Source: Candidatus Uhrbacteria bacterium GW2011_GWE2_46_68 (GTDB lineage: Bacteria > Patescibacteriota > Patescibacteriia > UBA9934 > GWF2-40-263). Taken from it: DNA of 64,000 nucleotides. Within the stretch, counting starts at the first letter, position 1. Each line of letters opens with the position of its first letter. Made by a program: the position numbers and the translations under genes. Below are positions 1 to 64,000 of this stretch, piece by piece. The stretch lies in NCBI GenBank assembly GCA_001002765.1, contig LCMS01000010.1:123-64122 (forward strand), read 5' to 3'. The notes below the pieces were generated by a model that ran no database searches, was not told where the DNA came from, and worked only from the letters and a program-made list of their open reading frames with translations.

Positions 1-220
1 GACCCCCTCATGCGATTCTTGAAAAAAATATGTGACCGGTTCGCGTAAGGTTCTTTGATCATCAAACCCGTAGGTCTTATCACCTTCTTTTGTTCCGCGA
101 AGAACAGCTGTGTGAAGTTTGCTGGGCATGCCTGACTCCTTTGGAAAGAACTAAAATGGATCGTCACTTCAAGAGTGTCCCCTTAAAGCAGCGGTGAAAA
201 AGGGACAGTCTTGCTGTCCC

Positions 221-1219
221 CTATACGTCGTGAGTAACCCCGTGACCATGATTGACACGGACTTGCGACCAAAATGTGCAATGATCTTGCGGCCGAACCC
301 TTACTTTTTCATCAAAAACCAATTGCGCAATCTCATTCTTTTGTCCGAAAAATTTCTCGAAATCCACAGAATCTGTCGAATTGAATACCGGAGCCACCTT
401 GTCGTACACGACCGTGGCACCCGGACATGAAGAAAATCCTTGCTCCTCCCAATTCCAGTGACGGGAAAGTCCCATCACACGATCTCCCACAAAAATCGCT
501 TCAGAAATAGCATGAGTCACAAGGAGAATGGTATGAGGTGCAGGTTTCCCCTGCCCCACAGCTTGAATATTTTCCTCGTAGAGAACAAGGAGCATACGCT
601 GCAAATCTTCACGCGTGGCCTCATCTAGTGCACCAAACGGCTCATCCAAAAGAAGGATTTGTGGTTTCATAATCAGGGCCTGGGCAATCGCCACGCGCTG
701 TCGCATACCTCCGGAAAGCTCGTGTGGATATTTGTGCACCGCATCCCCAAGACCAAATCGCACCAAGAGTTCTTCTGCATGTTTGAGATGTTCGCGCCGC
801 AAGCGTCGCCAAAATCCTGTCACTTGACCCCACATTCTCCTTGGAATGGTGGTCAGGTGAAGCTTGAGGCCAAACGCCACATTTTCCACGCTGGTCAAAA
901 ATGGATAGAGCCCGTAGGCCTGATACACAATGCCACGATCCGGACCTGGCCCAACAATCTCGGTCTCTTGCCCATCATAATTCACACTTACAATTCCTGA
1001 CGTAGAACGTGTGATGCCGGCGATGAGGTTTAGCAAAGATGTCTTTCCACACCCACTTGCACCAAGCACTCCAACGATTTGTCCGCGACCGATTGTGAAA
1101 TCCACCCCATGCAAAATATGCTGCTTCCTCACCTGAAACGATGCGTTTGAGACTGTAAGGATGGGCTTCACGAGACACCCCCCTTTGCGTACCAGGGGCA
1201 GAGCTTGCATTGAATCCAT
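221..1219 (-). CDS. ABC transporter ATP-binding protein, NitT/TauT (nitrate/sulfonate/bicarbonate) family
   Basis: Walker A GASGCGKTS, ABC signature LSGGMRQRVAIAQAL and Walker B LLLDEPFGALD in the 332-aa minus-strand ORF. It is immediately downstream of the permease and SBP genes on the same strand. Confidence 0.85.
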   Translation of the reverse strand: MDSMQALPLVRKGGCLVKPILTVSNASFQVRKQHILHGVDFTIGRGQIVGVLGASGCGKTSLLNLIAGITRSTSGIVSVNYDGQETEIVGPGPDRGIVYQAYGLYPFLTSVENVAFGLKLHLTTIPRRMWGQVTGFWRRLRREHLKHAEELLVRFGLGDAVHKYPHELSGGMRQRVAIAQALIMKPQILLLDEPFGALDEATREDLQRMLLVLYEENIQAVGQGKPAPHTILLVTHAISEAIFVGDRVMGLSRHWNWEEQGFSSCPGATVVYDKVAPVFNSTDSVDFEKFFGQKNEIAQLVFDEKVRVRPQDHCTFWSQVRVNHGHGVTHDV

Positions 1220-2016
1220 CGCATCCCCATGTCCATACCAAATCCAAACAGGGCAAGATAAGCAAGATAAGGGTAGACCACGTTCATGTTGAGCAATCGA
1301 GATTGCAGACGGATCCGATACCCGAATCCCACATCTCCCACCAAGACTTCAGCCGCAATGAGAAACACCATGGCCGGTCCGATCTGAAGCCTGATGGCAT
1401 CGAGAAGCTTGGGAAGAATCTGGGGGAACATGATACAAAAAATAATCTCAGTCGTACTCGCCCCAAGGGTACGGGCCTTATCAATACGCTCCTCAGCAAT
1501 ATCCTTAAGCCCCAAATAAATGGTCTGAGCCAAAGTGGGGATCACCCCAAAGGCAATGATCGCTCCGTACATCTTGAGTTCGGTTCCAAACAAAGTGAAG
1601 AACACTGCCATCATGGCTGTGGGAGGAATCTTTGCAAACAGAGAAAGGATCGGGAGGAAAAAGGCTTCCATCCATCGCCACACCCCCATGCTCATACCAA
1701 GAGCAAAGGCGATAAAGACTCCAATTCCAAGACCAAATCCCAGACGTGAAAGCGTGGCAAGCACATCTTCAACGATCCATCGGTCGCCTGTGCGCGGCTG
1801 GGCCGCAAAGATCTTGGAGATCCCCTCACTCATTTGCATCCATGTGGGAATCGTCGTGTCTGTGGGGTTGATCATATGCTGATGAATCGAAAGCCTGGTG
1901 TAGAGCGCAAGAAGAAGCAAGATGCTTGCGGTACCGATTACCCATGTTGCCTTACGGCTCATAGGCGCCCGAATACCTGTAAAGCATCGGAAAAGAAAAA
2001 AACGTTTTGTGGTCAC
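1168..2016 (-). CDS. ABC transporter permease (SsuC/TauC-like, BPD_transp_1)
   Basis: 282-aa ORF with multiple TM helices. It has an EAA-like loop (DIAEERIDKARTLGAS) typical of NitT/TauT permeases and overlaps the ATPase gene start by about 50 nt, as in an operon. Confidence 0.8.
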   Translation of the reverse strand: MTTKRFFLFRCFTGIRAPMSRKATWVIGTASILLLLALYTRLSIHQHMINPTDTTIPTWMQMSEGISKIFAAQPRTGDRWIVEDVLATLSRLGFGLGIGVFIAFALGMSMGVWRWMEAFFLPILSLFAKIPPTAMMAVFFTLFGTELKMYGAIIAFGVIPTLAQTIYLGLKDIAEERIDKARTLGASTTEIIFCIMFPQILPKLLDAIRLQIGPAMVFLIAAEVLVGDVGFGYRIRLQSRLLNMNVVYPYLAYLALFGFGMDMGMRWIQCKLCPWYAKGGVS

Positions 2017-2131
2017 AAGAACCTCCGGTTGGAAAGAACGGTTTTCCCTTAAGCCCTGAACACAAAATTAGTTCAAGTCTTAAGGAAAAGGGTTAGAGGT
2101 TTGCTCTAACCCGCGTGTAGGCGTGATTGGC

Positions 2132-3274
2132 CTACTTGTCAGGCGGAGGAATGATCGGGACATCCTGCGTGTAGACTCCCCCCCTCTGGACATCGAGCAT
2201 GTAGGAGGAATCGAAGACATAGGAAGGAGCAGTCGCCTCGGGTGTGCTCCACTGATGCCCATATCCGATCGTCGGAGACAAAGACACGATCTGGCGCCCC
2301 ACGCAGAACTGGCTCACAAGACCCATGGTCCCGGGGAGTCTACTTCCATCATACACGCCAAGCCCCAGGTCTGGGGTAGCGTAGAACTTGGTCTGCTTGA
2401 CCACGGTTTCCATGTCCTCAAGCCCCAGGTTGCTGAACTTGGAGCCGAGCGCAACGAGCATCTCGTTGTGACGGGCAGGGTCAGCCATGACCAGGTTGAA
2501 GGCGTAGTAGGCATCGATGACCGCACGAGCGAAGTTCTCACCGCCCGGCTTCTCGAGGCTTCCCCGCGCCATGACCACCATGTCGATCACCTCGCCGGGA
2601 ATCGTGGTGCTGTCGAAGAGCACATGCGTGTCAGCACGCCGCCGCAGGGTCTCGAGCACGAACGGATTCCAAACCATGATGGCTCGGATCTCCTGCTTCT
2701 GTTGAAGAGCCGTGGCGGCCGCGCCCGGATCCATGTTCGTGAAGGTGAAATCCGCAGGGTTGAGACCCTGGATGACCAGGTTGCGGGCGAACACGTACTC
2801 GGACACGCTCTTCGCCAGCCCGTACACAGGCACACCCTTCAGGTCATCCACGCTCTTGATCCCGCCATCCACGATCAGAGCGTCGGCCCCGAAGGATGTG
2901 GAAGTCGGAAGGATCGCGACCGTGGGTCGCGAGGCGGCGGGGATCAGGCTGTCCATGTTGGTGAGGGCTGCGGCATCGACCTCTCCGTTGCCATAGAGGT
3001 TGATGCAGGTGTCGTAGTCAGCTTCGCGCAGGACGATATCCACGCCCCAGCGCTCTTCGATCGGACCGACCTTGCCCTTGTCACCATCGATGATCCCGAT
3101 CTCGGAGGCAACCCCGAAGACGGACCAAGACGGGTACTCGCTCCAGGCGAGCGAGAAGCTCGGAAACTCGGCCGAAGGCTGTGAAGCCCCAGGATCGGTT
3201 GCCGGCGCATCCGCAGTCTTCGAAGAACAGGCGATGAGGAAACCCATGAGAGTCAGAGAGAACAGACGACGCAT
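2132..3274 (-). CDS. ABC transporter substrate-binding lipoprotein (NMT1/SsuA-like)
   Basis: The ORF track gives 2132..3427. The likely true start is the internal Met MRRLFSLTLMGFLIACSS (lipobox LIAC|S). The mature region resembles NMT1/THI5-type periplasmic binding proteins. It lies upstream of the permease and ATPase. Confidence 0.65.
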   Translation of the reverse strand: MRRLFSLTLMGFLIACSSKTADAPATDPGASQPSAEFPSFSLAWSEYPSWSVFGVASEIGIIDGDKGKVGPIEERWGVDIVLREADYDTCINLYGNGEVDAAALTNMDSLIPAASRPTVAILPTSTSFGADALIVDGGIKSVDDLKGVPVYGLAKSVSEYVFARNLVIQGLNPADFTFTNMDPGAAATALQQKQEIRAIMVWNPFVLETLRRRADTHVLFDSTTIPGEVIDMVVMARGSLEKPGGENFARAVIDAYYAFNLVMADPARHNEMLVALGSKFSNLGLEDMETVVKQTKFYATPDLGLGVYDGSRLPGTMGLVSQFCVGRQIVSLSPTIGYGHQWSTPEATAPSYVFDSSYMLDVQRGGVYTQDVPIIPPPDK

Positions 3275-3423
3275 GGAACACTCCTTCTGCGACGCGAAGC
3301 GACCAGGCTCCGCTTTGGTGAAATGAACGAAGGGCTTTGGAAAGCCCATGAGGGACGGTTGATCACCATAGTTGGAGGGTTTCCCCAACGCAGGTGGTAA
3401 AAAGAGGAAGAACGTAATCTCCC

Positions 3424-4170
3424 TCACGAAACGGTTTGCCTATACCCTTCTTGCCTGATGGCATGCGATCGCTGACTTTGATCCAATGTTTGCGCTCCGG
3501 CTTGCACACAGCGTTCCATTTCATCCACAATGCCATGCAATTCCATATCCACACTTTCCGCATGTTGAAGCGTGCGAATGCGAGTTAGAAGATCTCCAAG
3601 ACGCTCCACACTTGCCTGAACTTCTCCTATCACTTCTTCTCTGCGCGATTGGATCTTGCGGCGCACTTCGCGCTGCACAATCCCCTCGGCATCTTCAAAC
3701 AAATCATAGGAGATCTCGAGATAACGCACGGCATGGGCAAAAAGCTTATCAAACAAGGTAAGAAGATCTGCCCGCAGTTCATCATTGACACCCTTCCAAA
3801 GACGATCCTCATGCAAACGGCCGGCAATCGTTTCCAAATCACCCATGATGGTTTCGGTTCGATCATCACGATCGCGCGACAATTTTTCTTTGAGATCAAT
3901 CATGGCCTGCTTGCGCGCTTCTTGCACTTCATGTTCTTCTTCAGCCAACACGCCCTCGGTGATCTTTTCTCTGGCAAACAAGACGCGCAATGCCACGGCA
4001 GCTATGGCTCCGGTTGTACCCAGAATCCCTACCGCCAGCGGAATCGCCGGATTGGCAGCCACGAGAATCGCCATAAACCCCAGCATCCCGCCCGTAAACG
4101 GTGCCAGGGTCAGAGGATGACCCAAGAGGCGCTTGTACACCTCTCGCTTCCGTTGTTCGCGGGTTCGCAT
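3424..4170 (-). CDS. hypothetical membrane protein with N-terminal TM helices and long coiled-coil region
   Basis: 248-aa ORF. Hydrophobic segments (FTGGMLGFMAILVAANPAIPLAVGILGTTGAIAAVALRVLF) are followed by a charged heptad-like region rich in E/R/L. No recognisable domain. Confidence 0.45.
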   Translation of the reverse strand: MRTREQRKREVYKRLLGHPLTLAPFTGGMLGFMAILVAANPAIPLAVGILGTTGAIAAVALRVLFAREKITEGVLAEEEHEVQEARKQAMIDLKEKLSRDRDDRTETIMGDLETIAGRLHEDRLWKGVNDELRADLLTLFDKLFAHAVRYLEISYDLFEDAEGIVQREVRRKIQSRREEVIGEVQASVERLGDLLTRIRTLQHAESVDMELHGIVDEMERCVQAGAQTLDQSQRSHAIRQEGYRQTVS

Positions 4171-4179
4171 GGCTGCTCC

Positions 4180-5838
4180 TTAGTAGGACTTTTGGCCCAA
4201 AAGGAAACTGACGCTTTGGGACTCGCCACCCATGCCCACGGGAGGAGCCGCTTTGACGCGGATCCGGTGAGTGGGAATGCCTCGGGAGATGATCTGATCG
4301 GAAACGCTCTGTGCGCGGGCAAGCGCCAGCTTTTCGTTTTCAACCTGATCGCCGTCTGCACGCGCATGTCCCACCACGGTCAAGTAGAACGTGGGGTAGC
4401 TATGCAGTTGGCGCGCGATCTCATCCACGCTGCGCTGGCCCTGAAGGCTAAGCGCACTGGATGCCCGACGAAACTCGATCGCACAAATGCGCAAGTGCCC
4501 CACGGTCGAAAGCTTGTCCCAATCCTCGGCCGAAAGCTCGGGAAGAGTCTCGGCTACACGAACAGCTCCCAAATCTCCCTTGGGAACATCCACAACCCCA
4601 AGCTTGGAGCGAGGATGAAATCCTCCACTGTAGAGATCACGCAGCACGCCGTCGAAATAGAGTTCGCTTGGGTCTGCAACCGGCATGGCGGCAAACGCAC
4701 CTGAAGCTGTGAGCATACGCCCGATATTGAGAATCGTGTCGTGCAAGGTCGGAAGACCCGCAGACTCTCCGGTGGGAAGCAGACCAAACAGGGCATAGTT
4801 TTCCGTGGTGTTCCAAAAGCGAATTCCCTTGACCATGTTATGCGCTTCATCGCTTGAAATGATTTCTCCGGTCTTTTGACCGTCTTCGATGAGAAGAGCA
4901 GCAAACCCTTCATCCCCTCGCGACTGGTAGGAGTAGAGGGTTCGAAGATAAGCGGCAAGAACAACCTTTACCTGTTCAGGGTGATCGCGCAAAAATTCGC
5001 GACGGGCCAACAACACATCAACGATGATGCCGCGTACCTGGGAGGTATCCAGCAGACGATGCACGCCGGGAATCTTGAGCGACTTGGAAAGATAGGGCTC
5101 CCACAGAACAAACGCCTTGCGTTCGGTCGGCGAGGTGGCGCGCAAGAGATTGTAAATCCGCTCCTGGCTGGTCTCGGGGACAAACCAATCTTCGGGCATC
5201 TGGGGAAGGCTCATGTCTGCGCGCACCACTTGGACGAATGTCTCGCTGGGCGAGTCAGGCATGGCAACCACATGAGCGGTTGAGTGATCCAGGTCTTCGA
5301 TTGCGGCAAGTGCCTGCTTGTAGGCGACCATACCGTCTGCTCCGGCGCTTTCATCGATCGCCAGGACAATGGTTCCTGGGAACTGTTCGAGTTTGGCACC
5401 AGTCTTCAAGTTGGCATCAATCGTGATCACAGCCATATCCACATCACCCTTACGCAATGCCTTTTGACGTGCCGCGTAATCACCGCCGTCGTCAACGAGC
5501 TCGAGGGAAAAACCACTTTCGCGAAGTTCACCCGCAAACCCATCAGAACGGAAAACCGAATAGCCCTTGAAGCTGTCGGTGGCAATACGAATGGCATGCT
5601 CGTCAGATGACGTTTTCTTCACGCTTGTCTGTGCGATCAGATTGTCTTGCGCTGAAGGATGAATCACAAACTTCCACACGAGGATGCTCACAAAGGCAAG
5701 CAGAATGATGATCGCAGCACCTACAATGAGACGAAGTGAACGACGACCTTGAGAGGTAGGTTCCATGGAAGGACTCCTTGAGTGGGAAAGAAAGCCGGGT
5801 ATCAGCCGGCAAAAAAAGTTTCGGATTGAAAGGAACAT
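4180..5838 (-). CDS. OmpA C-terminal domain protein with N-terminal SBP-like (NMT1/SsuA-like) domain
   Basis: 552 aa. N-terminal TM helix. The central region is paralogous to the SBP at 2132..3274. The C-terminus (TVVGHARADGDQVENEKLALARAQSV...) matches the OmpA/MotB peptidoglycan-binding domain. The start may be the internal Met near 5766. Confidence 0.65.
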   Translation of the reverse strand: MFLSIRNFFCRLIPGFLSHSRSPSMEPTSQGRRSLRLIVGAAIIILLAFVSILVWKFVIHPSAQDNLIAQTSVKKTSSDEHAIRIATDSFKGYSVFRSDGFAGELRESGFSLELVDDGGDYAARQKALRKGDVDMAVITIDANLKTGAKLEQFPGTIVLAIDESAGADGMVAYKQALAAIEDLDHSTAHVVAMPDSPSETFVQVVRADMSLPQMPEDWFVPETSQERIYNLLRATSPTERKAFVLWEPYLSKSLKIPGVHRLLDTSQVRGIIVDVLLARREFLRDHPEQVKVVLAAYLRTLYSYQSRGDEGFAALLIEDGQKTGEIISSDEAHNMVKGIRFWNTTENYALFGLLPTGESAGLPTLHDTILNIGRMLTASGAFAAMPVADPSELYFDGVLRDLYSGGFHPRSKLGVVDVPKGDLGAVRVAETLPELSAEDWDKLSTVGHLRICAIEFRRASSALSLQGQRSVDEIARQLHSYPTFYLTVVGHARADGDQVENEKLALARAQSVSDQIISRGIPTHRIRVKAAPPVGMGGESQSVSFLLGQKSY

Positions 5839-5914
5839 TTCTTTAACCCGAGCTCACAGGAAAACCTATGGTCTCGGGAGAAAGGCCATCACCGTCTGTG
5901 ATGGCTTTGGGGGT

Positions 5915-6874
5915 CTAACCTTCGAGGATTATCCAGAGAAGGACGCCGAATACCCCGCAAATAACGATCATGAAAAAAAGAATCACCAGAAACGGAGTCT
6001 CCTCTTCTTTGACCGCTTCCGCACTCGGCTGGGATGGAGCGGCCGCCTGATCCACTTCCTCGGGAGGATCTTCCCCGATCGGATGGTTGCCTTGCACCGA
6101 AGTGCCAAGCCCCTTCACAACCGCCATGGCCACATCGGTTGAAAGTGGCGCGATGGTCAAGTAGGCATCAGTGGCGAGTTGCGGATCCCGCACAGAGGAA
6201 ACCTCAGCAAACACCTGACGCACGCGCTCTTCGAGTGCCTGCGCATTGTTTGCATTCTGATAGGTGTCGGCCTGGGTGGCCAAAGTGTGTTCAGTATTCA
6301 TGTCGATACCGACCGCGTGAATCAGGATCCCGCGCGAGCGAATCTCGGGCGTGAACCTTTCGACCATTTTTTCTTCTCGTGCCGGATTGGCCTGGCCATC
6401 GGTGAGCACCAAGAGGGTGTACATTCCCTCATTGTGTTGTGCCTCCCGCATGTACAGGAGTTCATCGGCAGCCGCCTTCATGAAGGTACCAAGCGGCGTG
6501 GATCTGTCCGGATTGATCGCCTGGAGAGATTGGAGAAGTGCAGCGTGATCCGAAGGTCCGAGCTTTTGGATCCATTCATACCGTTGTACACCGCTCATGA
6601 CGAGGACGCCGATATAGGTCTCCGGTGGTGCATTGCGGATCGCTTGCTCCAGGATGCGCTTGGCAGCGTCCATCCTGCTTTCTGATGCCTCTCCTCCCAT
6701 ACGCTCGTTCATGCTCCCCGAGGCATCGAGAAGCACGACAATGCAATCGTGGACACTCGTCTTTTCGATTGGCCGCGTGACCATCATTCCATCCATTTCC
6801 AAACCTGCGAAGGTCGGAAGACAGAAAAGCATCGAGACGAAAAGCAGACAAAGGATGCGACTGATGCCTCCCAT
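5915..6874 (-). CDS. von Willebrand factor type A (vWA) domain protein, secreted/membrane anchored
   Basis: Signal peptide MGGISRILCLLFVSMLFCLPTFAG. MIDAS motif in IVVLLDASGSMNE. C-terminal hydrophobic anchor (FLVILFFMIVICGVFGVLLWIIL). Confidence 0.7.
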   Translation of the reverse strand: MGGISRILCLLFVSMLFCLPTFAGLEMDGMMVTRPIEKTSVHDCIVVLLDASGSMNERMGGEASESRMDAAKRILEQAIRNAPPETYIGVLVMSGVQRYEWIQKLGPSDHAALLQSLQAINPDRSTPLGTFMKAAADELLYMREAQHNEGMYTLLVLTDGQANPAREEKMVERFTPEIRSRGILIHAVGIDMNTEHTLATQADTYQNANNAQALEERVRQVFAEVSSVRDPQLATDAYLTIAPLSTDVAMAVVKGLGTSVQGNHPIGEDPPEEVDQAAAPSQPSAEAVKEEETPFLVILFFMIVICGVFGVLLWIILEG

Positions 6875-6884
6875 GACTGCCTCC

Positions 6885-8792
6885 TTAGAAATCGAAGTCT
6901 GCGGTGGTGGATGCCTCGCCGGTCACACGCGTGAGAACGAACTCCACGCGGCGATTGGCTGCAGCTTCTTGCTCACTGCGTGGGCGGGCGACCATGGGCT
7001 CGCCAACACCTACACCATCAAAGGCGATCTGACTCTCGTCGATCCGCTTCCCTTTCTCTTCCGCAAACTGAAGGAAGGAGGAACGCACGGCCTCTGCCCG
7101 GTCACGGGTGAGCTTCTGTGCTTCCTGCAAGGTCTCACGAGGATTGGCGCCTCCGGTCTTGAACGTTCCGCTTGAAACAATCGCAATCACCTTGGCAATG
7201 GCCTCCAAAGCAAGCGGTTCACCATTGTAGAAGTACTGGTAGTCCGTCGGGCTCGTGCCTGTGCGCTTGAGCATACCGTTTTCGATCGCTGCATTGACGA
7301 AGTCACGCAGCACAGCCGTAGGATCCGCATGTCCGCGAATGACGAGGACCGCGCGGGGATACTTGTCGAGAAGCGTGAGAGCACGATCATACTGATCGCG
7401 ATACTGATCCTCCGAAAACGTCATCTGATTGGGCTCAAAGCTGATCGTGAAGGAAAGCATGCTGCGGCTGCCGAAACCTTCGGAGTCAAGGCCGCTGATC
7501 TCGGTGCGAACCGCTTCGGCATTGAACCTGGGCTTGGCCTCTACCGTGAGAGACTCAGACAAGGACTGCTTGAAGATCTCGTCTTGCCAGAAGGTATCCG
7601 GCACGCGGGCAAAGGCAATGGACTTGGTGGTCTGTCCCAAGCTCTCGGCCATCCTGTTTGCTTGGGTGGCGAGCGCATCGAATCCGTGTTCGTTTTTGGG
7701 ATCGATGAACGCCAGGTTGCCGGCATAGCCGACGAACTGGGCATCAAGGAGAAGTCCGTGAGCATCCTCGGAGGTGGGGAGCACACCCGTGCCCAGGATT
7801 TCCTGGGACAGGGCGAGGAGCCCCTGATACTCGGTCGAGCCGGAGACCTCATGCGCCTTGCGAAGCCTGATCACGGCTTCCACGGCTTCGAGGTAAGCGA
7901 CCGCAAAGGCGCGCACCTCATTGACATGGTCACGATAATAGGTCGGGTTGACCCAGTAGGTATCGGCGATCGTGAACACGCGCTGGGCCGTGGACACGAG
8001 AACACGGGCGTTCTTGACCGTGCCTTCAGCACCTGTGCCAACCACATCGAGACCGCCGGTCAAACCGATCATGTCGGGCGTGATCGCAAAGGCCGCGTCG
8101 GCCTGGCCGCTGCGCAGCGCTTCGATCGGACTTCCCTTGCCCGTCAGGGTATCGCACCACACGATCTGCACATCGGTCCACGACAGATGATCGTCGGTCA
8201 AAATCCCATAGAGCATGGACATGTGCGGGCCGCCGCGCTGGAGCGCGACGCGCTTACCCTTCAGATCCTTGATGGACTTGATCCCCTCTTGCACAACCAG
8301 ATGGTCGCCCTGCGACCAGGTCATCTGGAACGCGTAGAGGGGGCAGGTCGCGGGATCCGCGCACAGCCCCTGCTCGAAGATGGCATTGGTGACCATCTCA
8401 TAGGTGCCGCGCAGATAGGGTGTACGCCCTTCCTTGTAGGCCTGCGCCTGGAGCTTCATGTCATCGCCGGCAGCCAGCTGCAGGTTGAGGCCGTGCTTTG
8501 CAAAGATCGTGCCTTCGCGCGTGCGAAAACCGCCGTTGCCGTAGAAGGTGGCGTAGTCCCCACCCCAGGCGATGAAGCCGGTCTGGATGGGAGTGCCGTC
8601 AAACACCTTCCCTTGGAGGAAAGCGACGTCGCTTGGTGCGACTGCCTGCTCCTGTGAAGGCTTGATCTCGGGAGAAACGTTCTGAGAGGTTCCTGGCTGC
8701 GAGTTGTCGATCGGCATGCAGCCGACAAGGACGAAGATCAGGATCGCCAGAAAAAAACGGAGGTAGGAACAGGAAAAATAACGAGTGCACAT
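6885..8792 (-). CDS. OmpA C-terminal domain lipoprotein with SBP-like domain
   Basis: The ORF track gives 6885..8882. The probable start is the internal Met MCTRYFSC...LVGC (lipobox). The SBP-like middle region is paralogous to 2132..3274 and 4180..5838. The C-terminal OmpA-like domain reads RGHADPTAV...RDRAEAVRSSF...RRVEFVL. Confidence 0.65.
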   Translation of the reverse strand: MCTRYFSCSYLRFFLAILIFVLVGCMPIDNSQPGTSQNVSPEIKPSQEQAVAPSDVAFLQGKVFDGTPIQTGFIAWGGDYATFYGNGGFRTREGTIFAKHGLNLQLAAGDDMKLQAQAYKEGRTPYLRGTYEMVTNAIFEQGLCADPATCPLYAFQMTWSQGDHLVVQEGIKSIKDLKGKRVALQRGGPHMSMLYGILTDDHLSWTDVQIVWCDTLTGKGSPIEALRSGQADAAFAITPDMIGLTGGLDVVGTGAEGTVKNARVLVSTAQRVFTIADTYWVNPTYYRDHVNEVRAFAVAYLEAVEAVIRLRKAHEVSGSTEYQGLLALSQEILGTGVLPTSEDAHGLLLDAQFVGYAGNLAFIDPKNEHGFDALATQANRMAESLGQTTKSIAFARVPDTFWQDEIFKQSLSESLTVEAKPRFNAEAVRTEISGLDSEGFGSRSMLSFTISFEPNQMTFSEDQYRDQYDRALTLLDKYPRAVLVIRGHADPTAVLRDFVNAAIENGMLKRTGTSPTDYQYFYNGEPLALEAIAKVIAIVSSGTFKTGGANPRETLQEAQKLTRDRAEAVRSSFLQFAEEKGKRIDESQIAFDGVGVGEPMVARPRSEQEAAANRRVEFVLTRVTGEASTTADFDF

Positions 8793-9176
8793 GGCGCCTC
8801 CTTGGGAAACGGACGAAGTGTCCGATTGGTGAGTTGTTGACCCCTTGTAAGGAGCGTCAGAAGAGAGGTTTTTTGTCTCCAAACCCCTTCGTTCTGAACG
8901 CGAGACCTTAGGGTTTTTTGCCTAAAATGTCAACGATCTGTAGGCGAATCTTTAAGGAAAAAAACAAAAAAAGCCCATTTTTGGCCTCTTCTTGTTTATC
9001 CCTTTATCACACAGGATAAAACAGCAATGTTTGTAAAAAAATTCCACTTTGAATATTTGGTCTGATAATGTTCGTGATCTTTTAGGATAGCTACAGATGT
9101 GGTGTCAGGTCTGACACCAAAATACAAGAATACAAGGCAAAACAAAAAAGAACCTATAGGCTCTCTTTGAAAATTT

Positions 9177-9818
9177 CTATTCCCTTTTGGACGACCCTTG
9201 CTCTAACGTTTTATCTAAAAGGAACGTTTCGTCTCCTGCAAGTGAAGCAAGTGCGATGAAAACTGATCCGGACAACCTCACGGGAGTTTTAAGAATTTGT
9301 CCTAATGTCACGGCTGCCGCACGATGATGTCCTTCGACACAAACAATTTTTTTATGATCTTCACGCACAAGGCCTATCAACTCGGTCGGAGCAGGAAACT
9401 GCTTCATGAGTGACACAACGGCCGAATGATGAAGAAAAAAATCTTGCGGTTCGGGCAGGGCCAGCAACTCGGCAAACGATACTGTATTTTTCTCTTCTGT
9501 ATATTTCTGCCATCCGTTAAACGGCCCCATCAAAAGATTTGGCAAAAAAACTTGTGGATCTTTCACTTCGTATAATGCCCAAGCACGATCTTGAAGATGA
9601 AGTTGCAAAGCGGTGTGCACGCGCCAACTCTCCCAATTTGGCCACCCTTTGATCCTGGTCGCACACTCAACCCATGAAAAATTGTGTGCCTCGCGCTCTT
9701 TCCATCCTGCAAACACTTCTCCCCAACCAAGTGAACGGACAAAAGAAAGTTGTGATTCAAAATGGAACATAAGGAGGCTTCCAGTTCTTTTGAAAAATGG
9801 CCATGGAAAATAAGTCAT
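9177..9818 (-). CDS. hypothetical protein
   Basis: 213-aa ORF with local low-GC codon usage. No recognisable motifs. Confidence 0.4.
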   Translation of the reverse strand: MTYFPWPFFKRTGSLLMFHFESQLSFVRSLGWGEVFAGWKEREAHNFSWVECATRIKGWPNWESWRVHTALQLHLQDRAWALYEVKDPQVFLPNLLMGPFNGWQKYTEEKNTVSFAELLALPEPQDFFLHHSAVVSLMKQFPAPTELIGLVREDHKKIVCVEGHHRAAAVTLGQILKTPVRLSGSVFIALASLAGDETFLLDKTLEQGSSKRE

Positions 9819-10281
9819 GCCATCTTTTGTTTATGAATATTTCCTCTCTCATCCGCCCCTCCTCTACAAACCCCAAAAACTTATACAAACATATCGCTCG
9901 TTTATTTGCATCCACAACTCCCAAGTTCACCTTGTGTAATTTGAGTGTGCAAAATGCATAATCCAAAAGCCAAATCAATGCTTGCTTCCCATATCCTTTT
10001 CCGCGATACGCATCCTCTCCGATTGCGATAAAAAGTTCCGCGTTCCTGTTCATCTTCTGGATATTCGATAAGCCCATAAAACCAATGGGTTCATCGTCCA
10101 CACAAAAAGTAAAAAACTTTTTTTGTGAATTCTTTTTATAAGCCTCAAACCATTTTCTTTCTTTGGCAAGAGTTGTTTTCTCCCCAGAACAATCTCCAAT
10201 ATACTGACTGACCTGTGGGTTATTGAGCCACTTTACGCGAAGAGGAATATCAGATGATTTGTGTGGACGTACCTGCAACAT
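9757..10281 (-). CDS. GNAT family N-acetyltransferase (RimJ/RimL-like)
   Basis: Acetyl-CoA binding motif region (FIAIGEDAYRGKGYGKQALIWLLDYAF). The ORF track extends to 10353, but that would overlap the tRNA. The Met at MLQVRPH (ATG at 10279-10281 minus) is the more plausible start. Confidence 0.65.
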   Translation of the reverse strand: MLQVRPHKSSDIPLRVKWLNNPQVSQYIGDCSGEKTTLAKERKWFEAYKKNSQKKFFTFCVDDEPIGFMGLSNIQKMNRNAELFIAIGEDAYRGKGYGKQALIWLLDYAFCTLKLHKVNLGVVDANKRAICLYKFLGFVEEGRMREEIFINKRWHDLFSMAIFQKNWKPPYVPF

Positions 10282-10325
10282 AGGGTATCTTCTCACGGGT
10301 GCACACACCGTAAATTTTAGATAGT

Positions 10326-10401
10326 TGGTCGGGCTGGCGGGACTCGAACCCACGGCCTCTGCGTCCCGAACGCAGCGCTCTACCTGCTGAGCTACAGCCC
10401 G
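10326..10401 (-). tRNA. tRNA-Pro: tRNA-Pro (anticodon CGG)
   Basis: The reverse complement reads CGGGCTGTAGCTCAGCAGGTAGAGCGCTGCGTTCGGGACGCAGAGGCCGTGGGTTCGAGTCCCGCCAGCCCGACCA. It has a 7-bp acceptor stem with a C1-G72 pair (typical of bacterial tRNA-Pro), a D-loop AGCTCAGCAGGTAGAGC, an anticodon stem-loop CTGCG-TTCGGGA-CGCAG (anticodon CGG), a T-arm GGTTCGAGTCC and an encoded CCA. Confidence 0.8.
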
Positions 10402-10646
10402 ATATAAAAAATTTTATTTTCTCCGGATGCCCCCCATCATATCCGTCCTCCTTTCAAAAATCAACGGAACCGATCAAATATTGTATACTGAAAATCTATG
10501 GAAGACTCTCTTCATGAGATCATTCTTGATCTCGAAAAAACCTATAAGACCAAACGACTGATCAATCTTTTACTTGTCTGGATCGTAGGGTGCGCCCTTG
10601 TGGGAATACTCTCGTTTATCTTCTTTCCTCTCCTCCTTTTCTCTCA

Positions 10647-11618
10647 TCAATAATCCAAACCTTCCCGCGCTTTCACTCCAGAATAAAAATAATGTTTTTT
10701 CATCTGCACATCAGAGACAAGATGTGCGACATCTAATAACGCGGTAGGGGCATGACGTCCGGTTAAAATAAGCTCGACTCCTTCGGGCTTATTTTTTATA
10801 AGCGATAGCACTTCCTCCATGGTTATCAACCCGAGCGCTATACAGCTATTAATCTCATCCAGTAATACCACATCACACTCGGACGCAAAAAAATCTTGTG
10901 CGGCCCTCAACCCTCTCTGCGCCTCTTCGTGATCTTTTGGAGTTAAAGAAAAATCAAATCGCCCTGTGGTCGCATCCACCCGATCGCGACCCGTCACCAC
11001 ATAGGAAATTCCCAAACGATCGAGAGAAAAACGTTCGCTGTAATGTGATCCTCCTTTATCAAAATACACGACCCCTGCTTTTTTCCCCGCCCCATAGGCA
11101 CGAATAATTTCTCCAAGCGCCGCCGTAGTCTTTCCTTTCCCTTCACCTGTAAAAATTTGCACAAGCCCATATCCTTGTCGCCCGGCGATACGATCATCTG
11201 CTTTTGGGATTCCGCTCATGCGACGATACACCTTCAAAACCTCTCGCACATTTTCTTTGATCTCCTCGGGATCCGCGTCTTTAGGATCATGCCAAAGATA
11301 TTGACCATGTTCCTCGCTTAACAAAACTTCAACGTCAAGAACCTTGATCGCATAAAAAACTCCAAACACGCAATGAGTTTCTTCATTTCTCTGAAAAGAC
11401 CAAAGATCAGTATGAATGATCTGCGCGGCCTGCGGATCTGTCACGAGACCGGTCTCCTCTGCAATCTCACGAGCCAATGTTTCCAAAGGGTGATCCCCCT
11501 CCTCCATTCTTCCTCCGGGCAACTCCCATTGATGCGCACCCTTATTTTCCATCAACAGCAAAATCTTTCCCAAAGGATTCACTAAAAGAACTTTTTGTGC
11601 GATAAACGCTTGGATCAT
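10647..11618 (-). CDS. cobO: NUDIX hydrolase domain fused to cob(I)yrinic acid a,c-diamide / cob(I)alamin adenosyltransferase (CobO/BtuR-type)
   Basis: N-terminal NUDIX box GGRMEEGDHPLETLAREIAEETGL. C-terminal P-loop GEGKGKTTAALGEIIRA plus the rest of the CobA/CobO-family adenosyltransferase fold (VVLLDEINSCIALG...TGRHAP). Confidence 0.7.
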   Translation of the reverse strand: MIQAFIAQKVLLVNPLGKILLLMENKGAHQWELPGGRMEEGDHPLETLAREIAEETGLVTDPQAAQIIHTDLWSFQRNEETHCVFGVFYAIKVLDVEVLLSEEHGQYLWHDPKDADPEEIKENVREVLKVYRRMSGIPKADDRIAGRQGYGLVQIFTGEGKGKTTAALGEIIRAYGAGKKAGVVYFDKGGSHYSERFSLDRLGISYVVTGRDRVDATTGRFDFSLTPKDHEEAQRGLRAAQDFFASECDVVLLDEINSCIALGLITMEEVLSLIKNKPEGVELILTGRHAPTALLDVAHLVSDVQMKKHYFYSGVKAREGLDY

Positions 11619-11622
11619 AGCG

Positions 11623-12375
11623 TTATTTTTTTACCGCATCCACAAGAATAAAATTTGAAGTGAATAGATATTCTTTATCTCCTAACGTCACCTTTTCCGG
11701 TGGAACGAATGCAACGGTAAAATTGGTTCGCTCATCTTTGAAAACTTCCTTCAAAAAACTCAAAGCTTCTTCCTGTGTATAATTCGGCTCGTTTTCCACA
11801 ATCCAAAGACTACCATCAGGATAAGTACGTTTAATGTCTGCTGCGAAATCCATAATGATACGCCCTCCAGATTTCAAAACACGTCTCATTTCCAAAAAAA
11901 TGATTTGAAACACCTGCCTTGGAAAAAGATGCATCGTACCCACAGAAAAGACTCCAACAAATTCGCCGTCCTCAAAAGGAAAAGGCTCAACCACATTCAT
12001 GGTCTTTGTGATGAGTTTGTTTTTGAGATGGTCAGGTGTGACACGAACCAGTTTTTGTAAAGCGCCTTCGTCAATATCCACAGCCACAACCTCATCAGCT
12101 TTTTCCAATAACACATGATTAAATCTCCCATCGCCGGCGCAGAGATTCAACCATTTGCCTCCCGTCTCCATGTGGTTTAGTAAATTTGTCGTAGCCAAAT
12201 CTTCCGTCCCCCAAACAGAAGAATGAGAAAGGTCGGCATACTCAATCTCATCAGTGTAGATATATTTCTTTTCATCAGCTTTCATAAACGAGAAAACCCC
12301 GAGAAATACTTCGGGGTTTTGTTTTTTTAAGTAAAAATTTAGCTGCACCCGCTTGTTGCTCCACAATTCAGACAT
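11623..12375 (-). CDS. class I SAM-dependent methyltransferase
   Basis: SAM-binding motif I (LNLCAGDGRFNHVLLEKADEVVAVDIDE). 250 aa. Located between the cobO-like gene and nrdJ on the same strand. Confidence 0.65.
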   Translation of the reverse strand: MSELWSNKRVQLNFYLKKQNPEVFLGVFSFMKADEKKYIYTDEIEYADLSHSSVWGTEDLATTNLLNHMETGGKWLNLCAGDGRFNHVLLEKADEVVAVDIDEGALQKLVRVTPDHLKNKLITKTMNVVEPFPFEDGEFVGVFSVGTMHLFPRQVFQIIFLEMRRVLKSGGRIIMDFAADIKRTYPDGSLWIVENEPNYTQEEALSFLKEVFKDERTNFTVAFVPPEKVTLGDKEYLFTSNFILVDAVKK

Positions 12376-15300
12376 TTATAGCATGAACCGTTTCGCACCA
12401 TGATTGATCCGCAGGTCATACAGGCAGGAGCATCGGATTGATTATCAAACGTGGAGGTAAGACCGGTTGTTGTTTTCTCCGACTGCGCAAATAACGTGGA
12501 TTGTGCTTCAGGACTTTCTTCCACCGCCACGGTCACGACCTGTGGCTTGTTCACGGGCTCAGCCATGATATTACTGTCAGTCGGGTCTTCGGTGACATGC
12601 ACGCCCACGGTCATCTGCACATCCCGAGGTAAAAATTTCATGGCCAACCAACGAAACAAATAATCAATAATGGATTTGGCGATTCGAATTTGTGGGTTAT
12701 TCGTATAGCCTGATGGCTCAAAACGCATATGCACAAATTTATTGACCAACACTTCCAGCGGCACCCCATATTGCAATCCGATCGAAACCGATGTGGCAAA
12801 ACAATCCATCAACCCTCGAATCACTGACCCTTGCTTGGACATCGTGATAAAAATTTCCCCCGGCGTCCCATCATCATAGAGCCCCACATTGATATAGCCC
12901 TCATGACTACCCACACTAAACTTATGCGTGATCGAACGGCGCTCATCGGGCAAGCGGCGACGGCGCGGTTTATCCACAATGGATGGGGTAACTTTTGGCA
13001 CTACGGAAATCACGGATGCCGTGGTTTTTTCCGCCTCTCTAATCCCCTCTTCTTTTTGTCGATCCTCGTTTACCTTTTTGGAATCTTTTTCTTTTGTCGT
13101 CGTCAACGCTTGTTGACGTTTAGATCCATCACGATATACCGCAATCGCTTTGATCCCCATTTTCCATCCTTCCATATACACTTTTCCGATATCCTCCGGA
13201 GTAGAGTCGTGCGGCAAATTGACGGTCTTGGAAATGGCTCCGGAAATAAACGGTTGTACAGCCGCCATCATGCGCAAATGCCCCATATAGTGAATTGTGC
13301 GCTTTCCGTTGACGGGTTTGAACGCGCAATCAAAGACGGACAAATGCTCTTCTTTGAGATGTGGTGCACCTTCGATCGTATCATTGGTATCAATGTAAGT
13401 CGTGATATCGCGTTGCTGTTCCTCGGTATATCCCAATCGCTGTAAAGCTTCTTTCACACAACGATTCACAATTTTCATCATGCCACCACCCACAAGCCAC
13501 TTATATTTAACAAGCGCAATGTCGGGCTCCACTCCGGTCGTATCGCAGTCCATCAAAAAAGCAATAGTGCCGGTGGGAGCCAAAACGGAAATTTGCGCAT
13601 TGCGCGATCCATGCACTTCTCCATCCTCGACAACTTTATTCCAAATGAGACAAGATTCTTTGAGCAAAGCGGGATCAATCCCCTTCTCTTGCAAATGACA
13701 CGCTTCGTCGCGATGCATGCGCATCACTTGCAAAAACGAATCGCGATTCTTTTTATATCCCGCAAACGCTCCGCGCTTTTCCGCAATCTTTGTCGATTGA
13801 TGATAACAATATCCGCTCAACAGTGCTGTGATCGCTGCGGCAAGATTGCGACCTTCTTGCGAATCATAAGCATATCCGTGACTCATCAAAAGCGCACCGA
13901 GATTTGCATACCCAATCCCCAAGGAACGATAATCATGACTGTTGCGTTCAATCGCAGGGGTTGGATAACTTGAATTTCCCACAATGATTTCCATGGCTGT
14001 AATAATAATGCGGCTCACATGCTCAAATGCCTTTACATCAAACTCCATGCGACCGTTCACCTCTTTGCGCAACTTCATGAGATTCAGCGAGGCGAGATTA
14101 CACGCTGTGTCGTTAAGGAACATATATTCACTGCAAGGATTGCTCGCATGAATGCGATCGGTTCCTTTGCAGGTATGCCACGTATTGATGGTTGTATCGT
14201 ATTGAATCCCGGGGTCTCCGCACTGCCAAGCCGCATCACACATTTTTTTCATGAGATCTTTAGCACGATAACGCAAACTTTCTTTCCCTCCCACGACTTC
14301 ATGAGTGACCCATTCGCGATCATCTTCCACTGCGCGCATAAACTCATCGGTCACACGTACAGAGTGATTGGCATTTTGAAAAAACACGGAACTGTAGGCG
14401 TTGCCATCAATCGAACCGTCATACCCGGCATCCATAAGCGCCCAAGCTTTTTTTTCTTCAATCGCTTTTGCCGTAATAAAATCTTCAATATCAGGATGAT
14501 CGATATTCAAAATAACCATCTTGGCCGCACGACGCGTTTTACCACCGCTTTTTATCACCCCGGCAAAAGCGTCAAACCCACGCATAAAAGAAACCGGACC
14601 TGAAGCGCGCCCGTTGCTCCCGCGCAAATATTCTTGTTTGGAACGTAAAATGGAAAGATTCACTCCAGCCCCAGATCCTCCTTTAAACAACATGCCTTCG
14701 GTCACACACAAATTCAAAATGGACCGCATGTCGTCTTGCACCGCATTGATAAAACACGCAGAACATTGCGGATACGAATTCACACCCACATTAAACCAAA
14801 CCGGAGAATTAAATGCGGCCATTTGATTGGTAAGAATATACAAAAGTTCGTGCTCATACACGTCCGCATCTTCCTTGGTTTGAAAATATCCGTCACAACG
14901 CCCCCATTTTGCAATCGTATTGGCAACACGGGTCATGAGTTGTTTGACCGAAGATTCGCGTTCCGACTCCCCCACTTTTCCACGAAAATATTTTGACACC
15001 ACGATATTGGTGGCAGACTGCGACCACGATGCCGGAACCTCCACGCCTTTTTGTTCAAACACGGCCTCTCCTTTTTCGTTTGTGATGCGCGCATCGCGAA
15101 TATCCCAAACCATTTCATCAAAAGGATGCACTCCTTGGCGGGTAAAAAATCTGGAAATCACAAGCCCATCTCCATACACCGGCTCACGTGTACCAATGGC
15201 CGCCAGACTCTCGTACATGGCATAGTGTCTGGCCACATGAGGAAGGTTGTGATCAATAAAAGTAAGAGTAATCACGTCGCGGATATCGGAAAAACACGGT

Positions 15301-15563
15301 GTCATATGCCCGTTAAACCGTCGCACCAGTCGACTCACGATTTGTTCCACCATTTCTTTGACACTGCGCTCGTCTTCAATACCCGCCTCCTTCATGGTTG
15401 CACGAATGGAACGGGAAAGTTTCTGGAGCTCAAAAGGCTCCTCGCGTCCGTCGCGTTTACGAATCATTTTGACAGATGTCAGATAATCCCAAACGGACTC
15501 AGTGACATCCCCGGCTTGGGTTTGCACTTCGGTCTCTGCGGAACGAAACGTTGTGTCAGACAT
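12339..15563 (-). CDS. nrdJ: adenosylcobalamin-dependent ribonucleoside-diphosphate/triphosphate reductase (class II RNR, NrdJ) with N-terminal ATP-cone
   Basis: 1111-aa ORF (track end 15674; the probable start is MSDTTFRS near 15563). ATP-cone (VKMIRKRDGREEPFELQKL), RNR catalytic barrel motifs (NPCSEY, thiyl-radical loop) and a C-terminal Zn-ribbon CMTCGS...CYKCLNCG. The large size and lack of a class I beta-subunit partner fit class II. Confidence 0.9.
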   Translation of the reverse strand: MSDTTFRSAETEVQTQAGDVTESVWDYLTSVKMIRKRDGREEPFELQKLSRSIRATMKEAGIEDERSVKEMVEQIVSRLVRRFNGHMTPCFSDIRDVITLTFIDHNLPHVARHYAMYESLAAIGTREPVYGDGLVISRFFTRQGVHPFDEMVWDIRDARITNEKGEAVFEQKGVEVPASWSQSATNIVVSKYFRGKVGESERESSVKQLMTRVANTIAKWGRCDGYFQTKEDADVYEHELLYILTNQMAAFNSPVWFNVGVNSYPQCSACFINAVQDDMRSILNLCVTEGMLFKGGSGAGVNLSILRSKQEYLRGSNGRASGPVSFMRGFDAFAGVIKSGGKTRRAAKMVILNIDHPDIEDFITAKAIEEKKAWALMDAGYDGSIDGNAYSSVFFQNANHSVRVTDEFMRAVEDDREWVTHEVVGGKESLRYRAKDLMKKMCDAAWQCGDPGIQYDTTINTWHTCKGTDRIHASNPCSEYMFLNDTACNLASLNLMKLRKEVNGRMEFDVKAFEHVSRIIITAMEIIVGNSSYPTPAIERNSHDYRSLGIGYANLGALLMSHGYAYDSQEGRNLAAAITALLSGYCYHQSTKIAEKRGAFAGYKKNRDSFLQVMRMHRDEACHLQEKGIDPALLKESCLIWNKVVEDGEVHGSRNAQISVLAPTGTIAFLMDCDTTGVEPDIALVKYKWLVGGGMMKIVNRCVKEALQRLGYTEEQQRDITTYIDTNDTIEGAPHLKEEHLSVFDCAFKPVNGKRTIHYMGHLRMMAAVQPFISGAISKTVNLPHDSTPEDIGKVYMEGWKMGIKAIAVYRDGSKRQQALTTTKEKDSKKVNEDRQKEEGIREAEKTTASVISVVPKVTPSIVDKPRRRRLPDERRSITHKFSVGSHEGYINVGLYDDGTPGEIFITMSKQGSVIRGLMDCFATSVSIGLQYGVPLEVLVNKFVHMRFEPSGYTNNPQIRIAKSIIDYLFRWLAMKFLPRDVQMTVGVHVTEDPTDSNIMAEPVNKPQVVTVAVEESPEAQSTLFAQSEKTTTGLTSTFDNQSDAPACMTCGSIMVRNGSCYKCLNCGATSGCS

Positions 15564-15864
15564 ACGGCGAGTACGAAAGAAAGAGTAAGAGATAAGAAAA
15601 GATCTTCGTGATTCTTCTTTTATCTCCCTCCCTTTGGAAGGTTGAAAAACTCCCCCTAAGACACGAAAAGACAATCCCCACGGATTATCTTTTTATGTCA
15701 TGAAGAAAGAAGGACGTCTTTCTTCTTTTCCTCCATCGAAGCGACAAACCACTCGTCCGTACGTTCTACCATATGTTGTGGTCTGCTCTTATTTTAGACC
15801 ACGACATATGGGGTGTCAAAAGAAAAACTTATCCACAGAATCGCACAAAAAACGACGCTCAAAA

Positions 15865-16512
15865 TCAAAACGGCATGGTGAGATTGATAACAGGTTGAGG
15901 GGCTATTTTTAAGGCAAAATCCACGGGAATCGCCTTTCTTTCTCCGCTCCTGTCCTCAAACGCGAGGGCTTGATACTTAAGTCCATACTCATACACCTCT
16001 TTGGTAACCCGCACATCGTCCAAACAGTATTGTTTGATCTTGTCCACTTCTCCCTGTTTCCACCACTCGATTGCCTGTAGGCCATGCCCTGTTTTTCGAT
16101 GCCCCACACTTGCGGCGGCTACATCATCCAGCTTGAGCCGAAACCCCAAGGCCTTTTGGATTTCCTCCAAAATATCGAGTTGTGGAAGCTTGAGGAGATC
16201 GCCTGCATAATAGTTATTCATGATAGGCAAATCAAAACTGCGAGAGTTATACCCGATCACTCGATCACAACGCTCCAACCGCGCCCAAAGGCGAGACAAT
16301 TCATGTTCCTCAAAGACCTCGAACGTATTGGTCTCGTAAAAATAAACGCCGACAACCGAGATTTTAAACTTTGTGTAGTCATTCTCGACGTCGGCAAAAC
16401 TATTTTGCGTTTCAATGTCCAATACCACTTCGTGCTTCATACGCGGCACAGTATAACGCAAGGAAGCGATTGGATCAAAATCAAATCTCCACAACAAAAC
16501 GCGAACCCGCAT
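15865..16512 (-). CDS. DEDD-family (DnaQ-like / RNase H-fold) 3'-5' exonuclease
   Basis: Exo I LDIETQN, Exo II GYNSRSFDLP and Exo III YCLDDV motifs in the 215-aa ORF. Confidence 0.6.
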   Translation of the reverse strand: MRVRVLLWRFDFDPIASLRYTVPRMKHEVVLDIETQNSFADVENDYTKFKISVVGVYFYETNTFEVFEEHELSRLWARLERCDRVIGYNSRSFDLPIMNNYYAGDLLKLPQLDILEEIQKALGFRLKLDDVAAASVGHRKTGHGLQAIEWWKQGEVDKIKQYCLDDVRVTKEVYEYGLKYQALAFEDRSGERKAIPVDFALKIAPQPVINLTMPF

Positions 16513-17736
16513 CGGTCGAAACGTAATCCTCCGGATTGTCTACTCTTGTAACAATCCGCTTATCGGTGTGATCCCAAAAAATATTTGGAACACCTTTTGC
16601 CATAAGGGACATACACCCCGCTACATTCATTGCCAAGCTCTTTTGATATTCATACTCGTCCAAAGGTTTTCCTGTAACCTCAAGATGGGTCATGAAAGCC
16701 GTGATCCAATCCTCAAGCGTCATACCCGACTCACCAAAATAAGGAGAGCTGGGGTCTTGTCTGGAGGCTTCAAGAAAATCAATGTCATGCTGAGGTGCGT
16801 ATCTTCCCTCTCGATCAGGCCGTGGGTTCCCCCCCCCCGCACCATTCCGATCTTTTCTTTTGTAATACCGCAAAATCCCGGGGCATCATCGTGTGGAGCC
16901 TGGAGAAGAAGGACTCGCCAGCCGGAAGCGAGTTTCCCTTGATCTTGATCTTCGGCTTCAAGGATTTCTTTTTTTGTTTTTCCACCATGCCCGGGAACGT
17001 AAAAACCGGCAGACGTTGGATGATACACGACGTTATCTATAATCAAGTCATGATCTTTAAAAATAAAACGAAAATGAGTTAAGACAAAATCAGGATGTTT
17101 CTTTCTATATTCCACCAAAAACTCTTGCACCACAGAAACAAAAAAGCCTAATCCCGTGGCAAAAGGAACGAGGAGGAGCCGTGTGAATCCTTGATCTTGT
17201 TTGATTTCGAGTGTTTCGCGACGTTCGTACAATCGTTTGGCGATTTGCTCCAAAGTGGGCACGGGTCGGGAAAGATTTTTCATGTGATCCAAAAAACCTT
17301 CCTTATGTAAAAGTTCAATTTGATCCTCGTATTGTTCACGAAGATTGTAAAAATTCTCGGCATACTCGAGAGTCTCTGCCAGACTCAACTCTTCTTTTGC
17401 CGGTTCTTTGTGTTTCACGAGATATTCAAAACGCTCAAGAAGATCGGCAAGTCGTTCGAGATCTGGAGTGGAGAGTTTACTGGTCGCCTCACGGAGAGCG
17501 GCAGGTTTGGTAAGGGATTCTTTGGAAATCCCGTGAGCTTTTGTAAAATCAATGATCTCTTGCCGCAGAGTTTCAAAGTGTGCGCGATGTTGTTCGGGCA
17601 AAGAATCACGGACACTTGAAACCGAATCCATGATGGCTTCGCCAAGAATTTCCGAAGTGCGTTTGACCCCCACCTCCGCAGGGGTGGCAGAGGAAAAAGA
17701 TTCTGAAGTTGGTCGAAAAAAAGAAACCATATTCAA
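16481..17736 (-). pseudogene. member of the multi-copy paralogous family, split by a frameshift at a G10 homopolymer (minus strand)
   Basis: ORF 16720..17736 encodes the conserved N-terminal domain (EAIMDSVSSVRDSLPEQHRAHFETLRQEIIDFTKAHGI...). ORF 16481..16873 encodes the family C-terminus (DPSSPYFGESGMTLEDWITAFMTHLEVTGKPLD) in another frame. They overlap at a run of 10 C (16829-16838). Confidence 0.6.
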
Positions 17737-18785
17737 TTCGTTTGTCCTCCAAATATCTTTCCAGCTTCATTCCATAGCCCATCAAATCCATGAACCTTCA
17801 AATAATACCACCACTCCGCTCCCCACAAATACACCTCGGACACACCTATCTCTTCGGAAAAATGAACACGATCACGCAAGGCTTTCTCATCAAACAACCC
17901 ATACCATTCCTCAAGCGGCCGATCTCCCAATGACATCGTAAACCATGGCTCGGCTTGAAGCTCGGAAACAACGACCTGATCGGTCCAAAAAGAAGCTGCA
18001 AGCACACGCAGGCGATAAAACAAAGGAGAAATGGGATACACAAAATATCCTGTCGTATCACTCCAGGTGACTTGATAAAGAGAAAATCCCAGTACATCGC
18101 TCATGCGTGCAAGCGGCCACCAAAACTCTAATTCCCCGCTCACAGTCAATTGAATGGGATGATCATCTTGTGCGCGCACAAGAGCCAAAGTTTCTTGAAG
18201 ATTCTCAGAGTCAATCGTCGGACACACTCCATAATCAAAAAGTGGTTCATTTTCTACTTGCCAACGCACAAGAGCTGGAGAATTTTTATAACGTGTGATC
18301 GCTTGTTGCACATAGATGGAAAACGACTCCCAACGCTCATGGTCGGGAAGAGACAGCGCCCAAGATGGAATATGACATTCAGGCCAACGCGGAACTTTTT
18401 GACCAATGACAAGAGTAATCTTCATGTCATAATCCTCTGCGATCGCCAGAAGCGCATCCATTTCTTTCCAATCATACTGTCCCTCCTCTTGTTCAATGTG
18501 ATTCCAGTAGAGAGGTATGCGTGCAAATCGGACGTTTTCTTCCTTTGCAAGAGCGCTAAAAACTTCCTCTGGACTCAATCCAAGTTCTCGCGCATACGCG
18601 GAAGAAAAAGTGATGCCAAACTTTGGCAAAGGTTGGGGATGAAAAATCCACCACATCATTCCTCCGGCCAAAAGAAAAAAAAGCACCGCTCCTCCTATGA
18701 TCCAGAGATGTTTTTGAAAACGTTGGCAACAAAACATAGCAGGCCTTAAATCTCCTCTTTCTTTTCTCGTAAAAAGGCGAGCCAA
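17733..18785 (-). CDS. putative glycoside hydrolase (TIM-barrel, GH5/GH42-like)
   Basis: N-terminal TM anchor. QVENEP motif typical of the retaining GH clan A acid/base catalyst. 350 aa. Confidence 0.4.
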   Translation of the reverse strand: MARLFTRKERGDLRPAMFCCQRFQKHLWIIGGAVLFFLLAGGMMWWIFHPQPLPKFGITFSSAYARELGLSPEEVFSALAKEENVRFARIPLYWNHIEQEEGQYDWKEMDALLAIAEDYDMKITLVIGQKVPRWPECHIPSWALSLPDHERWESFSIYVQQAITRYKNSPALVRWQVENEPLFDYGVCPTIDSENLQETLALVRAQDDHPIQLTVSGELEFWWPLARMSDVLGFSLYQVTWSDTTGYFVYPISPLFYRLRVLAASFWTDQVVVSELQAEPWFTMSLGDRPLEEWYGLFDEKALRDRVHFSEEIGVSEVYLWGAEWWYYLKVHGFDGLWNEAGKIFGGQTN

Positions 18786-20335
18786 CTTTCGATAATCCCA
18801 ATGGCAGCTTTAAACGGCGCTTCCACGATAAAATCAAAAAAGAAAAGAAAAATGTTCACACGTGGTGCACGCATGGCCATCCATCGCCCGGCACGCACAA
18901 TGGGCAAAAAGACAATATCGGCGATAAAGGTGAAAAGTCCTCCGGCGGTTTCCACGACCACCAAATCTTTTTTCGTCTGCCGGATCTTGAGACCGAAAAA
19001 CGCCACCAACATAAAAAAGAAAATGAAAAAGAGAATGGAAACAACGTTAAAAGCAAACAAATGAAGAATAAAAGAAATCACGCTTAATGTGAGAATAAAC
19101 GCGCCAACGTACAACACATTGAACACCATACCCAAAGCCCCTTTGGTCCAAGAACGACGCATCTTAAAGAGCACTAAAAAATCTTCTCCCCATCCGAATA
19201 ATCCTCGCGCTTCTTCCAAAATCTTTTCCGTATTACGTTTTCCCGGAACTTGAACGGTAAATCCAAGAAATGCCAAAAGAGCCGGAGGAAAAATAATATT
19301 CACAAACAGCGGGACGTAGTTGGTGGTGTGCAAGATGAACGTTTCGTATGGTGCTTCCAAAACAAGGGCCAACAACATCTTGGTAAAAAAGAGGAACACG
19401 GTAGCGCGAATCACTCCACGCGCCAATCGAGAACGAAAACGACTATATCGTTCTTGCGCCGCGCGCGTAAGCGCCGTCTCGATTTTTTCTTTTTGTGTAT
19501 TTTCAAATGCCTGATTAAATGCGTCCGGATCATCTTGAGTGATGTCGCGCAATAGATGGAACACGACGGCGTGACGGCGCATAAGACGATACAAAGAATC
19601 GCTCCCGGGATGTTGTAATTGATGCTCTGCGGTTTCCACAAACGCACTGAAGTTTTGTTCTACTTCTGCCACAACGGGATCTCCGGCTTGAGCTTTGCGC
19701 CACGTGGGAAAATACAACGTGAGCAAGCGAAACCGTAACATAGCGGGATTGGCTTTTAAAACAGAGCGATGAATCGCGATGAACAATTGAAGATCGCGAT
19801 CCTCTTCGGTCACAATCTTTGTGCTCCATTGCACACGTTTACGCATCTCCTGATACGCATATTGTGTCAGTGCCTCATCAACAAGCGGAGGATCCAACAG
19901 ATATTCGATTTCACACGTAAGCACGTCAAGGAGCCAATCATAATGGTCCTGACCTTTTTTGGAATCTTCGGGGAGTCCTGCAAAAAGTCCTTGATATTTG
20001 GAAAGAATTTGCGCAAGCTCCTCAATCTTTCTCTCCGGAATTTTTTTATTGGGAAAATAACGGGCCCAAATGAGCTCACGCAACAGATTGGTGGCAAGAT
20101 TGCGGTCCATCCCCTCTCCCATACGTCGTTTCAAAATGCGGCGAATCGCATTGCGCCGCAACAAATGATCCTCATCATACTCAAGTGTATTGCGCACAAT
20201 CTCATAGGCTGAGGCCGCAACCGAGAGTGTCTCATTGACTGTAATGACTTCTTCTTTGGGAGCCTCTTGCGCATCTTGTTTTACCCGCACAATGGTGCGC
20301 AGTAGGTGGTGGAGTGTTTGATCCATATAAAACAT
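18746..20335 (-). CDS. hypothetical polytopic membrane protein
   Basis: 529 aa. Soluble N-terminal half, C-terminal half with several hydrophobic helices. No recognisable domain. Confidence 0.5.
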   Translation of the reverse strand: MFYMDQTLHHLLRTIVRVKQDAQEAPKEEVITVNETLSVAASAYEIVRNTLEYDEDHLLRRNAIRRILKRRMGEGMDRNLATNLLRELIWARYFPNKKIPERKIEELAQILSKYQGLFAGLPEDSKKGQDHYDWLLDVLTCEIEYLLDPPLVDEALTQYAYQEMRKRVQWSTKIVTEEDRDLQLFIAIHRSVLKANPAMLRFRLLTLYFPTWRKAQAGDPVVAEVEQNFSAFVETAEHQLQHPGSDSLYRLMRRHAVVFHLLRDITQDDPDAFNQAFENTQKEKIETALTRAAQERYSRFRSRLARGVIRATVFLFFTKMLLALVLEAPYETFILHTTNYVPLFVNIIFPPALLAFLGFTVQVPGKRNTEKILEEARGLFGWGEDFLVLFKMRRSWTKGALGMVFNVLYVGAFILTLSVISFILHLFAFNVVSILFFIFFFMLVAFFGLKIRQTKKDLVVVETAGGLFTFIADIVFLPIVRAGRWMAMRAPRVNIFLFFFDFIVEAPFKAAIGIIESWLAFLREKKEEI

Positions 20336-21676
20336 CTAAACGATCAAAGGAAGAGGATGGATAACATCCGGTTTTCCCAAAACAATATTTTCAATGCGAT
20401 ACGTGCCGTGGGTCGGCGCCTCAACAAATCCGCTCCAAGCCATGCGCGCCACACCCCCTGACTGGATCCAATCAAATAACCATTCGTTTGTGTACCGAGG
20501 ATCGGCTTGCGGAATTCCGCCCCCCACATACTGCAACCATACTTGGTTGAACACTTCTTGAGACCCGATGGGGGGTGCAATGATAATGGGAATTCCAAGC
20601 CCGGTATAAAAAGACAGCTCACTTGGTTTGGTCCAAAGAATATCGGTTTCCTTAAGCCAATCGGTAAACCCATCAAAATATTCTTTGCGCGATGAATAGG
20701 AGGGAATGAGGATCGATTGTCCCAACTCTTGTTTGAGCCCAAGATCCAAAACAGCATCTTGAAAAAAACGCGCGACATCTTTGCGAGTGCCCGCCATCAA
20801 TATCAAACGAAGTTTCCCCTGTTTAAGTTCGCCCTTCAAACTGTTCAAAATATCCACGGCGATTTTTCGCTGCGCTCCGGCTCCTCCCACGCTATACAAA
20901 AGCGTAAGTGGACGATGACCGTCTTGTGTGATGCAAAACGATTTTCCCAGTTCGGCCTGAAGCGTTTTGAGATAACGATCTGTAAAAATACCTTGCGGAT
21001 CCAAGTGACACAGACGCTCGCGCATCCGTTCTTTAAGCGCGCCTGCGCGAGGACCGCCAATTAATTCTTTTGGAAGAGGAAAACCCGTTAAATGAATTTG
21101 TTCGGAACGTACACCATACAGTTTCAACCGCTCGGCGACGCGACCATTGGATGCAAAATAAATAATGCGACTCCGTTTAGGATCCAGGGGCGCCCAAGAA
21201 CGACTGACATCTGCGTCGGTTGTGATGCAATAAATCTTCCCGGGATAGTCAAAATAATCCGCGGCAAAGGCGGGAAGAAAAAACGTCGTCACCAGTGGCA
21301 CGGGATTTTCGCTTATCTTTTCAATCAAATGTTTGCCCATGCCTTTCTTAATCAAATGATACATTTCCCGCAACTGAATATTTGGTCTTGAAAGATCGCG
21401 CCGAGGATAAAAAGACGGAATCTGCTGCAAACGATCCATAGCGCCAAAAAGCATATCACCTACAACCGGAAGAGGTTTGAGTCTGGAAATCTTTTCATAC
21501 GCTTCACGGCTTTTACGCCAACGTTCTTTGTCTTCATCCGGAATCCCTTCATAATTATTCGCGGAAATCACTTCCCCACCTCCAAGATCGCGTAGTGCGT
21601 GCGCAGCACGGCTATGCCCATAGCCCATGTCCACATCCACCACCCAAGCCTGACGCGTTGTTTTTTTGACGGCCAT
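20336..21676 (-). CDS. putative GT28-like glycosyltransferase (MGDG synthase / UgtP / MurG-like fold)
   Basis: N-terminal G-rich loop VVDVDMGYGHSRAAHAL and a C-terminal TKPSELS...GIPIIIAPPIGSQE region, resembling MGD/UgtP-family lipid glycosyltransferases. The assignment is from motif resemblance only. Confidence 0.4.
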   Translation of the reverse strand: MAVKKTTRQAWVVDVDMGYGHSRAAHALRDLGGGEVISANNYEGIPDEDKERWRKSREAYEKISRLKPLPVVGDMLFGAMDRLQQIPSFYPRRDLSRPNIQLREMYHLIKKGMGKHLIEKISENPVPLVTTFFLPAFAADYFDYPGKIYCITTDADVSRSWAPLDPKRSRIIYFASNGRVAERLKLYGVRSEQIHLTGFPLPKELIGGPRAGALKERMRERLCHLDPQGIFTDRYLKTLQAELGKSFCITQDGHRPLTLLYSVGGAGAQRKIAVDILNSLKGELKQGKLRLILMAGTRKDVARFFQDAVLDLGLKQELGQSILIPSYSSRKEYFDGFTDWLKETDILWTKPSELSFYTGLGIPIIIAPPIGSQEVFNQVWLQYVGGGIPQADPRYTNEWLFDWIQSGGVARMAWSGFVEAPTHGTYRIENIVLGKPDVIHPLPLIV

Positions 21677-21681
21677 AAAAA

Positions 21682-22449
21682 TTAAAATAACGTGCGTTCC
21701 TCGGAATCTTTAATAAAAGCAAATGCCTCCTCTGCCGTATCCACGATGGAGACAAGATCCAGATCACCGGGCGCAATCGCTTGTTGAGTTTCCAATACTT
21801 GTGTCTTTATCCAAGCCCATAGAGGATCCCAATACTCCTTCCCCACCAAAATAACCGGGGTCTTTTGCATTTTGTGTGTTTGGATCAAGGTGATGATTTC
21901 AAAACATTCATCCAAAGTTCCAAACCCGCCGGGAAAATAAATATAGGCTTGAGCCGAAGCGGCAAGCATCACTTTGCGAGTGAAAAAATAATAAAACCCC
22001 CGACTGCGCTTTACATACGGATTGATGCGCTGTTCGGTAGGTAATTGAATATTAAGTCCGATGGATTCTCCTCCGTTCTCAAACGCTCCTCGATTGGCTG
22101 CTTCCATGATACCCGGGCCTCCGCCAGTGATCACCGTAAACTTATGCCTAGCCAACAGACTGCCAAGAGTGTATGCCTCGTTATACCAACGACTTCCTTC
22201 TCTTGTGCGTGCCGAGCCAAAAATTGTTACCTCACGGCTCGACTCGGATAAAAATTGAAACCCTTCCACAAACTCGGCCATAATACGAAAAATACGCCAA
22301 GTGATGTCATTCATGTTGGGCGGCTGTTTTGTCTCTTCGTGCTCCATGGTTGGAAGAGGAATGCGCACAGAGCCTTCTATCTTTTCCATGGTCTTTTCCA
22401 ACTCTTTGTGATGATTTTTTTTATGAAACATACGCTCCCATGATACCAC
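21682..22449 (-). CDS. LOG family protein (TIGR00730 Rossmann-fold nucleotide-binding / nucleotide 5'-monophosphate nucleosidase-like)
   Basis: Signature GGGPGIMEAANRGA...IYFPGGFGTLDE. Confidence 0.8.
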   Translation of the reverse strand: MVSWERMFHKKNHHKELEKTMEKIEGSVRIPLPTMEHEETKQPPNMNDITWRIFRIMAEFVEGFQFLSESSREVTIFGSARTREGSRWYNEAYTLGSLLARHKFTVITGGGPGIMEAANRGAFENGGESIGLNIQLPTEQRINPYVKRSRGFYYFFTRKVMLAASAQAYIYFPGGFGTLDECFEIITLIQTHKMQKTPVILVGKEYWDPLWAWIKTQVLETQQAIAPGDLDLVSIVDTAEEAFAFIKDSEERTLF

Positions 22450-22476
22450 ACCGCCCCTTTCCCTCTGTGTACAGAA

Positions 22477-22965
22477 TTATTCTTCTTGGATCAGAAAAGA
22501 CATGAGAATCCATACACCTTCTGCGTCGGTCAAAGGAATTTCTTCGTTCGATGTTGTGACAACGGCATAACAGACTTCTCCTGCAAAAACTTTTCGCTGG
22601 AGCGAGATGGAAACATCTTCGTGCAATCCTTCTTTCAATGCTGCCGACCCGATCAGTTTTCCCGGCGCACCGTCGTCATTATCAAAAATCGCTATAAATC
22701 CTGTTTGGGATATCGTAACCGATGCAACGGTTACTTCTTGTCCTTCTGGTTGATCAGCCATCAATACACCTGATCTTGTCTGTGTGATCATGGACGCATA
22801 ATGATCTTCGCGCAATTGCCACTGGGTTTCATCGAGTGCATCTTTTGTGGGATCACTTATGGGAACCGAGGGTTGGCTTAGAAGAATTCCGATAATCGCA
22901 ATCGCAATGACACCAAGCCATAAAGTCCACGTCAAAGGAATGATGGGTTGTTTTTTGAAAAACAT
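22477..22965 (-). CDS. hypothetical small membrane-anchored/secreted protein
   Basis: 162 aa. N-terminal TM helix (LTWTLWLGVIAIAIIGILL). Confidence 0.4.
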   Translation of the reverse strand: MFFKKQPIIPLTWTLWLGVIAIAIIGILLSQPSVPISDPTKDALDETQWQLREDHYASMITQTRSGVLMADQPEGQEVTVASVTISQTGFIAIFDNDDGAPGKLIGSAALKEGLHEDVSISLQRKVFAGEVCYAVVTTSNEEIPLTDAEGVWILMSFLIQEE

Positions 22966-22977
22966 AAGGGACGGGGG

Positions 22978-24287
22978 TTAAACGATCACAGAGGAGCGAA
23001 CGCCGATGTTCTCATTCTGATCACCAGAACCTTCTATACCGAGGCAAACACAACGAACGCCATGATTCCAAAACGCGCTTAGTACAAGGACGGAGGAAGA
23101 AAAAAAAGCGCCTGTAAGACAACTGTAACTTTCAGTGTTTATTACATTATATGCATCATCAAGCGGCTCCTCTCTCTCAGAAAAGTGTGTCATAAAAGCC
23201 ATGATCCAGTCCTCTGGAGTCATACCGAACTCTTGAAAGTAAGGTGAGTCTGGATCGTCTTGAGCGTTTTGAAGAATGGAAAGATATTCATTGGGGGTTT
23301 TGTTTGCTTCAAGAGGAGGACGTGAAGTGAGCTTTCCTTGGGGTGTTCCTTGACCTTGTCGGGGAATAGAAGAAAAACCTATGGGAGTCTCCATGTCTTG
23401 GTCATCTAGGTTTGAAGGTTGAAAAAGATGAACGGTCCAACCGGGGGTTCCCAATCCCTTCTCTCCTGCCACCCCTGCGGAGGCAGGGGTCCATCGTCCT
23501 TCTGTTTGTTCTTCGAGTATCTGTGCTTTTGTTTTCCCCCATGACCTTTTTTTTGTAAAAGACTGTGGATAATAGACAAGGTTTGGAGAATCCCCCATGT
23601 CTGCTCCTTGATAGTCTTCCCACGTCCAGAGAGGATTGTTGATATCCAAATAAAAATCAGGATGGGACCCCTTATATCTAAGAATGAATCGTTTAAACGT
23701 TTCACAAAGGGAATCAAGGCTCATACCAAAGGGAACAAGGAGGAGTTTAGTAAAGCCTTGATCGTGTTTGGTGTGGAGAGTCTCACGGCGTTCAAACAGA
23801 CGCATGGCGATACTCCTTCTTTAAGTATTCCCGCTTCTTTAAGAAGGTTGAATTGAAAAGTGTATTGTTCACGAAGATGGTAAAACTCTTCGGCATACTC
23901 GAGGGCTTCGGCATAGTCTTCTTTCTTTGGTTCCCCATTCTTGAGAAGATATTCAAAACGTTCGAGAAGATTGGCAAGTCGTTCAAGGTCTTGGGTGGAG
24001 AGTTTGCTAGTAGCCTCACGGAGAGCGGCAGGTTTAGCAAGAGCAGCTTTGGGAATCCCATGAGCTTTTGTAAAATCAATGATCTCTTGTCGCAGAGTTT
24101 CAAAGTGTGCGCGATATTGTTCGGGCAAAGAATCACGAACACTTGAAACCGAATCCATGATGGCCTCATGGAGAGTAGCGGATAAAGGAGGTTCAGAAGA
24201 CAGCGTCCCCCTTCGTCCCGCCGTTGGCGGGACTTCGGAGGGACAGTTTTCACTTTTTGTGAAAACTGTTGGTCGAAAAAGAGACAT
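22978..24287 (-). pseudogene. member of the multi-copy paralogous family disrupted by an internal deletion/frameshift
   Basis: The N-terminal part (23721..24287) and C-terminal part (22978..23805) are in different frames. Alignment with the intact copy near 56400 shows loss of about 50 nt around 23800. Confidence 0.55.
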
Positions 24288-24398
24288 AAAATTAAGATAG
24301 CAACCTTAAAAATATTTTCTCAAATTAAGGAGCATCTCTATGGTACAGAAAAAAATCCTGAAGGTCATGCGTTTTCTTCACAATCCAGCCTAAATCCC

Positions 24399-24427
24399 TT
24401 GCCAAAACAAAGACCTTTGGTTATACT
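24399..24427 (+). promoter_or_regulatory. sigma70-like promoter candidate for rpmB (TTGCCA-N17-TATACT)
   Basis: TTGCCA at 24399-24404, 17-nt spacer, TATACT at 24422-24427, about 25 nt upstream of the rpmB ATG (24452). Confidence 0.4.
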
Positions 24428-24451
24428 CCTGCCATACTATCGAACATATTT

Positions 24452-24691
24452 ATGACAAAAACTTGCGTTGTTACCGGTAAAAAAATCACTATGGGATTCA
24501 ATGTGAGCCATTCCAAGCGCCACACCAAAAAGATTTTACGCCCCAATCAAATCAAACGTAGCCTATTAAATCCTGCCACGGGACGTATGGTCACCGTAGT
24601 CATCTCCTCCCGCGGTCTGCGCACACTCAAAAAATGGCAACGGGAAGGAAAAATCTACAATCTTGCTGAAATGGCAAAAAAGGGTCTATAA
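24452..24691 (+). CDS. rpmB: 50S ribosomal protein L28
   Basis: 79 aa. MTKTCVVTGKK...HSKRHTKK...RMVTVVISSRGLRTL matches the L28 family pattern. Confidence 0.85.
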   Translation: MTKTCVVTGKKITMGFNVSHSKRHTKKILRPNQIKRSLLNPATGRMVTVVISSRGLRTLKKWQREGKIYNLAEMAKKGL

Positions 24692-24697
24692 ACAAAC

Positions 24698-24722
24698 TGC
24701 CGGGAAACCGGCAGCTTTTGTT
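24698..24722. terminator. bidirectional rho-independent terminator between convergent rpmB and hflX
   Basis: CTGCCGG-GAAA-CCGGCAG hairpin followed by CTTTTGTT on the plus strand and TTTGTTTAT on the minus strand. Confidence 0.55.
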
Positions 24723-24724
24723 AC

Positions 24725-25810
24725 CTACAGTTTTGATTCAATCATTTCTATCAAATCTCCTATCCCCTTTTCTTCTTGAGAAGAAACCCAAACGTGCACA
24801 GTATCTCCCAATTTTTGATCTATTATTTTACGTTGCTTTGAAGTGACTTGATCGGACTTGTGACAAATCAAGATACGAGGTTTATCACTAATCCCCAATC
24901 GTTTAAGAATGTCTTCCACCACCTGAAGATGTTGCCAAAGATGAGAATCTGAAGCATCAAGAACCTGAAGAAGGATGTCCGCCTCGACAGCCTCAGAAAG
25001 TGTGGAGGTAAAAGCACTGATCAATTCGGGTGGAAGTTGTTTGATAAAACCGATGGTATCAGAAACCAAAATCTTGGATTGCACATGAGGAAGCCAAAGA
25101 GATCCTACACGAGTATCAAGCGTAGCAAACAATTTATTGGCCGCATATTCGCGACGACCGGTAAGCGCATTTAGTAAAGTGGTTTTGCCCGCATTGGTAT
25201 AACCGACAATGGAAATGGTCTTTAATCCTTTCCTGCGGCGAAAAATACGATGACCTTCGCGCACCACCTGACACTTATCAAGCTTTTCTTTGATCAACTT
25301 TTCTCGTTCGCTTAAATGTCTCCGCATAATCTCGGTATTGGTTTCTCCAATGCCCGAGGTGCCAATACCTCCTCCCTGGCGAGATAATTCCATCCCCATG
25401 CCAAATATCCGCGGCCCCATGTGACGAATGCTTGCGAGTTCGATTTCCAACTTCGCTTCTGTCGTATGTGCATGCTTGGCAAAAATCTTTAAAATAAGAT
25501 CAATGCGGTCCCACACTTCAATTTTTACCGAACGCAATTGTTCGCTGATTTCATAAATCTGTCTTGGCTTCAAAAGATCGTTGATAACCAAAAGATCAGC
25601 GTGCAGAAGTTTCCCTTCCTCTCCTAGCTGTTTGATTTTTCCTGTTCCCAAAAAAGTTTTTGGATGAGGAGCAAATCGCCGCTGAAATGTTTTTACGACA
25701 ACAATGCCTCCGTAGGTGGAAACGAGTTCTTCCAATTCTTGCATGCGCTCCAAACTCTGCACTCCACGCATACAAGGATGAATCACATCTGCTAAAATTG
25801 CCTTACGCAT
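24725..25810 (-). CDS. hflX: GTPase HflX
   Basis: N-terminal HflX domain plus G-domain with G1 GYTNAGKTTLLN, G3 DTIGF and G4 HKSD. Confidence 0.85.
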   Translation of the reverse strand: MRKAILADVIHPCMRGVQSLERMQELEELVSTYGGIVVVKTFQRRFAPHPKTFLGTGKIKQLGEEGKLLHADLLVINDLLKPRQIYEISEQLRSVKIEVWDRIDLILKIFAKHAHTTEAKLEIELASIRHMGPRIFGMGMELSRQGGGIGTSGIGETNTEIMRRHLSEREKLIKEKLDKCQVVREGHRIFRRRKGLKTISIVGYTNAGKTTLLNALTGRREYAANKLFATLDTRVGSLWLPHVQSKILVSDTIGFIKQLPPELISAFTSTLSEAVEADILLQVLDASDSHLWQHLQVVEDILKRLGISDKPRILICHKSDQVTSKQRKIIDQKLGDTVHVWVSSQEEKGIGDLIEMIESKL

Positions 25811-25828
25811 ATAACGCCAGTCTCACAA

Positions 25829-25858
25829 AAGCAGAGGCTTTGGGCCTCTGCTTTTTTC
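25829..25858. terminator. hairpin terminator candidate downstream of hup
   Basis: AGCAGAGGC-TTTG-GGCCTCTGCT stem-loop flanked by T-runs (TTTTTTC on plus, TTTTGTG on minus). Confidence 0.45.
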
Positions 25859-25864
25859 TTTGTG

Positions 25865-26146
25865 TTAAAGAACGGCGTCCTTCACCTGCTTTGCAACACG
25901 GAACTTCACGACAGTCTTGGCTGGAATATTGATCGTGGCTCCTGTGGCTGGATTGCGGCCCATGCGAGCAGCACGTGACTTTTTTACAAGCTTTCCAAGT
26001 CCTGGGAGACTAAACTCGCCGCTGGCTCGCACTTCGCGATATGCCATTTCAACAAGCTTGTCCCACGCCGTGGTGGCTGTCTTTTTTGGAACGCCGAGCG
26101 TCTCGGATAATGCGTTCATGAATTGACCTTTGGTCATCTTTGCCAT
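25865..26146 (-). CDS. hup: DNA-binding protein HU
   Basis: 93 aa. MAKMTKGQFMNALSE...GEFSLPGLGKL...RMGRNPATGATINIPAK is typical of the HU/IHF fold. Confidence 0.85.
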   Translation of the reverse strand: MAKMTKGQFMNALSETLGVPKKTATTAWDKLVEMAYREVRASGEFSLPGLGKLVKKSRAARMGRNPATGATINIPAKTVVKFRVAKQVKDAVL

Positions 26147-26407
26147 ATATGAAAAACTTAAAAATTACGCAAATATCGTAACATATTGCGAGATTCCTGC
26201 CTATCAAAAAGCAAGGGTAAACTGTCGGAGGGTATAAACAAAAAATAATTCCAAAAGGAAAAACGTATGGATAAAAAGGTTTTGTAAACAAAAAATGGCT
26301 AAAAAGAGCCATTTTATCTCATACTTTTAAAAATCTTTCTTGAAAATATTTTATCCACTTTTCTCTTTCCTTTTTTCTAAAATCTCCAAAAATATCCACA
26401 ATCCCCT

Positions 26408-26917
26408 TCATCTTTTCCATGTTTTCACTCTTTCCAAAGCAAGGTGGATAATCGGTCGCACATCCACATAACTTGACTCTTTAAGCACATCTTGTGCGGG
26501 GACCCAACGCGTTTCATAGGTATGTTCGGAAGGAACGGGATGGATCTTGGCATCCTCTGGCGCTTCAAAAAGAAAGTAGTGGATATCCTTATGTACAAGC
26601 GCTCCTTTTTTCTCAAATCGATCTTTAAACCAAATATCAATCTTCCCTAAATACTCAACGAGCTGAATCCGTTCAAGTCCAAGCTCTTCCATGGTTTCAC
26701 GCGCTGCAGCATCCTCAAGTTCCTCGCCCTTTTCCACTCGACCTTTTGGAAAAGACCATTGGCCGTAAGAATCTTTCATAATCGCGAACACAAAACCGTC
26801 TCTCCATCGCTTGACGACTATTCCGCCGGCAGAAATTTCGGATACATGAGGAGGTCGGCGTCGTGGAGGTAACGCTTGTTTATTCTTGGGCAAACGTGCT
26901 TTCGAGGGTGCTTTCAT
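26408..26917 (-). CDS. NUDIX hydrolase
   Basis: NUDIX box GRVEKGEELEDAAARETMEELGL. The track ORF extends to 27061, overlapping ctp. The start was adjusted to the internal Met MKAPSKAR. Confidence 0.6.
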   Translation of the reverse strand: MKAPSKARLPKNKQALPPRRRPPHVSEISAGGIVVKRWRDGFVFAIMKDSYGQWSFPKGRVEKGEELEDAAARETMEELGLERIQLVEYLGKIDIWFKDRFEKKGALVHKDIHYFLFEAPEDAKIHPVPSEHTYETRWVPAQDVLKESSYVDVRPIIHLALERVKTWKR

Positions 26918-28178
26918 AACTGTGCAAAAGAATGTCGATGGCTTTATCTTTTTGAGGATCAATCCCTGCTTGATATTCCTCAAGCGTATACTCCACTTCA
27001 ATATCAGGAGCAATTCCTGTTTCGTTAATGGAACGACCATTTGGCGTATACCACTGTGCAATCGTCACTTTGACAGCCGAACCGTCCGGCAACTCTTGAT
27101 AGTCCTGAACCGACCCTTTTCCAAACGTCTGTGCCCCGACCAAAATTGCGACATGATAATCTTGCAAAGCCCCGGAAACAATTTCAGAGGCAGAAGCGCT
27201 CCCTTCATTCACTAAAATAACGGTGGGGACCCCCTCAAGACGTGCGGAAAGAAAGCCCGCATAGGCTTGAGCGTTTTCTTGCGCTTTCTCGATTACGATT
27301 ATTTCGTCTCCCACCCAAAGAGAGGCAATGTCGATTGCCGAAGTGAGAAGACCTCCCGGATTTCCACGTACATCTAAAATGATTCCTTGGACATTGGATG
27401 TGAGAGCTTCATTCACGGCCTCTTGGAATAACGCCAGTGTATCAGAATTAAAAGTGGAAATTTTTATAGTCATGAGACGGTTCTCATCTGTTTCCCATCG
27501 CACACTATCCACGACAATGGTATCTCGAGTGACGGAAACTTCTACAATCTCCACCCCTCCTTGACGGCCAATCGTAAGAACAACTTGAGTTCCACCCTCT
27601 CCGCGAATTTTTGAAACTGCTTCTTCCACAGCCATTCCCGTTGTCATAACGTCATCGATCGCCAGAATCCAATCTCCGATTAGAAGCCCCGCTTTTTCTG
27701 CAGGAGTCCCTGGAAGCGGAGAGACGATTTGGAGTTGATCGTTTTTCACACCAATCTCTGCTCCAATTCCTTCAAAGGTTCCGTTGATCTCATTGATAAA
27801 CTTTTCCGCCTCCTCCGGAGTAAAAAAAGTGGAGTAATCATCTTCAAGTCCGTTGAGCATTCCTTGCATGGCGCCGTAATACAAATCAGTTTCCGAAACC
27901 GGCTGTTTGTAATATTGTTCTTTGATGTAATTCCAGACATCCCAAAATTGTTGAAAATCAATATCTTCGGATATATCTTTGGGCGTATCGTTTTTATTAA
28001 CAACCTCTCCCTCTCCCGCAGGAACTTCACTACGACGCTCGTGTAATTCGCCTGTGTACCACCCCACACCAAATGACGTGATGGTGCTGAAAAGAAAAAA
28101 AAGAAGAAGAATGGAAAAAGAGATGCGTGAATGTGAATGGATCATAAAAATATGCTCCCAGGATACCGTGTGAAACAA
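26880..28178 (-). CDS. ctp: carboxy-terminal processing (tail-specific) peptidase, S41 family, with PDZ domain
   Basis: N-terminal TM. PDZ region (GLLIGDWILAIDD). Catalytic-region motifs ILDVRGNPGG and SASASEIVSGALQD. Confidence 0.8.
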   Translation of the reverse strand: MFHTVSWEHIFMIHSHSRISFSILLLFFLFSTITSFGVGWYTGELHERRSEVPAGEGEVVNKNDTPKDISEDIDFQQFWDVWNYIKEQYYKQPVSETDLYYGAMQGMLNGLEDDYSTFFTPEEAEKFINEINGTFEGIGAEIGVKNDQLQIVSPLPGTPAEKAGLLIGDWILAIDDVMTTGMAVEEAVSKIRGEGGTQVVLTIGRQGGVEIVEVSVTRDTIVVDSVRWETDENRLMTIKISTFNSDTLALFQEAVNEALTSNVQGIILDVRGNPGGLLTSAIDIASLWVGDEIIVIEKAQENAQAYAGFLSARLEGVPTVILVNEGSASASEIVSGALQDYHVAILVGAQTFGKGSVQDYQELPDGSAVKVTIAQWYTPNGRSINETGIAPDIEVEYTLEEYQAGIDPQKDKAIDILLHSYESTLESTFAQE

Positions 28179-28247
28179 GGTGCGTCAAAAAGAAAAATTA
28201 AGCGTGACGAAAGCGTAGAGGTTCGCTACAATGCCAATATTCTTTCT

Positions 28248-29576
28248 ATGCCTCCCCTTTTCCGACGTATTCTCTTTTATCTCTTTCTTTTTTGCTTTCT
28301 TATCTCCGCTCCGCTGGCTGTGCTTTATACTGCCGGTTATCGGTATGATGTCGGTTCGGGCATGGTCATAAAAACCGGTGTGCTCTCACTTGAAAGCGCT
28401 CCCAAAGGAGCCACCGTACGTATTGATGATATTGAGGCAAAAGAAAAAACTCCTGCGATTATTAATACTATCATCCCCGGAGAACATGACGTTCAAATCA
28501 TAAAAGACGGCTATCTCCCATGGGAAAAAACGCTCAGGGTTCAAAGTAATCAGACAACCTTTGCCTCTGCCACACTTTTTCTTGTCGATGCTCCACAGCT
28601 CTTTTCCTCGCTTACCCCCACATTTGCAACGACATCACCCAATCGAGAAGAAGTCGCCTTTGTAACAAGAAACGAGGAAACCACTGATGTCTGGCGACTC
28701 ACGGCAAATGCGACATCTCCTTTTCTTATCGCCTCATTTCCCTCTTCCAAAAAAATAACCAAAATTCTGTGGTCACCCGAGGCACGGTATTTGCTCCTTC
28801 AAACAACCGACTTGGAAAAACCTTTTTCAATTTACACACGCGATGGCGATTCTCTCCTCAATCCTTCTCAACTTTTTGAAACAATTACTGCGCTTTGGTG
28901 GGATGTGGGACAAGACGGTTTTCTTTTTTTGACAACGGATACGAAACAGGTTCGCCTCAATATCGCCAATGGTCTTTTTGATTTCCTCGATCTTCCTTGT
29001 GAAGCTGCTCGCACTGTCTCACAAGGCCTCGTCATAGTTCAACAGACCATAGAACGCGCCTCACTCATCCGTACCCAAAACGGAGAATCCACGATTCTCG
29101 CTTATCTTCCTTCCGGAAATTATCAATTTCACTCCTCTCCGGATCATGTATTTCTTTTGGAAGATACTCGACACCAACGCATCCTTCTTCTGGATGCCCG
29201 TGGCGGTGACCAACCAATCTTATTGAACGACGAGGCGACATTATGGCAGTGGAATCAACAAGGACACCTTTTGGTAAGTGATGGATTTGATCTGCATGTC
29301 TATGACAGCTACGCGCATACAGACACCCTTCTCACCCGTACCAGTGAACACATGTCCGCTTTGATCTGGTATGCCACAGGAACCGATGTCGTCTTTTGTC
29401 TCCCTTCGACTATTCAGGCTGTGGAAATCGATGAACGCGGATCGCGCCATGCCCCTCTTCTTGCCGTCGATACTTCTTGCACCAATCTTTGGATGGATAC
29501 GGACGGAAAAACACTTTCATTCTTTGGAACGATTGGGGGGGAACGGGGGTGGTTTGAAAAAAAGATGCAGGAATAA
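28248..29576 (+). CDS. hypothetical membrane-anchored PEGA-domain protein with beta-rich C-terminal region
   Basis: The track ORF starts at 28137. The start at MPPLFRR is preferred so as to avoid overlapping the divergent ctp 5' end. TM helix. PEGA-like motif (KGATVRIDDIEAKEKTPAIINTIIPGEHDVQIIKDGYLPWEKTLRV). Confidence 0.5.
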   Translation: MPPLFRRILFYLFLFCFLISAPLAVLYTAGYRYDVGSGMVIKTGVLSLESAPKGATVRIDDIEAKEKTPAIINTIIPGEHDVQIIKDGYLPWEKTLRVQSNQTTFASATLFLVDAPQLFSSLTPTFATTSPNREEVAFVTRNEETTDVWRLTANATSPFLIASFPSSKKITKILWSPEARYLLLQTTDLEKPFSIYTRDGDSLLNPSQLFETITALWWDVGQDGFLFLTTDTKQVRLNIANGLFDFLDLPCEAARTVSQGLVIVQQTIERASLIRTQNGESTILAYLPSGNYQFHSSPDHVFLLEDTRHQRILLLDARGGDQPILLNDEATLWQWNQQGHLLVSDGFDLHVYDSYAHTDTLLTRTSEHMSALIWYATGTDVVFCLPSTIQAVEIDERGSRHAPLLAVDTSCTNLWMDTDGKTLSFFGTIGGERGWFEKKMQE

Positions 29577-29624
29577 CATCCACAGTAAAAAAATCCGCTC
29601 GGTTCAATTCCGGGCGGATATTTT

Positions 29625-30719
29625 TTATAACTCCACACTGCTGTTTTCTCCAATCACCATGCGGTGGCCGGATCGAGGATGGGTTCCTTGCACATCCACC
29701 ACCTGTGCATTCTTTCCGATAATGCTATCAATGATGCGACGACGTGTATCAATAAACACGTTTGGAAACACAATGGAGTGTTCGACTTCGGATCGCACAA
29801 TCTTTGCTCCATCCCCAATCGATGTATACGGTCCGATATACGATCCTTCAATGTGACAGTTGCTTCCAATAACCACGGGTCCACGAATCAAACAATCCGG
29901 TGTGATCACTGTATTGATTCCAATCTTCACCAACCCTTGCACCTGTGCTTCGATCGGCACTTCGCTTTCCACCGCATAATGATTCTTCGGTAAATCATCT
30001 TTGATGAGCGCGTTGCCTTCGAGTAACGCTTCCGGAGTTCCCGTATCTTTCCACCATCCGGTAATTTCCTCATATCCCACGCGCCCGTGATCAATAAACC
30101 AGGTATTCACATCAGTAATCTCGTATTCTCCGCGTGCGGAAGGTTGGATGTTTTGATACGCCTCAAAAAATCGATCGTTGTAAAAATAAATTCCTGTGAC
30201 TGCAAAATCGGAAGGAGGTTGCACGGGTTTTTCAACCACACGTTTGAGTGTGCCGTCTTCGCGAAACTCGGGCACACCAAAACGCTGCGGGTCTTTCACG
30301 CGGGAAAATGCGAGAAGACAGTCCAAATCCTCCCGTAAAAATCGTTCCACAAACGGTCGCAAACTTCCTAAAATAATATTGTCTCCCAAAAAGAAAAGAA
30401 ACTTGTCCCCGCGCAAATATTCCTCTGCATTGGCAACCACATGGGCGACTCCGCGCGCACCACCTCGCTGTTCCACATAGGTAATATGCGCTCCCCAAGC
30501 TTCCCCATCTCCCAGGGCTTCCCGCATCACCTCCTGTTCTCCCGGATTCACATTGACATAAATATCCTTGATGCCGGCCTCAACAATTTTTGTTATGACA
30601 TGCCAAAGCATGGGTTTATTGGCAAGCGGAATCAAATGTTTATTGATGGTCCAGGTGATGGGGCGCAAACGTGTGGCCCGTCCACCGGCCGCAATAAGTG
30701 CTTTCATAGTGATGTTCAA
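29625..30719 (-). CDS. sugar-phosphate nucleotidyltransferase (long-form glucose-1-phosphate thymidylyltransferase-like) with C-terminal left-handed beta-helix
   Basis: N-terminal MKALIAAGGRATRLRPIT...KHLIPLANKPM (the G-x-G-x-R nucleotidyltransferase signature). C-terminal hexapeptide repeats. Confidence 0.75.
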   Translation of the reverse strand: MNITMKALIAAGGRATRLRPITWTINKHLIPLANKPMLWHVITKIVEAGIKDIYVNVNPGEQEVMREALGDGEAWGAHITYVEQRGGARGVAHVVANAEEYLRGDKFLFFLGDNIILGSLRPFVERFLREDLDCLLAFSRVKDPQRFGVPEFREDGTLKRVVEKPVQPPSDFAVTGIYFYNDRFFEAYQNIQPSARGEYEITDVNTWFIDHGRVGYEEITGWWKDTGTPEALLEGNALIKDDLPKNHYAVESEVPIEAQVQGLVKIGINTVITPDCLIRGPVVIGSNCHIEGSYIGPYTSIGDGAKIVRSEVEHSIVFPNVFIDTRRRIIDSIIGKNAQVVDVQGTHPRSGHRMVIGENSSVEL

Positions 30720-30755
30720 AGGTTACTCGAACCGTCCCTTGCACGTCAACCGCGC

Positions 30756-31652
30756 CTATGATCCGCAACACCCACATCCCCCATCACAATCTTCACATCG
30801 GCAGCTTTGTTTTGCCCGTGCATATTTTTCAAGTGTGTCTCTCAAAGCTTCTTTGATAGGGCGCATCGTGATCCCCAATTCGGCCAAACGTTCTGAGGCC
30901 AAAAAATTATTGGATCGCCCTTTCTTTGCCAGTCCTCGTTTCACGAGATCTTCATTCGTTATCCAATGACAGGTATGCTCGGGATCCACAATTTCATGAT
31001 ACAGATCCAAAATCTCGCGATGGCGAATCGTTCCGGGATTGGTCACATGAAAAATCCCCTCCCCTTTCTTTTCGATAAGCTGACGAAATACCTCGACCAT
31101 ATCATCGACAATCGTCACACTGTTTTCCACATCGATCACTTCAGGGTAGCTCACGATTTTATCAATGAGATTTCCCGGGCTGGGTTTGCTATCAAGCGGC
31201 ATGCGAATGCGCGCAATGCCCACATTCTTAAATGTCGCCAAGGCAAGATCGGCCGCATATTTTGATCGTGAATACACAACACTTGGATTGGCGTGATCGT
31301 GCTCACGCCACAATTTATCCGCATGGGAAGAATCCCCGTAGTACACACAACCGGATCCGATATGCAAAAAATAAACATTTTCTTGTTGGCAAGCGTCGGC
31401 GATCAGCAAAGGTAAAACTGTGTTCCCACGAATCGTTTCCAGGACATGATCTTCACACCAATCCACATTGGGTGTTCCTTTCACTCCTGCGGCATTAAAA
31501 ACCGCTTCGGGCTTGTGCGTATGAATCCCGCGGAGCGCATCTTCGACGGATTGAACGCGGATGGGAGAAACGATCACTTCATGTCCCTCATGTATCCATT
31601 CCTCTGCACAACGATTCCCCAAATACCCCGCACCAAAAATTAAAATCTTCAT
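30756..31652 (-). CDS. NAD(P)-dependent sugar epimerase/reductase (RmlD-like dTDP-4-dehydrorhamnose reductase family) with Cys-rich C-terminal tail
   Basis: Rossmann motif MKILIFGAGYLG. 298 aa. Unusual C-terminus CRCEDCDGGCGCCGS. Confidence 0.55.
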   Translation of the reverse strand: MKILIFGAGYLGNRCAEEWIHEGHEVIVSPIRVQSVEDALRGIHTHKPEAVFNAAGVKGTPNVDWCEDHVLETIRGNTVLPLLIADACQQENVYFLHIGSGCVYYGDSSHADKLWREHDHANPSVVYSRSKYAADLALATFKNVGIARIRMPLDSKPSPGNLIDKIVSYPEVIDVENSVTIVDDMVEVFRQLIEKKGEGIFHVTNPGTIRHREILDLYHEIVDPEHTCHWITNEDLVKRGLAKKGRSNNFLASERLAELGITMRPIKEALRDTLEKYARAKQSCRCEDCDGGCGCCGS

Positions 31653-31655
31653 AGA

Positions 31656-32660
31656 TTAACGTGTAACATATTGTTTTTCATAATAATCTTGATACGCACC
31701 TGAACGCACCTCATCCACCCAGGCCTGATGATTGGCATACCAATCCACGGTATTTTTTAAACCCTCATCAATCCCAATCGTCGGTTCCCAACCAAGTTCA
31801 CGTTGCGCTTTGGAATAATCGATTGAATAACGACGATCGTGCCCAGGACGGTCTTTCACATACTCAATAAAACTCTCATCACGATCAGTCAGCGCCAAAA
31901 GTTTTTTCGTAAGTTCCAAATTGGAAATCTCACTTTCCTTTCCGCCCAGACAATACGTTTCGCCCACCCGACCCTTTAACAAAATCGCCTCGATGCCTCG
32001 GCAATGATCTTCCACATGAATCCAATCGCGCACATACAGACCGTCCCCATACACGGGTACCTTTTTTCCTTCTCTCAAGTTACAGATAAAAAGTGGAATG
32101 ATTTTTTCCGGAAAATGATAGGGACCGTAATTATTGGAACAATTGGAAATCGTGATAGGTAAACCGTGGGTGTGATAGAACGCTCGCACAAAATGATCAG
32201 AAGCCGCTTTGGAAGCGGGATAAATGCTGCGCGGAGCATAAAGGCTTTGCTCGTTAAAACTGCCTCCATCAAGAGGAAGATGACCAAAAACCTCATCTGT
32301 GGACACATGATGGAAACGTTTTATCTGGTGTTGTCGTGCGGCATCCAACAGGTTATACGTGCCGAAAATGTTGGTGCGTAAAAACGATTCCGGATCCATT
32401 GCCGCTCGGTCATTGTGAGACTCTGCAGCAAAATGAACGATCCTATCAACATCTTTCACAAGGGAAAAAACCAACTCGTGATCACAAATATCACCTTTGA
32501 CAAAACGGATCTTGTTCGCGACCGATTCCAAATTGCGCAAATTGCCCGCATACGTGAGCTTATCCAAAACAATGATACGATCCTCCGGATGATGCGCCAC
32601 CCAATAATGTACGAAGTTGGAGCCAATAAATCCGGCTCCACCGGTTACAAGTATGGTCAT
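31656..32660 (-). CDS. rfbB: dTDP-glucose 4,6-dehydratase
   Basis: MTILVTGGAGFIGSNFV Rossmann motif. Catalytic YxxxK within YAASKAASDHF. The track ORF extends to 32801, but ATG at 32658-32660 (minus) gives the canonical N-terminus. Confidence 0.85.
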   Translation of the reverse strand: MTILVTGGAGFIGSNFVHYWVAHHPEDRIIVLDKLTYAGNLRNLESVANKIRFVKGDICDHELVFSLVKDVDRIVHFAAESHNDRAAMDPESFLRTNIFGTYNLLDAARQHQIKRFHHVSTDEVFGHLPLDGGSFNEQSLYAPRSIYPASKAASDHFVRAFYHTHGLPITISNCSNNYGPYHFPEKIIPLFICNLREGKKVPVYGDGLYVRDWIHVEDHCRGIEAILLKGRVGETYCLGGKESEISNLELTKKLLALTDRDESFIEYVKDRPGHDRRYSIDYSKAQRELGWEPTIGIDEGLKNTVDWYANHQAWVDEVRSGAYQDYYEKQYVTR

Positions 32661-32670
32661 AGATAAAAAA

Positions 32671-33207
32671 TTATTTTTTAAAAAAAAGTTTAGCAATGGC
32701 CCATGCGGAGATAGAAACTCCATCCCACATCTCGCCTCGAAAAATGGCTGTGTCAATTTCCTCGGGCGATAAACGCATGTGTTCAAATTCTTCAGTCTCA
32801 TCTTTTTCTGAAGTCATAAACGATAAATCTTTCGCTATAAAAACCTTCACGACATCATCTAACAAACCGGTTCCAACGGCAAAACTTCCAACCTCTTCTA
32901 AAATTTTCGCTCTCACTCCGATTTCTTCGGCCAGCTCGGCGGTTGCTGCTTCACGTGGAGTCTGATCCGGTTTAATGCCTCCGGCAGGACATTCTAGACT
33001 CTCTCGGTCAAAAATATAACGATATTGTCGATGCAACAAAATCTTCCCCCCTGCATCAATCGCGATAATCGCAACCGATCCTCGAGTTTTCATGTAATGA
33101 TATTCTCCCTTCGCTCCATTTGGTAATTCAAACTCATCAAGCTGATATTTCCACCAAGGATTTTCATGAACGGTTTTTGAAGAAAGTTGTTTCCAAGATT
33201 GAATCAT
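32671..33207 (-). CDS. NUDIX hydrolase (ADP-ribose pyrophosphatase-like)
   Basis: NUDIX box PAGGIKPDQTPREAATAELAEEIG. Start adjusted to MIQSWKQ to avoid a 150-nt overlap with the HIT gene. Confidence 0.65.
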   Translation of the reverse strand: MIQSWKQLSSKTVHENPWWKYQLDEFELPNGAKGEYHYMKTRGSVAIIAIDAGGKILLHRQYRYIFDRESLECPAGGIKPDQTPREAATAELAEEIGVRAKILEEVGSFAVGTGLLDDVVKVFIAKDLSFMTSEKDETEEFEHMRLSPEEIDTAIFRGEMWDGVSISAWAIAKLFFKK

Positions 33208-33608
33208 AGGGACATGCGAATCTGTTCTGCGATGGCAACAAAATCGGGCACCTCCTTCATTTCTCCCCAAAGCGTATGACCATCTCCAGAGAAACGAGGA
33301 ATGATGTGGATATGCGTGTGAAAAATCATTTGACCTGATCCTTGTCCGATATTGCACATAAAATTGCAGGCCTCGGCTCCCACTGACTTCATCACCCCTT
33401 TGCTTATTTTTGCTACGACCATCATCACCACCTCACGGTCTTCCGCTTCCATTTCCAAAAAATTTTCCGAATGTGCTTTGGGCACCACCAGGACGTGACC
33501 CAGATTGACCGGATGAATATCTAAAAAAGCCAGGACTTTCTCATCTTCGTACACTTTGTAGCTGGGAATGTCCCCGGCAATAATTTTGCAAAAAAGACAG
33601 TCGGACAT
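33204..33608 (-). CDS. HIT family (histidine triad) nucleotide hydrolase
   Basis: HxHxHxx motif FHTHIHIIPR. N-terminal CLFCKII. Confidence 0.8.
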   Translation of the reverse strand: MSDCLFCKIIAGDIPSYKVYEDEKVLAFLDIHPVNLGHVLVVPKAHSENFLEMEAEDREVVMMVVAKISKGVMKSVGAEACNFMCNIGQGSGQMIFHTHIHIIPRFSGDGHTLWGEMKEVPDFVAIAEQIRMSL

Positions 33609-33625
33609 AAAAAAATAATCAAAAG

Positions 33626-34876
33626 TTAAACGATTACCGAGGTACGTATACCAAGGTACCCGGAACGACTGCGATAGTTAGACCAGACGAAATTCACTTT
33701 CTGATCATTACAGTCCCAGTATGCACACGGTACTGAACTGATAAAAGAATATACAGCTCCTAAGAAACAACTATGACCTTCTATTCTTGTAGGGTTCCAT
33801 ATATCATCAAGAGGTTTTCCTGTTTCTTGAAGATGAGTCATAAAAGCTATGATCCAATCCTCGAGAGTCATACCGGATTCATGGGAGTAAGGGGAATCTT
33901 CCTTGTCTTTGCATGCTTGAAGAGTAGAAAAATATTCATTGGCGGATTGACCTATCTCAAGAGGAGGACGCGGGGTGAGGTCTCCTTGGAGTTTTCCTTT
34001 ACCTTGAGGAGGAATAAAAGCAAAACCTAAAGAGTTTGAATCTGACGGATTTGAGGGTTGGAGAAGATGAACCGTCCAGCCATTGAAAGAATCTGGATTG
34101 TTGTCTTGTGTCTCAAGTATCTGTGCCTTTGTCTTCCCTCCATGTCTATCTTCTGTAAAAGACTGTGGCTTATAGACAAGATTGGGAAAATTTCCTGTAT
34201 CTGCTCCTTGATATCCTTCTTCTTGTATCAAAAAAGAATCATTGGTTTTAGGGGCAAAGGTTGGATGAAATTGTTTGTAAGAGAGTAAGAATTGATCAAG
34301 GGTTTTTATAAGGACGTCAAGGCTCATGCCAAAGGGAACCAGAAGAAGTTTAGTGAAACCTTGTTCGTGTTTGGTTTGGAGAGTCTCACGGCGTTCGAAA
34401 AGACGGGAAGCGATTTGTTCGAGAGTGGGGATGGGGTACTTCTTACCGTCTATCCCTGTAATCGCTCCTTCTTTGAGAATACCTGCTTGTTCAAGGAGAG
34501 CGACTTGGGAAGTGTATTGTTTTTCGAGATGATAAAACTCTTCGGCATACTCACGAGCTTCGGAAAGTTTCTCTTTCATGGGTTCTTTTTTGACAATCAG
34601 ATACTTAAAGCGTTCGAGAAGATTGGCTAGTCGTTCAAGATCGGAAGTGGGGAGTTTGCTGGCAGCCTCGCGGAGAGCATCAGGTTTGGAAAGTAATTCT
34701 CTTGGAATATCGTGAGATGCTGCAAAATCAATAATCTCTTGTCGCAGAATGTTAAAATGTTCGTGGTGTTCTTTGGGAAGAGAATCACGGACACTTGAAA
34801 CCGAGGCAAGGACGGCTTCATGGAGAGCCGGTTCTATGGAATGAGCGGATTCGGGAGACGGTCGAGAAAAAGACAT
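33626..34876 (-). CDS. multi-copy paralogous family member (intact, 416 aa)
   Basis: Conserved family N-domain (LPKEHHEHFNILRQEIIDFAASHDI..., KHEQGFTKLLLVPFGMSLD, GWTVHLLQPS, GMTLEDWIIAFMTHLQETGKPLD). Variable C-terminal region. Terminal motif GIRTSVIV. Confidence 0.7.
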   Translation of the reverse strand: MSFSRPSPESAHSIEPALHEAVLASVSSVRDSLPKEHHEHFNILRQEIIDFAASHDIPRELLSKPDALREAASKLPTSDLERLANLLERFKYLIVKKEPMKEKLSEAREYAEEFYHLEKQYTSQVALLEQAGILKEGAITGIDGKKYPIPTLEQIASRLFERRETLQTKHEQGFTKLLLVPFGMSLDVLIKTLDQFLLSYKQFHPTFAPKTNDSFLIQEEGYQGADTGNFPNLVYKPQSFTEDRHGGKTKAQILETQDNNPDSFNGWTVHLLQPSNPSDSNSLGFAFIPPQGKGKLQGDLTPRPPLEIGQSANEYFSTLQACKDKEDSPYSHESGMTLEDWIIAFMTHLQETGKPLDDIWNPTRIEGHSCFLGAVYSFISSVPCAYWDCNDQKVNFVWSNYRSRSGYLGIRTSVIV

Positions 34877-34879
34877 ATA

Positions 34880-35245
34880 TCACGAAACGCGGCGGATAAG
34901 TAGATAAAAAATCCAGGGGGTGAGGAGGCCGAATAAGACAAGCCAGACACGCAGTATTCCCAAATCCACTCCCACGATCCAACACAAAATCCCGACCAAA
35001 ATCGAGAAAAAACAGCAAAAAACATAAGAAAGCCAAGATCGCTCCTTCCATGAGGATACCGCACTCCCAAACCAGGCACCAGACAAAATACCCACAAGTA
35101 AAAAAAGGTGAACAGAAAGGTAGCGCGAGACAAACCCCGGTCGCAGTGCATCTAAAATCCAAAACACGATGTAGCTCACAAGGCTTGTGAAAAAAATCGT
35201 GCCTGCCAATTGTTCACTGATCGTATGTTGTTTATGGAAAAACAT
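34880..35245 (-). CDS. hypothetical small membrane protein (4 TM)
   Basis: 121 aa, almost entirely hydrophobic helices. Confidence 0.4.
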   Translation of the reverse strand: MFFHKQHTISEQLAGTIFFTSLVSYIVFWILDALRPGFVSRYLSVHLFLLVGILSGAWFGSAVSSWKERSWLSYVFCCFFSILVGILCWIVGVDLGILRVWLVLFGLLTPWIFYLLIRRVS

Positions 35246-36701
35246 AAGCTCTCAAAAATTGCCAAAAAGAGGACCATGTGAAAGCCTCGCGCATCCATAT
35301 CATGCGAATCTTCCCTACATCCACAGATCCTTCTTGTTCTAAAATTCTCGGTAAAGAAAACGCAAACTTCCACGCGCCTTGTTCTTGTGCCAACATCGAG
35401 GCGTCAAAACTCGCTTCCGCCACCCACCATTCCCCTTCACGACGTGGAGGCATATAAGTTGCCAAAATATAATCCACTCCCAAGGTGTCCAAATCACTTG
35501 ATGCAACAAGTGAAACGGGATCGGGTTGAAAAAATGTTCCTGCCGATGTTGCAATCATGCCATCACTTTGTATTTCTATGTCTCCCAATGGCACGGAAAG
35601 AATCGCAAGCCCGGGTTGGATAATCGTCTGCGTCACAGTTTCAAAAGGAGCAGTCACGGACACGCTTTGCCCTCCAATCTCCACCTCTTGCACTCCTTCC
35701 GCATGCCTCGTTTCAAAAGAAAACTGTTTGCCGTTTGTCACCAATTGCGTTCCCATCGGCGTATCGCGATATCCCACCTCATCGGCCAAAAATAGTGATC
35801 GGACAAACACCCATTTTTGTTGCGGGGTCGCAATCGAACGGAAAAAAATATCCCGCCCCACATTGAGTTCTATTTTGTACACGCCTTCGGACAAATCTGA
35901 AGCACTGACAGTGATCGTCTGTAAAAAGGAAGGAAGGGCGGTTGCCTTGGTGACTCCATCATCGGTCATGCGTGCTTCTGCCACGGCCTGATCTTCCTCA
36001 TTAAATACAAGAATTTGCACAGAATCATCCCCCTCTTCTCTATTCATATCCATATAGGCAAAGGAAAAAGAGAGCGTTTCGTCTTTCACATATGTCTTGA
36101 TCGTATGATGCCCGCGAAAACTCAAATCCGTGATTTGCATCACAGAAGATGAAGTGTAAAACACCGGCTCATAGGAAATCGACCAATCATCATGATAGGT
36201 TGCAACTTGTTCGACCGGAGGCGGGGATGCAAAAAAATCTTCCAAAGAATGATAGGTAAGCTCGCGTTGCAATAAGAGACGATCCCCTTCTTGAATCCGC
36301 GACCAAGAAGATTGATCCAATAAAAGATTTTGAAGAGGATGCAAATCAAACGCCTGATGATCTGCAAAAACCAATCCTCCAAACTCGATAATGGGAACGT
36401 TTGCATTCTTAAACCAAATCTCCGCGGTGATGGTCTCAAAAGATCGATGAGGATGAACAAAAAGATACACCGGATCTCCGGTTAACACTTGTACGAGATC
36501 CCCTTGCGCATCTGTTTTGGATGATGAGGCACGAGATCCCGGAATAAGATCATCCAAAAAAGGTGAAGAAGTGCCTGGAGTTTTTTCCACAACAAAAACT
36601 CCGGAAGGAACCAACTCTTGCCACAACAACCAGCCCCCAAAAATAAAAGGAGCCCCTATGATCAACCCTTGAGTAAACCGTAAAAAAAGTTGGGTCTTCA
36701 C
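35232..36701 (-). CDS. hypothetical secreted/membrane-anchored protein
   Basis: 489 aa. N-terminal signal/anchor (LIIGAPFIFGGWLLW). No recognisable domain. Confidence 0.45.
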   Translation of the reverse strand: MKTQLFLRFTQGLIIGAPFIFGGWLLWQELVPSGVFVVEKTPGTSSPFLDDLIPGSRASSSKTDAQGDLVQVLTGDPVYLFVHPHRSFETITAEIWFKNANVPIIEFGGLVFADHQAFDLHPLQNLLLDQSSWSRIQEGDRLLLQRELTYHSLEDFFASPPPVEQVATYHDDWSISYEPVFYTSSSVMQITDLSFRGHHTIKTYVKDETLSFSFAYMDMNREEGDDSVQILVFNEEDQAVAEARMTDDGVTKATALPSFLQTITVSASDLSEGVYKIELNVGRDIFFRSIATPQQKWVFVRSLFLADEVGYRDTPMGTQLVTNGKQFSFETRHAEGVQEVEIGGQSVSVTAPFETVTQTIIQPGLAILSVPLGDIEIQSDGMIATSAGTFFQPDPVSLVASSDLDTLGVDYILATYMPPRREGEWWVAEASFDASMLAQEQGAWKFAFSLPRILEQEGSVDVGKIRMIWMREAFTWSSFWQFLRAYVFP

Positions 36702-38380
36702 AAAGAATAAAAATGATACAAAGACTCTTCGTAAAACGTTTCTACCTGTTCGATCTGAAGTCCGTATTCCTTAAGCTTGCGAGTATTCAAATAATCCACA
36801 TCCTCCTGCGGCAAGGTGATGCCATAATAATATACCGAGCTGTGTAGGATAAGTCGCGGCAAAAGATCATAGGTCGTATCACTGCGCAGTGGATAGATGA
36901 CATGACGATACGGAAAAAAAATTTTGTCCGCGCGATCCACCACAATCACAGATTCGGAATCCGTGATTCCAAGCACATATTCCCGCACCTCGGCATCTTC
37001 TCTCCAGGTGGAAGCAACGCGAAAGAGTCCGTCATCTCCACGGAAAAAAACCGTATAGACGTTGAGAAAAAAACATACCGTAAGAAAAAAAACGACGGTG
37101 GCTTTCTTAAGCCATCCTGTATTGGCATGTCGCGCAAACCAATCAATAAAAAGAGCGGCAAGTGGAGTGCTTAGCACAAACATCGGCAACCAATAGCGGA
37201 CATAGGAATTGGCAATGGTGATTTGTGTGGGATCGGGATTGTCATAAAACGTCCAACTCCCATAGAGAAGCGCGAGCCATGATCCGACAAACAGAAAAAG
37301 TAAACCATAGGTGCTGTATCGTTGGCGACGTTCGGGAGAGCGATGTTGACGTGGAAAAAACAGAAGAGCAAATCCACCCAAGCAAAGCACGGTCATCCAC
37401 CAAAATAATTGCAGACCGTACTGCCATACATGGGTCGCTACGCTCCACAGATGAATCCCAAAAGGAAAAATCCAAGTGGCGGGAGGAGTGGTGCTGAAAC
37501 GCTCCCATGCAGAAAGAGATATAGTGACTGTTTCAAGAGCTGACGTTGTGTTTCCCCCCAAAGTATATCCTGTGGTAAACCAGCCTCCGTAGGTCCAATA
37601 TTGAAACAGAAGAAGCGGCACAAAACCGCAAAGAATCCATCCAAAAAGCAAAGCTACCAAATCTTTCCATTTCCATGTATGACGAAATGAGAGAGCAAGA
37701 AGTCCAAGGGCTCCCGCGATCCAGATAAACTCGGAAGGCCTCACAAAAAAACAAAGTCCTAAAAACACTCCGGCAAAAAAGAAATCAAAAATGTGTGTAG
37801 AGAAAAAAGGAAATCGTAAAATGTGAAGATGCGGGGTGACTTTTTCCCTCCAAGGTCGGACGATCAAAAAACAGCAAGCAAAAATAAGCAAGCTTGTAAA
37901 TAATACATTGGGCATGAGACTGCGCGCGCTGTAATACCACCAAGCCGGATGAAGAGCAAGAAGAAGTGTGGCATAAAACGCCACGGTTTGATCAAAACTT
38001 TTGCGAACAATTGCATACCAAGCCAAAACAGCCAAAAGTGCAATAAAAGGAGTGATCCAAGGGAGAACGTCTGTACTTAACATGTTGATCACCCATCCAT
38101 ACAAAACAGGAAGTCCTAAAAAACCCGCAGGAACCAAACGACCTTCTTTGGAAAGAATGCTGCGAGGATGAATCAAGTCATCAAACGTGGATGAGAGACT
38201 GTCAAAAGAAAATACATGTCCGGTTGCGGCAAACGTCTCGGAAAAAAAAGCATTCGCGGTTTCATCGGGCGACACATACATCCCTTGATGACGCAACAAA
38301 ACTCCCGCACCAAAAAAAGCGATGAGCAGAAATGCTATAATCCACAGAACTTCTTTTTTTTGTGAAAAAAGTTGGCGCAT
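36698..38380 (-). CDS. polytopic membrane glycosyltransferase, GT39/GT83-like (PMT/ArnT fold)
   Basis: 560 aa. About 11-13 TM helices in the N-terminal two thirds, then a soluble C-terminal domain. The architecture is typical of lipid-linked-sugar-dependent GT-C enzymes. Confidence 0.5.
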   Translation of the reverse strand: MRQLFSQKKEVLWIIAFLLIAFFGAGVLLRHQGMYVSPDETANAFFSETFAATGHVFSFDSLSSTFDDLIHPRSILSKEGRLVPAGFLGLPVLYGWVINMLSTDVLPWITPFIALLAVLAWYAIVRKSFDQTVAFYATLLLALHPAWWYYSARSLMPNVLFTSLLIFACCFLIVRPWREKVTPHLHILRFPFFSTHIFDFFFAGVFLGLCFFVRPSEFIWIAGALGLLALSFRHTWKWKDLVALLFGWILCGFVPLLLFQYWTYGGWFTTGYTLGGNTTSALETVTISLSAWERFSTTPPATWIFPFGIHLWSVATHVWQYGLQLFWWMTVLCLGGFALLFFPRQHRSPERRQRYSTYGLLFLFVGSWLALLYGSWTFYDNPDPTQITIANSYVRYWLPMFVLSTPLAALFIDWFARHANTGWLKKATVVFFLTVCFFLNVYTVFFRGDDGLFRVASTWREDAEVREYVLGITDSESVIVVDRADKIFFPYRHVIYPLRSDTTYDLLPRLILHSSVYYYGITLPQEDVDYLNTRKLKEYGLQIEQVETFYEESLYHFYSL

Positions 38381-38390
38381 GAAAAAAATT

Positions 38391-39650
38391 TTAAATCATC
38401 ACCGAGGTGTGAACACCAAAAAGCTCGCTTCGACGGTTGGTGCCACTCTGACCAATCTCTACCCGTCGCCATGTATGATTCCAACACGCGTCTGATAAAG
38501 AGACAGCGTAAGGAAAAAGAGATCTCATAAGATAAGAAGCGCTTTCTGTATTGTTTACAATATTATCCAAAGGTTTTCCTGTTTCTTGAAGATGAATCAT
38601 AAAGGCTATAATCCAATCCATGGGAGTTAATCCGGACTCTAGAAAATAAGGGGAATCAGAATTGTTTTGAACCTCCCGAAAAATAGAAAAATACTCCGAG
38701 GGCGACTTTCCCGCCTCAAGAGAAGGGCGACCTCCTTGGGATGTCCCTTGACCTTCGCGAGGAATAGAAACAAAACCTTTGGAATACTGATCGGAGGGAT
38801 CCGAGGGTTGAAAAAGATGAACCGTCCAACCTGAAAAAAAATCTTCAGCATCTCTTTGTTTGTTAAGAATCTCTGTCTTCGTTTGACCCTGATGAGACCT
38901 ATCGAGAAACAATGGATCGTAAATAATTACGTTAGATCCTTTGGTATCCACTCTTTCGGAAAAACTTATAAAAAAAGGATTATTTGCATTGAGATCAAAA
39001 GAGGGGTGAACCTCTTTGTAGTCACGAAGAAATTGTTTAAGAACATCCGCAAGAACTTCGATGCTCATGCCAAAGGGAACAAGAAGGAGTTTGGTGAAAC
39101 CTTGGTCATGCTTGGTTTTTAGTTTCTCACGACGCTCAAACAAACGAACAGCGATTTGTTCCAAAGTGGGGATGGGATAGGTACGTTTATCTATACCTCG
39201 GATGGCTCCTTCTTCGAGAATACCGACTTGTTCAAAAAAGGAAACCTGAGAATTATATTGTTCCTTGAGGTGATAGTATTTCTCGGCATATTCAAGAGGA
39301 TCGGTAGGTTCTTTGGGTTCTTTCTTTACAATCAGATACTGAAAGTGCTCAAGAAGATAAGTGAGTCTCTCAAGGTCTGGGATGGAAAGTTTGCTGGTCA
39401 CCTCGCGCAGGAGGTCGGGTTTGGCGAGGGATTTTTTTGTGATCCCGTGAGCTTTTGTAAAATTAATGATCTCTTGTCGCAGAGTTTCAAAATGCGCGCG
39501 GTGTTGTTCAGGAAGAGAATCACGAATACTTGAAACCGAATCCATAATGGCTTCGCCAAGGATTTCCGAAGTGCGTCTAACCCCTACCTCCGCAAGGGCG
39601 GCAGACGGGGAAGATTCCAAACTTGGTCGAAAAAGAGACATAGATATCAA
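38391..39650 (-). CDS. multi-copy paralogous family member (intact, 419 aa)
   Basis: Family N-domain (EAIMDSVSSIRDSLPEQHRAHFETLRQEIINFTKAHGI...). C-terminal motif GVHTSVMI. First of three tandem copies. Confidence 0.7.
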   Translation of the reverse strand: MISMSLFRPSLESSPSAALAEVGVRRTSEILGEAIMDSVSSIRDSLPEQHRAHFETLRQEIINFTKAHGITKKSLAKPDLLREVTSKLSIPDLERLTYLLEHFQYLIVKKEPKEPTDPLEYAEKYYHLKEQYNSQVSFFEQVGILEEGAIRGIDKRTYPIPTLEQIAVRLFERREKLKTKHDQGFTKLLLVPFGMSIEVLADVLKQFLRDYKEVHPSFDLNANNPFFISFSERVDTKGSNVIIYDPLFLDRSHQGQTKTEILNKQRDAEDFFSGWTVHLFQPSDPSDQYSKGFVSIPREGQGTSQGGRPSLEAGKSPSEYFSIFREVQNNSDSPYFLESGLTPMDWIIAFMIHLQETGKPLDNIVNNTESASYLMRSLFPYAVSLSDACWNHTWRRVEIGQSGTNRRSELFGVHTSVMI

Positions 39651-39653
39651 AAG

Positions 39654-40946
39654 TTAAAGCATCACCGAGGAACGCACACCAGTATCCACAACCCAACCAA
39701 GAAGACTATTCCCGAAGAGATGAATCCGACGACTGCCACGGCTCCAACGCGCTCTTGGCACAAGGTAGGAGAAAAGAAAAAAAGCACCTGTAAGATTAGA
39801 GGCGCTCTCTATGCCATTTAGATAGTCATCCAGTGGTTTTCCTGTTTCGGAAAGATGAATCATAAAGGCTGTGATCCAATCTTCCGGAGTCATACCTGTT
39901 TCACCATGATAGGGAGAATCTTTATCGTCTTGAGCATTTTGAAGAATGGAAAGATATTCATTGGGAGTTTTGCTTGCTTCAAGAGAAGGACGAGGGACGA
40001 GGTCTCCTTGGGATGTTCCTTTACCTTGTCGGGGAATATGAGCAAAGCCCATGGGAGCTTCAGTATCTTGTGAGTCAGAGTTTGATGGTTGAAAAAGATG
40101 AACCGTCCAACCGGGAAAGGAATCTTGATTGTCTTCTTGTTCCCTAAGTATCTCCATCTTGGTCTTTCCTTGATGACCCTTTTCATCAAAAGACTGTGGA
40201 TAATAGAAAAGATTTGGAGAATCCCCCGTGTCTGCTCCTTGATAGTCTCCCGATGTGAAGAGAGGCATGCTGGTATCAAGATCAAAAGAGTGGGACTTTT
40301 TATATTTGATGAAAAATTGTTTGATGGTTTCTTGGAGAGCATCAAGGCTCATCCCAAAAGGAACGAGAAGAAGTTTGGTAAAACCTTGGTCGTGTTTGGT
40401 TTTGAGAGTCTCGCGGCGTTCAAACAGACGAGAAGCTATTTGTTCGAGAGTTGGCACGGGATATTCATGACCGTCTATACCTAGGATGACTCCTTCTTTG
40501 AGGATGCCCACTTCCTCAAGAAGCTCTACTTGAGAATCGTATTGCTCACGAAGATGATAAAACTTCTCTCCATACTCAATGGCTTTGGCAGGGTCTATCT
40601 CTTCTTTCTTTGGTTCTCCATTCTTGAGAAGATATTCAAAGCGTTCGAGAAGGAGAGCGAGTCGTTCAAGGTCTTGGGTGGAGAGTTTGCCGGTCACCTC
40701 GCGCAGGAGATCAGGCTTGCCAAGAGATTCTCTTGGAATCCCGTGAACCTCGGTAAAAGTGATGATCTCTTGTCGCAGAGTTTCAAAGTGCGCGCGATGT
40801 TGTTCGGGCAAAGAATCACGGACACTTGAAACCGAATCCATGATGGCCTCACCAAGGATTTCCGAAGTGCGTCTAACCCCTGCCTCCGCAGGGACGGCAG
40901 AGGAAAAAGATTCTGAAGTTGGTCGAAAAAAAGACATAGATATCAA
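39654..40946 (-). CDS. multi-copy paralogous family member (intact, 430 aa)
   Basis: Family N-domain. Terminal motif GVRSSVML. Separated by 3 bp from both flanking paralogs. Confidence 0.7.
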   Translation of the reverse strand: MISMSFFRPTSESFSSAVPAEAGVRRTSEILGEAIMDSVSSVRDSLPEQHRAHFETLRQEIITFTEVHGIPRESLGKPDLLREVTGKLSTQDLERLALLLERFEYLLKNGEPKKEEIDPAKAIEYGEKFYHLREQYDSQVELLEEVGILKEGVILGIDGHEYPVPTLEQIASRLFERRETLKTKHDQGFTKLLLVPFGMSLDALQETIKQFFIKYKKSHSFDLDTSMPLFTSGDYQGADTGDSPNLFYYPQSFDEKGHQGKTKMEILREQEDNQDSFPGWTVHLFQPSNSDSQDTEAPMGFAHIPRQGKGTSQGDLVPRPSLEASKTPNEYLSILQNAQDDKDSPYHGETGMTPEDWITAFMIHLSETGKPLDDYLNGIESASNLTGAFFLFSYLVPRARWSRGSRRIHLFGNSLLGWVVDTGVRSSVML

Positions 40947-40949
40947 AGG

Positions 40950-42299
40950 TTAAATGATCACCGAGGAACGAGCGCCGGCGTTCTTGTCGTCATCACGAAG
41001 ACTGCTCCTACTGAGGCAAGCTTGTCGTTCAAAACGCCCCCAACATGCATTCGATGTAGGAATGGAAAGAGGGAAAAAAACTCCTGCAAGACAAGAAATG
41101 CTTTCTTTATTATTTTGCCAGTTATCCAATGGTTTTCCTGTTTCAGAAAGATGAATCATAAAGGCCATGATCCAATCTTCCGGAGTCATGCCTGTTTCAC
41201 CGTGATAGGAAGAGTCTTTATCACCTTGAGCTTTTTGAAGAATGGAAAGATATTCAATGGGAGATTTTCCTGTTTCAAGAGGAGGTCGAGGGACGAGGTC
41301 TCCTTGAGGTGTTCCTTGTCCTTCTCTGGGAATAGAAGAAAAGCCCGGGGAATGTGGATTGGAAGGATCAGAAGGCTGGAGAAGATGAACGGTCCAACCG
41401 GGGGTTCCCTCTCCCTTCTCTCCTGCCACCCCTGCAAAGGCAGGGGTCCATCGTCCTTGGGCTTGTTCCTTAAGTATCTCCATCTTGGTCTTCCCCCCAT
41501 GACCCTCTCTTGTAAAAGACTGTGGATAATAGACAAGATTTGGGGAATCCCCTGTGTCTGCTCCTTGATATCTTGGCCATGTCCAGAGAGGAATACTGGT
41601 ATCAAGACCAAAAGAGGAGTGGGACTCTTTATATTTGATGAGAAATTGTTTGAGTGTTTCTCTGAGAGTATCAAGACTCATCCCAAAGGGAACAAGAAGA
41701 AGTTTGGTAAAACCTTGGTCGTGTTTGGTTTTAAGTTCCTCACGGCGTTCAAACAGACGTATGGCGATTTGTTCCAAAGTGGGGATGGGATAGATTTTAC
41801 CGTCTATACCTAGGATAGCTCCTTCTTTAAGTATTCCTGCTTCCTCAAGAAGCTCTACTTGAAAATTATATTGTTCACGAAGATTGTAAAGACGTTCAAT
41901 TTCTTGAAGATGTTTCGGAAGTTTTTCTTTCTTTGGTTCCCCGTTCTTGAGAAGGTATTCAAAACGTTCGAGAAGATCGGCAAGTCGTTTGAGATCTGGA
42001 GTGGAGAGTTTGCCGGCGGCCTCGCGGAGAGCGGAGGGTTTGGAAAGTGTGTCTTTGAAAATCCCATGAACCTTTGTAAAATCAATGATCTCATGTCGCA
42101 GAGTTTCAAAATGCGCTCGGTGTTGTTCGGGAAGAGAATCGCGGACACTTGAAACAGAATCCATGATGGCTTCACCAAGAAGTGCAGAAGACACCGGATC
42201 CCCGCCTGTGCGGGGATGACGGTTGCGGGAAGAGTGTGACTCCACAGGGGTAACGGAGGAACGAGGAGAAAATTCAGGAGATGAACGAACGAAAGACAT
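40950..42299 (-). CDS. multi-copy paralogous family member (intact, 449 aa)
   Basis: Family N-domain with a divergent leader. Optional insert GRWTPAFAGVAGEKGEGTP. Terminal motif GARSSVII. Confidence 0.7.
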   Translation of the reverse strand: MSFVRSSPEFSPRSSVTPVESHSSRNRHPRTGGDPVSSALLGEAIMDSVSSVRDSLPEQHRAHFETLRHEIIDFTKVHGIFKDTLSKPSALREAAGKLSTPDLKRLADLLERFEYLLKNGEPKKEKLPKHLQEIERLYNLREQYNFQVELLEEAGILKEGAILGIDGKIYPIPTLEQIAIRLFERREELKTKHDQGFTKLLLVPFGMSLDTLRETLKQFLIKYKESHSSFGLDTSIPLWTWPRYQGADTGDSPNLVYYPQSFTREGHGGKTKMEILKEQAQGRWTPAFAGVAGEKGEGTPGWTVHLLQPSDPSNPHSPGFSSIPREGQGTPQGDLVPRPPLETGKSPIEYLSILQKAQGDKDSSYHGETGMTPEDWIMAFMIHLSETGKPLDNWQNNKESISCLAGVFFPLSIPTSNACWGRFERQACLSRSSLRDDDKNAGARSSVII

Positions 42300-42311
42300 A
42301 GTGTCTCCTCC

Positions 42312-42920
42312 TTAAAGCGAGTAAGTAAATAAACTGATAATTGCAAACACGATGGCCAAAGAAAATGTGCCGATGGAAAAAGGAATGAACAAATCAATCC
42401 CCGCCCAGACAGCAATAAGAAGCAGTGCGACTCCGATCACTTGCAACACCATTTTTATTTTTCCAAACACGTTGGCCGAAGTGATAGTTCCATTGCTCTT
42501 TCGAAAATATCCGACAAACACAATAATGGATTCGATCATCACGATCAAAATCCCAAAAACAATATTGATATGTTTGACAACAATGAGAAGCACGACCGTG
42601 GAAATTAAAAGCTTGTCCGCCACAGGATCATACAGGGTTCCCCAATCCGTGATTTGTTTACGAATACGTGCCAGACTTCCATCCACCGCATCGGTCAGTG
42701 CGGAAAATAAAAAAAGCGGCGCCCCAACCGCATAATTTCCAATATACAAAAAATAGAGCACAAACGGGATGGTGAGAAAACGCAACACGGTGACCATGTT
42801 GGGAGAAATAAAACGAGGAATGAGAGGAATAATGGTATAACGCATGACATAATCATGCGGATACCACTTGGAGGGATCGCGGTGCATTTTCTCCATACAA
42901 CTTGCAATGATACAATACAT
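42312..42920 (-). CDS. CDP-alcohol phosphatidyltransferase family protein
   Basis: Motif DAVDGSLARIRKQITDWGTLYDPVADK, i.e. D-x2-DG-x2-AR-x8-G-x3-D-x3-D. 202 aa with multiple TM helices. Confidence 0.75.
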   Translation of the reverse strand: MYCIIASCMEKMHRDPSKWYPHDYVMRYTIIPLIPRFISPNMVTVLRFLTIPFVLYFLYIGNYAVGAPLFLFSALTDAVDGSLARIRKQITDWGTLYDPVADKLLISTVVLLIVVKHINIVFGILIVMIESIIVFVGYFRKSNGTITSANVFGKIKMVLQVIGVALLLIAVWAGIDLFIPFSIGTFSLAIVFAIISLFTYSL

Positions 42921-42925
42921 TTACT

Positions 42926-45052
42926 ATGTTTCTTCGCCTCTACTCTACCACGTTCACTTTCCTGTTTCTAGGAATCTTTCTTGCGAATGTCTTAATTTTT
43001 CATCAACCGCTTCTTGGAGGAATCTTATTGGGAACCGCTCTCCTCTTTTACGGAAAACTCTTGGCACACCGCCTTTCCCCCAAACATCTTTGGCTCGGTA
43101 TCTTTTTCCTTTTAAGTTCTCTTGTCTGCGTCGGATCGTTTGCTTATTATCTTCTCCCCTTTACCTCCGAAGTTGCGCTGGCTGTTTTTCTTTTTTGTCT
43201 CCCCCTTTGGTTATGGTTCGGATCGCACGGGCATCCGCAGGAAAAAGAATCCTCTCCTACGCAACAAAAACTTCCCATGTGGTTTTGGATCGCCACTGCC
43301 TTTGTTGCGCTTGGATGCGTGGCAGGATTTTTCCTTCTTGTCACACACACGACAACAGAAGCCATTCGCACTCCTTGGGATCAAATACCCTCGGCATTTT
43401 TTCTCATCATCTTCTTGAGCTTCCTTCTTTTATCCGGCCTTCTTTTTTTGGGACAAGGTCGATCTGTCACACATCTTCTTACCAGCGGAATGCTTTTTCT
43501 CTTTTTAACAATCGCTCTCATTATCTATCCGCTTGGATACGGGTTTGATACCTTTATTCATCAAGCGACCGAACAACATATCGCCACTTTTGGTTCCATC
43601 ACTCCCCAACCTCTTTATTACACCGGACAATACGTGCTTGTATTACTCACCCATCATCTCTTTTTTCTTCCTGTCATTTGGGCAGATAAACTCCTCGTTC
43701 CACTCCTGGCCGCTCTCCTGCTCCCGTTGGCTTGGTATCATGCGGCTCTGCGACTCCTTCATGATAAACGCATTGCCACCGCTTCACTGATCGGCCTTTT
43801 CCTTCTTCCTCTTTCTTCTTGGATTGTGACGACTCCACAAGGATTGGCAAATCTTTTTGTACTTTTGACGATCTTGGCTTCGGCCCCTCTTTTGATCGCA
43901 AGAGAAGGGCCGCGACCGTTCCAGCTGTTACTGCCCACACTGGCCACTTTGCTCATCCATCCCCTTGCCGGTATTCCCCTTCTTCTGTATCTCGCGTTCT
44001 TATTGAGTCGACCTTCCGAGGTTCAAAAACAGCAAGAACGTTTTGCACGCATCTTCTCCGTGATTATTTTTGTGCTTACCTGTCTGGCACTTCCTTTAAG
44101 TTTTCTCTTGAATGCTCTCGTGGCCCATCAAACCATTGCCTTTTCATGGGATCGACTTTGGCATCTTGAAGGTATGGAAACCCTGGTTTCCTTTTTTTCG
44201 TTCCATCGTATCTTTACTCCACTTCTTGATGGCGTCTATTCTTTCGGCTCCGCACTTCCTCTTATCTTCTGCGCAATCGCTCTTGTGGCTTGGTGGATTG
44301 GTAAACGATCACTTGATGGACGACTGCGACCACTTGGCCTTATCTCCATGGCTCTCTTTTTGAATTATGTCTTCTTGTCCACGGTCGTGGAGTTCACTTT
44401 TTTGATTGAATACGAACGCGCTAATTATGCAGATCGTTTACTGCCGCTATTACTTTTTTTCCTCACTCCTTTTGTGATTGCGGGTCTTGGCATGGCCATG
44501 GCAAAAGCGAAAACATGGCCGATTTCTTTGCGTGCCCTGTTTCTGATTTTTTTATGTGGCCTTGCACTTTCAAATCTCTATCTCACCTATCCGCGCGATG
44601 ATGCGTGTATCACGGGACATAATATCAACACGAGCCAAGCGGATATGGAGGCTGTGTCTCTTGTCGCTTCCGATGCGGGAGATGATTCTTATCTTGTACT
44701 TGCAAACCAAAGTGTTTCCGCTGCCGCCATCCGCTTGCTTGGTTTTGAAGAACACTACTTCGGATCACAATATCGTTATCCGATTCCCACGGGCGGAACG
44801 TTGTATCATTTTTTTCTTGCAATGAATGAGAACCCCTCGCAAGAGACAGCACTCCAATCTGCGTCATTGGTGCGTGGACTTTGTGCGACCGATCTTTCCT
44901 GCACACAAGATCGTGTGATCCATGTGTACTTTATTGTAAATACGTATTGGTGGGATAGTGCACGCATCATTGAAACGGCAAAAGGAACAGCTAACAAATG
45001 GATGAGTGCGGGAAACGGAAAAAATTATATTTTTCGATATGATCTTGAGTAA
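42926..45052 (+). CDS. large polytopic membrane protein (hypothetical; possibly a GT-C-like or polymerase-like envelope enzyme)
   Basis: 708 aa with more than 12 predicted TM helices. One of only three plus-strand genes in the window. Confidence 0.5.
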   Translation: MFLRLYSTTFTFLFLGIFLANVLIFHQPLLGGILLGTALLFYGKLLAHRLSPKHLWLGIFFLLSSLVCVGSFAYYLLPFTSEVALAVFLFCLPLWLWFGSHGHPQEKESSPTQQKLPMWFWIATAFVALGCVAGFFLLVTHTTTEAIRTPWDQIPSAFFLIIFLSFLLLSGLLFLGQGRSVTHLLTSGMLFLFLTIALIIYPLGYGFDTFIHQATEQHIATFGSITPQPLYYTGQYVLVLLTHHLFFLPVIWADKLLVPLLAALLLPLAWYHAALRLLHDKRIATASLIGLFLLPLSSWIVTTPQGLANLFVLLTILASAPLLIAREGPRPFQLLLPTLATLLIHPLAGIPLLLYLAFLLSRPSEVQKQQERFARIFSVIIFVLTCLALPLSFLLNALVAHQTIAFSWDRLWHLEGMETLVSFFSFHRIFTPLLDGVYSFGSALPLIFCAIALVAWWIGKRSLDGRLRPLGLISMALFLNYVFLSTVVEFTFLIEYERANYADRLLPLLLFFLTPFVIAGLGMAMAKAKTWPISLRALFLIFLCGLALSNLYLTYPRDDACITGHNINTSQADMEAVSLVASDAGDDSYLVLANQSVSAAAIRLLGFEEHYFGSQYRYPIPTGGTLYHFFLAMNENPSQETALQSASLVRGLCATDLSCTQDRVIHVYFIVNTYWWDSARIIETAKGTANKWMSAGNGKNYIFRYDLE

Positions 45053-45117
45053 AGTTGATCTTGTAGAGGATCAACCGTGTGTAAGCATCTAAACGGTTAC
45101 GAAGAGGGGGTCAAAGA

Positions 45118-45307
45118 GGGGGTCAGGTCGTGAATCGTAGCATGCGTTTATTTTGAACTATAAAACATTAAAATTTTACTCCTTTAACTCTTCAATAAAA
45201 TTCACGGCCATTCTGTTTGTTATTTTTTTCTTGAAAATACTCAAATAATGAGTTATTTTTGCAACCCGGAGTTTATATAAGACGCTACGATTCACGACCT
45301 GACCCCC
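45118..45307. repeat. MITE-like element: 24-bp perfect terminal inverted repeats GGGGGTCAGGTCGTGAATCGTAGC flanking about 142 bp of AT-rich non-coding DNA
   Basis: Left TIR 45118-45141. Right TIR (reverse complement) 45284-45307. The left end is preceded by a direct duplication of GAGGGGGTCA. Confidence 0.6.
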
Positions 45308-45337
45308 TAACTGATCTCTAACAAAAAAGGAGCATGG

Positions 45338-46543
45338 TTATGCCCCTTTGATCAATTGCTCCAGTCGATCCACATATGCCTTGAGAGAATGATGTTGGAT
45401 CTCTTCTTGAAACTCTACGCAGGTTTGCGACAAGGGCCACGGAGAATCGAGAAAACGCAAAAAAGCTTTCTTGAGTGCCTCGCCGTCTCCGGCCGGAACC
45501 AAAAATCCATTTTTCCCATCATGCACCAACTCTCCCACTCCTCCGATATGTGAAGCCACAACCGGCACGCCCGCCTGAAGACTTTCATAAATCACGGTCG
45601 GAGAATTTTCATAACATAAAGAAGGAACCACACTGACATCACAAATCCCAAATAAATCCTCTAGATGCTCAAAAGAAACAAATCCGTGATAATGCACATG
45701 AACATCGAGATTGGATCGCTCTGTAATAAAATCCGCAAGGGATCCCTCTCCTGCAATATGGAGTTCAATCTTTCCCTCCATCTGCCGCGCCACATCCATG
45801 AGTAACAAAATCCCTTTATGTTTTTCCAATTGTCCCGCAAATAAAACGTGCAGGGCTTTTTTGGTTTGAGGACAACAAGTCCTTGTGGGAAGTTTGATGT
45901 CCGGCGCCGGATTGGGAATAGTCTCTATTCGACTGTCGGTAAAAAAATGTCGTTTCTTATAAAACTCCGCTAAAAAATGGGAAGGAGAAATCACCACATC
46001 GGGTGACCGCACCATTTTTTGCACTTGTCGCTCATACCACTTCCGTAAAAAAGAAGTTTGAATCCACGCTTGTTCTTGTCCGGCAAGTAAAAGTCCGCTT
46101 GGAAGAGAAAGTTGCACATCATGAATGGTGTGGATATGCCGGATCCCGCTTTCATGCGCCACGCGAAAGGCCTGCATGCCCAATCCTTTCAAGTTATGTG
46201 TCAAAATAACATCCGGTTTTTCTTTGGCTAAAATCTTTCGTACACACCACGTCGTTTGCGGATTCCAAAGATCAATCAAATGCCAAAATGCACGGAATAC
46301 AAAAGGAACTGATGTGTCAGAAAGTGTGTGATACAAATTCAACGGATAAAAACGATAAATTTTTTCGATCTGTTGCTCGGTCACTCGGGGAAAAAAAGAC
46401 CAAAATCCGTCAAAAGGCATGGAGGAAACAATCGTCACTTTATGCCCGCGTCCAAGGAGTTCCTGTGCCACGCGTCGTGCAATAATCTCCGCACCCCCAC
46501 GCGCATATGGACGATACAAATTGGAAAGAAGAAGAATGTTCAT
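45338..46543 (-). CDS. glycosyltransferase family 4 (GT-B)
   Basis: C-terminal GT4 signature E-x7-E region (CYENSPTVIYESLQAGVPVVASHIGGVGELV). Confidence 0.75.
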   Translation of the reverse strand: MNILLLSNLYRPYARGGAEIIARRVAQELLGRGHKVTIVSSMPFDGFWSFFPRVTEQQIEKIYRFYPLNLYHTLSDTSVPFVFRAFWHLIDLWNPQTTWCVRKILAKEKPDVILTHNLKGLGMQAFRVAHESGIRHIHTIHDVQLSLPSGLLLAGQEQAWIQTSFLRKWYERQVQKMVRSPDVVISPSHFLAEFYKKRHFFTDSRIETIPNPAPDIKLPTRTCCPQTKKALHVLFAGQLEKHKGILLLMDVARQMEGKIELHIAGEGSLADFITERSNLDVHVHYHGFVSFEHLEDLFGICDVSVVPSLCYENSPTVIYESLQAGVPVVASHIGGVGELVHDGKNGFLVPAGDGEALKKAFLRFLDSPWPLSQTCVEFQEEIQHHSLKAYVDRLEQLIKGA

Positions 46544-47697
46544 ACGGGATAAAAACGTTTGCTTTGTTGTTGTGTCACAGACAAATATGTTTGCTCAAGT
46601 TTTGTAATCAAAGGATCCCAGGCAAAAACTTGTTCAGATCGCAAGCGAGCTGACCTTCCCAACCGTTCCCGCAATAATGGTTGTTCCAAAAGAAGAGACA
46701 AAGCGCGTGCAAGAGCGCGTGCATCCCCAGCGGGTTCCAAAAGTCCGGTTTCTCCATTAAGCACCACTCCGCGCACACCTGGCAAATCCGATGCGATCGT
46801 GGGAAGACCGCTGGCCGCTGCCTCCAATGCCACCATACCAAAAGCCTCTGCACGTTTTGTGGAAGGAAACAGATGCACATCCGCAGCTTGATAATATCTT
46901 GGAAGATGTTCTTCGGAAACCTTTCCTGTAAAATGCACGCGTGAAGCGTAGGGCAGCCCATGTACGATTGCTTCATACCCCGTTTTCAAGCTCCCCTCTC
47001 CCACAAGTAAAAGATGCCAATCTTTTTGTCCTAGACGTTCCAATGCCTCCAAAAGAATCGGCACTCCCTTGAAATGATGCGCCTCGTCCATGCCGCCGAC
47101 AAACAAAAAAACAGGTGCCTCTTTTGGAATCTTCCACTGTTTTTTTATCTCCTCATCTTTCCTTGGATGAAACCGATCAAGATCCACTCCAAACGGATGG
47201 ACTTCCACGCGATCAAAAATATGTGGAATATCGCAAAGGGCTGACGTCTCGGCGTACTCTTTAGAGCTCACCAAAATACGATCTGCCCGATTCATAAGCC
47301 AAGGAAACAATAATCGACGATGAGCACTATGAATCACCCCACGAATTCCGGTCACACACGCATCGTGATGATAGGTGATGACAAGCCCCTGATGTGCTTG
47401 CAGAGCTTTGCGCACAATCACAGGTTCGGCCCCACCAAAAAAAGGGTAGTGCAAATGAACAAGATCGAAACCTTTCAGTCGATAAAATAAAGAAGGAGTA
47501 ACCCCGGCGTTTCCCACATGTAAAGGAGAAGGAACGCGATGCACGTAGTCGGGATCTCCACTCACTGATGCGTAGCGTGGTGTGTATACATGTACATGGT
47601 GTCCGCGTGCGCGTAAACGCTCGGTATATTCAAAAGCGACTCGGCCAATACCGCCGGCGTACGGAGGATAGGTGCAGGTGACATGCGCGATTTTCAC
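46540..47697 (-). CDS. glycosyltransferase family 4 (GT-B)
   Basis: EAFGMVALEAAASGLPTIASDLPGVRGVV. 385 aa. 4-bp overlap with the upstream GT4. Confidence 0.75.
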   Translation of the reverse strand: MKIAHVTCTYPPYAGGIGRVAFEYTERLRARGHHVHVYTPRYASVSGDPDYVHRVPSPLHVGNAGVTPSLFYRLKGFDLVHLHYPFFGGAEPVIVRKALQAHQGLVITYHHDACVTGIRGVIHSAHRRLLFPWLMNRADRILVSSKEYAETSALCDIPHIFDRVEVHPFGVDLDRFHPRKDEEIKKQWKIPKEAPVFLFVGGMDEAHHFKGVPILLEALERLGQKDWHLLLVGEGSLKTGYEAIVHGLPYASRVHFTGKVSEEHLPRYYQAADVHLFPSTKRAEAFGMVALEAAASGLPTIASDLPGVRGVVLNGETGLLEPAGDARALARALSLLLEQPLLRERLGRSARLRSEQVFAWDPLITKLEQTYLSVTQQQSKRFYPV

Positions 47698-47698
47698 A

Positions 47699-48775
47699 TT
47701 AACGAATCAGGGGTTTTAAACATATCCACAAAAAAGAAAGCGCCTTGTCTCCCATTTTCGTTAATCGTGAAAAAGGAAGTTCTTGATAGGCAATCGCCCC
47801 TGTCCAGATACGAACAATTTCTCGATCGGAAATCGTACGCAACAACGCAGAGTCTCGACGTTTCTTTTTGAGATACGTCCAGGTCTTTGGAGAAAACCAT
47901 ATACACCAGGCTAAAAGCTTCTCTTTCATCCACCCTCCTTTGATCGCCAAAATAAAAAGTGTGACTTCCAGTCCTAAAAGCCAAGGAGCCAAAAGAATCA
48001 ATGTGGAATAACGGCCATGAGAACAAAGCACGAGCCCGCGATTACGCTCCATCCAAAAATATTTTTTAATGGATCGTTGAAACTCGTAATGATGATATGC
48101 AATGGAGGACGCACAAAGTACATTGCGGTATCCGGCCAGTCTCATGCGCCAACCCAATTCCAAATCTTCGTGATACAAAAAAAGAAACGGGTCTAATAAT
48201 CCCACGGTTTGCAGTACGTGTGCGCGCAAGAGCACACCCGCGCCGCTTGCGTAAGCGATTTCTTCCCCATCACTCATAGAAACTTGGTTCAAAGGAATGC
48301 CATTATGTCTCGCATATCCCAATCCCAAAAAATGTTGCATACCTCCAGAGCTATTGATGACGTCCGGTTGTTGCCACAACAACAACAACGATTGAACAGA
48401 TCCAATCGTCGGATCACTTTCCGCCATGGCAACGGCGCGATCCATTGCCTCGGGATGAAGCTTGGCGTCATTATTGAGAAGATAGACATAATCACATCCA
48501 TCCAAAAGGGCACGCTCTATCCCGATATTATTCCCCCTGGCAAACCCGGTATTTTTTTCTTGCGGCAACAGAATCATTTGTGGAAGTGTCCCTTGAGATT
48601 TTGGGAGATACTCTTTGCGGATACGCTCTGCGCTTCCGTCAGACGATGCGTTGTCAACGACAATAAGACGCAGCCGATCTTTCGGATACTGTAATCTCTC
48701 CAAAGAAGTAAATACTTCATCAAGATAAGGAACCGCATTGTAGGAAAGATACACGATGGCAACCAATGGTTTCAT
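47699..48775 (-). CDS. glycosyltransferase family 2
   Basis: N-terminal VAIVYLSYNAVPYLDE...IVVDNASSDGS (GT-A, DxD-type). Confidence 0.7.
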   Translation of the reverse strand: MKPLVAIVYLSYNAVPYLDEVFTSLERLQYPKDRLRLIVVDNASSDGSAERIRKEYLPKSQGTLPQMILLPQEKNTGFARGNNIGIERALLDGCDYVYLLNNDAKLHPEAMDRAVAMAESDPTIGSVQSLLLLWQQPDVINSSGGMQHFLGLGYARHNGIPLNQVSMSDGEEIAYASGAGVLLRAHVLQTVGLLDPFLFLYHEDLELGWRMRLAGYRNVLCASSIAYHHYEFQRSIKKYFWMERNRGLVLCSHGRYSTLILLAPWLLGLEVTLFILAIKGGWMKEKLLAWCIWFSPKTWTYLKKKRRDSALLRTISDREIVRIWTGAIAYQELPFSRLTKMGDKALSFLWICLKPLIR

Positions 48776-49119
48776 AGATCTTTTTTCGATGCATCCTCCT
48801 TTGCATTCAAAGCGATCATGCGTACAAGTTTTGTGATCTCGCGCTCCACTCCCTCAAGCCGCGCATATAAACGAAAAAGCAAATAAAATAAACTGACGAT
48901 GGCCAGATATATCACAACGTCCACTCCTCTTCCTACGCCGACCAACCGCGCGGCTATGTCTGTCGTTTGTGGCAATAAAACCATGACTCCCGCTCCGACC
49001 CAAACAATAACCCAGAGCAATGTCCAATGCACGGGAAGTTGGTGAGCGCGAAATTGTTTCATCGTGCGCAAAAGCGCAAAGACAAAAAAGAAAAGAAGAA
49101 AGATTTGAAGAAATGACAT
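48772..49119 (-). CDS. small membrane protein, DUF2304-like (GT2-associated)
   Basis: 115 aa, 3-4 TM helices. Motif TDIAARLVGVGRGVDVVIYL. Immediately between two GT2 genes, the usual context for DUF2304. Confidence 0.5.
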   Translation of the reverse strand: MSFLQIFLLFFFVFALLRTMKQFRAHQLPVHWTLLWVIVWVGAGVMVLLPQTTDIAARLVGVGRGVDVVIYLAIVSLFYLLFRLYARLEGVEREITKLVRMIALNAKEDASKKDL

Positions 49120-49125
49120 AAGGGT

Positions 49126-49788
49126 TTACATGAACCGGCGCAGAACCAATTTGCCCAAAGTTTTCAATCCGACAAAAAAATTCTGTCCTTTTGATAATGA
49201 ATATGTGGTGTAAATCGCACGGATGGGAATTTCCGCAAATCGCAACCGTTTTTGTTTTGCTTGCGCGATCAACTCGGAGGAAACCTCCATGCGATTAGTG
49301 CGTACCTCGATTTGTTCAAGTGCGCGTCGTGAAAATGCGCGAAATCCCGATTGGCTATCTGTGACCCACATCCCAAATAAAATAAAGGTGACGATATTTC
49401 CCAAAAAATTCGCGACTTGACGATACCAAGGCATTCCTGTGCGCGTGAGCATACGAGACCCTACGACCATTTCAGCCCCCTCCTCAAGAGCATCTACAAA
49501 ACGAGGAATTTCGGAGGGATCATGCTGTCCATCCGCATCCAAGGTAACGGCCACATCCGCATTCAAACGTTTTGCCACTTCCATCCCCGTACCGATCGCT
49601 GCTCCCAATCCACGATTCATTGAATGAGAAACCACGTATGCGCCACTCTCCTTGGCGATCTTTTTTGTTTCATCACTTGATCCATCATCAATCACAATCA
49701 CCCTATCCACAAACGGTTTGGTGCGTTTGATGACCTCCGCGATCGTTGTCGCTTCATTGTAAGCAGGTATCAAGGCGATCACACGCAT
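49126..49788 (-). CDS. glycosyltransferase family 2, dolichyl/polyprenyl-phosphate sugar synthase-like (DPM1-like)
   Basis: MRVIALIPAYNEATTI...VIVIDDGSSDET...LDADGQHDP. Confidence 0.75.
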   Translation of the reverse strand: MRVIALIPAYNEATTIAEVIKRTKPFVDRVIVIDDGSSDETKKIAKESGAYVVSHSMNRGLGAAIGTGMEVAKRLNADVAVTLDADGQHDPSEIPRFVDALEEGAEMVVGSRMLTRTGMPWYRQVANFLGNIVTFILFGMWVTDSQSGFRAFSRRALEQIEVRTNRMEVSSELIAQAKQKRLRFAEIPIRAIYTTYSLSKGQNFFVGLKTLGKLVLRRFM

Positions 49789-49791
49789 ACT

Positions 49792-50805
49792 CTAGGCTTC
49801 GGTCAAAAGAATGTTATTGGCTTTAAGATATTCAATCGTACGCGCCAATCCATCTTCCAAACGCACAAGGGGAATCCATCCCAATTGTTTCGCCTTCGTT
49901 GTACACGGCAAGGCAAGCTCGGACAAAAATACATAATTTTCTCCGGCCACAATCTTTGAAGAAGATCCAATCATGGCGATAATTTTCTTGGCAATATCTT
50001 CAAGACGCAAATCCACATCGCTTCCGATATTCACCGGGCCATCATAGGATGGCGACTTCATGAGACGTACAATACCGTCAGTGACGTCCGTGACATACAA
50101 AAGAGACGTACGAAAATCCAATCCTCCGTTGAGCACCAAATCTTTTCCATCGAGTGCGTTCAAAATAAAATCGGGAATCAAATGTCCGTCCGACAACGGC
50201 ATCCGCGGTCCATAGGTACGAAAAATGCGTGCGATACGGGTATCCAGTCCATAGACCTGACGGTACGTTTCAAACATGGTTTCGGCAAAACGCTTTCCTT
50301 CGTCATAACATGCACGTCCGGAAAGATGATCCACGCACCCGATTGCGCTTTCCTCGACAAACGGTTCTTCCTTTTGTCTCCCCCCATACACCACCGAACT
50401 GGAAGTCAATAAAATTTTTGCACGATAGGTGCGCGCCAATTCCAAAATAGAAGATGTGCCCACGGAATTTGCCAATAAGGTCTGAACTTTAAATTGATCA
50501 AAGCGGGCAATCGAGGTGGGACAAGCAAGATGATAAATTTCTTGAATACCTTGAAAAGGAATCTTAAATGCGGACAACTCTTGAAACATCTCCAAGTCAA
50601 ACGATGTGTTGATATCCTGTCGTAAAAAACGAAAAGCAGGATGTTGCAACAACGGATTGATATTGGCGGAGGAACTGGTGGAAAGATTATCGAGACAGAT
50701 AACCCGATGCCCCTCGCGGAGAAATTGTTCGCACAGATGGGAGCCGATAAATCCTGCACCTCCTGTGACAAGAATATTTTTTGTTTGCACGATTTGGTTG
50801 ATCAT
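49792..50805 (-). CDS. UDP-glucuronate decarboxylase / UDP-xylose synthase-like NAD-dependent epimerase/dehydratase
   Basis: ILVTGGAGFIGSHLCEQFLREGHRVICLDN. Catalytic YDEGKR (YxxxK). Start adjusted to the internal Met MINQIV (track 50916). Confidence 0.75.
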   Translation of the reverse strand: MINQIVQTKNILVTGGAGFIGSHLCEQFLREGHRVICLDNLSTSSSANINPLLQHPAFRFLRQDINTSFDLEMFQELSAFKIPFQGIQEIYHLACPTSIARFDQFKVQTLLANSVGTSSILELARTYRAKILLTSSSVVYGGRQKEEPFVEESAIGCVDHLSGRACYDEGKRFAETMFETYRQVYGLDTRIARIFRTYGPRMPLSDGHLIPDFILNALDGKDLVLNGGLDFRTSLLYVTDVTDGIVRLMKSPSYDGPVNIGSDVDLRLEDIAKKIIAMIGSSSKIVAGENYVFLSELALPCTTKAKQLGWIPLVRLEDGLARTIEYLKANNILLTEA

Positions 50806-50866
50806 AGGAAAAAAATTACAAGGTCTCACTTCAGTGTACGAGAAAAGAGACGCTCTCTCAATAGGT

Positions 50867-52924
50867 CTAATAGCTCCATGCCCCCACAAAAATACCACCA
50901 CGATCTTCCTCCACATCTGTAAAAAATGTACCGATCAAAGCGGCATGATCATTAAACACGCGAATATGCGGTCCACCTCCGGGTCCCGCAGCTGTGATAA
51001 TAGAAGCCGCGCCTTCCACTTCATCGCTCAAATTCCCCACCGCTACGCGCACCCCTCCGCGAAACGCTTCATCATAAGCAAAAAATGTTCCCATGTGTTG
51101 ACCGAAGCCCGTATAGATTTGCACATGGGGTCCTCCCCCTTGATCAGTTCCTGTGACAATTTCATCAAGTCCATCCCCATTGATATCTCCGGAAGAAACA
51201 TACACACCGTTACTATACGTTTGTGCATAGACAAGAAAGGAAGCGGTCTTTGTTCCGTCAGCTTTATACACATCAATCCACGGCTCGGTTCCCGGACCAT
51301 AACTCAAAATAATCTCATCACGTTTATCACCATCCATGTCCCCCGTGGCAACACGAACGGCCGCATCTTCGTAACGATCAACCGAAATCTGTGAGACTTC
51401 TTCACCTTCCTCATTAAACACACGCACCTCGCTCGATCCGCCCGCCTCGGTACTCACCACAATCTCCTCTTTTCCATCTTGATCCACATCCCCTGTCGCT
51501 ATATAGCATCCTGATGTCATTGTGTATTTGAACGCATCAAACCCTTTTTGCATAGTTCCATCTTGTTCAAACACGCGGATATCCGGTCCGCCTCCTGGCC
51601 CTGGAGCGGAAACAATTTCATCTTCTCCGTCCCCATCCACATCTCCCACAGCCACACGCACCCCACCCGTAAACGTAGAATCGTACGCAAGAAATTCTTT
51701 GAGCAAAACACCAGACTTTGCAAATACACGGATCAATGGCGGAGCACCTGCGGCCGGCACGACAATAATATTTGTGCTTGGAATAATGGTGACCTCATCC
51801 ACACTGACCGAAGAAACGGGCTCGGCAAAATTTGCCGCAATCTCAAACGCACGCTCCACATTCACACGCCCTGCCCCCATATCTGCGTGTTTAATCGGAC
51901 CCGACTCCACCACAGGATCCACGGATATTTTCAAAATAGTCTGTATCTCCCCCACAGTGAGACTGGGATAATAACTCCACAAAAGCGCGGCGGCCCCGGA
52001 AATCACAGGTGCGGCCAAAGAGGTTCCTGACCACTGCCCCATGTATTCTTCTTCATCAAACCCTTCCCAATCCTCATCAAAATAATAGGTGGAATAAAAA
52101 TTCTCTCCGGGTGCGGAAATATCCACACAGGTGGAACCATAATTGGAAAATATCGTCTTCTCATCCTCTGCATTTGTAGCCGCAACTCCCAGTACCCAAT
52201 CATCATCACTTTGACTTCCAAAACATGCGGGGTAGACGGGTTGTACATTTGTGTTTACACCACCCGAACTTAAATTACCGACCGCAGCGACCACCAAAAC
52301 ACCGGCCTCATACGCCTCGCGCACAGCTGCACGCAAACGGTTATCTGCGTCATACCCGGAAAAACTCAAATTAATGATCTTCGCCCCCTGTGCCACAGCA
52401 TACTCAATCGCCTCGGTTACATCTGTGGATAATCCGGCTCCATAATTATCCATCACGCGCAACGCCATAATTTTTGAATTCCAACTCATACCCGCCACCC
52501 CCTTGTCATTATCTGTCACAGCTGCAATGACACCTGCAATCATCGTGCCATGAGGAACCGAACCCTCATCAAACCCTTCTTCCACGTCCGGAGTAGGCGT
52601 TGCGTCTTCTCCCACAAAATCCCAACCATAGACATCATCAATATATCCATTGTCATCATTATCGATTCCGTCCCCCATTTTTTCTTCTTCATTAATCCAT
52701 ATATGCTCTTCCAAATCCTCGTGATCCAAATCCACACCTGTATCTAAAACCGCCACTATGATCTCATCGGATCCTGTCGTCGTATCCCACACGTTTGAAA
52801 CACCGATAAAATTCAAATACCATTGATCGAGATAATAAAAATCATTGGGCACTTGAGCGAAGACAGGATGTGCCACAAGAAAAAAAATCACAAGAAGAAA
52901 AAAACTTTTTTGAAAATACTTCAT
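50867..52924 (-). CDS. subtilisin-like serine peptidase (S8) with C-terminal FG-GAP/beta-propeller-like repeats
   Basis: Signal peptide. Asp region VAVLDTGVDLDHEDL, His region HGTMIAGVIAA and Ser region GTSLAAPVISGAAALL. The C-terminal 300 aa carry repeated GGxxxRVF...DG..DE units. Confidence 0.8.
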   Translation of the reverse strand: MKYFQKSFFLLVIFFLVAHPVFAQVPNDFYYLDQWYLNFIGVSNVWDTTTGSDEIIVAVLDTGVDLDHEDLEEHIWINEEEKMGDGIDNDDNGYIDDVYGWDFVGEDATPTPDVEEGFDEGSVPHGTMIAGVIAAVTDNDKGVAGMSWNSKIMALRVMDNYGAGLSTDVTEAIEYAVAQGAKIINLSFSGYDADNRLRAAVREAYEAGVLVVAAVGNLSSGGVNTNVQPVYPACFGSQSDDDWVLGVAATNAEDEKTIFSNYGSTCVDISAPGENFYSTYYFDEDWEGFDEEEYMGQWSGTSLAAPVISGAAALLWSYYPSLTVGEIQTILKISVDPVVESGPIKHADMGAGRVNVERAFEIAANFAEPVSSVSVDEVTIIPSTNIIVVPAAGAPPLIRVFAKSGVLLKEFLAYDSTFTGGVRVAVGDVDGDGEDEIVSAPGPGGGPDIRVFEQDGTMQKGFDAFKYTMTSGCYIATGDVDQDGKEEIVVSTEAGGSSEVRVFNEEGEEVSQISVDRYEDAAVRVATGDMDGDKRDEIILSYGPGTEPWIDVYKADGTKTASFLVYAQTYSNGVYVSSGDINGDGLDEIVTGTDQGGGPHVQIYTGFGQHMGTFFAYDEAFRGGVRVAVGNLSDEVEGAASIITAAGPGGGPHIRVFNDHAALIGTFFTDVEEDRGGIFVGAWSY

Positions 52925-52926
52925 AC

Positions 52927-55008
52927 TTATAATGCAATGGTTCCGCCGAAACGGGATGACTCATCTCCCACAAAAAATCCACCGATGACATCACCGTTTT
53001 TATTAAACACTCGGACATGCGGTCCTCCGCTTGAAACGGGAATCGTGTAAATTTCACTCTCCCCATTTTGATCAAGATCACCCACAACTGTCTGCACCCC
53101 GCCTAAAAAATCGATGGGATAGGTAATGAAAGATTGCTGCAGCGCTCCAAACGCATCATGCACAAACACGCGTGAAACCGTTCCCTGACCAAAAGAAATC
53201 ACAATATCATTGTGTCCGTCTCGATCCACGTCTCCCACGCTCACCAAACGCTCGCTTGTGTGTAACCCCAGAGGATCATCGAGCGTGGACACATACTTTC
53301 CTGTCCCTTCGTACACGCGCACAGCCCCCTCGCTCCCCCCCCGACAGACAACAAGTTCGTCCGCGCTATCCTCGTCCAAATTTCCAGCCTCCACACGAAC
53401 AGATGCGCTCGTCCGATCAAAAGGACTGAAAAATCCAATCAATACTCCATCTTTTGTAAAATAACGAACTTGTCCTGTTCCACCCTCATCTTGCGACACA
53501 ATAATTTCTTGCAATCCATCTCCATTGATATCCCCGGTTGTCACAAACAATCCCGATCGATCATCTTCATCAAAAGCAAAAAATTGTGAAAGCACTCGAC
53601 CACTTGGATCAAACACGCGCACCTGCGGACCTCCTCCCGGACCTGGTACTGTCACAATCTCTCCGTCTCCGTCCCCGTCGGTATCGGTAACGGTCATGCG
53701 CACTCCTCCCAAAAATGATTCCGCATAGGCGAAAAAAGAATGCAACACATCCCCATCTTTTGTTACCTCAAAAATCAACGGAGCAGATCCTGCACCTTGA
53801 GCAAAGATAAGCTGAGAAGAAAGATAACCATCAGTGACAACGCGACCCTCTCCTTTTTCCATCAATTGTCTGGACACATCCAAGGCACTGGCAATATCAA
53901 GACGACCATTTCCCATAGCTTGGCGCGCCAAAGCTGAAGATTCTTCCACAGGGTCAGCGGAAAGACGCAATAAGCGAATAATCTGCTCGGGTGTCAACGT
54001 GGGATAGGCGGCTTTCATGAGTGCAGCCGCTCCGGCAACTAAAGGAGCCGCGACCGATGTCCCCTCCCAAGGTCCGCCATAGGGAGTGGAAAGCAAAAGA
54101 TAATCCGGATCATGATACACCGTGCCGAGTATATCTATTCCCGGAGCGGAAATATCCACGCAACCTTTTCCATAATTGGAAAAAGAAACTTTCGCATCTG
54201 TGCGATCGGTTGCCCCAACCCCGATCACCATATTCTCGCTTTGAAATAAATCATAACAAGCGGGAAAAACCGGAGACAATAAAAGATCCGTGTTGTCATT
54301 TCCAACCGATGTGACAATCACAACCCCCTGGTCATACGCCCAACGAATGGTTTCCAAAAGTTGAGTGTCTTGTTGCGTGGTGGTAAAACTCAAATTGATG
54401 ACATCCGCGCCATTATCAACCGCGTAGCGAATCGCCTGACGCACATCATACGTATACCCTGTCCCATCGGTGTTCAAAATACGTAGTGGCATAATTTCCA
54501 CATCCCAAAGAATGCCCGCAATCCCTTTTCCATTATCTCCTACCGCACCGATAAGTCCTGCCACCAAAGTCCCGTGAGAAACAATGGTGTCGGAAAAATT
54601 TTCCGTGATCTCGGGAGAAGGGTTCCCATTCCCGCTCACAAAATCCCATCCATCATAATCATCTTCAAAACCATTGTGATCATTATCAATACCATCTTCG
54701 GGAATCTCATTTTCATTTTTCCAAAGATTGCCTTCCAAATCGGGATGATCCAGATCAATACCTGAATCGAGAACGGCTACAATGACATCGGAGGAACCTG
54801 TGGACATATCCCAAGATGCCGGGGAACGCAACGTTTCCAAATACCATTGTCCTGAATACAAAAAATCATTTGGCACCAAAGCCGCAGTAGTAAGAGGAAA
54901 AAAGAGAAAAATAACGCTTAAAATTGTGAGGATCTGTCGATACAGCCTTTGCATAACGATTCGTATTGTAGCTTGGGATGTCTTAATTGGAAACCTTGAC
55001 CGCTTCAC
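52927..55008 (-). CDS. subtilisin-like serine peptidase (S8) with C-terminal FG-GAP/beta-propeller-like repeats (tandem paralog)
   Basis: VAVLDSGIDLDHPDL, HGTLVAGLIGA, GTSVAAPLVAGAAALM. Same architecture as the upstream gene. Confidence 0.8.
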   Translation of the reverse strand: MKRSRFPIKTSQATIRIVMQRLYRQILTILSVIFLFFPLTTAALVPNDFLYSGQWYLETLRSPASWDMSTGSSDVIVAVLDSGIDLDHPDLEGNLWKNENEIPEDGIDNDHNGFEDDYDGWDFVSGNGNPSPEITENFSDTIVSHGTLVAGLIGAVGDNGKGIAGILWDVEIMPLRILNTDGTGYTYDVRQAIRYAVDNGADVINLSFTTTQQDTQLLETIRWAYDQGVVIVTSVGNDNTDLLLSPVFPACYDLFQSENMVIGVGATDRTDAKVSFSNYGKGCVDISAPGIDILGTVYHDPDYLLLSTPYGGPWEGTSVAAPLVAGAAALMKAAYPTLTPEQIIRLLRLSADPVEESSALARQAMGNGRLDIASALDVSRQLMEKGEGRVVTDGYLSSQLIFAQGAGSAPLIFEVTKDGDVLHSFFAYAESFLGGVRMTVTDTDGDGDGEIVTVPGPGGGPQVRVFDPSGRVLSQFFAFDEDDRSGLFVTTGDINGDGLQEIIVSQDEGGTGQVRYFTKDGVLIGFFSPFDRTSASVRVEAGNLDEDSADELVVCRGGSEGAVRVYEGTGKYVSTLDDPLGLHTSERLVSVGDVDRDGHNDIVISFGQGTVSRVFVHDAFGALQQSFITYPIDFLGGVQTVVGDLDQNGESEIYTIPVSSGGPHVRVFNKNGDVIGGFFVGDESSRFGGTIAL

Positions 55009-55586
55009 AATTCTTCATCAAAAATCCCCTCTGCGACATGCGATGCGGGATCGGAATTTTCATCATAAACCTCAAGGGTAATGATGACCCGGGTATAGCC
55101 ATTATAGGAAACTGCTTTCTCCGGTGCATCCCATTCCAAAACAAACTCACCAAGATCATTCGTTATCATTTCTCCGGCGGAAAAATAAGCGTAAGGAATT
55201 TGTTGCAAAAGCCACACCTCATAAAACTGTGATTCACGATCAATCATAGGGAGTGCTGTTTTGACGCGAAGATAATAGGCCCCGTCTTTTTCTCCGCGTC
55301 TCGCCTCTCCTATCTCCTCTCCCGTGCCAAGCCAATACAAAATCGCTTCACGACTTTGTATGTCCACGGCGCGTTCGATAAGCTCAACGGAAACAGGAGT
55401 GGGTGTGAGTACATCGGTGATTGAATCCACGATTTCTTCCGATGGAGCGGATTTGGAAGATCGAAACCAAGCGACCAAAACCACAAAAAGAACAACAAGC
55501 AATAACATAGCCACTCCTGTTCCAAGAATCGGCTTGAAACGCCACCGACGATGAGAGGATTGATGATAACCCGAAAAAAAACGCAT
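55005..55586 (-). CDS. hypothetical membrane-anchored protein
   Basis: 193 aa. Single N-terminal TM (VAMLLLVVLFVVLVAWF). Confidence 0.4.
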   Translation of the reverse strand: MRFFSGYHQSSHRRWRFKPILGTGVAMLLLVVLFVVLVAWFRSSKSAPSEEIVDSITDVLTPTPVSVELIERAVDIQSREAILYWLGTGEEIGEARRGEKDGAYYLRVKTALPMIDRESQFYEVWLLQQIPYAYFSAGEMITNDLGEFVLEWDAPEKAVSYNGYTRVIITLEVYDENSDPASHVAEGIFDEEL

Positions 55587-55591
55587 AGAGG

Positions 55592-56752
55592 TTAGATGAG
55601 AACCGAGGTGCGAATACCTCTATACCAATAAGTACCGTACCCTTCATCCAATATTGCCTCATGGCAATCTCTATCCCAATAGGCTAGAGGTAAGTAAAGA
55701 GCAAAAGGAAAAAAGGCCCCGATAAGATAGGATTGTTTTTCCATACCGTTTTTATAATCATCCATTGGTTGTCCCTTTTCTGTAAGGTGGGTCATAAAAG
55801 CAATGATCCAATCTTCGGGAGTAAGTCCTGTTTCACCATGATAGGGAGAGTTTTTATCACCTTGAGCTTTTTGAAGAATGGAAAGATATTCATTGGGAGA
55901 TTCTCCTGCTTCAAGAGGAGGTCGAGGGACAAAGTCTCCTTGGGGTGTTCCTTGGCCTTTGCGGGAAATGGAAGCAAAGCCCGGGGAATCTGAATCAGAA
56001 GGATTCGAGGGTTGGAAAAGATGAACAGTCCACCCTGGAAAGGAATCTTGATTGTCTTCTTGTTCTTTGAGTATCTGTGCTTTTGTCTTTCCTTGATGAC
56101 CTGTCAGATCAAAAGACTGTGGCTTGTAAACAAGGTTTGGGGAATCTCCTGTGTCTCCTCCCCACAATGCACAAAGAGATTCATGGGCATTGAGATTAAA
56201 AAAAGAATTCTTTTGTTTGTAAGCAATAAGAAATTGTTTGAGGGTTTCTTGGAGAGCATCAAGGCTCATCCCGAATGGAACAAGGAGGAGTTTGGTAAAA
56301 CCTTGGTCGTGTTTAGTAGAAAGTTCCTCGCGGCGTTCAAACAGACGCATGGCGACTTGTTCCAAGGTGGGGATGGAATAGGTATTACCATCTATGCCTA
56401 GGATAGCTCCTTCTTTGAGTATTCCTACTTCCTTAAGAAGGTTAAATTGAAAAGTGTATTGTTCACGAAGACTATAAAGACGTTCAATTTCTTGAAGATG
56501 TTCAGGGAATTTTTCTTTCTTTGGTTCCCCATTCTTAAGAAGATACTCAAAGCGTTCAAGAAGGAGAGCGAGTCGCTCAAGATCTGAAGTGGAGAGTTTG
56601 CTAGTAGCCTCGCGCAGGAGGTCAGGCTTACCAAGAGATTCTCTAGAAATCCCGTGAGCTTTTGTAAAATCAATAATCTCTTGTCGTAAAGTTTCAAAGT
56701 GTGCGCGATATTGTTCGGGCAAAGAATCACGGACACTTGAAACCGAATCCAT
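55592..56752 (-). CDS. multi-copy paralogous family member (386 aa; leader removed by deletion, starts at the conserved MDSVSS)
   Basis: Family N-domain and terminal motif GIRTSVLI. Upstream remnant MSLCGTKGDSVF* shows a deletion relative to the leader of the copy at 24287. Confidence 0.65.
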   Translation of the reverse strand: MDSVSSVRDSLPEQYRAHFETLRQEIIDFTKAHGISRESLGKPDLLREATSKLSTSDLERLALLLERFEYLLKNGEPKKEKFPEHLQEIERLYSLREQYTFQFNLLKEVGILKEGAILGIDGNTYSIPTLEQVAMRLFERREELSTKHDQGFTKLLLVPFGMSLDALQETLKQFLIAYKQKNSFFNLNAHESLCALWGGDTGDSPNLVYKPQSFDLTGHQGKTKAQILKEQEDNQDSFPGWTVHLFQPSNPSDSDSPGFASISRKGQGTPQGDFVPRPPLEAGESPNEYLSILQKAQGDKNSPYHGETGLTPEDWIIAFMTHLTEKGQPMDDYKNGMEKQSYLIGAFFPFALYLPLAYWDRDCHEAILDEGYGTYWYRGIRTSVLI

Positions 56753-56837
56753 GATGGCTTCGTGGAGAGTAGCGGATAAAGGAGGTTCAGAAGACAGAGT
56801 CCCCCTTCGTCCCGCAAAGAGACATAAATATCAAAGG

Positions 56838-58109
56838 TTAAACCACCACCGAAGACCGCAAACCAATGGCCCCAACCCGAGTACGAGGACCACCCCTGTC
56901 GAGGTTAGCCCGACAGCTATCACGGCTCCAAGACACGCAAGGCACACGGGAGGAGAAGCGAAAAAAAACTCCTGTAAGGTAAGAGATACTTTCTTTGTTT
57001 GTGGGATTCCATGCATCATCAAGAGGTTGTCCTGTTTCAGAAAGATGAATCATAAAAGCTGTGATCCAATCTTCGGGAGTCATGCCTGTTTCACCATGAT
57101 AGGGAGAGTCTTTGTCACCTTGAGCTTTTTGAAGAATGGAAAGATATCCATTGGGGATTTTACCTGCTTCAAGAGGAGGTCGATCCCTCCCTTCGCGAAG
57201 GGAGGGATGGGGTGTTCCTTGGCCTTCTCTGGGGATGGGAGCAAAGCCTTTGGGAGTTTCAGTGTCTTGTTCGTTCGGGTTTGATGGTTGAAGAAGATGA
57301 ACAGTCCAACCGGGGGTTCCCAATCCCTTCCCTCCTGCCACCCCTGCAAAGGCGGTCCCGCCTGTGGCGGATCCCGCCGTAGGCGGGAGGGTCCATCGTC
57401 CTTTGGCTTGTTCCTTAAGCATCTCCATCTTGGTCTTTCCTTGATGATCTTTCGGATCAAAAGACTGTGGATAGTAGACAATGTCTGGAAAATCTCCTAT
57501 GTCTGCTCTTTTATATCCTTCACCCGTCCAGAGAGGATCTTCGGTATCAAGATCAAATGAGGAGTGGGACTCTTTATATTTGAGTAGGAATTGTTTGAAG
57601 GTTTCTCGGAGAGTATCAAGGCTCATGCCAAAGGGAACAAGAAGAAGTTTGGTAAAGCCTTGGTCGTGTTTAGTCTCGAGAGTCTCACGGCGTTCAAACA
57701 GACGCATGGCGATTTGTTCCAAGGTGGGGATGGGATAAGTGTTACCGTCTATGCCTAGGATGGCTCCTTCTTTGAGGATGCCTACTTCTTTAAGAAGGTT
57801 AAATTGAAAAGTGTATTGTTCACGAAGATTGTAAAGACGCTCAACTTCTTGAAGATGTTTAGGGAGTTCTTCTTTCTTTGGTTCCCCATTCTTAAGCAGA
57901 TATTCAAAACGTTCAAGAAGGAGAGCGAGTCGTTCAAGATCTTGGGTAGAAAGTTTTTTTGTAGCCTCGCGCAGGAGGTTAGGCTTGCCAAGAGATTCTC
58001 TGGAAATCCCATGAACTTTTGTAAAATCAATGATCTCTTGTCGCAGAGTTTCAAAATGTGCGCGATATTGTTCAGGTAAAGAATCGCGAACACTTGAAAC
58101 AGAATCCAT
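56838..58109 (-). CDS. multi-copy paralogous family member (423 aa, starts at MDSVSS)
   Basis: Family N-domain. Insert with tandem palindromic units (TLPPTAGSATGGTAFAGVAGGKG). Terminal motif GLRSSVVV. A leader remnant without a start codon abuts the uvrD stop. Confidence 0.7.
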   Translation of the reverse strand: MDSVSSVRDSLPEQYRAHFETLRQEIIDFTKVHGISRESLGKPNLLREATKKLSTQDLERLALLLERFEYLLKNGEPKKEELPKHLQEVERLYNLREQYTFQFNLLKEVGILKEGAILGIDGNTYPIPTLEQIAMRLFERRETLETKHDQGFTKLLLVPFGMSLDTLRETFKQFLLKYKESHSSFDLDTEDPLWTGEGYKRADIGDFPDIVYYPQSFDPKDHQGKTKMEMLKEQAKGRWTLPPTAGSATGGTAFAGVAGGKGLGTPGWTVHLLQPSNPNEQDTETPKGFAPIPREGQGTPHPSLREGRDRPPLEAGKIPNGYLSILQKAQGDKDSPYHGETGMTPEDWITAFMIHLSETGQPLDDAWNPTNKESISYLTGVFFRFSSRVPCVSWSRDSCRANLDRGGPRTRVGAIGLRSSVVV

Positions 58110-58192
58110 GACGGCTTCGTGGAGAGTAGCGGATAAAGGAGGTTCAGAAGACAGAGTCCCCCTTCGTCCCGCCGTTGGCGGGACTTCGTTTA

Positions 58193-60262
58193 TTATAACT
58201 CCTCCACACTGCGAAGAAAGCTCCCTTTTGATTTACGTGGGGGCGAGGATGGGCGTTCCCCAAGATCATCAAGCACAATCACCGGATCTTCGTTTTGCCA
58301 ATTCGCACCGGTGGAAAGAGAAGGGGGTAAACGCGAAGCTTCCAAAAATTGTGAGGGAATCTCTTCCAAAAACAACGAGGGCTGTTGGAAAAGTGTGCTC
58401 TCTCCATTGCCCATCATAGGATAGGTGTAATACAAACGACGACGCGCGCGGGTAGTGGCTACATAAAAAAGACGGCGCTCTTCCTCCAACCCTTCCTCTT
58501 CCTCAAGCGCGCGCGGATGCGGAAATTTATCTTGCGCCAAATGTATTAAAAACACGGTATTCCATTCCAACCCCTTGGCTTGATGAATTGTGGATAAAAC
58601 CATGCGATCCTGATCCCCTCTTTGCTCGTTTGCTTGAAATGTTTCCGTAAGCGCAATCTCATCTAAAAATATTTGCGTCTCTTTATACCCCTCCGCAAAC
58701 ACTGCGAACTGTTCAAGATCATCCAAACGATCGCGAAAATCGGGATATTCTCCTTGCGCATAATCTTCGTAAAAATGGGCCACGGTTGCACGGATCATAT
58801 CAGAAGGAAGTTGATTGCCTGAAAGGATATGACGAAGCGCGCCGACAAAAAGATTCCATCCGGACTGCGCTCGACGATCAATGACAAATGTTCTCTCACA
58901 AATCTCTTCAAGTTTTCCGATCCCCTGCACTTGCATGATAATTTTTTGCGCGGTGGTCGCTCCCACACCGGGTAACATCTCCAATACACGCATCCATGAC
59001 GCCGTATCTTTTGGATTGGAAACGAGACGCAAAAAACTTACCACATCTTTAATGTGTGCGCGCTCAAAAAACTTCATCCCCCCGCGATACTCGTAGGGAA
59101 TATTGCGTTTGATAAGTTCGAACTCGAGCGCTTGCGAATGAAACGCCGCACGAAACAAAACCGCCATCTCACGAAGTGGTTCTCCCCTGCGATGATGATC
59201 ACGAACTTGAGAGACAATATAATCTGCCTCCTTGGCCGCGGAAAGAGCCGGGGCCAATCGCGGTTTTTCAAAAGAAGGACAATGAGCCTGTAGATGTTTT
59301 TCAAACTGATGCACATTGTGGGTGATACTTGCATTGGCCACATGGAGAATCTCGGGAGAGGATCGGTAATTGGTAGTGAGACGAAAGGTGCGTGTCCCGG
59401 GAAACAGCTCGGGAAATCGCAAAATATTTTTGATCTCGGCCGCGCGAAAACTGTAAATGCTCTGGGCATCATCTCCCACAATAAGGACGTTGCGATGGAC
59501 TTGGGCTAAGAGGCGCACAATATCCGCCTGCACAATATTAGTGTCCTGGTATTCATCCACCAAAATGTATTGAAACTGATGGGAAAGATGCTGTGCCGTT
59601 TCGGGATGGTTCAAAAGAAGATCGCGCAGATGCAAAAGCAAATCATCAAAATCCATGACATCGGCCTCGTGTTTTTTCATGGCATACACATCAGCGAGTC
59701 GTTCGAGAACGGGAATCAAATCATAAAAATTGTGCAAACGCTTTTCCACAACCTCACGAATCGGACGATTGGCATTGCGGCTGTAACTGATCAAATCTTG
59801 TACGCTCGAAGGAGAAGGGAAACGACGAGCGGACGTATCAAGTTGCATCTCTTTGATGCAGGACTTGATAAGACTGCGGCTGTCTTCCTGATCTAAAATC
59901 GTAAAATTTTGCGTGAAGCCGATTTTGGGAGCGTAGTGGCGCAAGAGTCGATTAGCGATCGAATGGAATGTGCCCGACCATAATCCCTGTGGATGAAATC
60001 CCAAAAGGGATTCCACGCGCTCCAGCATTTGTTTGGCTGCCTTATTGGTAAAGGTGAGCAAAAGAATACGCGATGGGATCACACCTTTGGAAAGAAGATA
60101 AGCGACGCGATAGGTAATGGTTCTTGTTTTTCCTGATCCGGCTCCGGCAAGGACAAGACAAGGTCCGTCACCATCACGCACAACTCCCCATTGTTCGGTG
60201 TTGAGTTCGTGTTCAAAATCGATGGGGGAAACAAGGTTCATAATGACAGTATGGTAACACAT
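58193..60262 (-). CDS. uvrD: ATP-dependent DNA helicase, UvrD/PcrA/Rep family (SF1)
   Basis: Walker A AGAGSGKT, helicase motifs II (VDEYQDTN), III, V and VI (VATTRAR). 689 aa. Confidence 0.85.
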   Translation of the reverse strand: MCYHTVIMNLVSPIDFEHELNTEQWGVVRDGDGPCLVLAGAGSGKTRTITYRVAYLLSKGVIPSRILLLTFTNKAAKQMLERVESLLGFHPQGLWSGTFHSIANRLLRHYAPKIGFTQNFTILDQEDSRSLIKSCIKEMQLDTSARRFPSPSSVQDLISYSRNANRPIREVVEKRLHNFYDLIPVLERLADVYAMKKHEADVMDFDDLLLHLRDLLLNHPETAQHLSHQFQYILVDEYQDTNIVQADIVRLLAQVHRNVLIVGDDAQSIYSFRAAEIKNILRFPELFPGTRTFRLTTNYRSSPEILHVANASITHNVHQFEKHLQAHCPSFEKPRLAPALSAAKEADYIVSQVRDHHRRGEPLREMAVLFRAAFHSQALEFELIKRNIPYEYRGGMKFFERAHIKDVVSFLRLVSNPKDTASWMRVLEMLPGVGATTAQKIIMQVQGIGKLEEICERTFVIDRRAQSGWNLFVGALRHILSGNQLPSDMIRATVAHFYEDYAQGEYPDFRDRLDDLEQFAVFAEGYKETQIFLDEIALTETFQANEQRGDQDRMVLSTIHQAKGLEWNTVFLIHLAQDKFPHPRALEEEEGLEEERRLFYVATTRARRRLYYTYPMMGNGESTLFQQPSLFLEEIPSQFLEASRLPPSLSTGANWQNEDPVIVLDDLGERPSSPPRKSKGSFLRSVEEL

Positions 60263-60323
60263 TTACAGATCCCCTATGACCCCTAAGACCTGTCTTTGGA
60301 GGATAAGAAAAACCCCGAGCACT

Positions 60324-60713
60324 TCAGATGCAGGGGGCGCGTGGAAAAAAGGCAATATAGGTAAGACGTTGTGATAATTCGTGATGCTGTGCACAAAGGA
60401 TCATCAAAGAAAGCAAGACCTTACTTTTTTCTTTTTCTCCCAAGAGATGGGCATCGCGTATTCCTACATCTACGATCATCCGTCGCCTTCTGTGCGTGCA
60501 AGCGATCATACGCCGCACCTCGACCGATCCGTCTTTGGAACAAAGAACATATTGGCGCAACGCCGCTTGGTCGAAAAAAAAGATTTCCTCATGTGCCCCA
60601 ATCACGATCTCTCTTCCTTCCCATCCGTGGAAAAAATAGCGCTCAAAAAATCCAAATCCATACCGTCGCTTTGTAAACCATCGCACCCCGACCAAATGAG
60701 CAGACGAAGTCAT
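60324..60713 (-). CDS. hypothetical protein
   Basis: 129-aa ORF. A 171-aa plus-strand ORF overlaps it, so the coding strand is uncertain. No motifs recognised. Confidence 0.25.
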   Translation of the reverse strand: MTSSAHLVGVRWFTKRRYGFGFFERYFFHGWEGREIVIGAHEEIFFFDQAALRQYVLCSKDGSVEVRRMIACTHRRRRMIVDVGIRDAHLLGEKEKSKVLLSLMILCAQHHELSQRLTYIAFFPRAPCI

Positions 60714-60747
60714 GATGCACCTCTGAAAGGATTGGGGGGTCTATTGG

Positions 60748-60803
60748 GGGGTCAGGTCCGGACATCGGACTTTTTCCAAAAAGTCCGATGTCCGGACCTG
60801 ACC
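60748..60803. repeat. 56-nt near-perfect palindrome (28-nt arms) sharing the GGGGGTCAGGTC end motif with the 45.1-kb MITE-like element
   Basis: GGGTCAGGTCCGGACATCGGACTTTTT | CCAAAAAGTCCGATGTCCGGACCTGACCC. It is preceded by a TGGGGGGTC direct duplication and lies between mltG and the downstream ORF. Confidence 0.6.
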
Positions 60804-60808
60804 CTACA

Positions 60809-61837
60809 TTATTTCAAATACCTATACTTATGCGCGATGTGTTCCTCATACGTCTGTGCATATTTCATGTCCCCTTCAGGTGTGGTCAAAAAATAAAAAT
60901 ATGCGGTGGGTGTTGGCTCCAATACCGCGTTTAGCGCATTCATCCCCGGATTACCAATGGGGCCAGGCGGCAAGCCCACCACTTGATAGGTGTTGTACGG
61001 CGAGTTGATCGCCTGATCTTCCGCACTCACTCCTGGATCATTTTTTCCCGTAATAAAATTAACGGTTGAACACGCTTGCAGGGCCATACCGATTTCCAAA
61101 CGCTTCAAAAAAATTCCGGCCACAATTTTCATATCTTCTTCCGTAGCCGCTTCTTTTTCCACGATCGAGGCCACGGTCAATAATTCATGAAAAGTAAGTC
61201 CATTTTCCATCACCAAATCATCCGGAATCACCACTCCCGTTTCAGACAACCGACGCTTTAACGTTAAAACCATAGTCTCGGCGATCACGTCGGCTGTTAC
61301 ATCTGTACGAAAACGATAGGTATCAGGAAACAGATATCCTTCGAGTCCTTGTCCCTTCGGAATCCCTCCAAGAATATGCGTTCCCGACGCAAACAAAGAA
61401 CTCTCGACCCCTGTGGCCACCTCCCAAAGAGAAGAAGAAAAATTCGGGAACGCTACCATAATCACCTCCTCCATATTTTTGAGTGTGTATCCTTCGGGAA
61501 ATGTCACTCGCACCTCTTGCGCTTGCGCATTGGTAAGTACAGCAACCAGGGTGCGGTAACTCAATCCGGGTTCCAAGGAAAACATACCGGACTGAAAATC
61601 GGTTTGTGTTCCCGTAAGCCATACATACCACTCAAAAAATCGCGGACTGACGAGCAGGCCCTCTTGTTTCAATCGCTCGCTGATCACCTTCACACTTTCT
61701 CCACTATTCACAACAAAAGTCGTAGCGGAAATATCTCCGGAAGGAGAAGCTAAAAAGGCATCCCATACAAAGGCGCCACTCAAGACCGTTCCCGCCAAAA
61801 GCAAAGTAGCAAAAATCACAAGACATCCTCGTATCAT
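60809..61837 (-). CDS. mltG: endolytic murein transglycosylase MltG (YceG-like)
   Basis: N-terminal TM. C-terminal YceG signature (YNTYQVVGLPPGPIGNPGMNALNAVLEPTPTAYFYF). Confidence 0.75.
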   Translation of the reverse strand: MIRGCLVIFATLLLAGTVLSGAFVWDAFLASPSGDISATTFVVNSGESVKVISERLKQEGLLVSPRFFEWYVWLTGTQTDFQSGMFSLEPGLSYRTLVAVLTNAQAQEVRVTFPEGYTLKNMEEVIMVAFPNFSSSLWEVATGVESSLFASGTHILGGIPKGQGLEGYLFPDTYRFRTDVTADVIAETMVLTLKRRLSETGVVIPDDLVMENGLTFHELLTVASIVEKEAATEEDMKIVAGIFLKRLEIGMALQACSTVNFITGKNDPGVSAEDQAINSPYNTYQVVGLPPGPIGNPGMNALNAVLEPTPTAYFYFLTTPEGDMKYAQTYEEHIAHKYRYLK

Positions 61838-62919
61838 AAAAGATGTTGATGACCACTTTGGGCCAAGAGTTGAACAATTTCTTTCACACGTTGTGCTTGA
61901 TCTTTTCGACAGACGAGCAAAGCATCCTTTGTATCCACGATGATCAAATCTTGTACCCCCAATACCGTCACTTTTTTTTCGGGAACTCCATAAACTAAAG
62001 ATCCTGTGCTATCAAGGACAAGGCAATCCCCTTTCACGACGTTTTGATATCCATCCTGTGAAAGACAGTGGTACAAGGTGTCCCAAGCACCAATATCACT
62101 CCACCCAAAATCTCCGCGAATCACAAGCACATTTTGCGGATCCATTTCTTCGGTCACTGCATAGTCAAAAGAAATTTTTGGAAGCTCTCCGTACAAAACA
62201 ATAGCATGTGCACATCCTTCTTGTGTTTTCTCACGTAAACATTCCTGAATCTGACGAAACACTTCCCCCATCTTTGGAGCACATGTGTCAAACGCTTCCA
62301 TGAATTTACGCGGCGTCCACATGTAATAATTGGCGTGCCACAAATAATCACCTTGCGCCAAATATTGTTTAGCGATTTCATAAGACGGCTTTTCGGTGTG
62401 TCCCAAAAAAGTATACACGCGAATATTTTCTTTTTCTTCAAAGACCTCTCCCACATGCGTATAGCCAAGCACCGTGCTTGGAAATTGCGGCTCGATGCTG
62501 ATATCCAAAAGTTTCCCTGTTTCCAAAATCAACCTCTCTCCTGTTTGCAGACAATACAAAAACATTTCCTCATCCTTGATGTAATGATCGGATGGAACAA
62601 ACACGATCGGTTCATCCGGATCGGAAAGTTCCAGGAGGGCGGCCACATATCCCATAGCCGGGCCGGTATCGCGTTTTTCCGGCTCGATAAAAATGCGCTC
62701 CGGCGGAACCTCGGGAAGATGCGTATGCAAGTGTTCCTCAAACCCCGGAGAAATGGAAAAATAAATTTTTTCCTGCGGGAGCCATCGCAGAAGTCGGCGA
62801 TAGGTATCACAAATCAATGATTCCTCCCCTATCAAATCCGTAAATTGCTTGGGGTGTGTACTGCGGCTCATGGGCCACAGCCTTGTCCCCGCTCCGCCGG
62901 CAAGAATAATAGCTTTCAT
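61834..62919 (-). CDS. manC: mannose-1-phosphate guanylyltransferase
   Basis: MKAIILAGGAGTRLWPMSRSTHPKQF, the sugar-nucleotidyltransferase G-x-G-T-R-L-x-P signature. 361 aa. Confidence 0.8.
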   Translation of the reverse strand: MKAIILAGGAGTRLWPMSRSTHPKQFTDLIGEESLICDTYRRLLRWLPQEKIYFSISPGFEEHLHTHLPEVPPERIFIEPEKRDTGPAMGYVAALLELSDPDEPIVFVPSDHYIKDEEMFLYCLQTGERLILETGKLLDISIEPQFPSTVLGYTHVGEVFEEKENIRVYTFLGHTEKPSYEIAKQYLAQGDYLWHANYYMWTPRKFMEAFDTCAPKMGEVFRQIQECLREKTQEGCAHAIVLYGELPKISFDYAVTEEMDPQNVLVIRGDFGWSDIGAWDTLYHCLSQDGYQNVVKGDCLVLDSTGSLVYGVPEKKVTVLGVQDLIIVDTKDALLVCRKDQAQRVKEIVQLLAQSGHQHLL

Positions 62920-62925
62920 AGTTAT

Positions 62926-64000
62926 TTAAATGATCACTGAGGAACGTAAGCCAAATCCAATATCTGCAATATCACAACGATGACTTCCCGCATAGACCTG
63001 TAACAAACTGGAGTTCCAATCCATAAAAGGCGTACGAAGAGAAGAAGGAAAAAAAGCTCCCGTAAGATAAGAGGTATTTATGTCGCGAGTTAATGATGCA
63101 TCTATGGGTTTTCCCGTTTCTACAAAATGTGTCATAAAAACCATGATCCAATCTTCAGGAGTGAGGCCGGATTCTTGGAAGTAGGGGGAGCTAGAGTTGC
63201 CTCGAGCTTCTTCAAGAATGGAAAGATATTCCGTGGGAGTTTTGTTTGCTTCAAAAGGGGGACGGAAATTCTCGTCTCCTCGGAGTGTTCTTTGGTCTTT
63301 TTGGGAAATGGTGGCAAAGCCTTTGAGAGTTTTGGTATTTGAGGGTTGAAAGAAATGAGCCGTCCAGCCTGGAAAAAAATTTTGGTTATCCTCTTGTCCC
63401 TCAAGTATCTGCATTTTGGTCTTTCCTCGATGACCATTTTCTTCAAAAAACTTTGGATAATAAACAAGACTGGGAGTATCTCCTCTGTCTGCTCCTTGAT
63501 AACGCTTCTGAATGGCAAAAGAATAGGAATCGCTAATATCAAGATCGGGATGAGACTCTTTGTAAGAAAGAAAAAATTGTTTGAACGTTTCTATGAGAAC
63601 ATCAAGGCTCATACCAAAGGGAACGAGAAGGAGTTTGGTAAAGCCTTGGTCGTGTTTGGTGCGGAGGATTTCTCGGCGTTCAAAGAGACGAATGGCGATT
63701 TGTTCGAGTGTGGGGATGGGATAGGTATTACCATCTATGCCTTTGATCGCATCACCCATGAGAATCCCGACTTGTTCAAGAAGTTCGACTTGAGAATCGT
63801 ATTGTTCTTTGAGGCGATAGTGTTCCTCGGCATACTCAAGGGCTTCTTTGTTTGTCCAAGGTTCCTTCTTAACAATGAGGTGTTCAAAGCGCTCAAGAAG
63901 ATTGGCAAGCCGCTCGAGGTTGGGAGTGGAGAGTTTCTCGGCAGCTTTGCGGAGGAGATCGGGTTTGGCAAGCGCTTCTCTTGGAATCCCTTGAGCTTGT
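62926..64000 (-). CDS. multi-copy paralogous family member, 5' end beyond the window edge
   Basis: The reading frame is open from 62926 to the window end. The upstream in-frame translation (…LSTPNLERLANLLERFEHLIVKKEP…) matches the family N-domain. Terminal motif GLRSSVII. Confidence 0.6.
   Translation of the reverse strand, partial: QAQGIPREALAKPDLLRKAAEKLSTPNLERLANLLERFEHLIVKKEPWTNKEALEYAEEHYRLKEQYDSQVELLEQVGILMGDAIKGIDGNTYPIPTLEQIAIRLFERREILRTKHDQGFTKLLLVPFGMSLDVLIETFKQFFLSYKESHPDLDISDSYSFAIQKRYQGADRGDTPSLVYYPKFFEENGHRGKTKMQILEGQEDNQNFFPGWTAHFFQPSNTKTLKGFATISQKDQRTLRGDENFRPPFEANKTPTEYLSILEEARGNSSSPYFQESGLTPEDWIMVFMTHFVETGKPIDASLTRDINTSYLTGAFFPSSLRTPFMDWNSSLLQVYAGSHRCDIADIGFGLRSSVII

Follow-up and report, generated by a model that had tools for sequence, protein, structure and literature searches.

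Nested, in-frame palindromic units resembling Rickettsia palindromic elements in the linkers of an Uhrbacteria-related protein family

A discrete 33-nt double hairpin, designated N33, has been precisely gained or lost in members of a highly mosaic multigene family that is brought to notice here and has no annotation. It is one of several GC-rich palindromes located in the variable linkers of the encoded proteins, and these are units of DNA rather than peptide motifs, the same modules recurring at different sites, in both orientations, and in different reading frames. The tentatively favoured reading, to which a probability of about 0.4 is assigned, is that the palindromes are nucleic-acid-level cassettes copied non-reciprocally among three linker sites by hairpin-guided template switching or very short-patch gene conversion.

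In-frame 'selfish' palindromes have so far been viewed as mostly a peculiarity of Rickettsia. By analogy, the palindromes described here would behave like Rickettsia palindromic elements (RPEs), yet they are smaller, nested, and mostly restricted to one family; they occur in an Uhrbacteria-related lineage of the candidate phyla radiation with a small genome and are turning over in natural populations. A literature search gave no report of palindromic or MITE-like repeats in bacteria of the candidate phyla radiation, Uhrbacteria included.

An unannotated family with three hypervariable linkers

The window (the whole stretch of DNA analysed, 64,000 nt) contains 9–10 paralogs of a protein of about 430 aa, which together account for around 20% of its length. 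The member that carries N33 is p56838. Most copies are full-length open reading frames (ORFs), and those in the window are as follows:

16720–17736, minus strand: p16720, divergent, C-terminal part truncated
22978–24287, minus strand: p22978, frameshifted, two ORFs
33626–34876, minus strand: p33626, shortest leader, hairpins absent
38391–39650, minus strand: p38391
39654–40946, minus strand: p39654
40950–42299, minus strand: p40950
55592–56752, minus strand: p55592, short 23-aa HV2 without hairpin
56838–58109, minus strand: p56838, carrying N33; the present ORF starts MDSVSS
62926–64000, minus strand: last paralog, crossing the window end

Three more paralogs lie past the last of these on contig L080, and at least 13 are counted in approximately 70 kb. 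Pfam and NCBIfam searches with the family protein gave zero matches, and neither a signal peptide nor a known surface domain was found in it. The closest database relatives carry the label Candidatus Uhrbacteria, and a scan of genome contigs returned four distant loci only. In an episymbiotic lineage, such a family may serve in host interaction or variation.

Each protein contains three hypervariable linkers—HV1 (the N-terminal leader), HV2, and HV3—and it is here that the palindromes sit. All three have a pLDDT below 50 in an AlphaFold2 model whose mean pLDDT is only 61, and a Foldseek comparison of this model with the PDB gave no match below E = 1. All 30 leaders examined, of 16 different lengths, are open and in frame, and the short 23-aa form makes up 21 of the 58 HV2 copies among family homologs. 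As modelled, HV1–HV3 would be permissive sites for cassettes.

Palindromes are concentrated in the family

The pattern CCCGCC-N3-5-GGCGGG has three matches in the window (24217–24231, 57373–57387, and 58168–58182; 0.02 expected), and CCCCTGC-N4-GCAGGGG has two (23472–23489 and 41429–41446; 0.00 expected). Every palindrome listed in an earlier sequence-only reading of this DNA was found where it had been placed, far above chance expectation; that list, however, omitted 57183–57208, 40877–40894, and the imperfect copies at 39581–39598 and 17667–17684. The palindromes of the family, N33 apart, are as follows:

17667–17684, minus strand: module (a), imperfect, in HV1 of p16720; CCCCTGC GGAG GTGGGGG
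23471–23490, minus strand: module (a) palindrome in HV2 of p22978; gene strand ACCCCTGC-CTCC-GCAGGGGT, encoding TPASAGV
24215–24233, minus strand: module (c) hairpin in the HV1 leader of p22978, encoding VPPTAGR
39581–39598, minus strand: module (a), imperfect, in HV1 of p38391; CCCTTGC GGAG GTAGGGG, where pairing survives only as sense-strand G·U wobbles
40877–40894, minus strand: module (a) in HV1 of p39654; sense orientation, TCCCTGC GGAG GCAGGGG
41428–41447, minus strand: module (a) palindrome in HV2 of p40950; gene strand ACCCCTGC-CTTT-GCAGGGGT, encoding TPAFAGV
42198–42217, minus strand: module (b) palindrome in HV1 of p40950; gene strand ATCCCCGC-ACAG-GCGGGGAT, plus-strand loop CTGT
56809–56825, minus strand: leader remnant of p55592; ATGTCTCTTT fused directly to GCGGGAC
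57183–57208, minus strand: module (d) in HV3 of p56838; 26-nt perfect palindrome ATCCCTCCCTTCGCGAAGGGAGGGAT, encoding HPSLREGRD
58166–58184, minus strand: module (c) hairpin in the decapitated leader of p56838; gene strand GTCCCGCC-AAC-GGCGGGAC

Modules (a)–(d) measure 17–26 nt and units overall 17–36 nt, an element (e) of about 100 nt apart. Module (b) corresponds to module (a) with two compensatory double changes, and palindromes of the module (d) type also occur in HV1 leaders of other family members. Most variants are old and common to many homologs in other metagenomes. None of modules (a), (b), (d), and (f), nor N33, was found outside the family in the window and related loci; the core motif CCCGCC-N3-GGCGGG and (c)-type hairpins are present outside it too.

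The window contains 21 perfect GC-rich hairpins, against a shuffle mean of 7.2. Across 774 kb, comprising the window and related contigs, hairpins with a stem of at least 7 occur at 0.385 per kb in family DNA versus 0.082 per kb elsewhere (4.7-fold; binomial p = 1e-13), an enrichment that the sequence-only reading had put forward for checking; within the window, 7 of 11 such hairpins fall in the family's 20% of the DNA. Its further statements were also borne out: alignments of the minus-strand paralogs place all the palindromes in frame, other copies lack them at the same position, and they are GC-richer than their surroundings (76% GC for N33 versus about 45% for the window).

Palindromes of this kind could in principle be a by-product of Pro/Ala/Gly-rich linker peptides, whose CCN, GCN, and GGN codons are mutually complementary, or the result of chance. 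For TPA-x-AGV alone, synonymous-codon shuffling yields an 8-bp stem in about 6% of trials, and the module (a) sites at 23471–23490, 40878–40893, and 41428–41447 are each nonsignificant (P ~0.06). At 4 of the 7 sites, however, stems exceed the peptide requirement (P from <5e-5 to 0.009; P < 5e-5 at 24215–24233 and P = 0.00015 at 57183–57208), and pattern counts stand far above shuffles. The same DNA also gives different peptides in different frames and orientations, stems are retained despite amino-acid change, and synonymous positions of N33 are conserved. Shuffling, stem maintenance, N33 conservation, and multi-frame reading together essentially refute this explanation, which is left with scarcely any probability.

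N33 is nested at a fixed point of another palindrome

N33 lies within the HV2 linker of p56838, where it splits a copy of module (a):

57300–57440, minus strand: HV2 linker of p56838 (GKTK...GWTV), 47-aa variant
57341–57355, minus strand: left arm, loop, and first 4 nt of the right arm of module (a); plus strand CCCCTGC AAAG GCGG
57356–57388, minus strand: N33, double hairpin; plus strand TCCCGCCTGTGGCGGATCCCGCCGTAGGCGGGA; the gene strand encodes (L)PPTAGSATGG
57389–57398, minus strand: rest of the right arm of module (a) (GGG) and conserved flank TCCATCG

The stretch 57351–57394 reads as first described, and the optional unit proposed at 57357–57387 does exist; it measures 33 nt, however, encoding 11 aa (LPPTAGSATGG) and not 17 aa. 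Its second hairpin, initially parsed as CCCGCC-GTAG-GCGGG, is better read as TCCCGCC-GTA-GGCGGGA (57372–57388), with a 7-bp stem. The ends of N33 are TCCC and GGGA, with GTAG found only across the loop of this second hairpin. Position 57354, within module (a), is G in the window and A in the empty allele.

A further 19 copies of N33 were found in 18 related loci, all at one point of module (a), an 18–20-nt palindrome whose right arm they split behind its fourth base; the insertion point is always GCAG^GGG of modules (a)/(b). The host palindrome is older than the nested N33, and its stem is disrupted when N33 enters. Mean pairwise identity is 97.9% for N33 and 78.6% for the flanks, and departures from consensus affect 6 of 561 positions in N33 versus 88 of 629 in the flanking 37 nt (p = 3e-19); loops and spacer are invariant as well. 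The 5 copies of N33 in HV1 are in sense orientation and the 15 in HV2, that of the window included, in antisense; one gene, on L039, carries N33 in both linkers. It is stop-free in 5 of 6 frames and is read in different ways (PPVADPAVGG versus PPTAGSATGG). Viral contigs do not contain N33, and a viral origin is rejected on that ground.

Presence, absence, and recent turnover

The positional ortholog of p56838 on contig L080 lacks N33. The two sequences are 100% identical over the 5,812 nt from 58189 to 64000, and inside p56838 their sole differences are the N33 indel with one adjacent base, a divergent patch of about 140 nt, and a 57-nt leader indel. A second precise 33-nt N33 indel separates L009 from L065, which are identical for at least 100 nt on either side, and neither target duplication nor microhomology was seen at the two precise N33 junctions. 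N33 is thus a discrete unit, precisely gained or lost; the direction of each event, gain or loss, we infer. An insert universally present in orthologs had been named as the contrary outcome, and the comparison instead shows genes that are otherwise identical and differ in the exact presence or absence of N33. The family is multi-copy and all the sequences derive from metagenomes assembled from short reads, and hence some 'alleles' could be paralogs or assembly chimeras.

In a megablast screen, indels of at least 9 nt between contigs at least 96% identical all lie in HV regions of the family. Contigs L081 and L082 are 99%–100% identical except for exchange of a whole HV2 cassette and a patch beside the HV1 palindrome, and cassette swaps in near-clonal backgrounds, like the fixed nesting point of N33, are observed directly. 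HV2 type is almost uncorrelated with flank phylogeny. A flank-identity screen of loci differing in HV length gave no pair above 89%; close pairs of this kind were found by protein-based and megablast screens. No donor was found for the 140-nt patch of p56838.

Borrelia vlsE, Treponema tprK, and Neisseria pilE/pilS are segmental gene-conversion variation systems, and they share with this family a multi-copy organisation in which short hypervariable cassettes are swapped in otherwise identical backgrounds. The family might itself be a programmed variation system, with the palindromes as cis-acting initiators or boundaries of cassette exchange; its at least 13 tandem or clustered paralogs, the whole-cassette swaps and patches in 99%–100% identical backgrounds, the decoupling of HV2 type from flank phylogeny, and two leader deletions that terminate at a palindrome would fit such a system. 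The palindromic cassettes, however, have no counterpart in the known systems, and tract ends are not concentrated at HV sites. Nor was an expression locus with silent donors identified here, most copies being full-length ORFs, and the protein offers no signal peptide, known surface domain, or fold match. A programmed system is considered quite improbable.

A diversity-generating retroelement target was also rejected, as no reverse transcriptase occurs among the 30 window ORFs scanned against Pfam and variation proceeds by cassettes and indels rather than A-to-N changes.

Inversion between linkers and maintenance of stems

A paralog about 7 kb away in the same genome has an HV1 leader that matches the antisense strand of window positions 57326–57397 at 64 of 72 nt, and the N33 portion is identical at all 33 nt. 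Loops read GGAG in HV1 and CTCC or CTTT in HV2, and flipped loops form the pairs GGAG/CTCC, TGT/ACA, and GGA/TCC; one module, read in different ways, specifies two peptides, TPASAGV and GPLPPQGL. Local alignment of the flanks only, HV1 against inverted HV2, was nonsignificant on average (25.3 versus 22.9 ± 3.5). Loop orientation, anchored flanks, and the 72-nt match together indicate that HV1 and HV2 are inverted relative to each other. The HV3 variant of L009, for its part, resembles a local inverted duplication.

Changes on both sides of the stem affect 5 of 8 pairs in HV1 and 3 of 8 in HV2 (UA↔CG, CG↔UA, and GC↔AU), counted in sequences chosen beforehand for having transition-only mismatches, a choice that inflates the percentage paired. 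Double-sided changes turn PAEAG into PTEVG, and comparison of the copies shows the module (a) stem to be kept through compensatory changes that alter amino acids.

Such pairing would also be expected if the hairpins were selected functional nucleic-acid structures, for example, mRNA stem-loops at domain boundaries with roles in ribosome pausing, transcript protection, or regulator binding, their conservation then reflecting function and not mobility. In addition to the compensatory double changes, HV1 mismatches in the inner seven pairs are mostly sense-strand G·U (13 versus 5 other), the hairpins lie at borders of confidently modelled regions, and hairpins resembling those of the family flank tRNA genes, where they are probably 3′-end or terminator structures. 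However, HV2 shows no sense-strand wobble bias (4 versus 5), and many functional-looking paralogs have no HV2 or HV3 hairpin, as in the 21 of 58 HV2 copies with the short form. The invariance of the N33 loops and spacer goes beyond what selection on structure requires, and N33 breaks the module (a) stem. Folding z-scores are modest (−1.6 sense and −3.1 antisense), and folding energies of the focal span are not decisive, since shuffles of GC-rich sequence fold well too. Template switching is moreover able to mimic compensatory evolution (PMC8794818). Selected function is judged unlikely as the explanation. A scan against Rfam identified tRNAs only, with the palindromes matching no known RNA family.

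Element (e) and comparison with known repeats

Element (e) is a compound palindromic element of about 100 nt (about 90–110 nt), with terminal inverted repeats ctcggcaaccCCCTC ... GAGGGGtggttgccgag of approximately 15–17 nt. Some copies form in-frame parts of family leaders, and others are intergenic, upstream of unrelated genes, a distribution that, by analogy, suggests RPE-like behaviour.

RPEs are palindromic repeats of approximately 100–150 bp found in frame in ORFs across many unrelated genes, in the account of Ogata et al. (2000, 2002) given in PMC10969869. The resemblance noted in the sequence-only reading holds insofar as the palindromes are in-frame units at the DNA level, that add peptide segments at what may be tolerated positions, that have copies in non-coding DNA too (here element (e)), that encode no transposase of their own, and whose presence varies between related genomes. 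It fails in size (33 nt for N33 and 17–36 nt for units, with only element (e) near RPE length), in the old age of most variants, and in confinement: the units here are nested and, except for (c) and (e), restricted to the three linkers of a single family of paralogs. They are also sense at one site and antisense at another, and the host is a candidate-phyla-radiation bacterium, whereas that of RPEs is an alphaproteobacterium.

REPs are extragenic, high-copy, and marked by a terminal GTAG or CGTC tag (PMC3733652). The present palindromes resemble REPs and BIMEs in being small (20–40 nt), GC-rich, imperfect, often clustered in tandem or nested, and free of target-site duplication, and hairpin-based recognition of the kind seen there is plausible by analogy. 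Unlike REPs, they are intragenic, few per genome (a handful in the window), and untagged at their ends, and no RAYT occurs among the 30 window ORFs scanned against Pfam. With MITEs (Correia/NEMIS, ERIC, and BOX; PMC10969869), element (e) shares its length, terminal inverted repeats, position upstream of genes, and ability to form part of an ORF by read-through; terminal inverted repeats in the MITE sense, in contrast, are lacking in N33 and modules (a)–(d), the two N33 junctions show no target-site duplication, and no insertion sequence was seen in the window ORFs that were scanned. In PARCELs, which often lie in membrane proteins, an amphipathic repeat of 25 residues is arrayed in tandem (PMC2996958). 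They too are coding repeats with DNA dyad symmetry that form variable peptide modules shuffled within genomes, but their 25-residue motif and tandem architecture are absent from the family alignments.

N33 and element (e) could be non-autonomous mobile elements, moved in trans by a hairpin-recognising enzyme encoded elsewhere (REP/RAYT-, IS200/IS605-, or IS110-like), with site- or structure-specific insertion into the module (a) hairpin and no target duplication. The sharp boundaries of N33, its 98% identity across diverged hosts, its single insertion point in at least four host-stem variants, each both filled and empty, and its two precise indels without microhomology are all consistent with this. 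So are the terminal inverted repeats of element (e), intergenic and in frame in leaders, and the presence of the core CCCGCC-N3-GGCGGG outside the family. On the other side, a Pfam scan of 30 window ORFs turned up no transposase, reverse transcriptase, or recombinase, N33 was never found outside the family or in viral contigs, and the end of N33 is missing the REP-type 5′ GTAG/CGTC tag. The orientation of N33 relative to module (a) is always fixed, which a single origin would explain as well. Movement by such an enzyme is regarded as somewhat doubtful.

A more specific proposal is that N33, a 36-nt sibling, and element (e) constitute a new class of mobile hairpins that are ultra-small (17–36 nt), home by structure into coding-sequence hairpins of candidate-phyla-radiation bacteria, are currently active in natural populations, and generate linker diversity. 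We consider this rather doubtful; were it true, a large and rapidly recombining protein family would possess a built-in generator of linker diversity.

Proposed copying of cassettes by template switching or short-patch conversion

Under the favoured reading, the cassettes (N33, module (a), and other GC-rich palindromes) would be transferred in copy-paste fashion between the three permissive linker sites of paralogs, landing in one orientation or the other and in varying reading frames. Copies would persist as intact genes only if they preserved the frame and introduced no stop, and it is this filter that would make cassettes look like optional peptide modules. Transfer would most likely occur during replication or repair, through template switching guided by hairpins or through gene conversion over very short patches. 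Because a GC-rich palindrome equals its reverse complement, it offers homology in both orientations, and the same process may re-perfect stems, giving rise to apparent compensatory changes. An element-encoded enzyme would be unnecessary, the enzymology being presumably that of template switching or conversion.

Template switching is known to create and maintain perfect hairpins and to flip their loops (PMC8794818). Its hallmarks—perfect stems arising in one step, multi-base 'compensatory' changes, inverted loops, and local inverted duplication—have likenesses here in the double-sided changes, the flipped loops, an HV2 that aligns as inverted HV1 (64 of 72 nt), and the HV3 variant of L009. It has, however, been described for local events in RNA genes (PMC8794818), whereas here one 33-nt unit with defined ends occupies the same point in about 20 protein-coding copies. 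Against homologous conversion, conservation falls exactly at both N33 boundaries, which fits defined-end insertion better, and the variable bases directly flanking N33 belong to at least four host variants, each filled and empty. The donor-less 140-nt patch, the nonsignificant flank-only alignment, and the unclustered tract ends also count against the favoured model.

With its defined length of 33 nt, its defined target in another hairpin, and filled and empty alleles that occur naturally, N33 offers a concrete test substrate. With it, one may address whether template switching or a hairpin-specific enzyme copies hairpin DNA into genes, and how such insertions make new protein segments.

Tract ends and leader deletions

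A recombination hot-spot had been offered as the alternative to RPE-like insertion. Ends of identical tracts of at least 60 aa between divergent homologs are spread over the whole gene and do not cluster at palindromes, and the palindromes are rejected as preferred recombination breakpoints.

Two leader deletions in the window end in or beside a palindrome. The leader of p56838 carries a 57-nt deletion relative to L080, with its junction at 58188/58189, 5 nt upstream of the module (c) hairpin. That of p55592 carries a 56-nt deletion with an endpoint within the (c) palindrome, which causes a frameshift in the leader.

Host family and its hypervariable linkers

The coding palindromes of the window all lie on the minus strand, within 9–10 paralogs of one ~430-aa family, named here by p and the start coordinate.

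Family paralogs in the window
16720-17736, minus strand, divergent and truncated within the C-terminal third, probably a pseudogene
22978-24287, minus strand, split into two ORFs by a frameshift, probably a pseudogene
33626-34876, minus strand
38391-39650, minus strand
39654-40946, minus strand
40950-42299, minus strand
55592-56752, minus strand (p55592)
56838-58109, minus strand (p56838)
62926-64000+, minus strand

At least 13 copies occur within about 70 kb (window 16720-64000 plus 1-5256 of the related contig L080), surrounded by housekeeping, glycosyltransferase, and protease genes. The family is remarkable in its own right for a small candidate-phyla-radiation-type genome, being high in copy number and pervasively mosaic. 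It has 292 database relatives (E ≤ 0.001), the named ones labelled Candidatus Uhrbacteria, a candidate-phyla-radiation lineage, and no Pfam, NCBIfam, or structural match.

Alignment of the window paralogs with 120 homologs and 75 metagenome loci reveals three length-variable segments separated by conserved blocks.

Hypervariable linkers
HV1, N-terminal leader, MSLFRP... to ...EAIMDSVSS, 24-198 nt
HV2, GKTKxEIL to GWTV, 23-55 aa
HV3, GQGT to RPPLE, 17-29 aa

All three fall below a pLDDT of 50 in an AlphaFold2 model (mean pLDDT 61). HV1 is open and in frame in 30/30 cases, which points to a leader that is translated or at least frame-constrained. Perfect GC-rich hairpins occur in several long HV variants and in none of the 27–29-aa TNYKLP type of HV2. 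A TNYQLP-type HV2 cassette (L039 3433-3555) carries an expanded (Thr-Pro) run (TPTPTPTPTPTPTQ), so linker length also varies through microsatellite-like expansion.

Palindromic modules

The sequence-only reading had described in-frame, GC-rich palindromic mini-elements, and the sequence at 57351-57394, in HV2 of p56838, matches that description. The two motifs given in that reading, CCCGCC-N3-5-GGCGGG (24217, 57373, and 58168) and CCCCTGC-N4-GCAGGGG (23472 and 41429), occur three times and twice against expectations of 0.02 and 0. A general scan counts 21 perfect GC-rich hairpins in the window (shuffle mean 7.2) and adds a 26-nt perfect palindrome at 57183-57208 and CCCTGC-CTCC-GCAGGG at 40878-40893. 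They are concentrated in the family: over 774 kb of non-redundant sequence, family DNA holds hairpins with stems of at least 7 at 4.7 times the density found elsewhere (p 1e-13). Six module types, each found at more than one HV site, are distinguished.

Module types
(a) ACCCCTGC-N4-GCAGGGGT
(b) ATCCCCGC-N4-GCGGGGAT, differs from (a) by two compensatory double changes
(c) (G)TCCCGCC-N3-GGCGGGA(C)
(d) 26-nt palindrome, ATCCCTCCC-NTCGCGAN-GGGAGGGAT
(e) CTCCCCCTT-N3-AAGGGGGAG together with CCCCTCCTT-N3-AAGGAGGGG
(f) ACCCCGGG-TCAAG-CCCGGGGT

The palindromes are modules at the DNA level. Module (a) is sense in HV1 (loop GGAG), encoding ATPAEAGV, and antisense in HV2 (sense loop CTCC/CTTT), encoding WTPASAGV; three leaders hold an HV2-oriented copy in another reading frame, GPLPPQGL. 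Two-sided stem changes alter the protein yet keep pairing (for example, PAEAG to PTEVG), and are seen at 5/8 pairs in HV1 (n = 26) and 3/8 in HV2 (n = 14). Slid controls fall to about 50% pairing or less; the sequences counted were preselected for transition-type mismatches, which inflates the percentage paired and leaves the double changes unaffected. Under synonymous-codon shuffling, stems exceed what the peptide demands at 4/7 window sites (P <5e-5 to 0.009), with three module (a) sites at P about 0.06 each. That the stems are selected mRNA or DNA structures is, overall, an improbable account.

A nested, polymorphic unit

N33, a 33-nt double hairpin at 57356-57388 (plus strand TCCCGCCTGTGGCGGATCCCGCCGTAGGCGGGA), sits between GCGG and GGG of the right arm of a module (a). 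The insert is not universal: L080, from another assembly and syntenic with window 58189-64000 (100% identical over 5,812 nt), has an ortholog of p56838 lacking exactly these 33 nt. Position 57354 is A there and G in the window, and the two genes also differ by a ~140-nt patch at about 75% identity. A second precise presence/absence, between L009 and L065, has flanks identical for at least 100 nt, no junction microhomology, and a different host stem (CCCCCAC..GTGGGGG). Because all the DNA comes from short-read metagenome assemblies of a multi-copy family, such allelic differences may in part be paralogous or chimeric, and these and the leader indels are unpolarised as to gain or loss.

There are 19 further copies in 18 loci, only within the host family. 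Within modules (a)/(b) the insertion point is constant, and N33 runs sense in HV1 copies but antisense in those of HV2; one gene has N33 at both sites, and at least four host-stem variants are known both filled and empty. The copies are 97.9% identical versus 78.6% for the adjoining 37 nt (departures from consensus 6/561 versus 88/629, p 3e-19). About 7 kb off in the same genome, a paralog's HV1 leader matches the antisense of 57326-57397 (64/72 nt), its N33 portion identical. N33 is stop-free in 5/6 frames; its peptide is PPVADPAVGG at HV1 and PPTAGSATGG at HV2. At the same insertion point, five copies hold a 36-nt sibling. N33 is a young, discrete, still-polymorphic unit.

Contig pairs of at least 96% identity, screened without bias, showed five indels of at least 9 nt, all in HV regions of the family; the N33 difference between L009 and L065 is one of them. 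Two family genes of the window lack leader start codons through deletions of 56 and 57 nt: that in p55592 has an endpoint inside a (c)-type hairpin, and that in p56838, relative to L080, ends 5 nt from a (c) hairpin, which suggests palindrome-associated deletion.

Leader-deletion sites
56809-56825 and 58185-58189, at hairpin GTCCCGCC-AAC-GGCGGGAC

Mosaicism and mechanism

HV2 type and flank phylogeny are nearly uncorrelated (distance 0.27 within types, 0.28 between), and in many gene pairs one half is nearly identical and the other divergent. L081 and L082, 99–100% identical elsewhere, have exchanged the whole HV2 cassette and also differ in a short patch adjoining the HV1 (d) palindrome. Tract ends are nevertheless scattered along the whole gene, so the proposal that palindromes are recombination hot-spots is not specifically supported: they are not demonstrably preferred breakpoints.

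The data show nucleic-acid cassettes copied among permissive linkers regardless of orientation and frame, then filtered by reading frame. An artefact of composition or peptide is essentially refuted by the synonymous shuffle, two-sided stem changes, N33 conservation, and frame-differing peptides. We favour, at a probability of roughly 0.4, hairpin-guided template switching or very short-patch conversion, which would be anchored on the self-complementary arms, because no enzyme is evident (a Pfam scan of 30 window ORFs found no transposase, recombinase, or reverse transcriptase), copies are inverted, stems are re-perfected, and mosaicism is pervasive; inverted copies and re-perfected stems are known signatures of template switching (PMC8794818). 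A hairpin-targeting element mobilised in trans, to which the sharp N33 boundaries and fixed target across diverse stems point, is a strong rival, if a less probable one. A programmed variation system is improbable.

The suggested likeness to Rickettsia palindromic elements (PMC10969869) stands in part: the modules are in frame, palindromic, and optional, but differ in size and dispersal. REP/RAYT, MITE, PARCEL, and diversity-generating retroelement definitions each fail on at least one tested feature, the MITE definition applying in part to element (e) only. A literature search turned up no account of elements of this kind in Uhrbacteria or in any other candidate-phyla-radiation bacteria.

Relatives outside the family and other features

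The compound palindromic element (e) is ~90–110 nt long, has 15–17-nt terminal inverted repeats, and encloses two hairpins. L067, L072, and L077 carry it upstream of unrelated genes, whereas in four family members (L022, L028, L043, and L070) it forms an in-frame, read-through part of the leader. Its nearest likeness is a Rickettsia palindromic element or a MITE.

Compound element
L067 19956-20065, 20755-20860
L072 4191-4310
L077 3974-4020, 4394-4466
L022 7244-7334
L028 156-318
L043 4700-4812

In related contigs, hairpins with the core CCCGCC-N3-GGCGGG adjoin tRNA genes directly on the 3′ side. Those of type AGTCC(A/C)GCC-WWW-GGC(T/G)GGACT occur at L043 6607-6627 and 6746-6766 and at L066 5548-5568 and 5657-5677; both L043 copies (loops flipped, TTT versus AAA) and L066 5657-5677 immediately follow tRNA genes. 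The tRNA-adjoining hairpins, which have the same core motif as the coding hairpins, are probably 3′-end or terminator structures.

The general scan also added a perfect 56-nt intergenic palindrome at 60749-60804 (26-bp stem, 4-nt centre), missing from the sequence-only reading, between a UvrD/PcrA-like helicase gene and a YceG gene. It is kept at ~88–90% in the related contigs L058 and L059 and in part in L041, and could be a bidirectional terminator or protein-binding site.

Window 1-9000, at 50–58% GC versus about 45% in the remainder, encodes OmpA-like and SsuA-like binding-domain proteins and may be a compositionally distinct island. Two tandem genes at 50867-55008 fuse S8 subtilase domains to FG-GAP repeats, and 12339-15674 encodes a long (1,111-aa) class II ribonucleotide reductase with ATP-cone and TSCPD domains.
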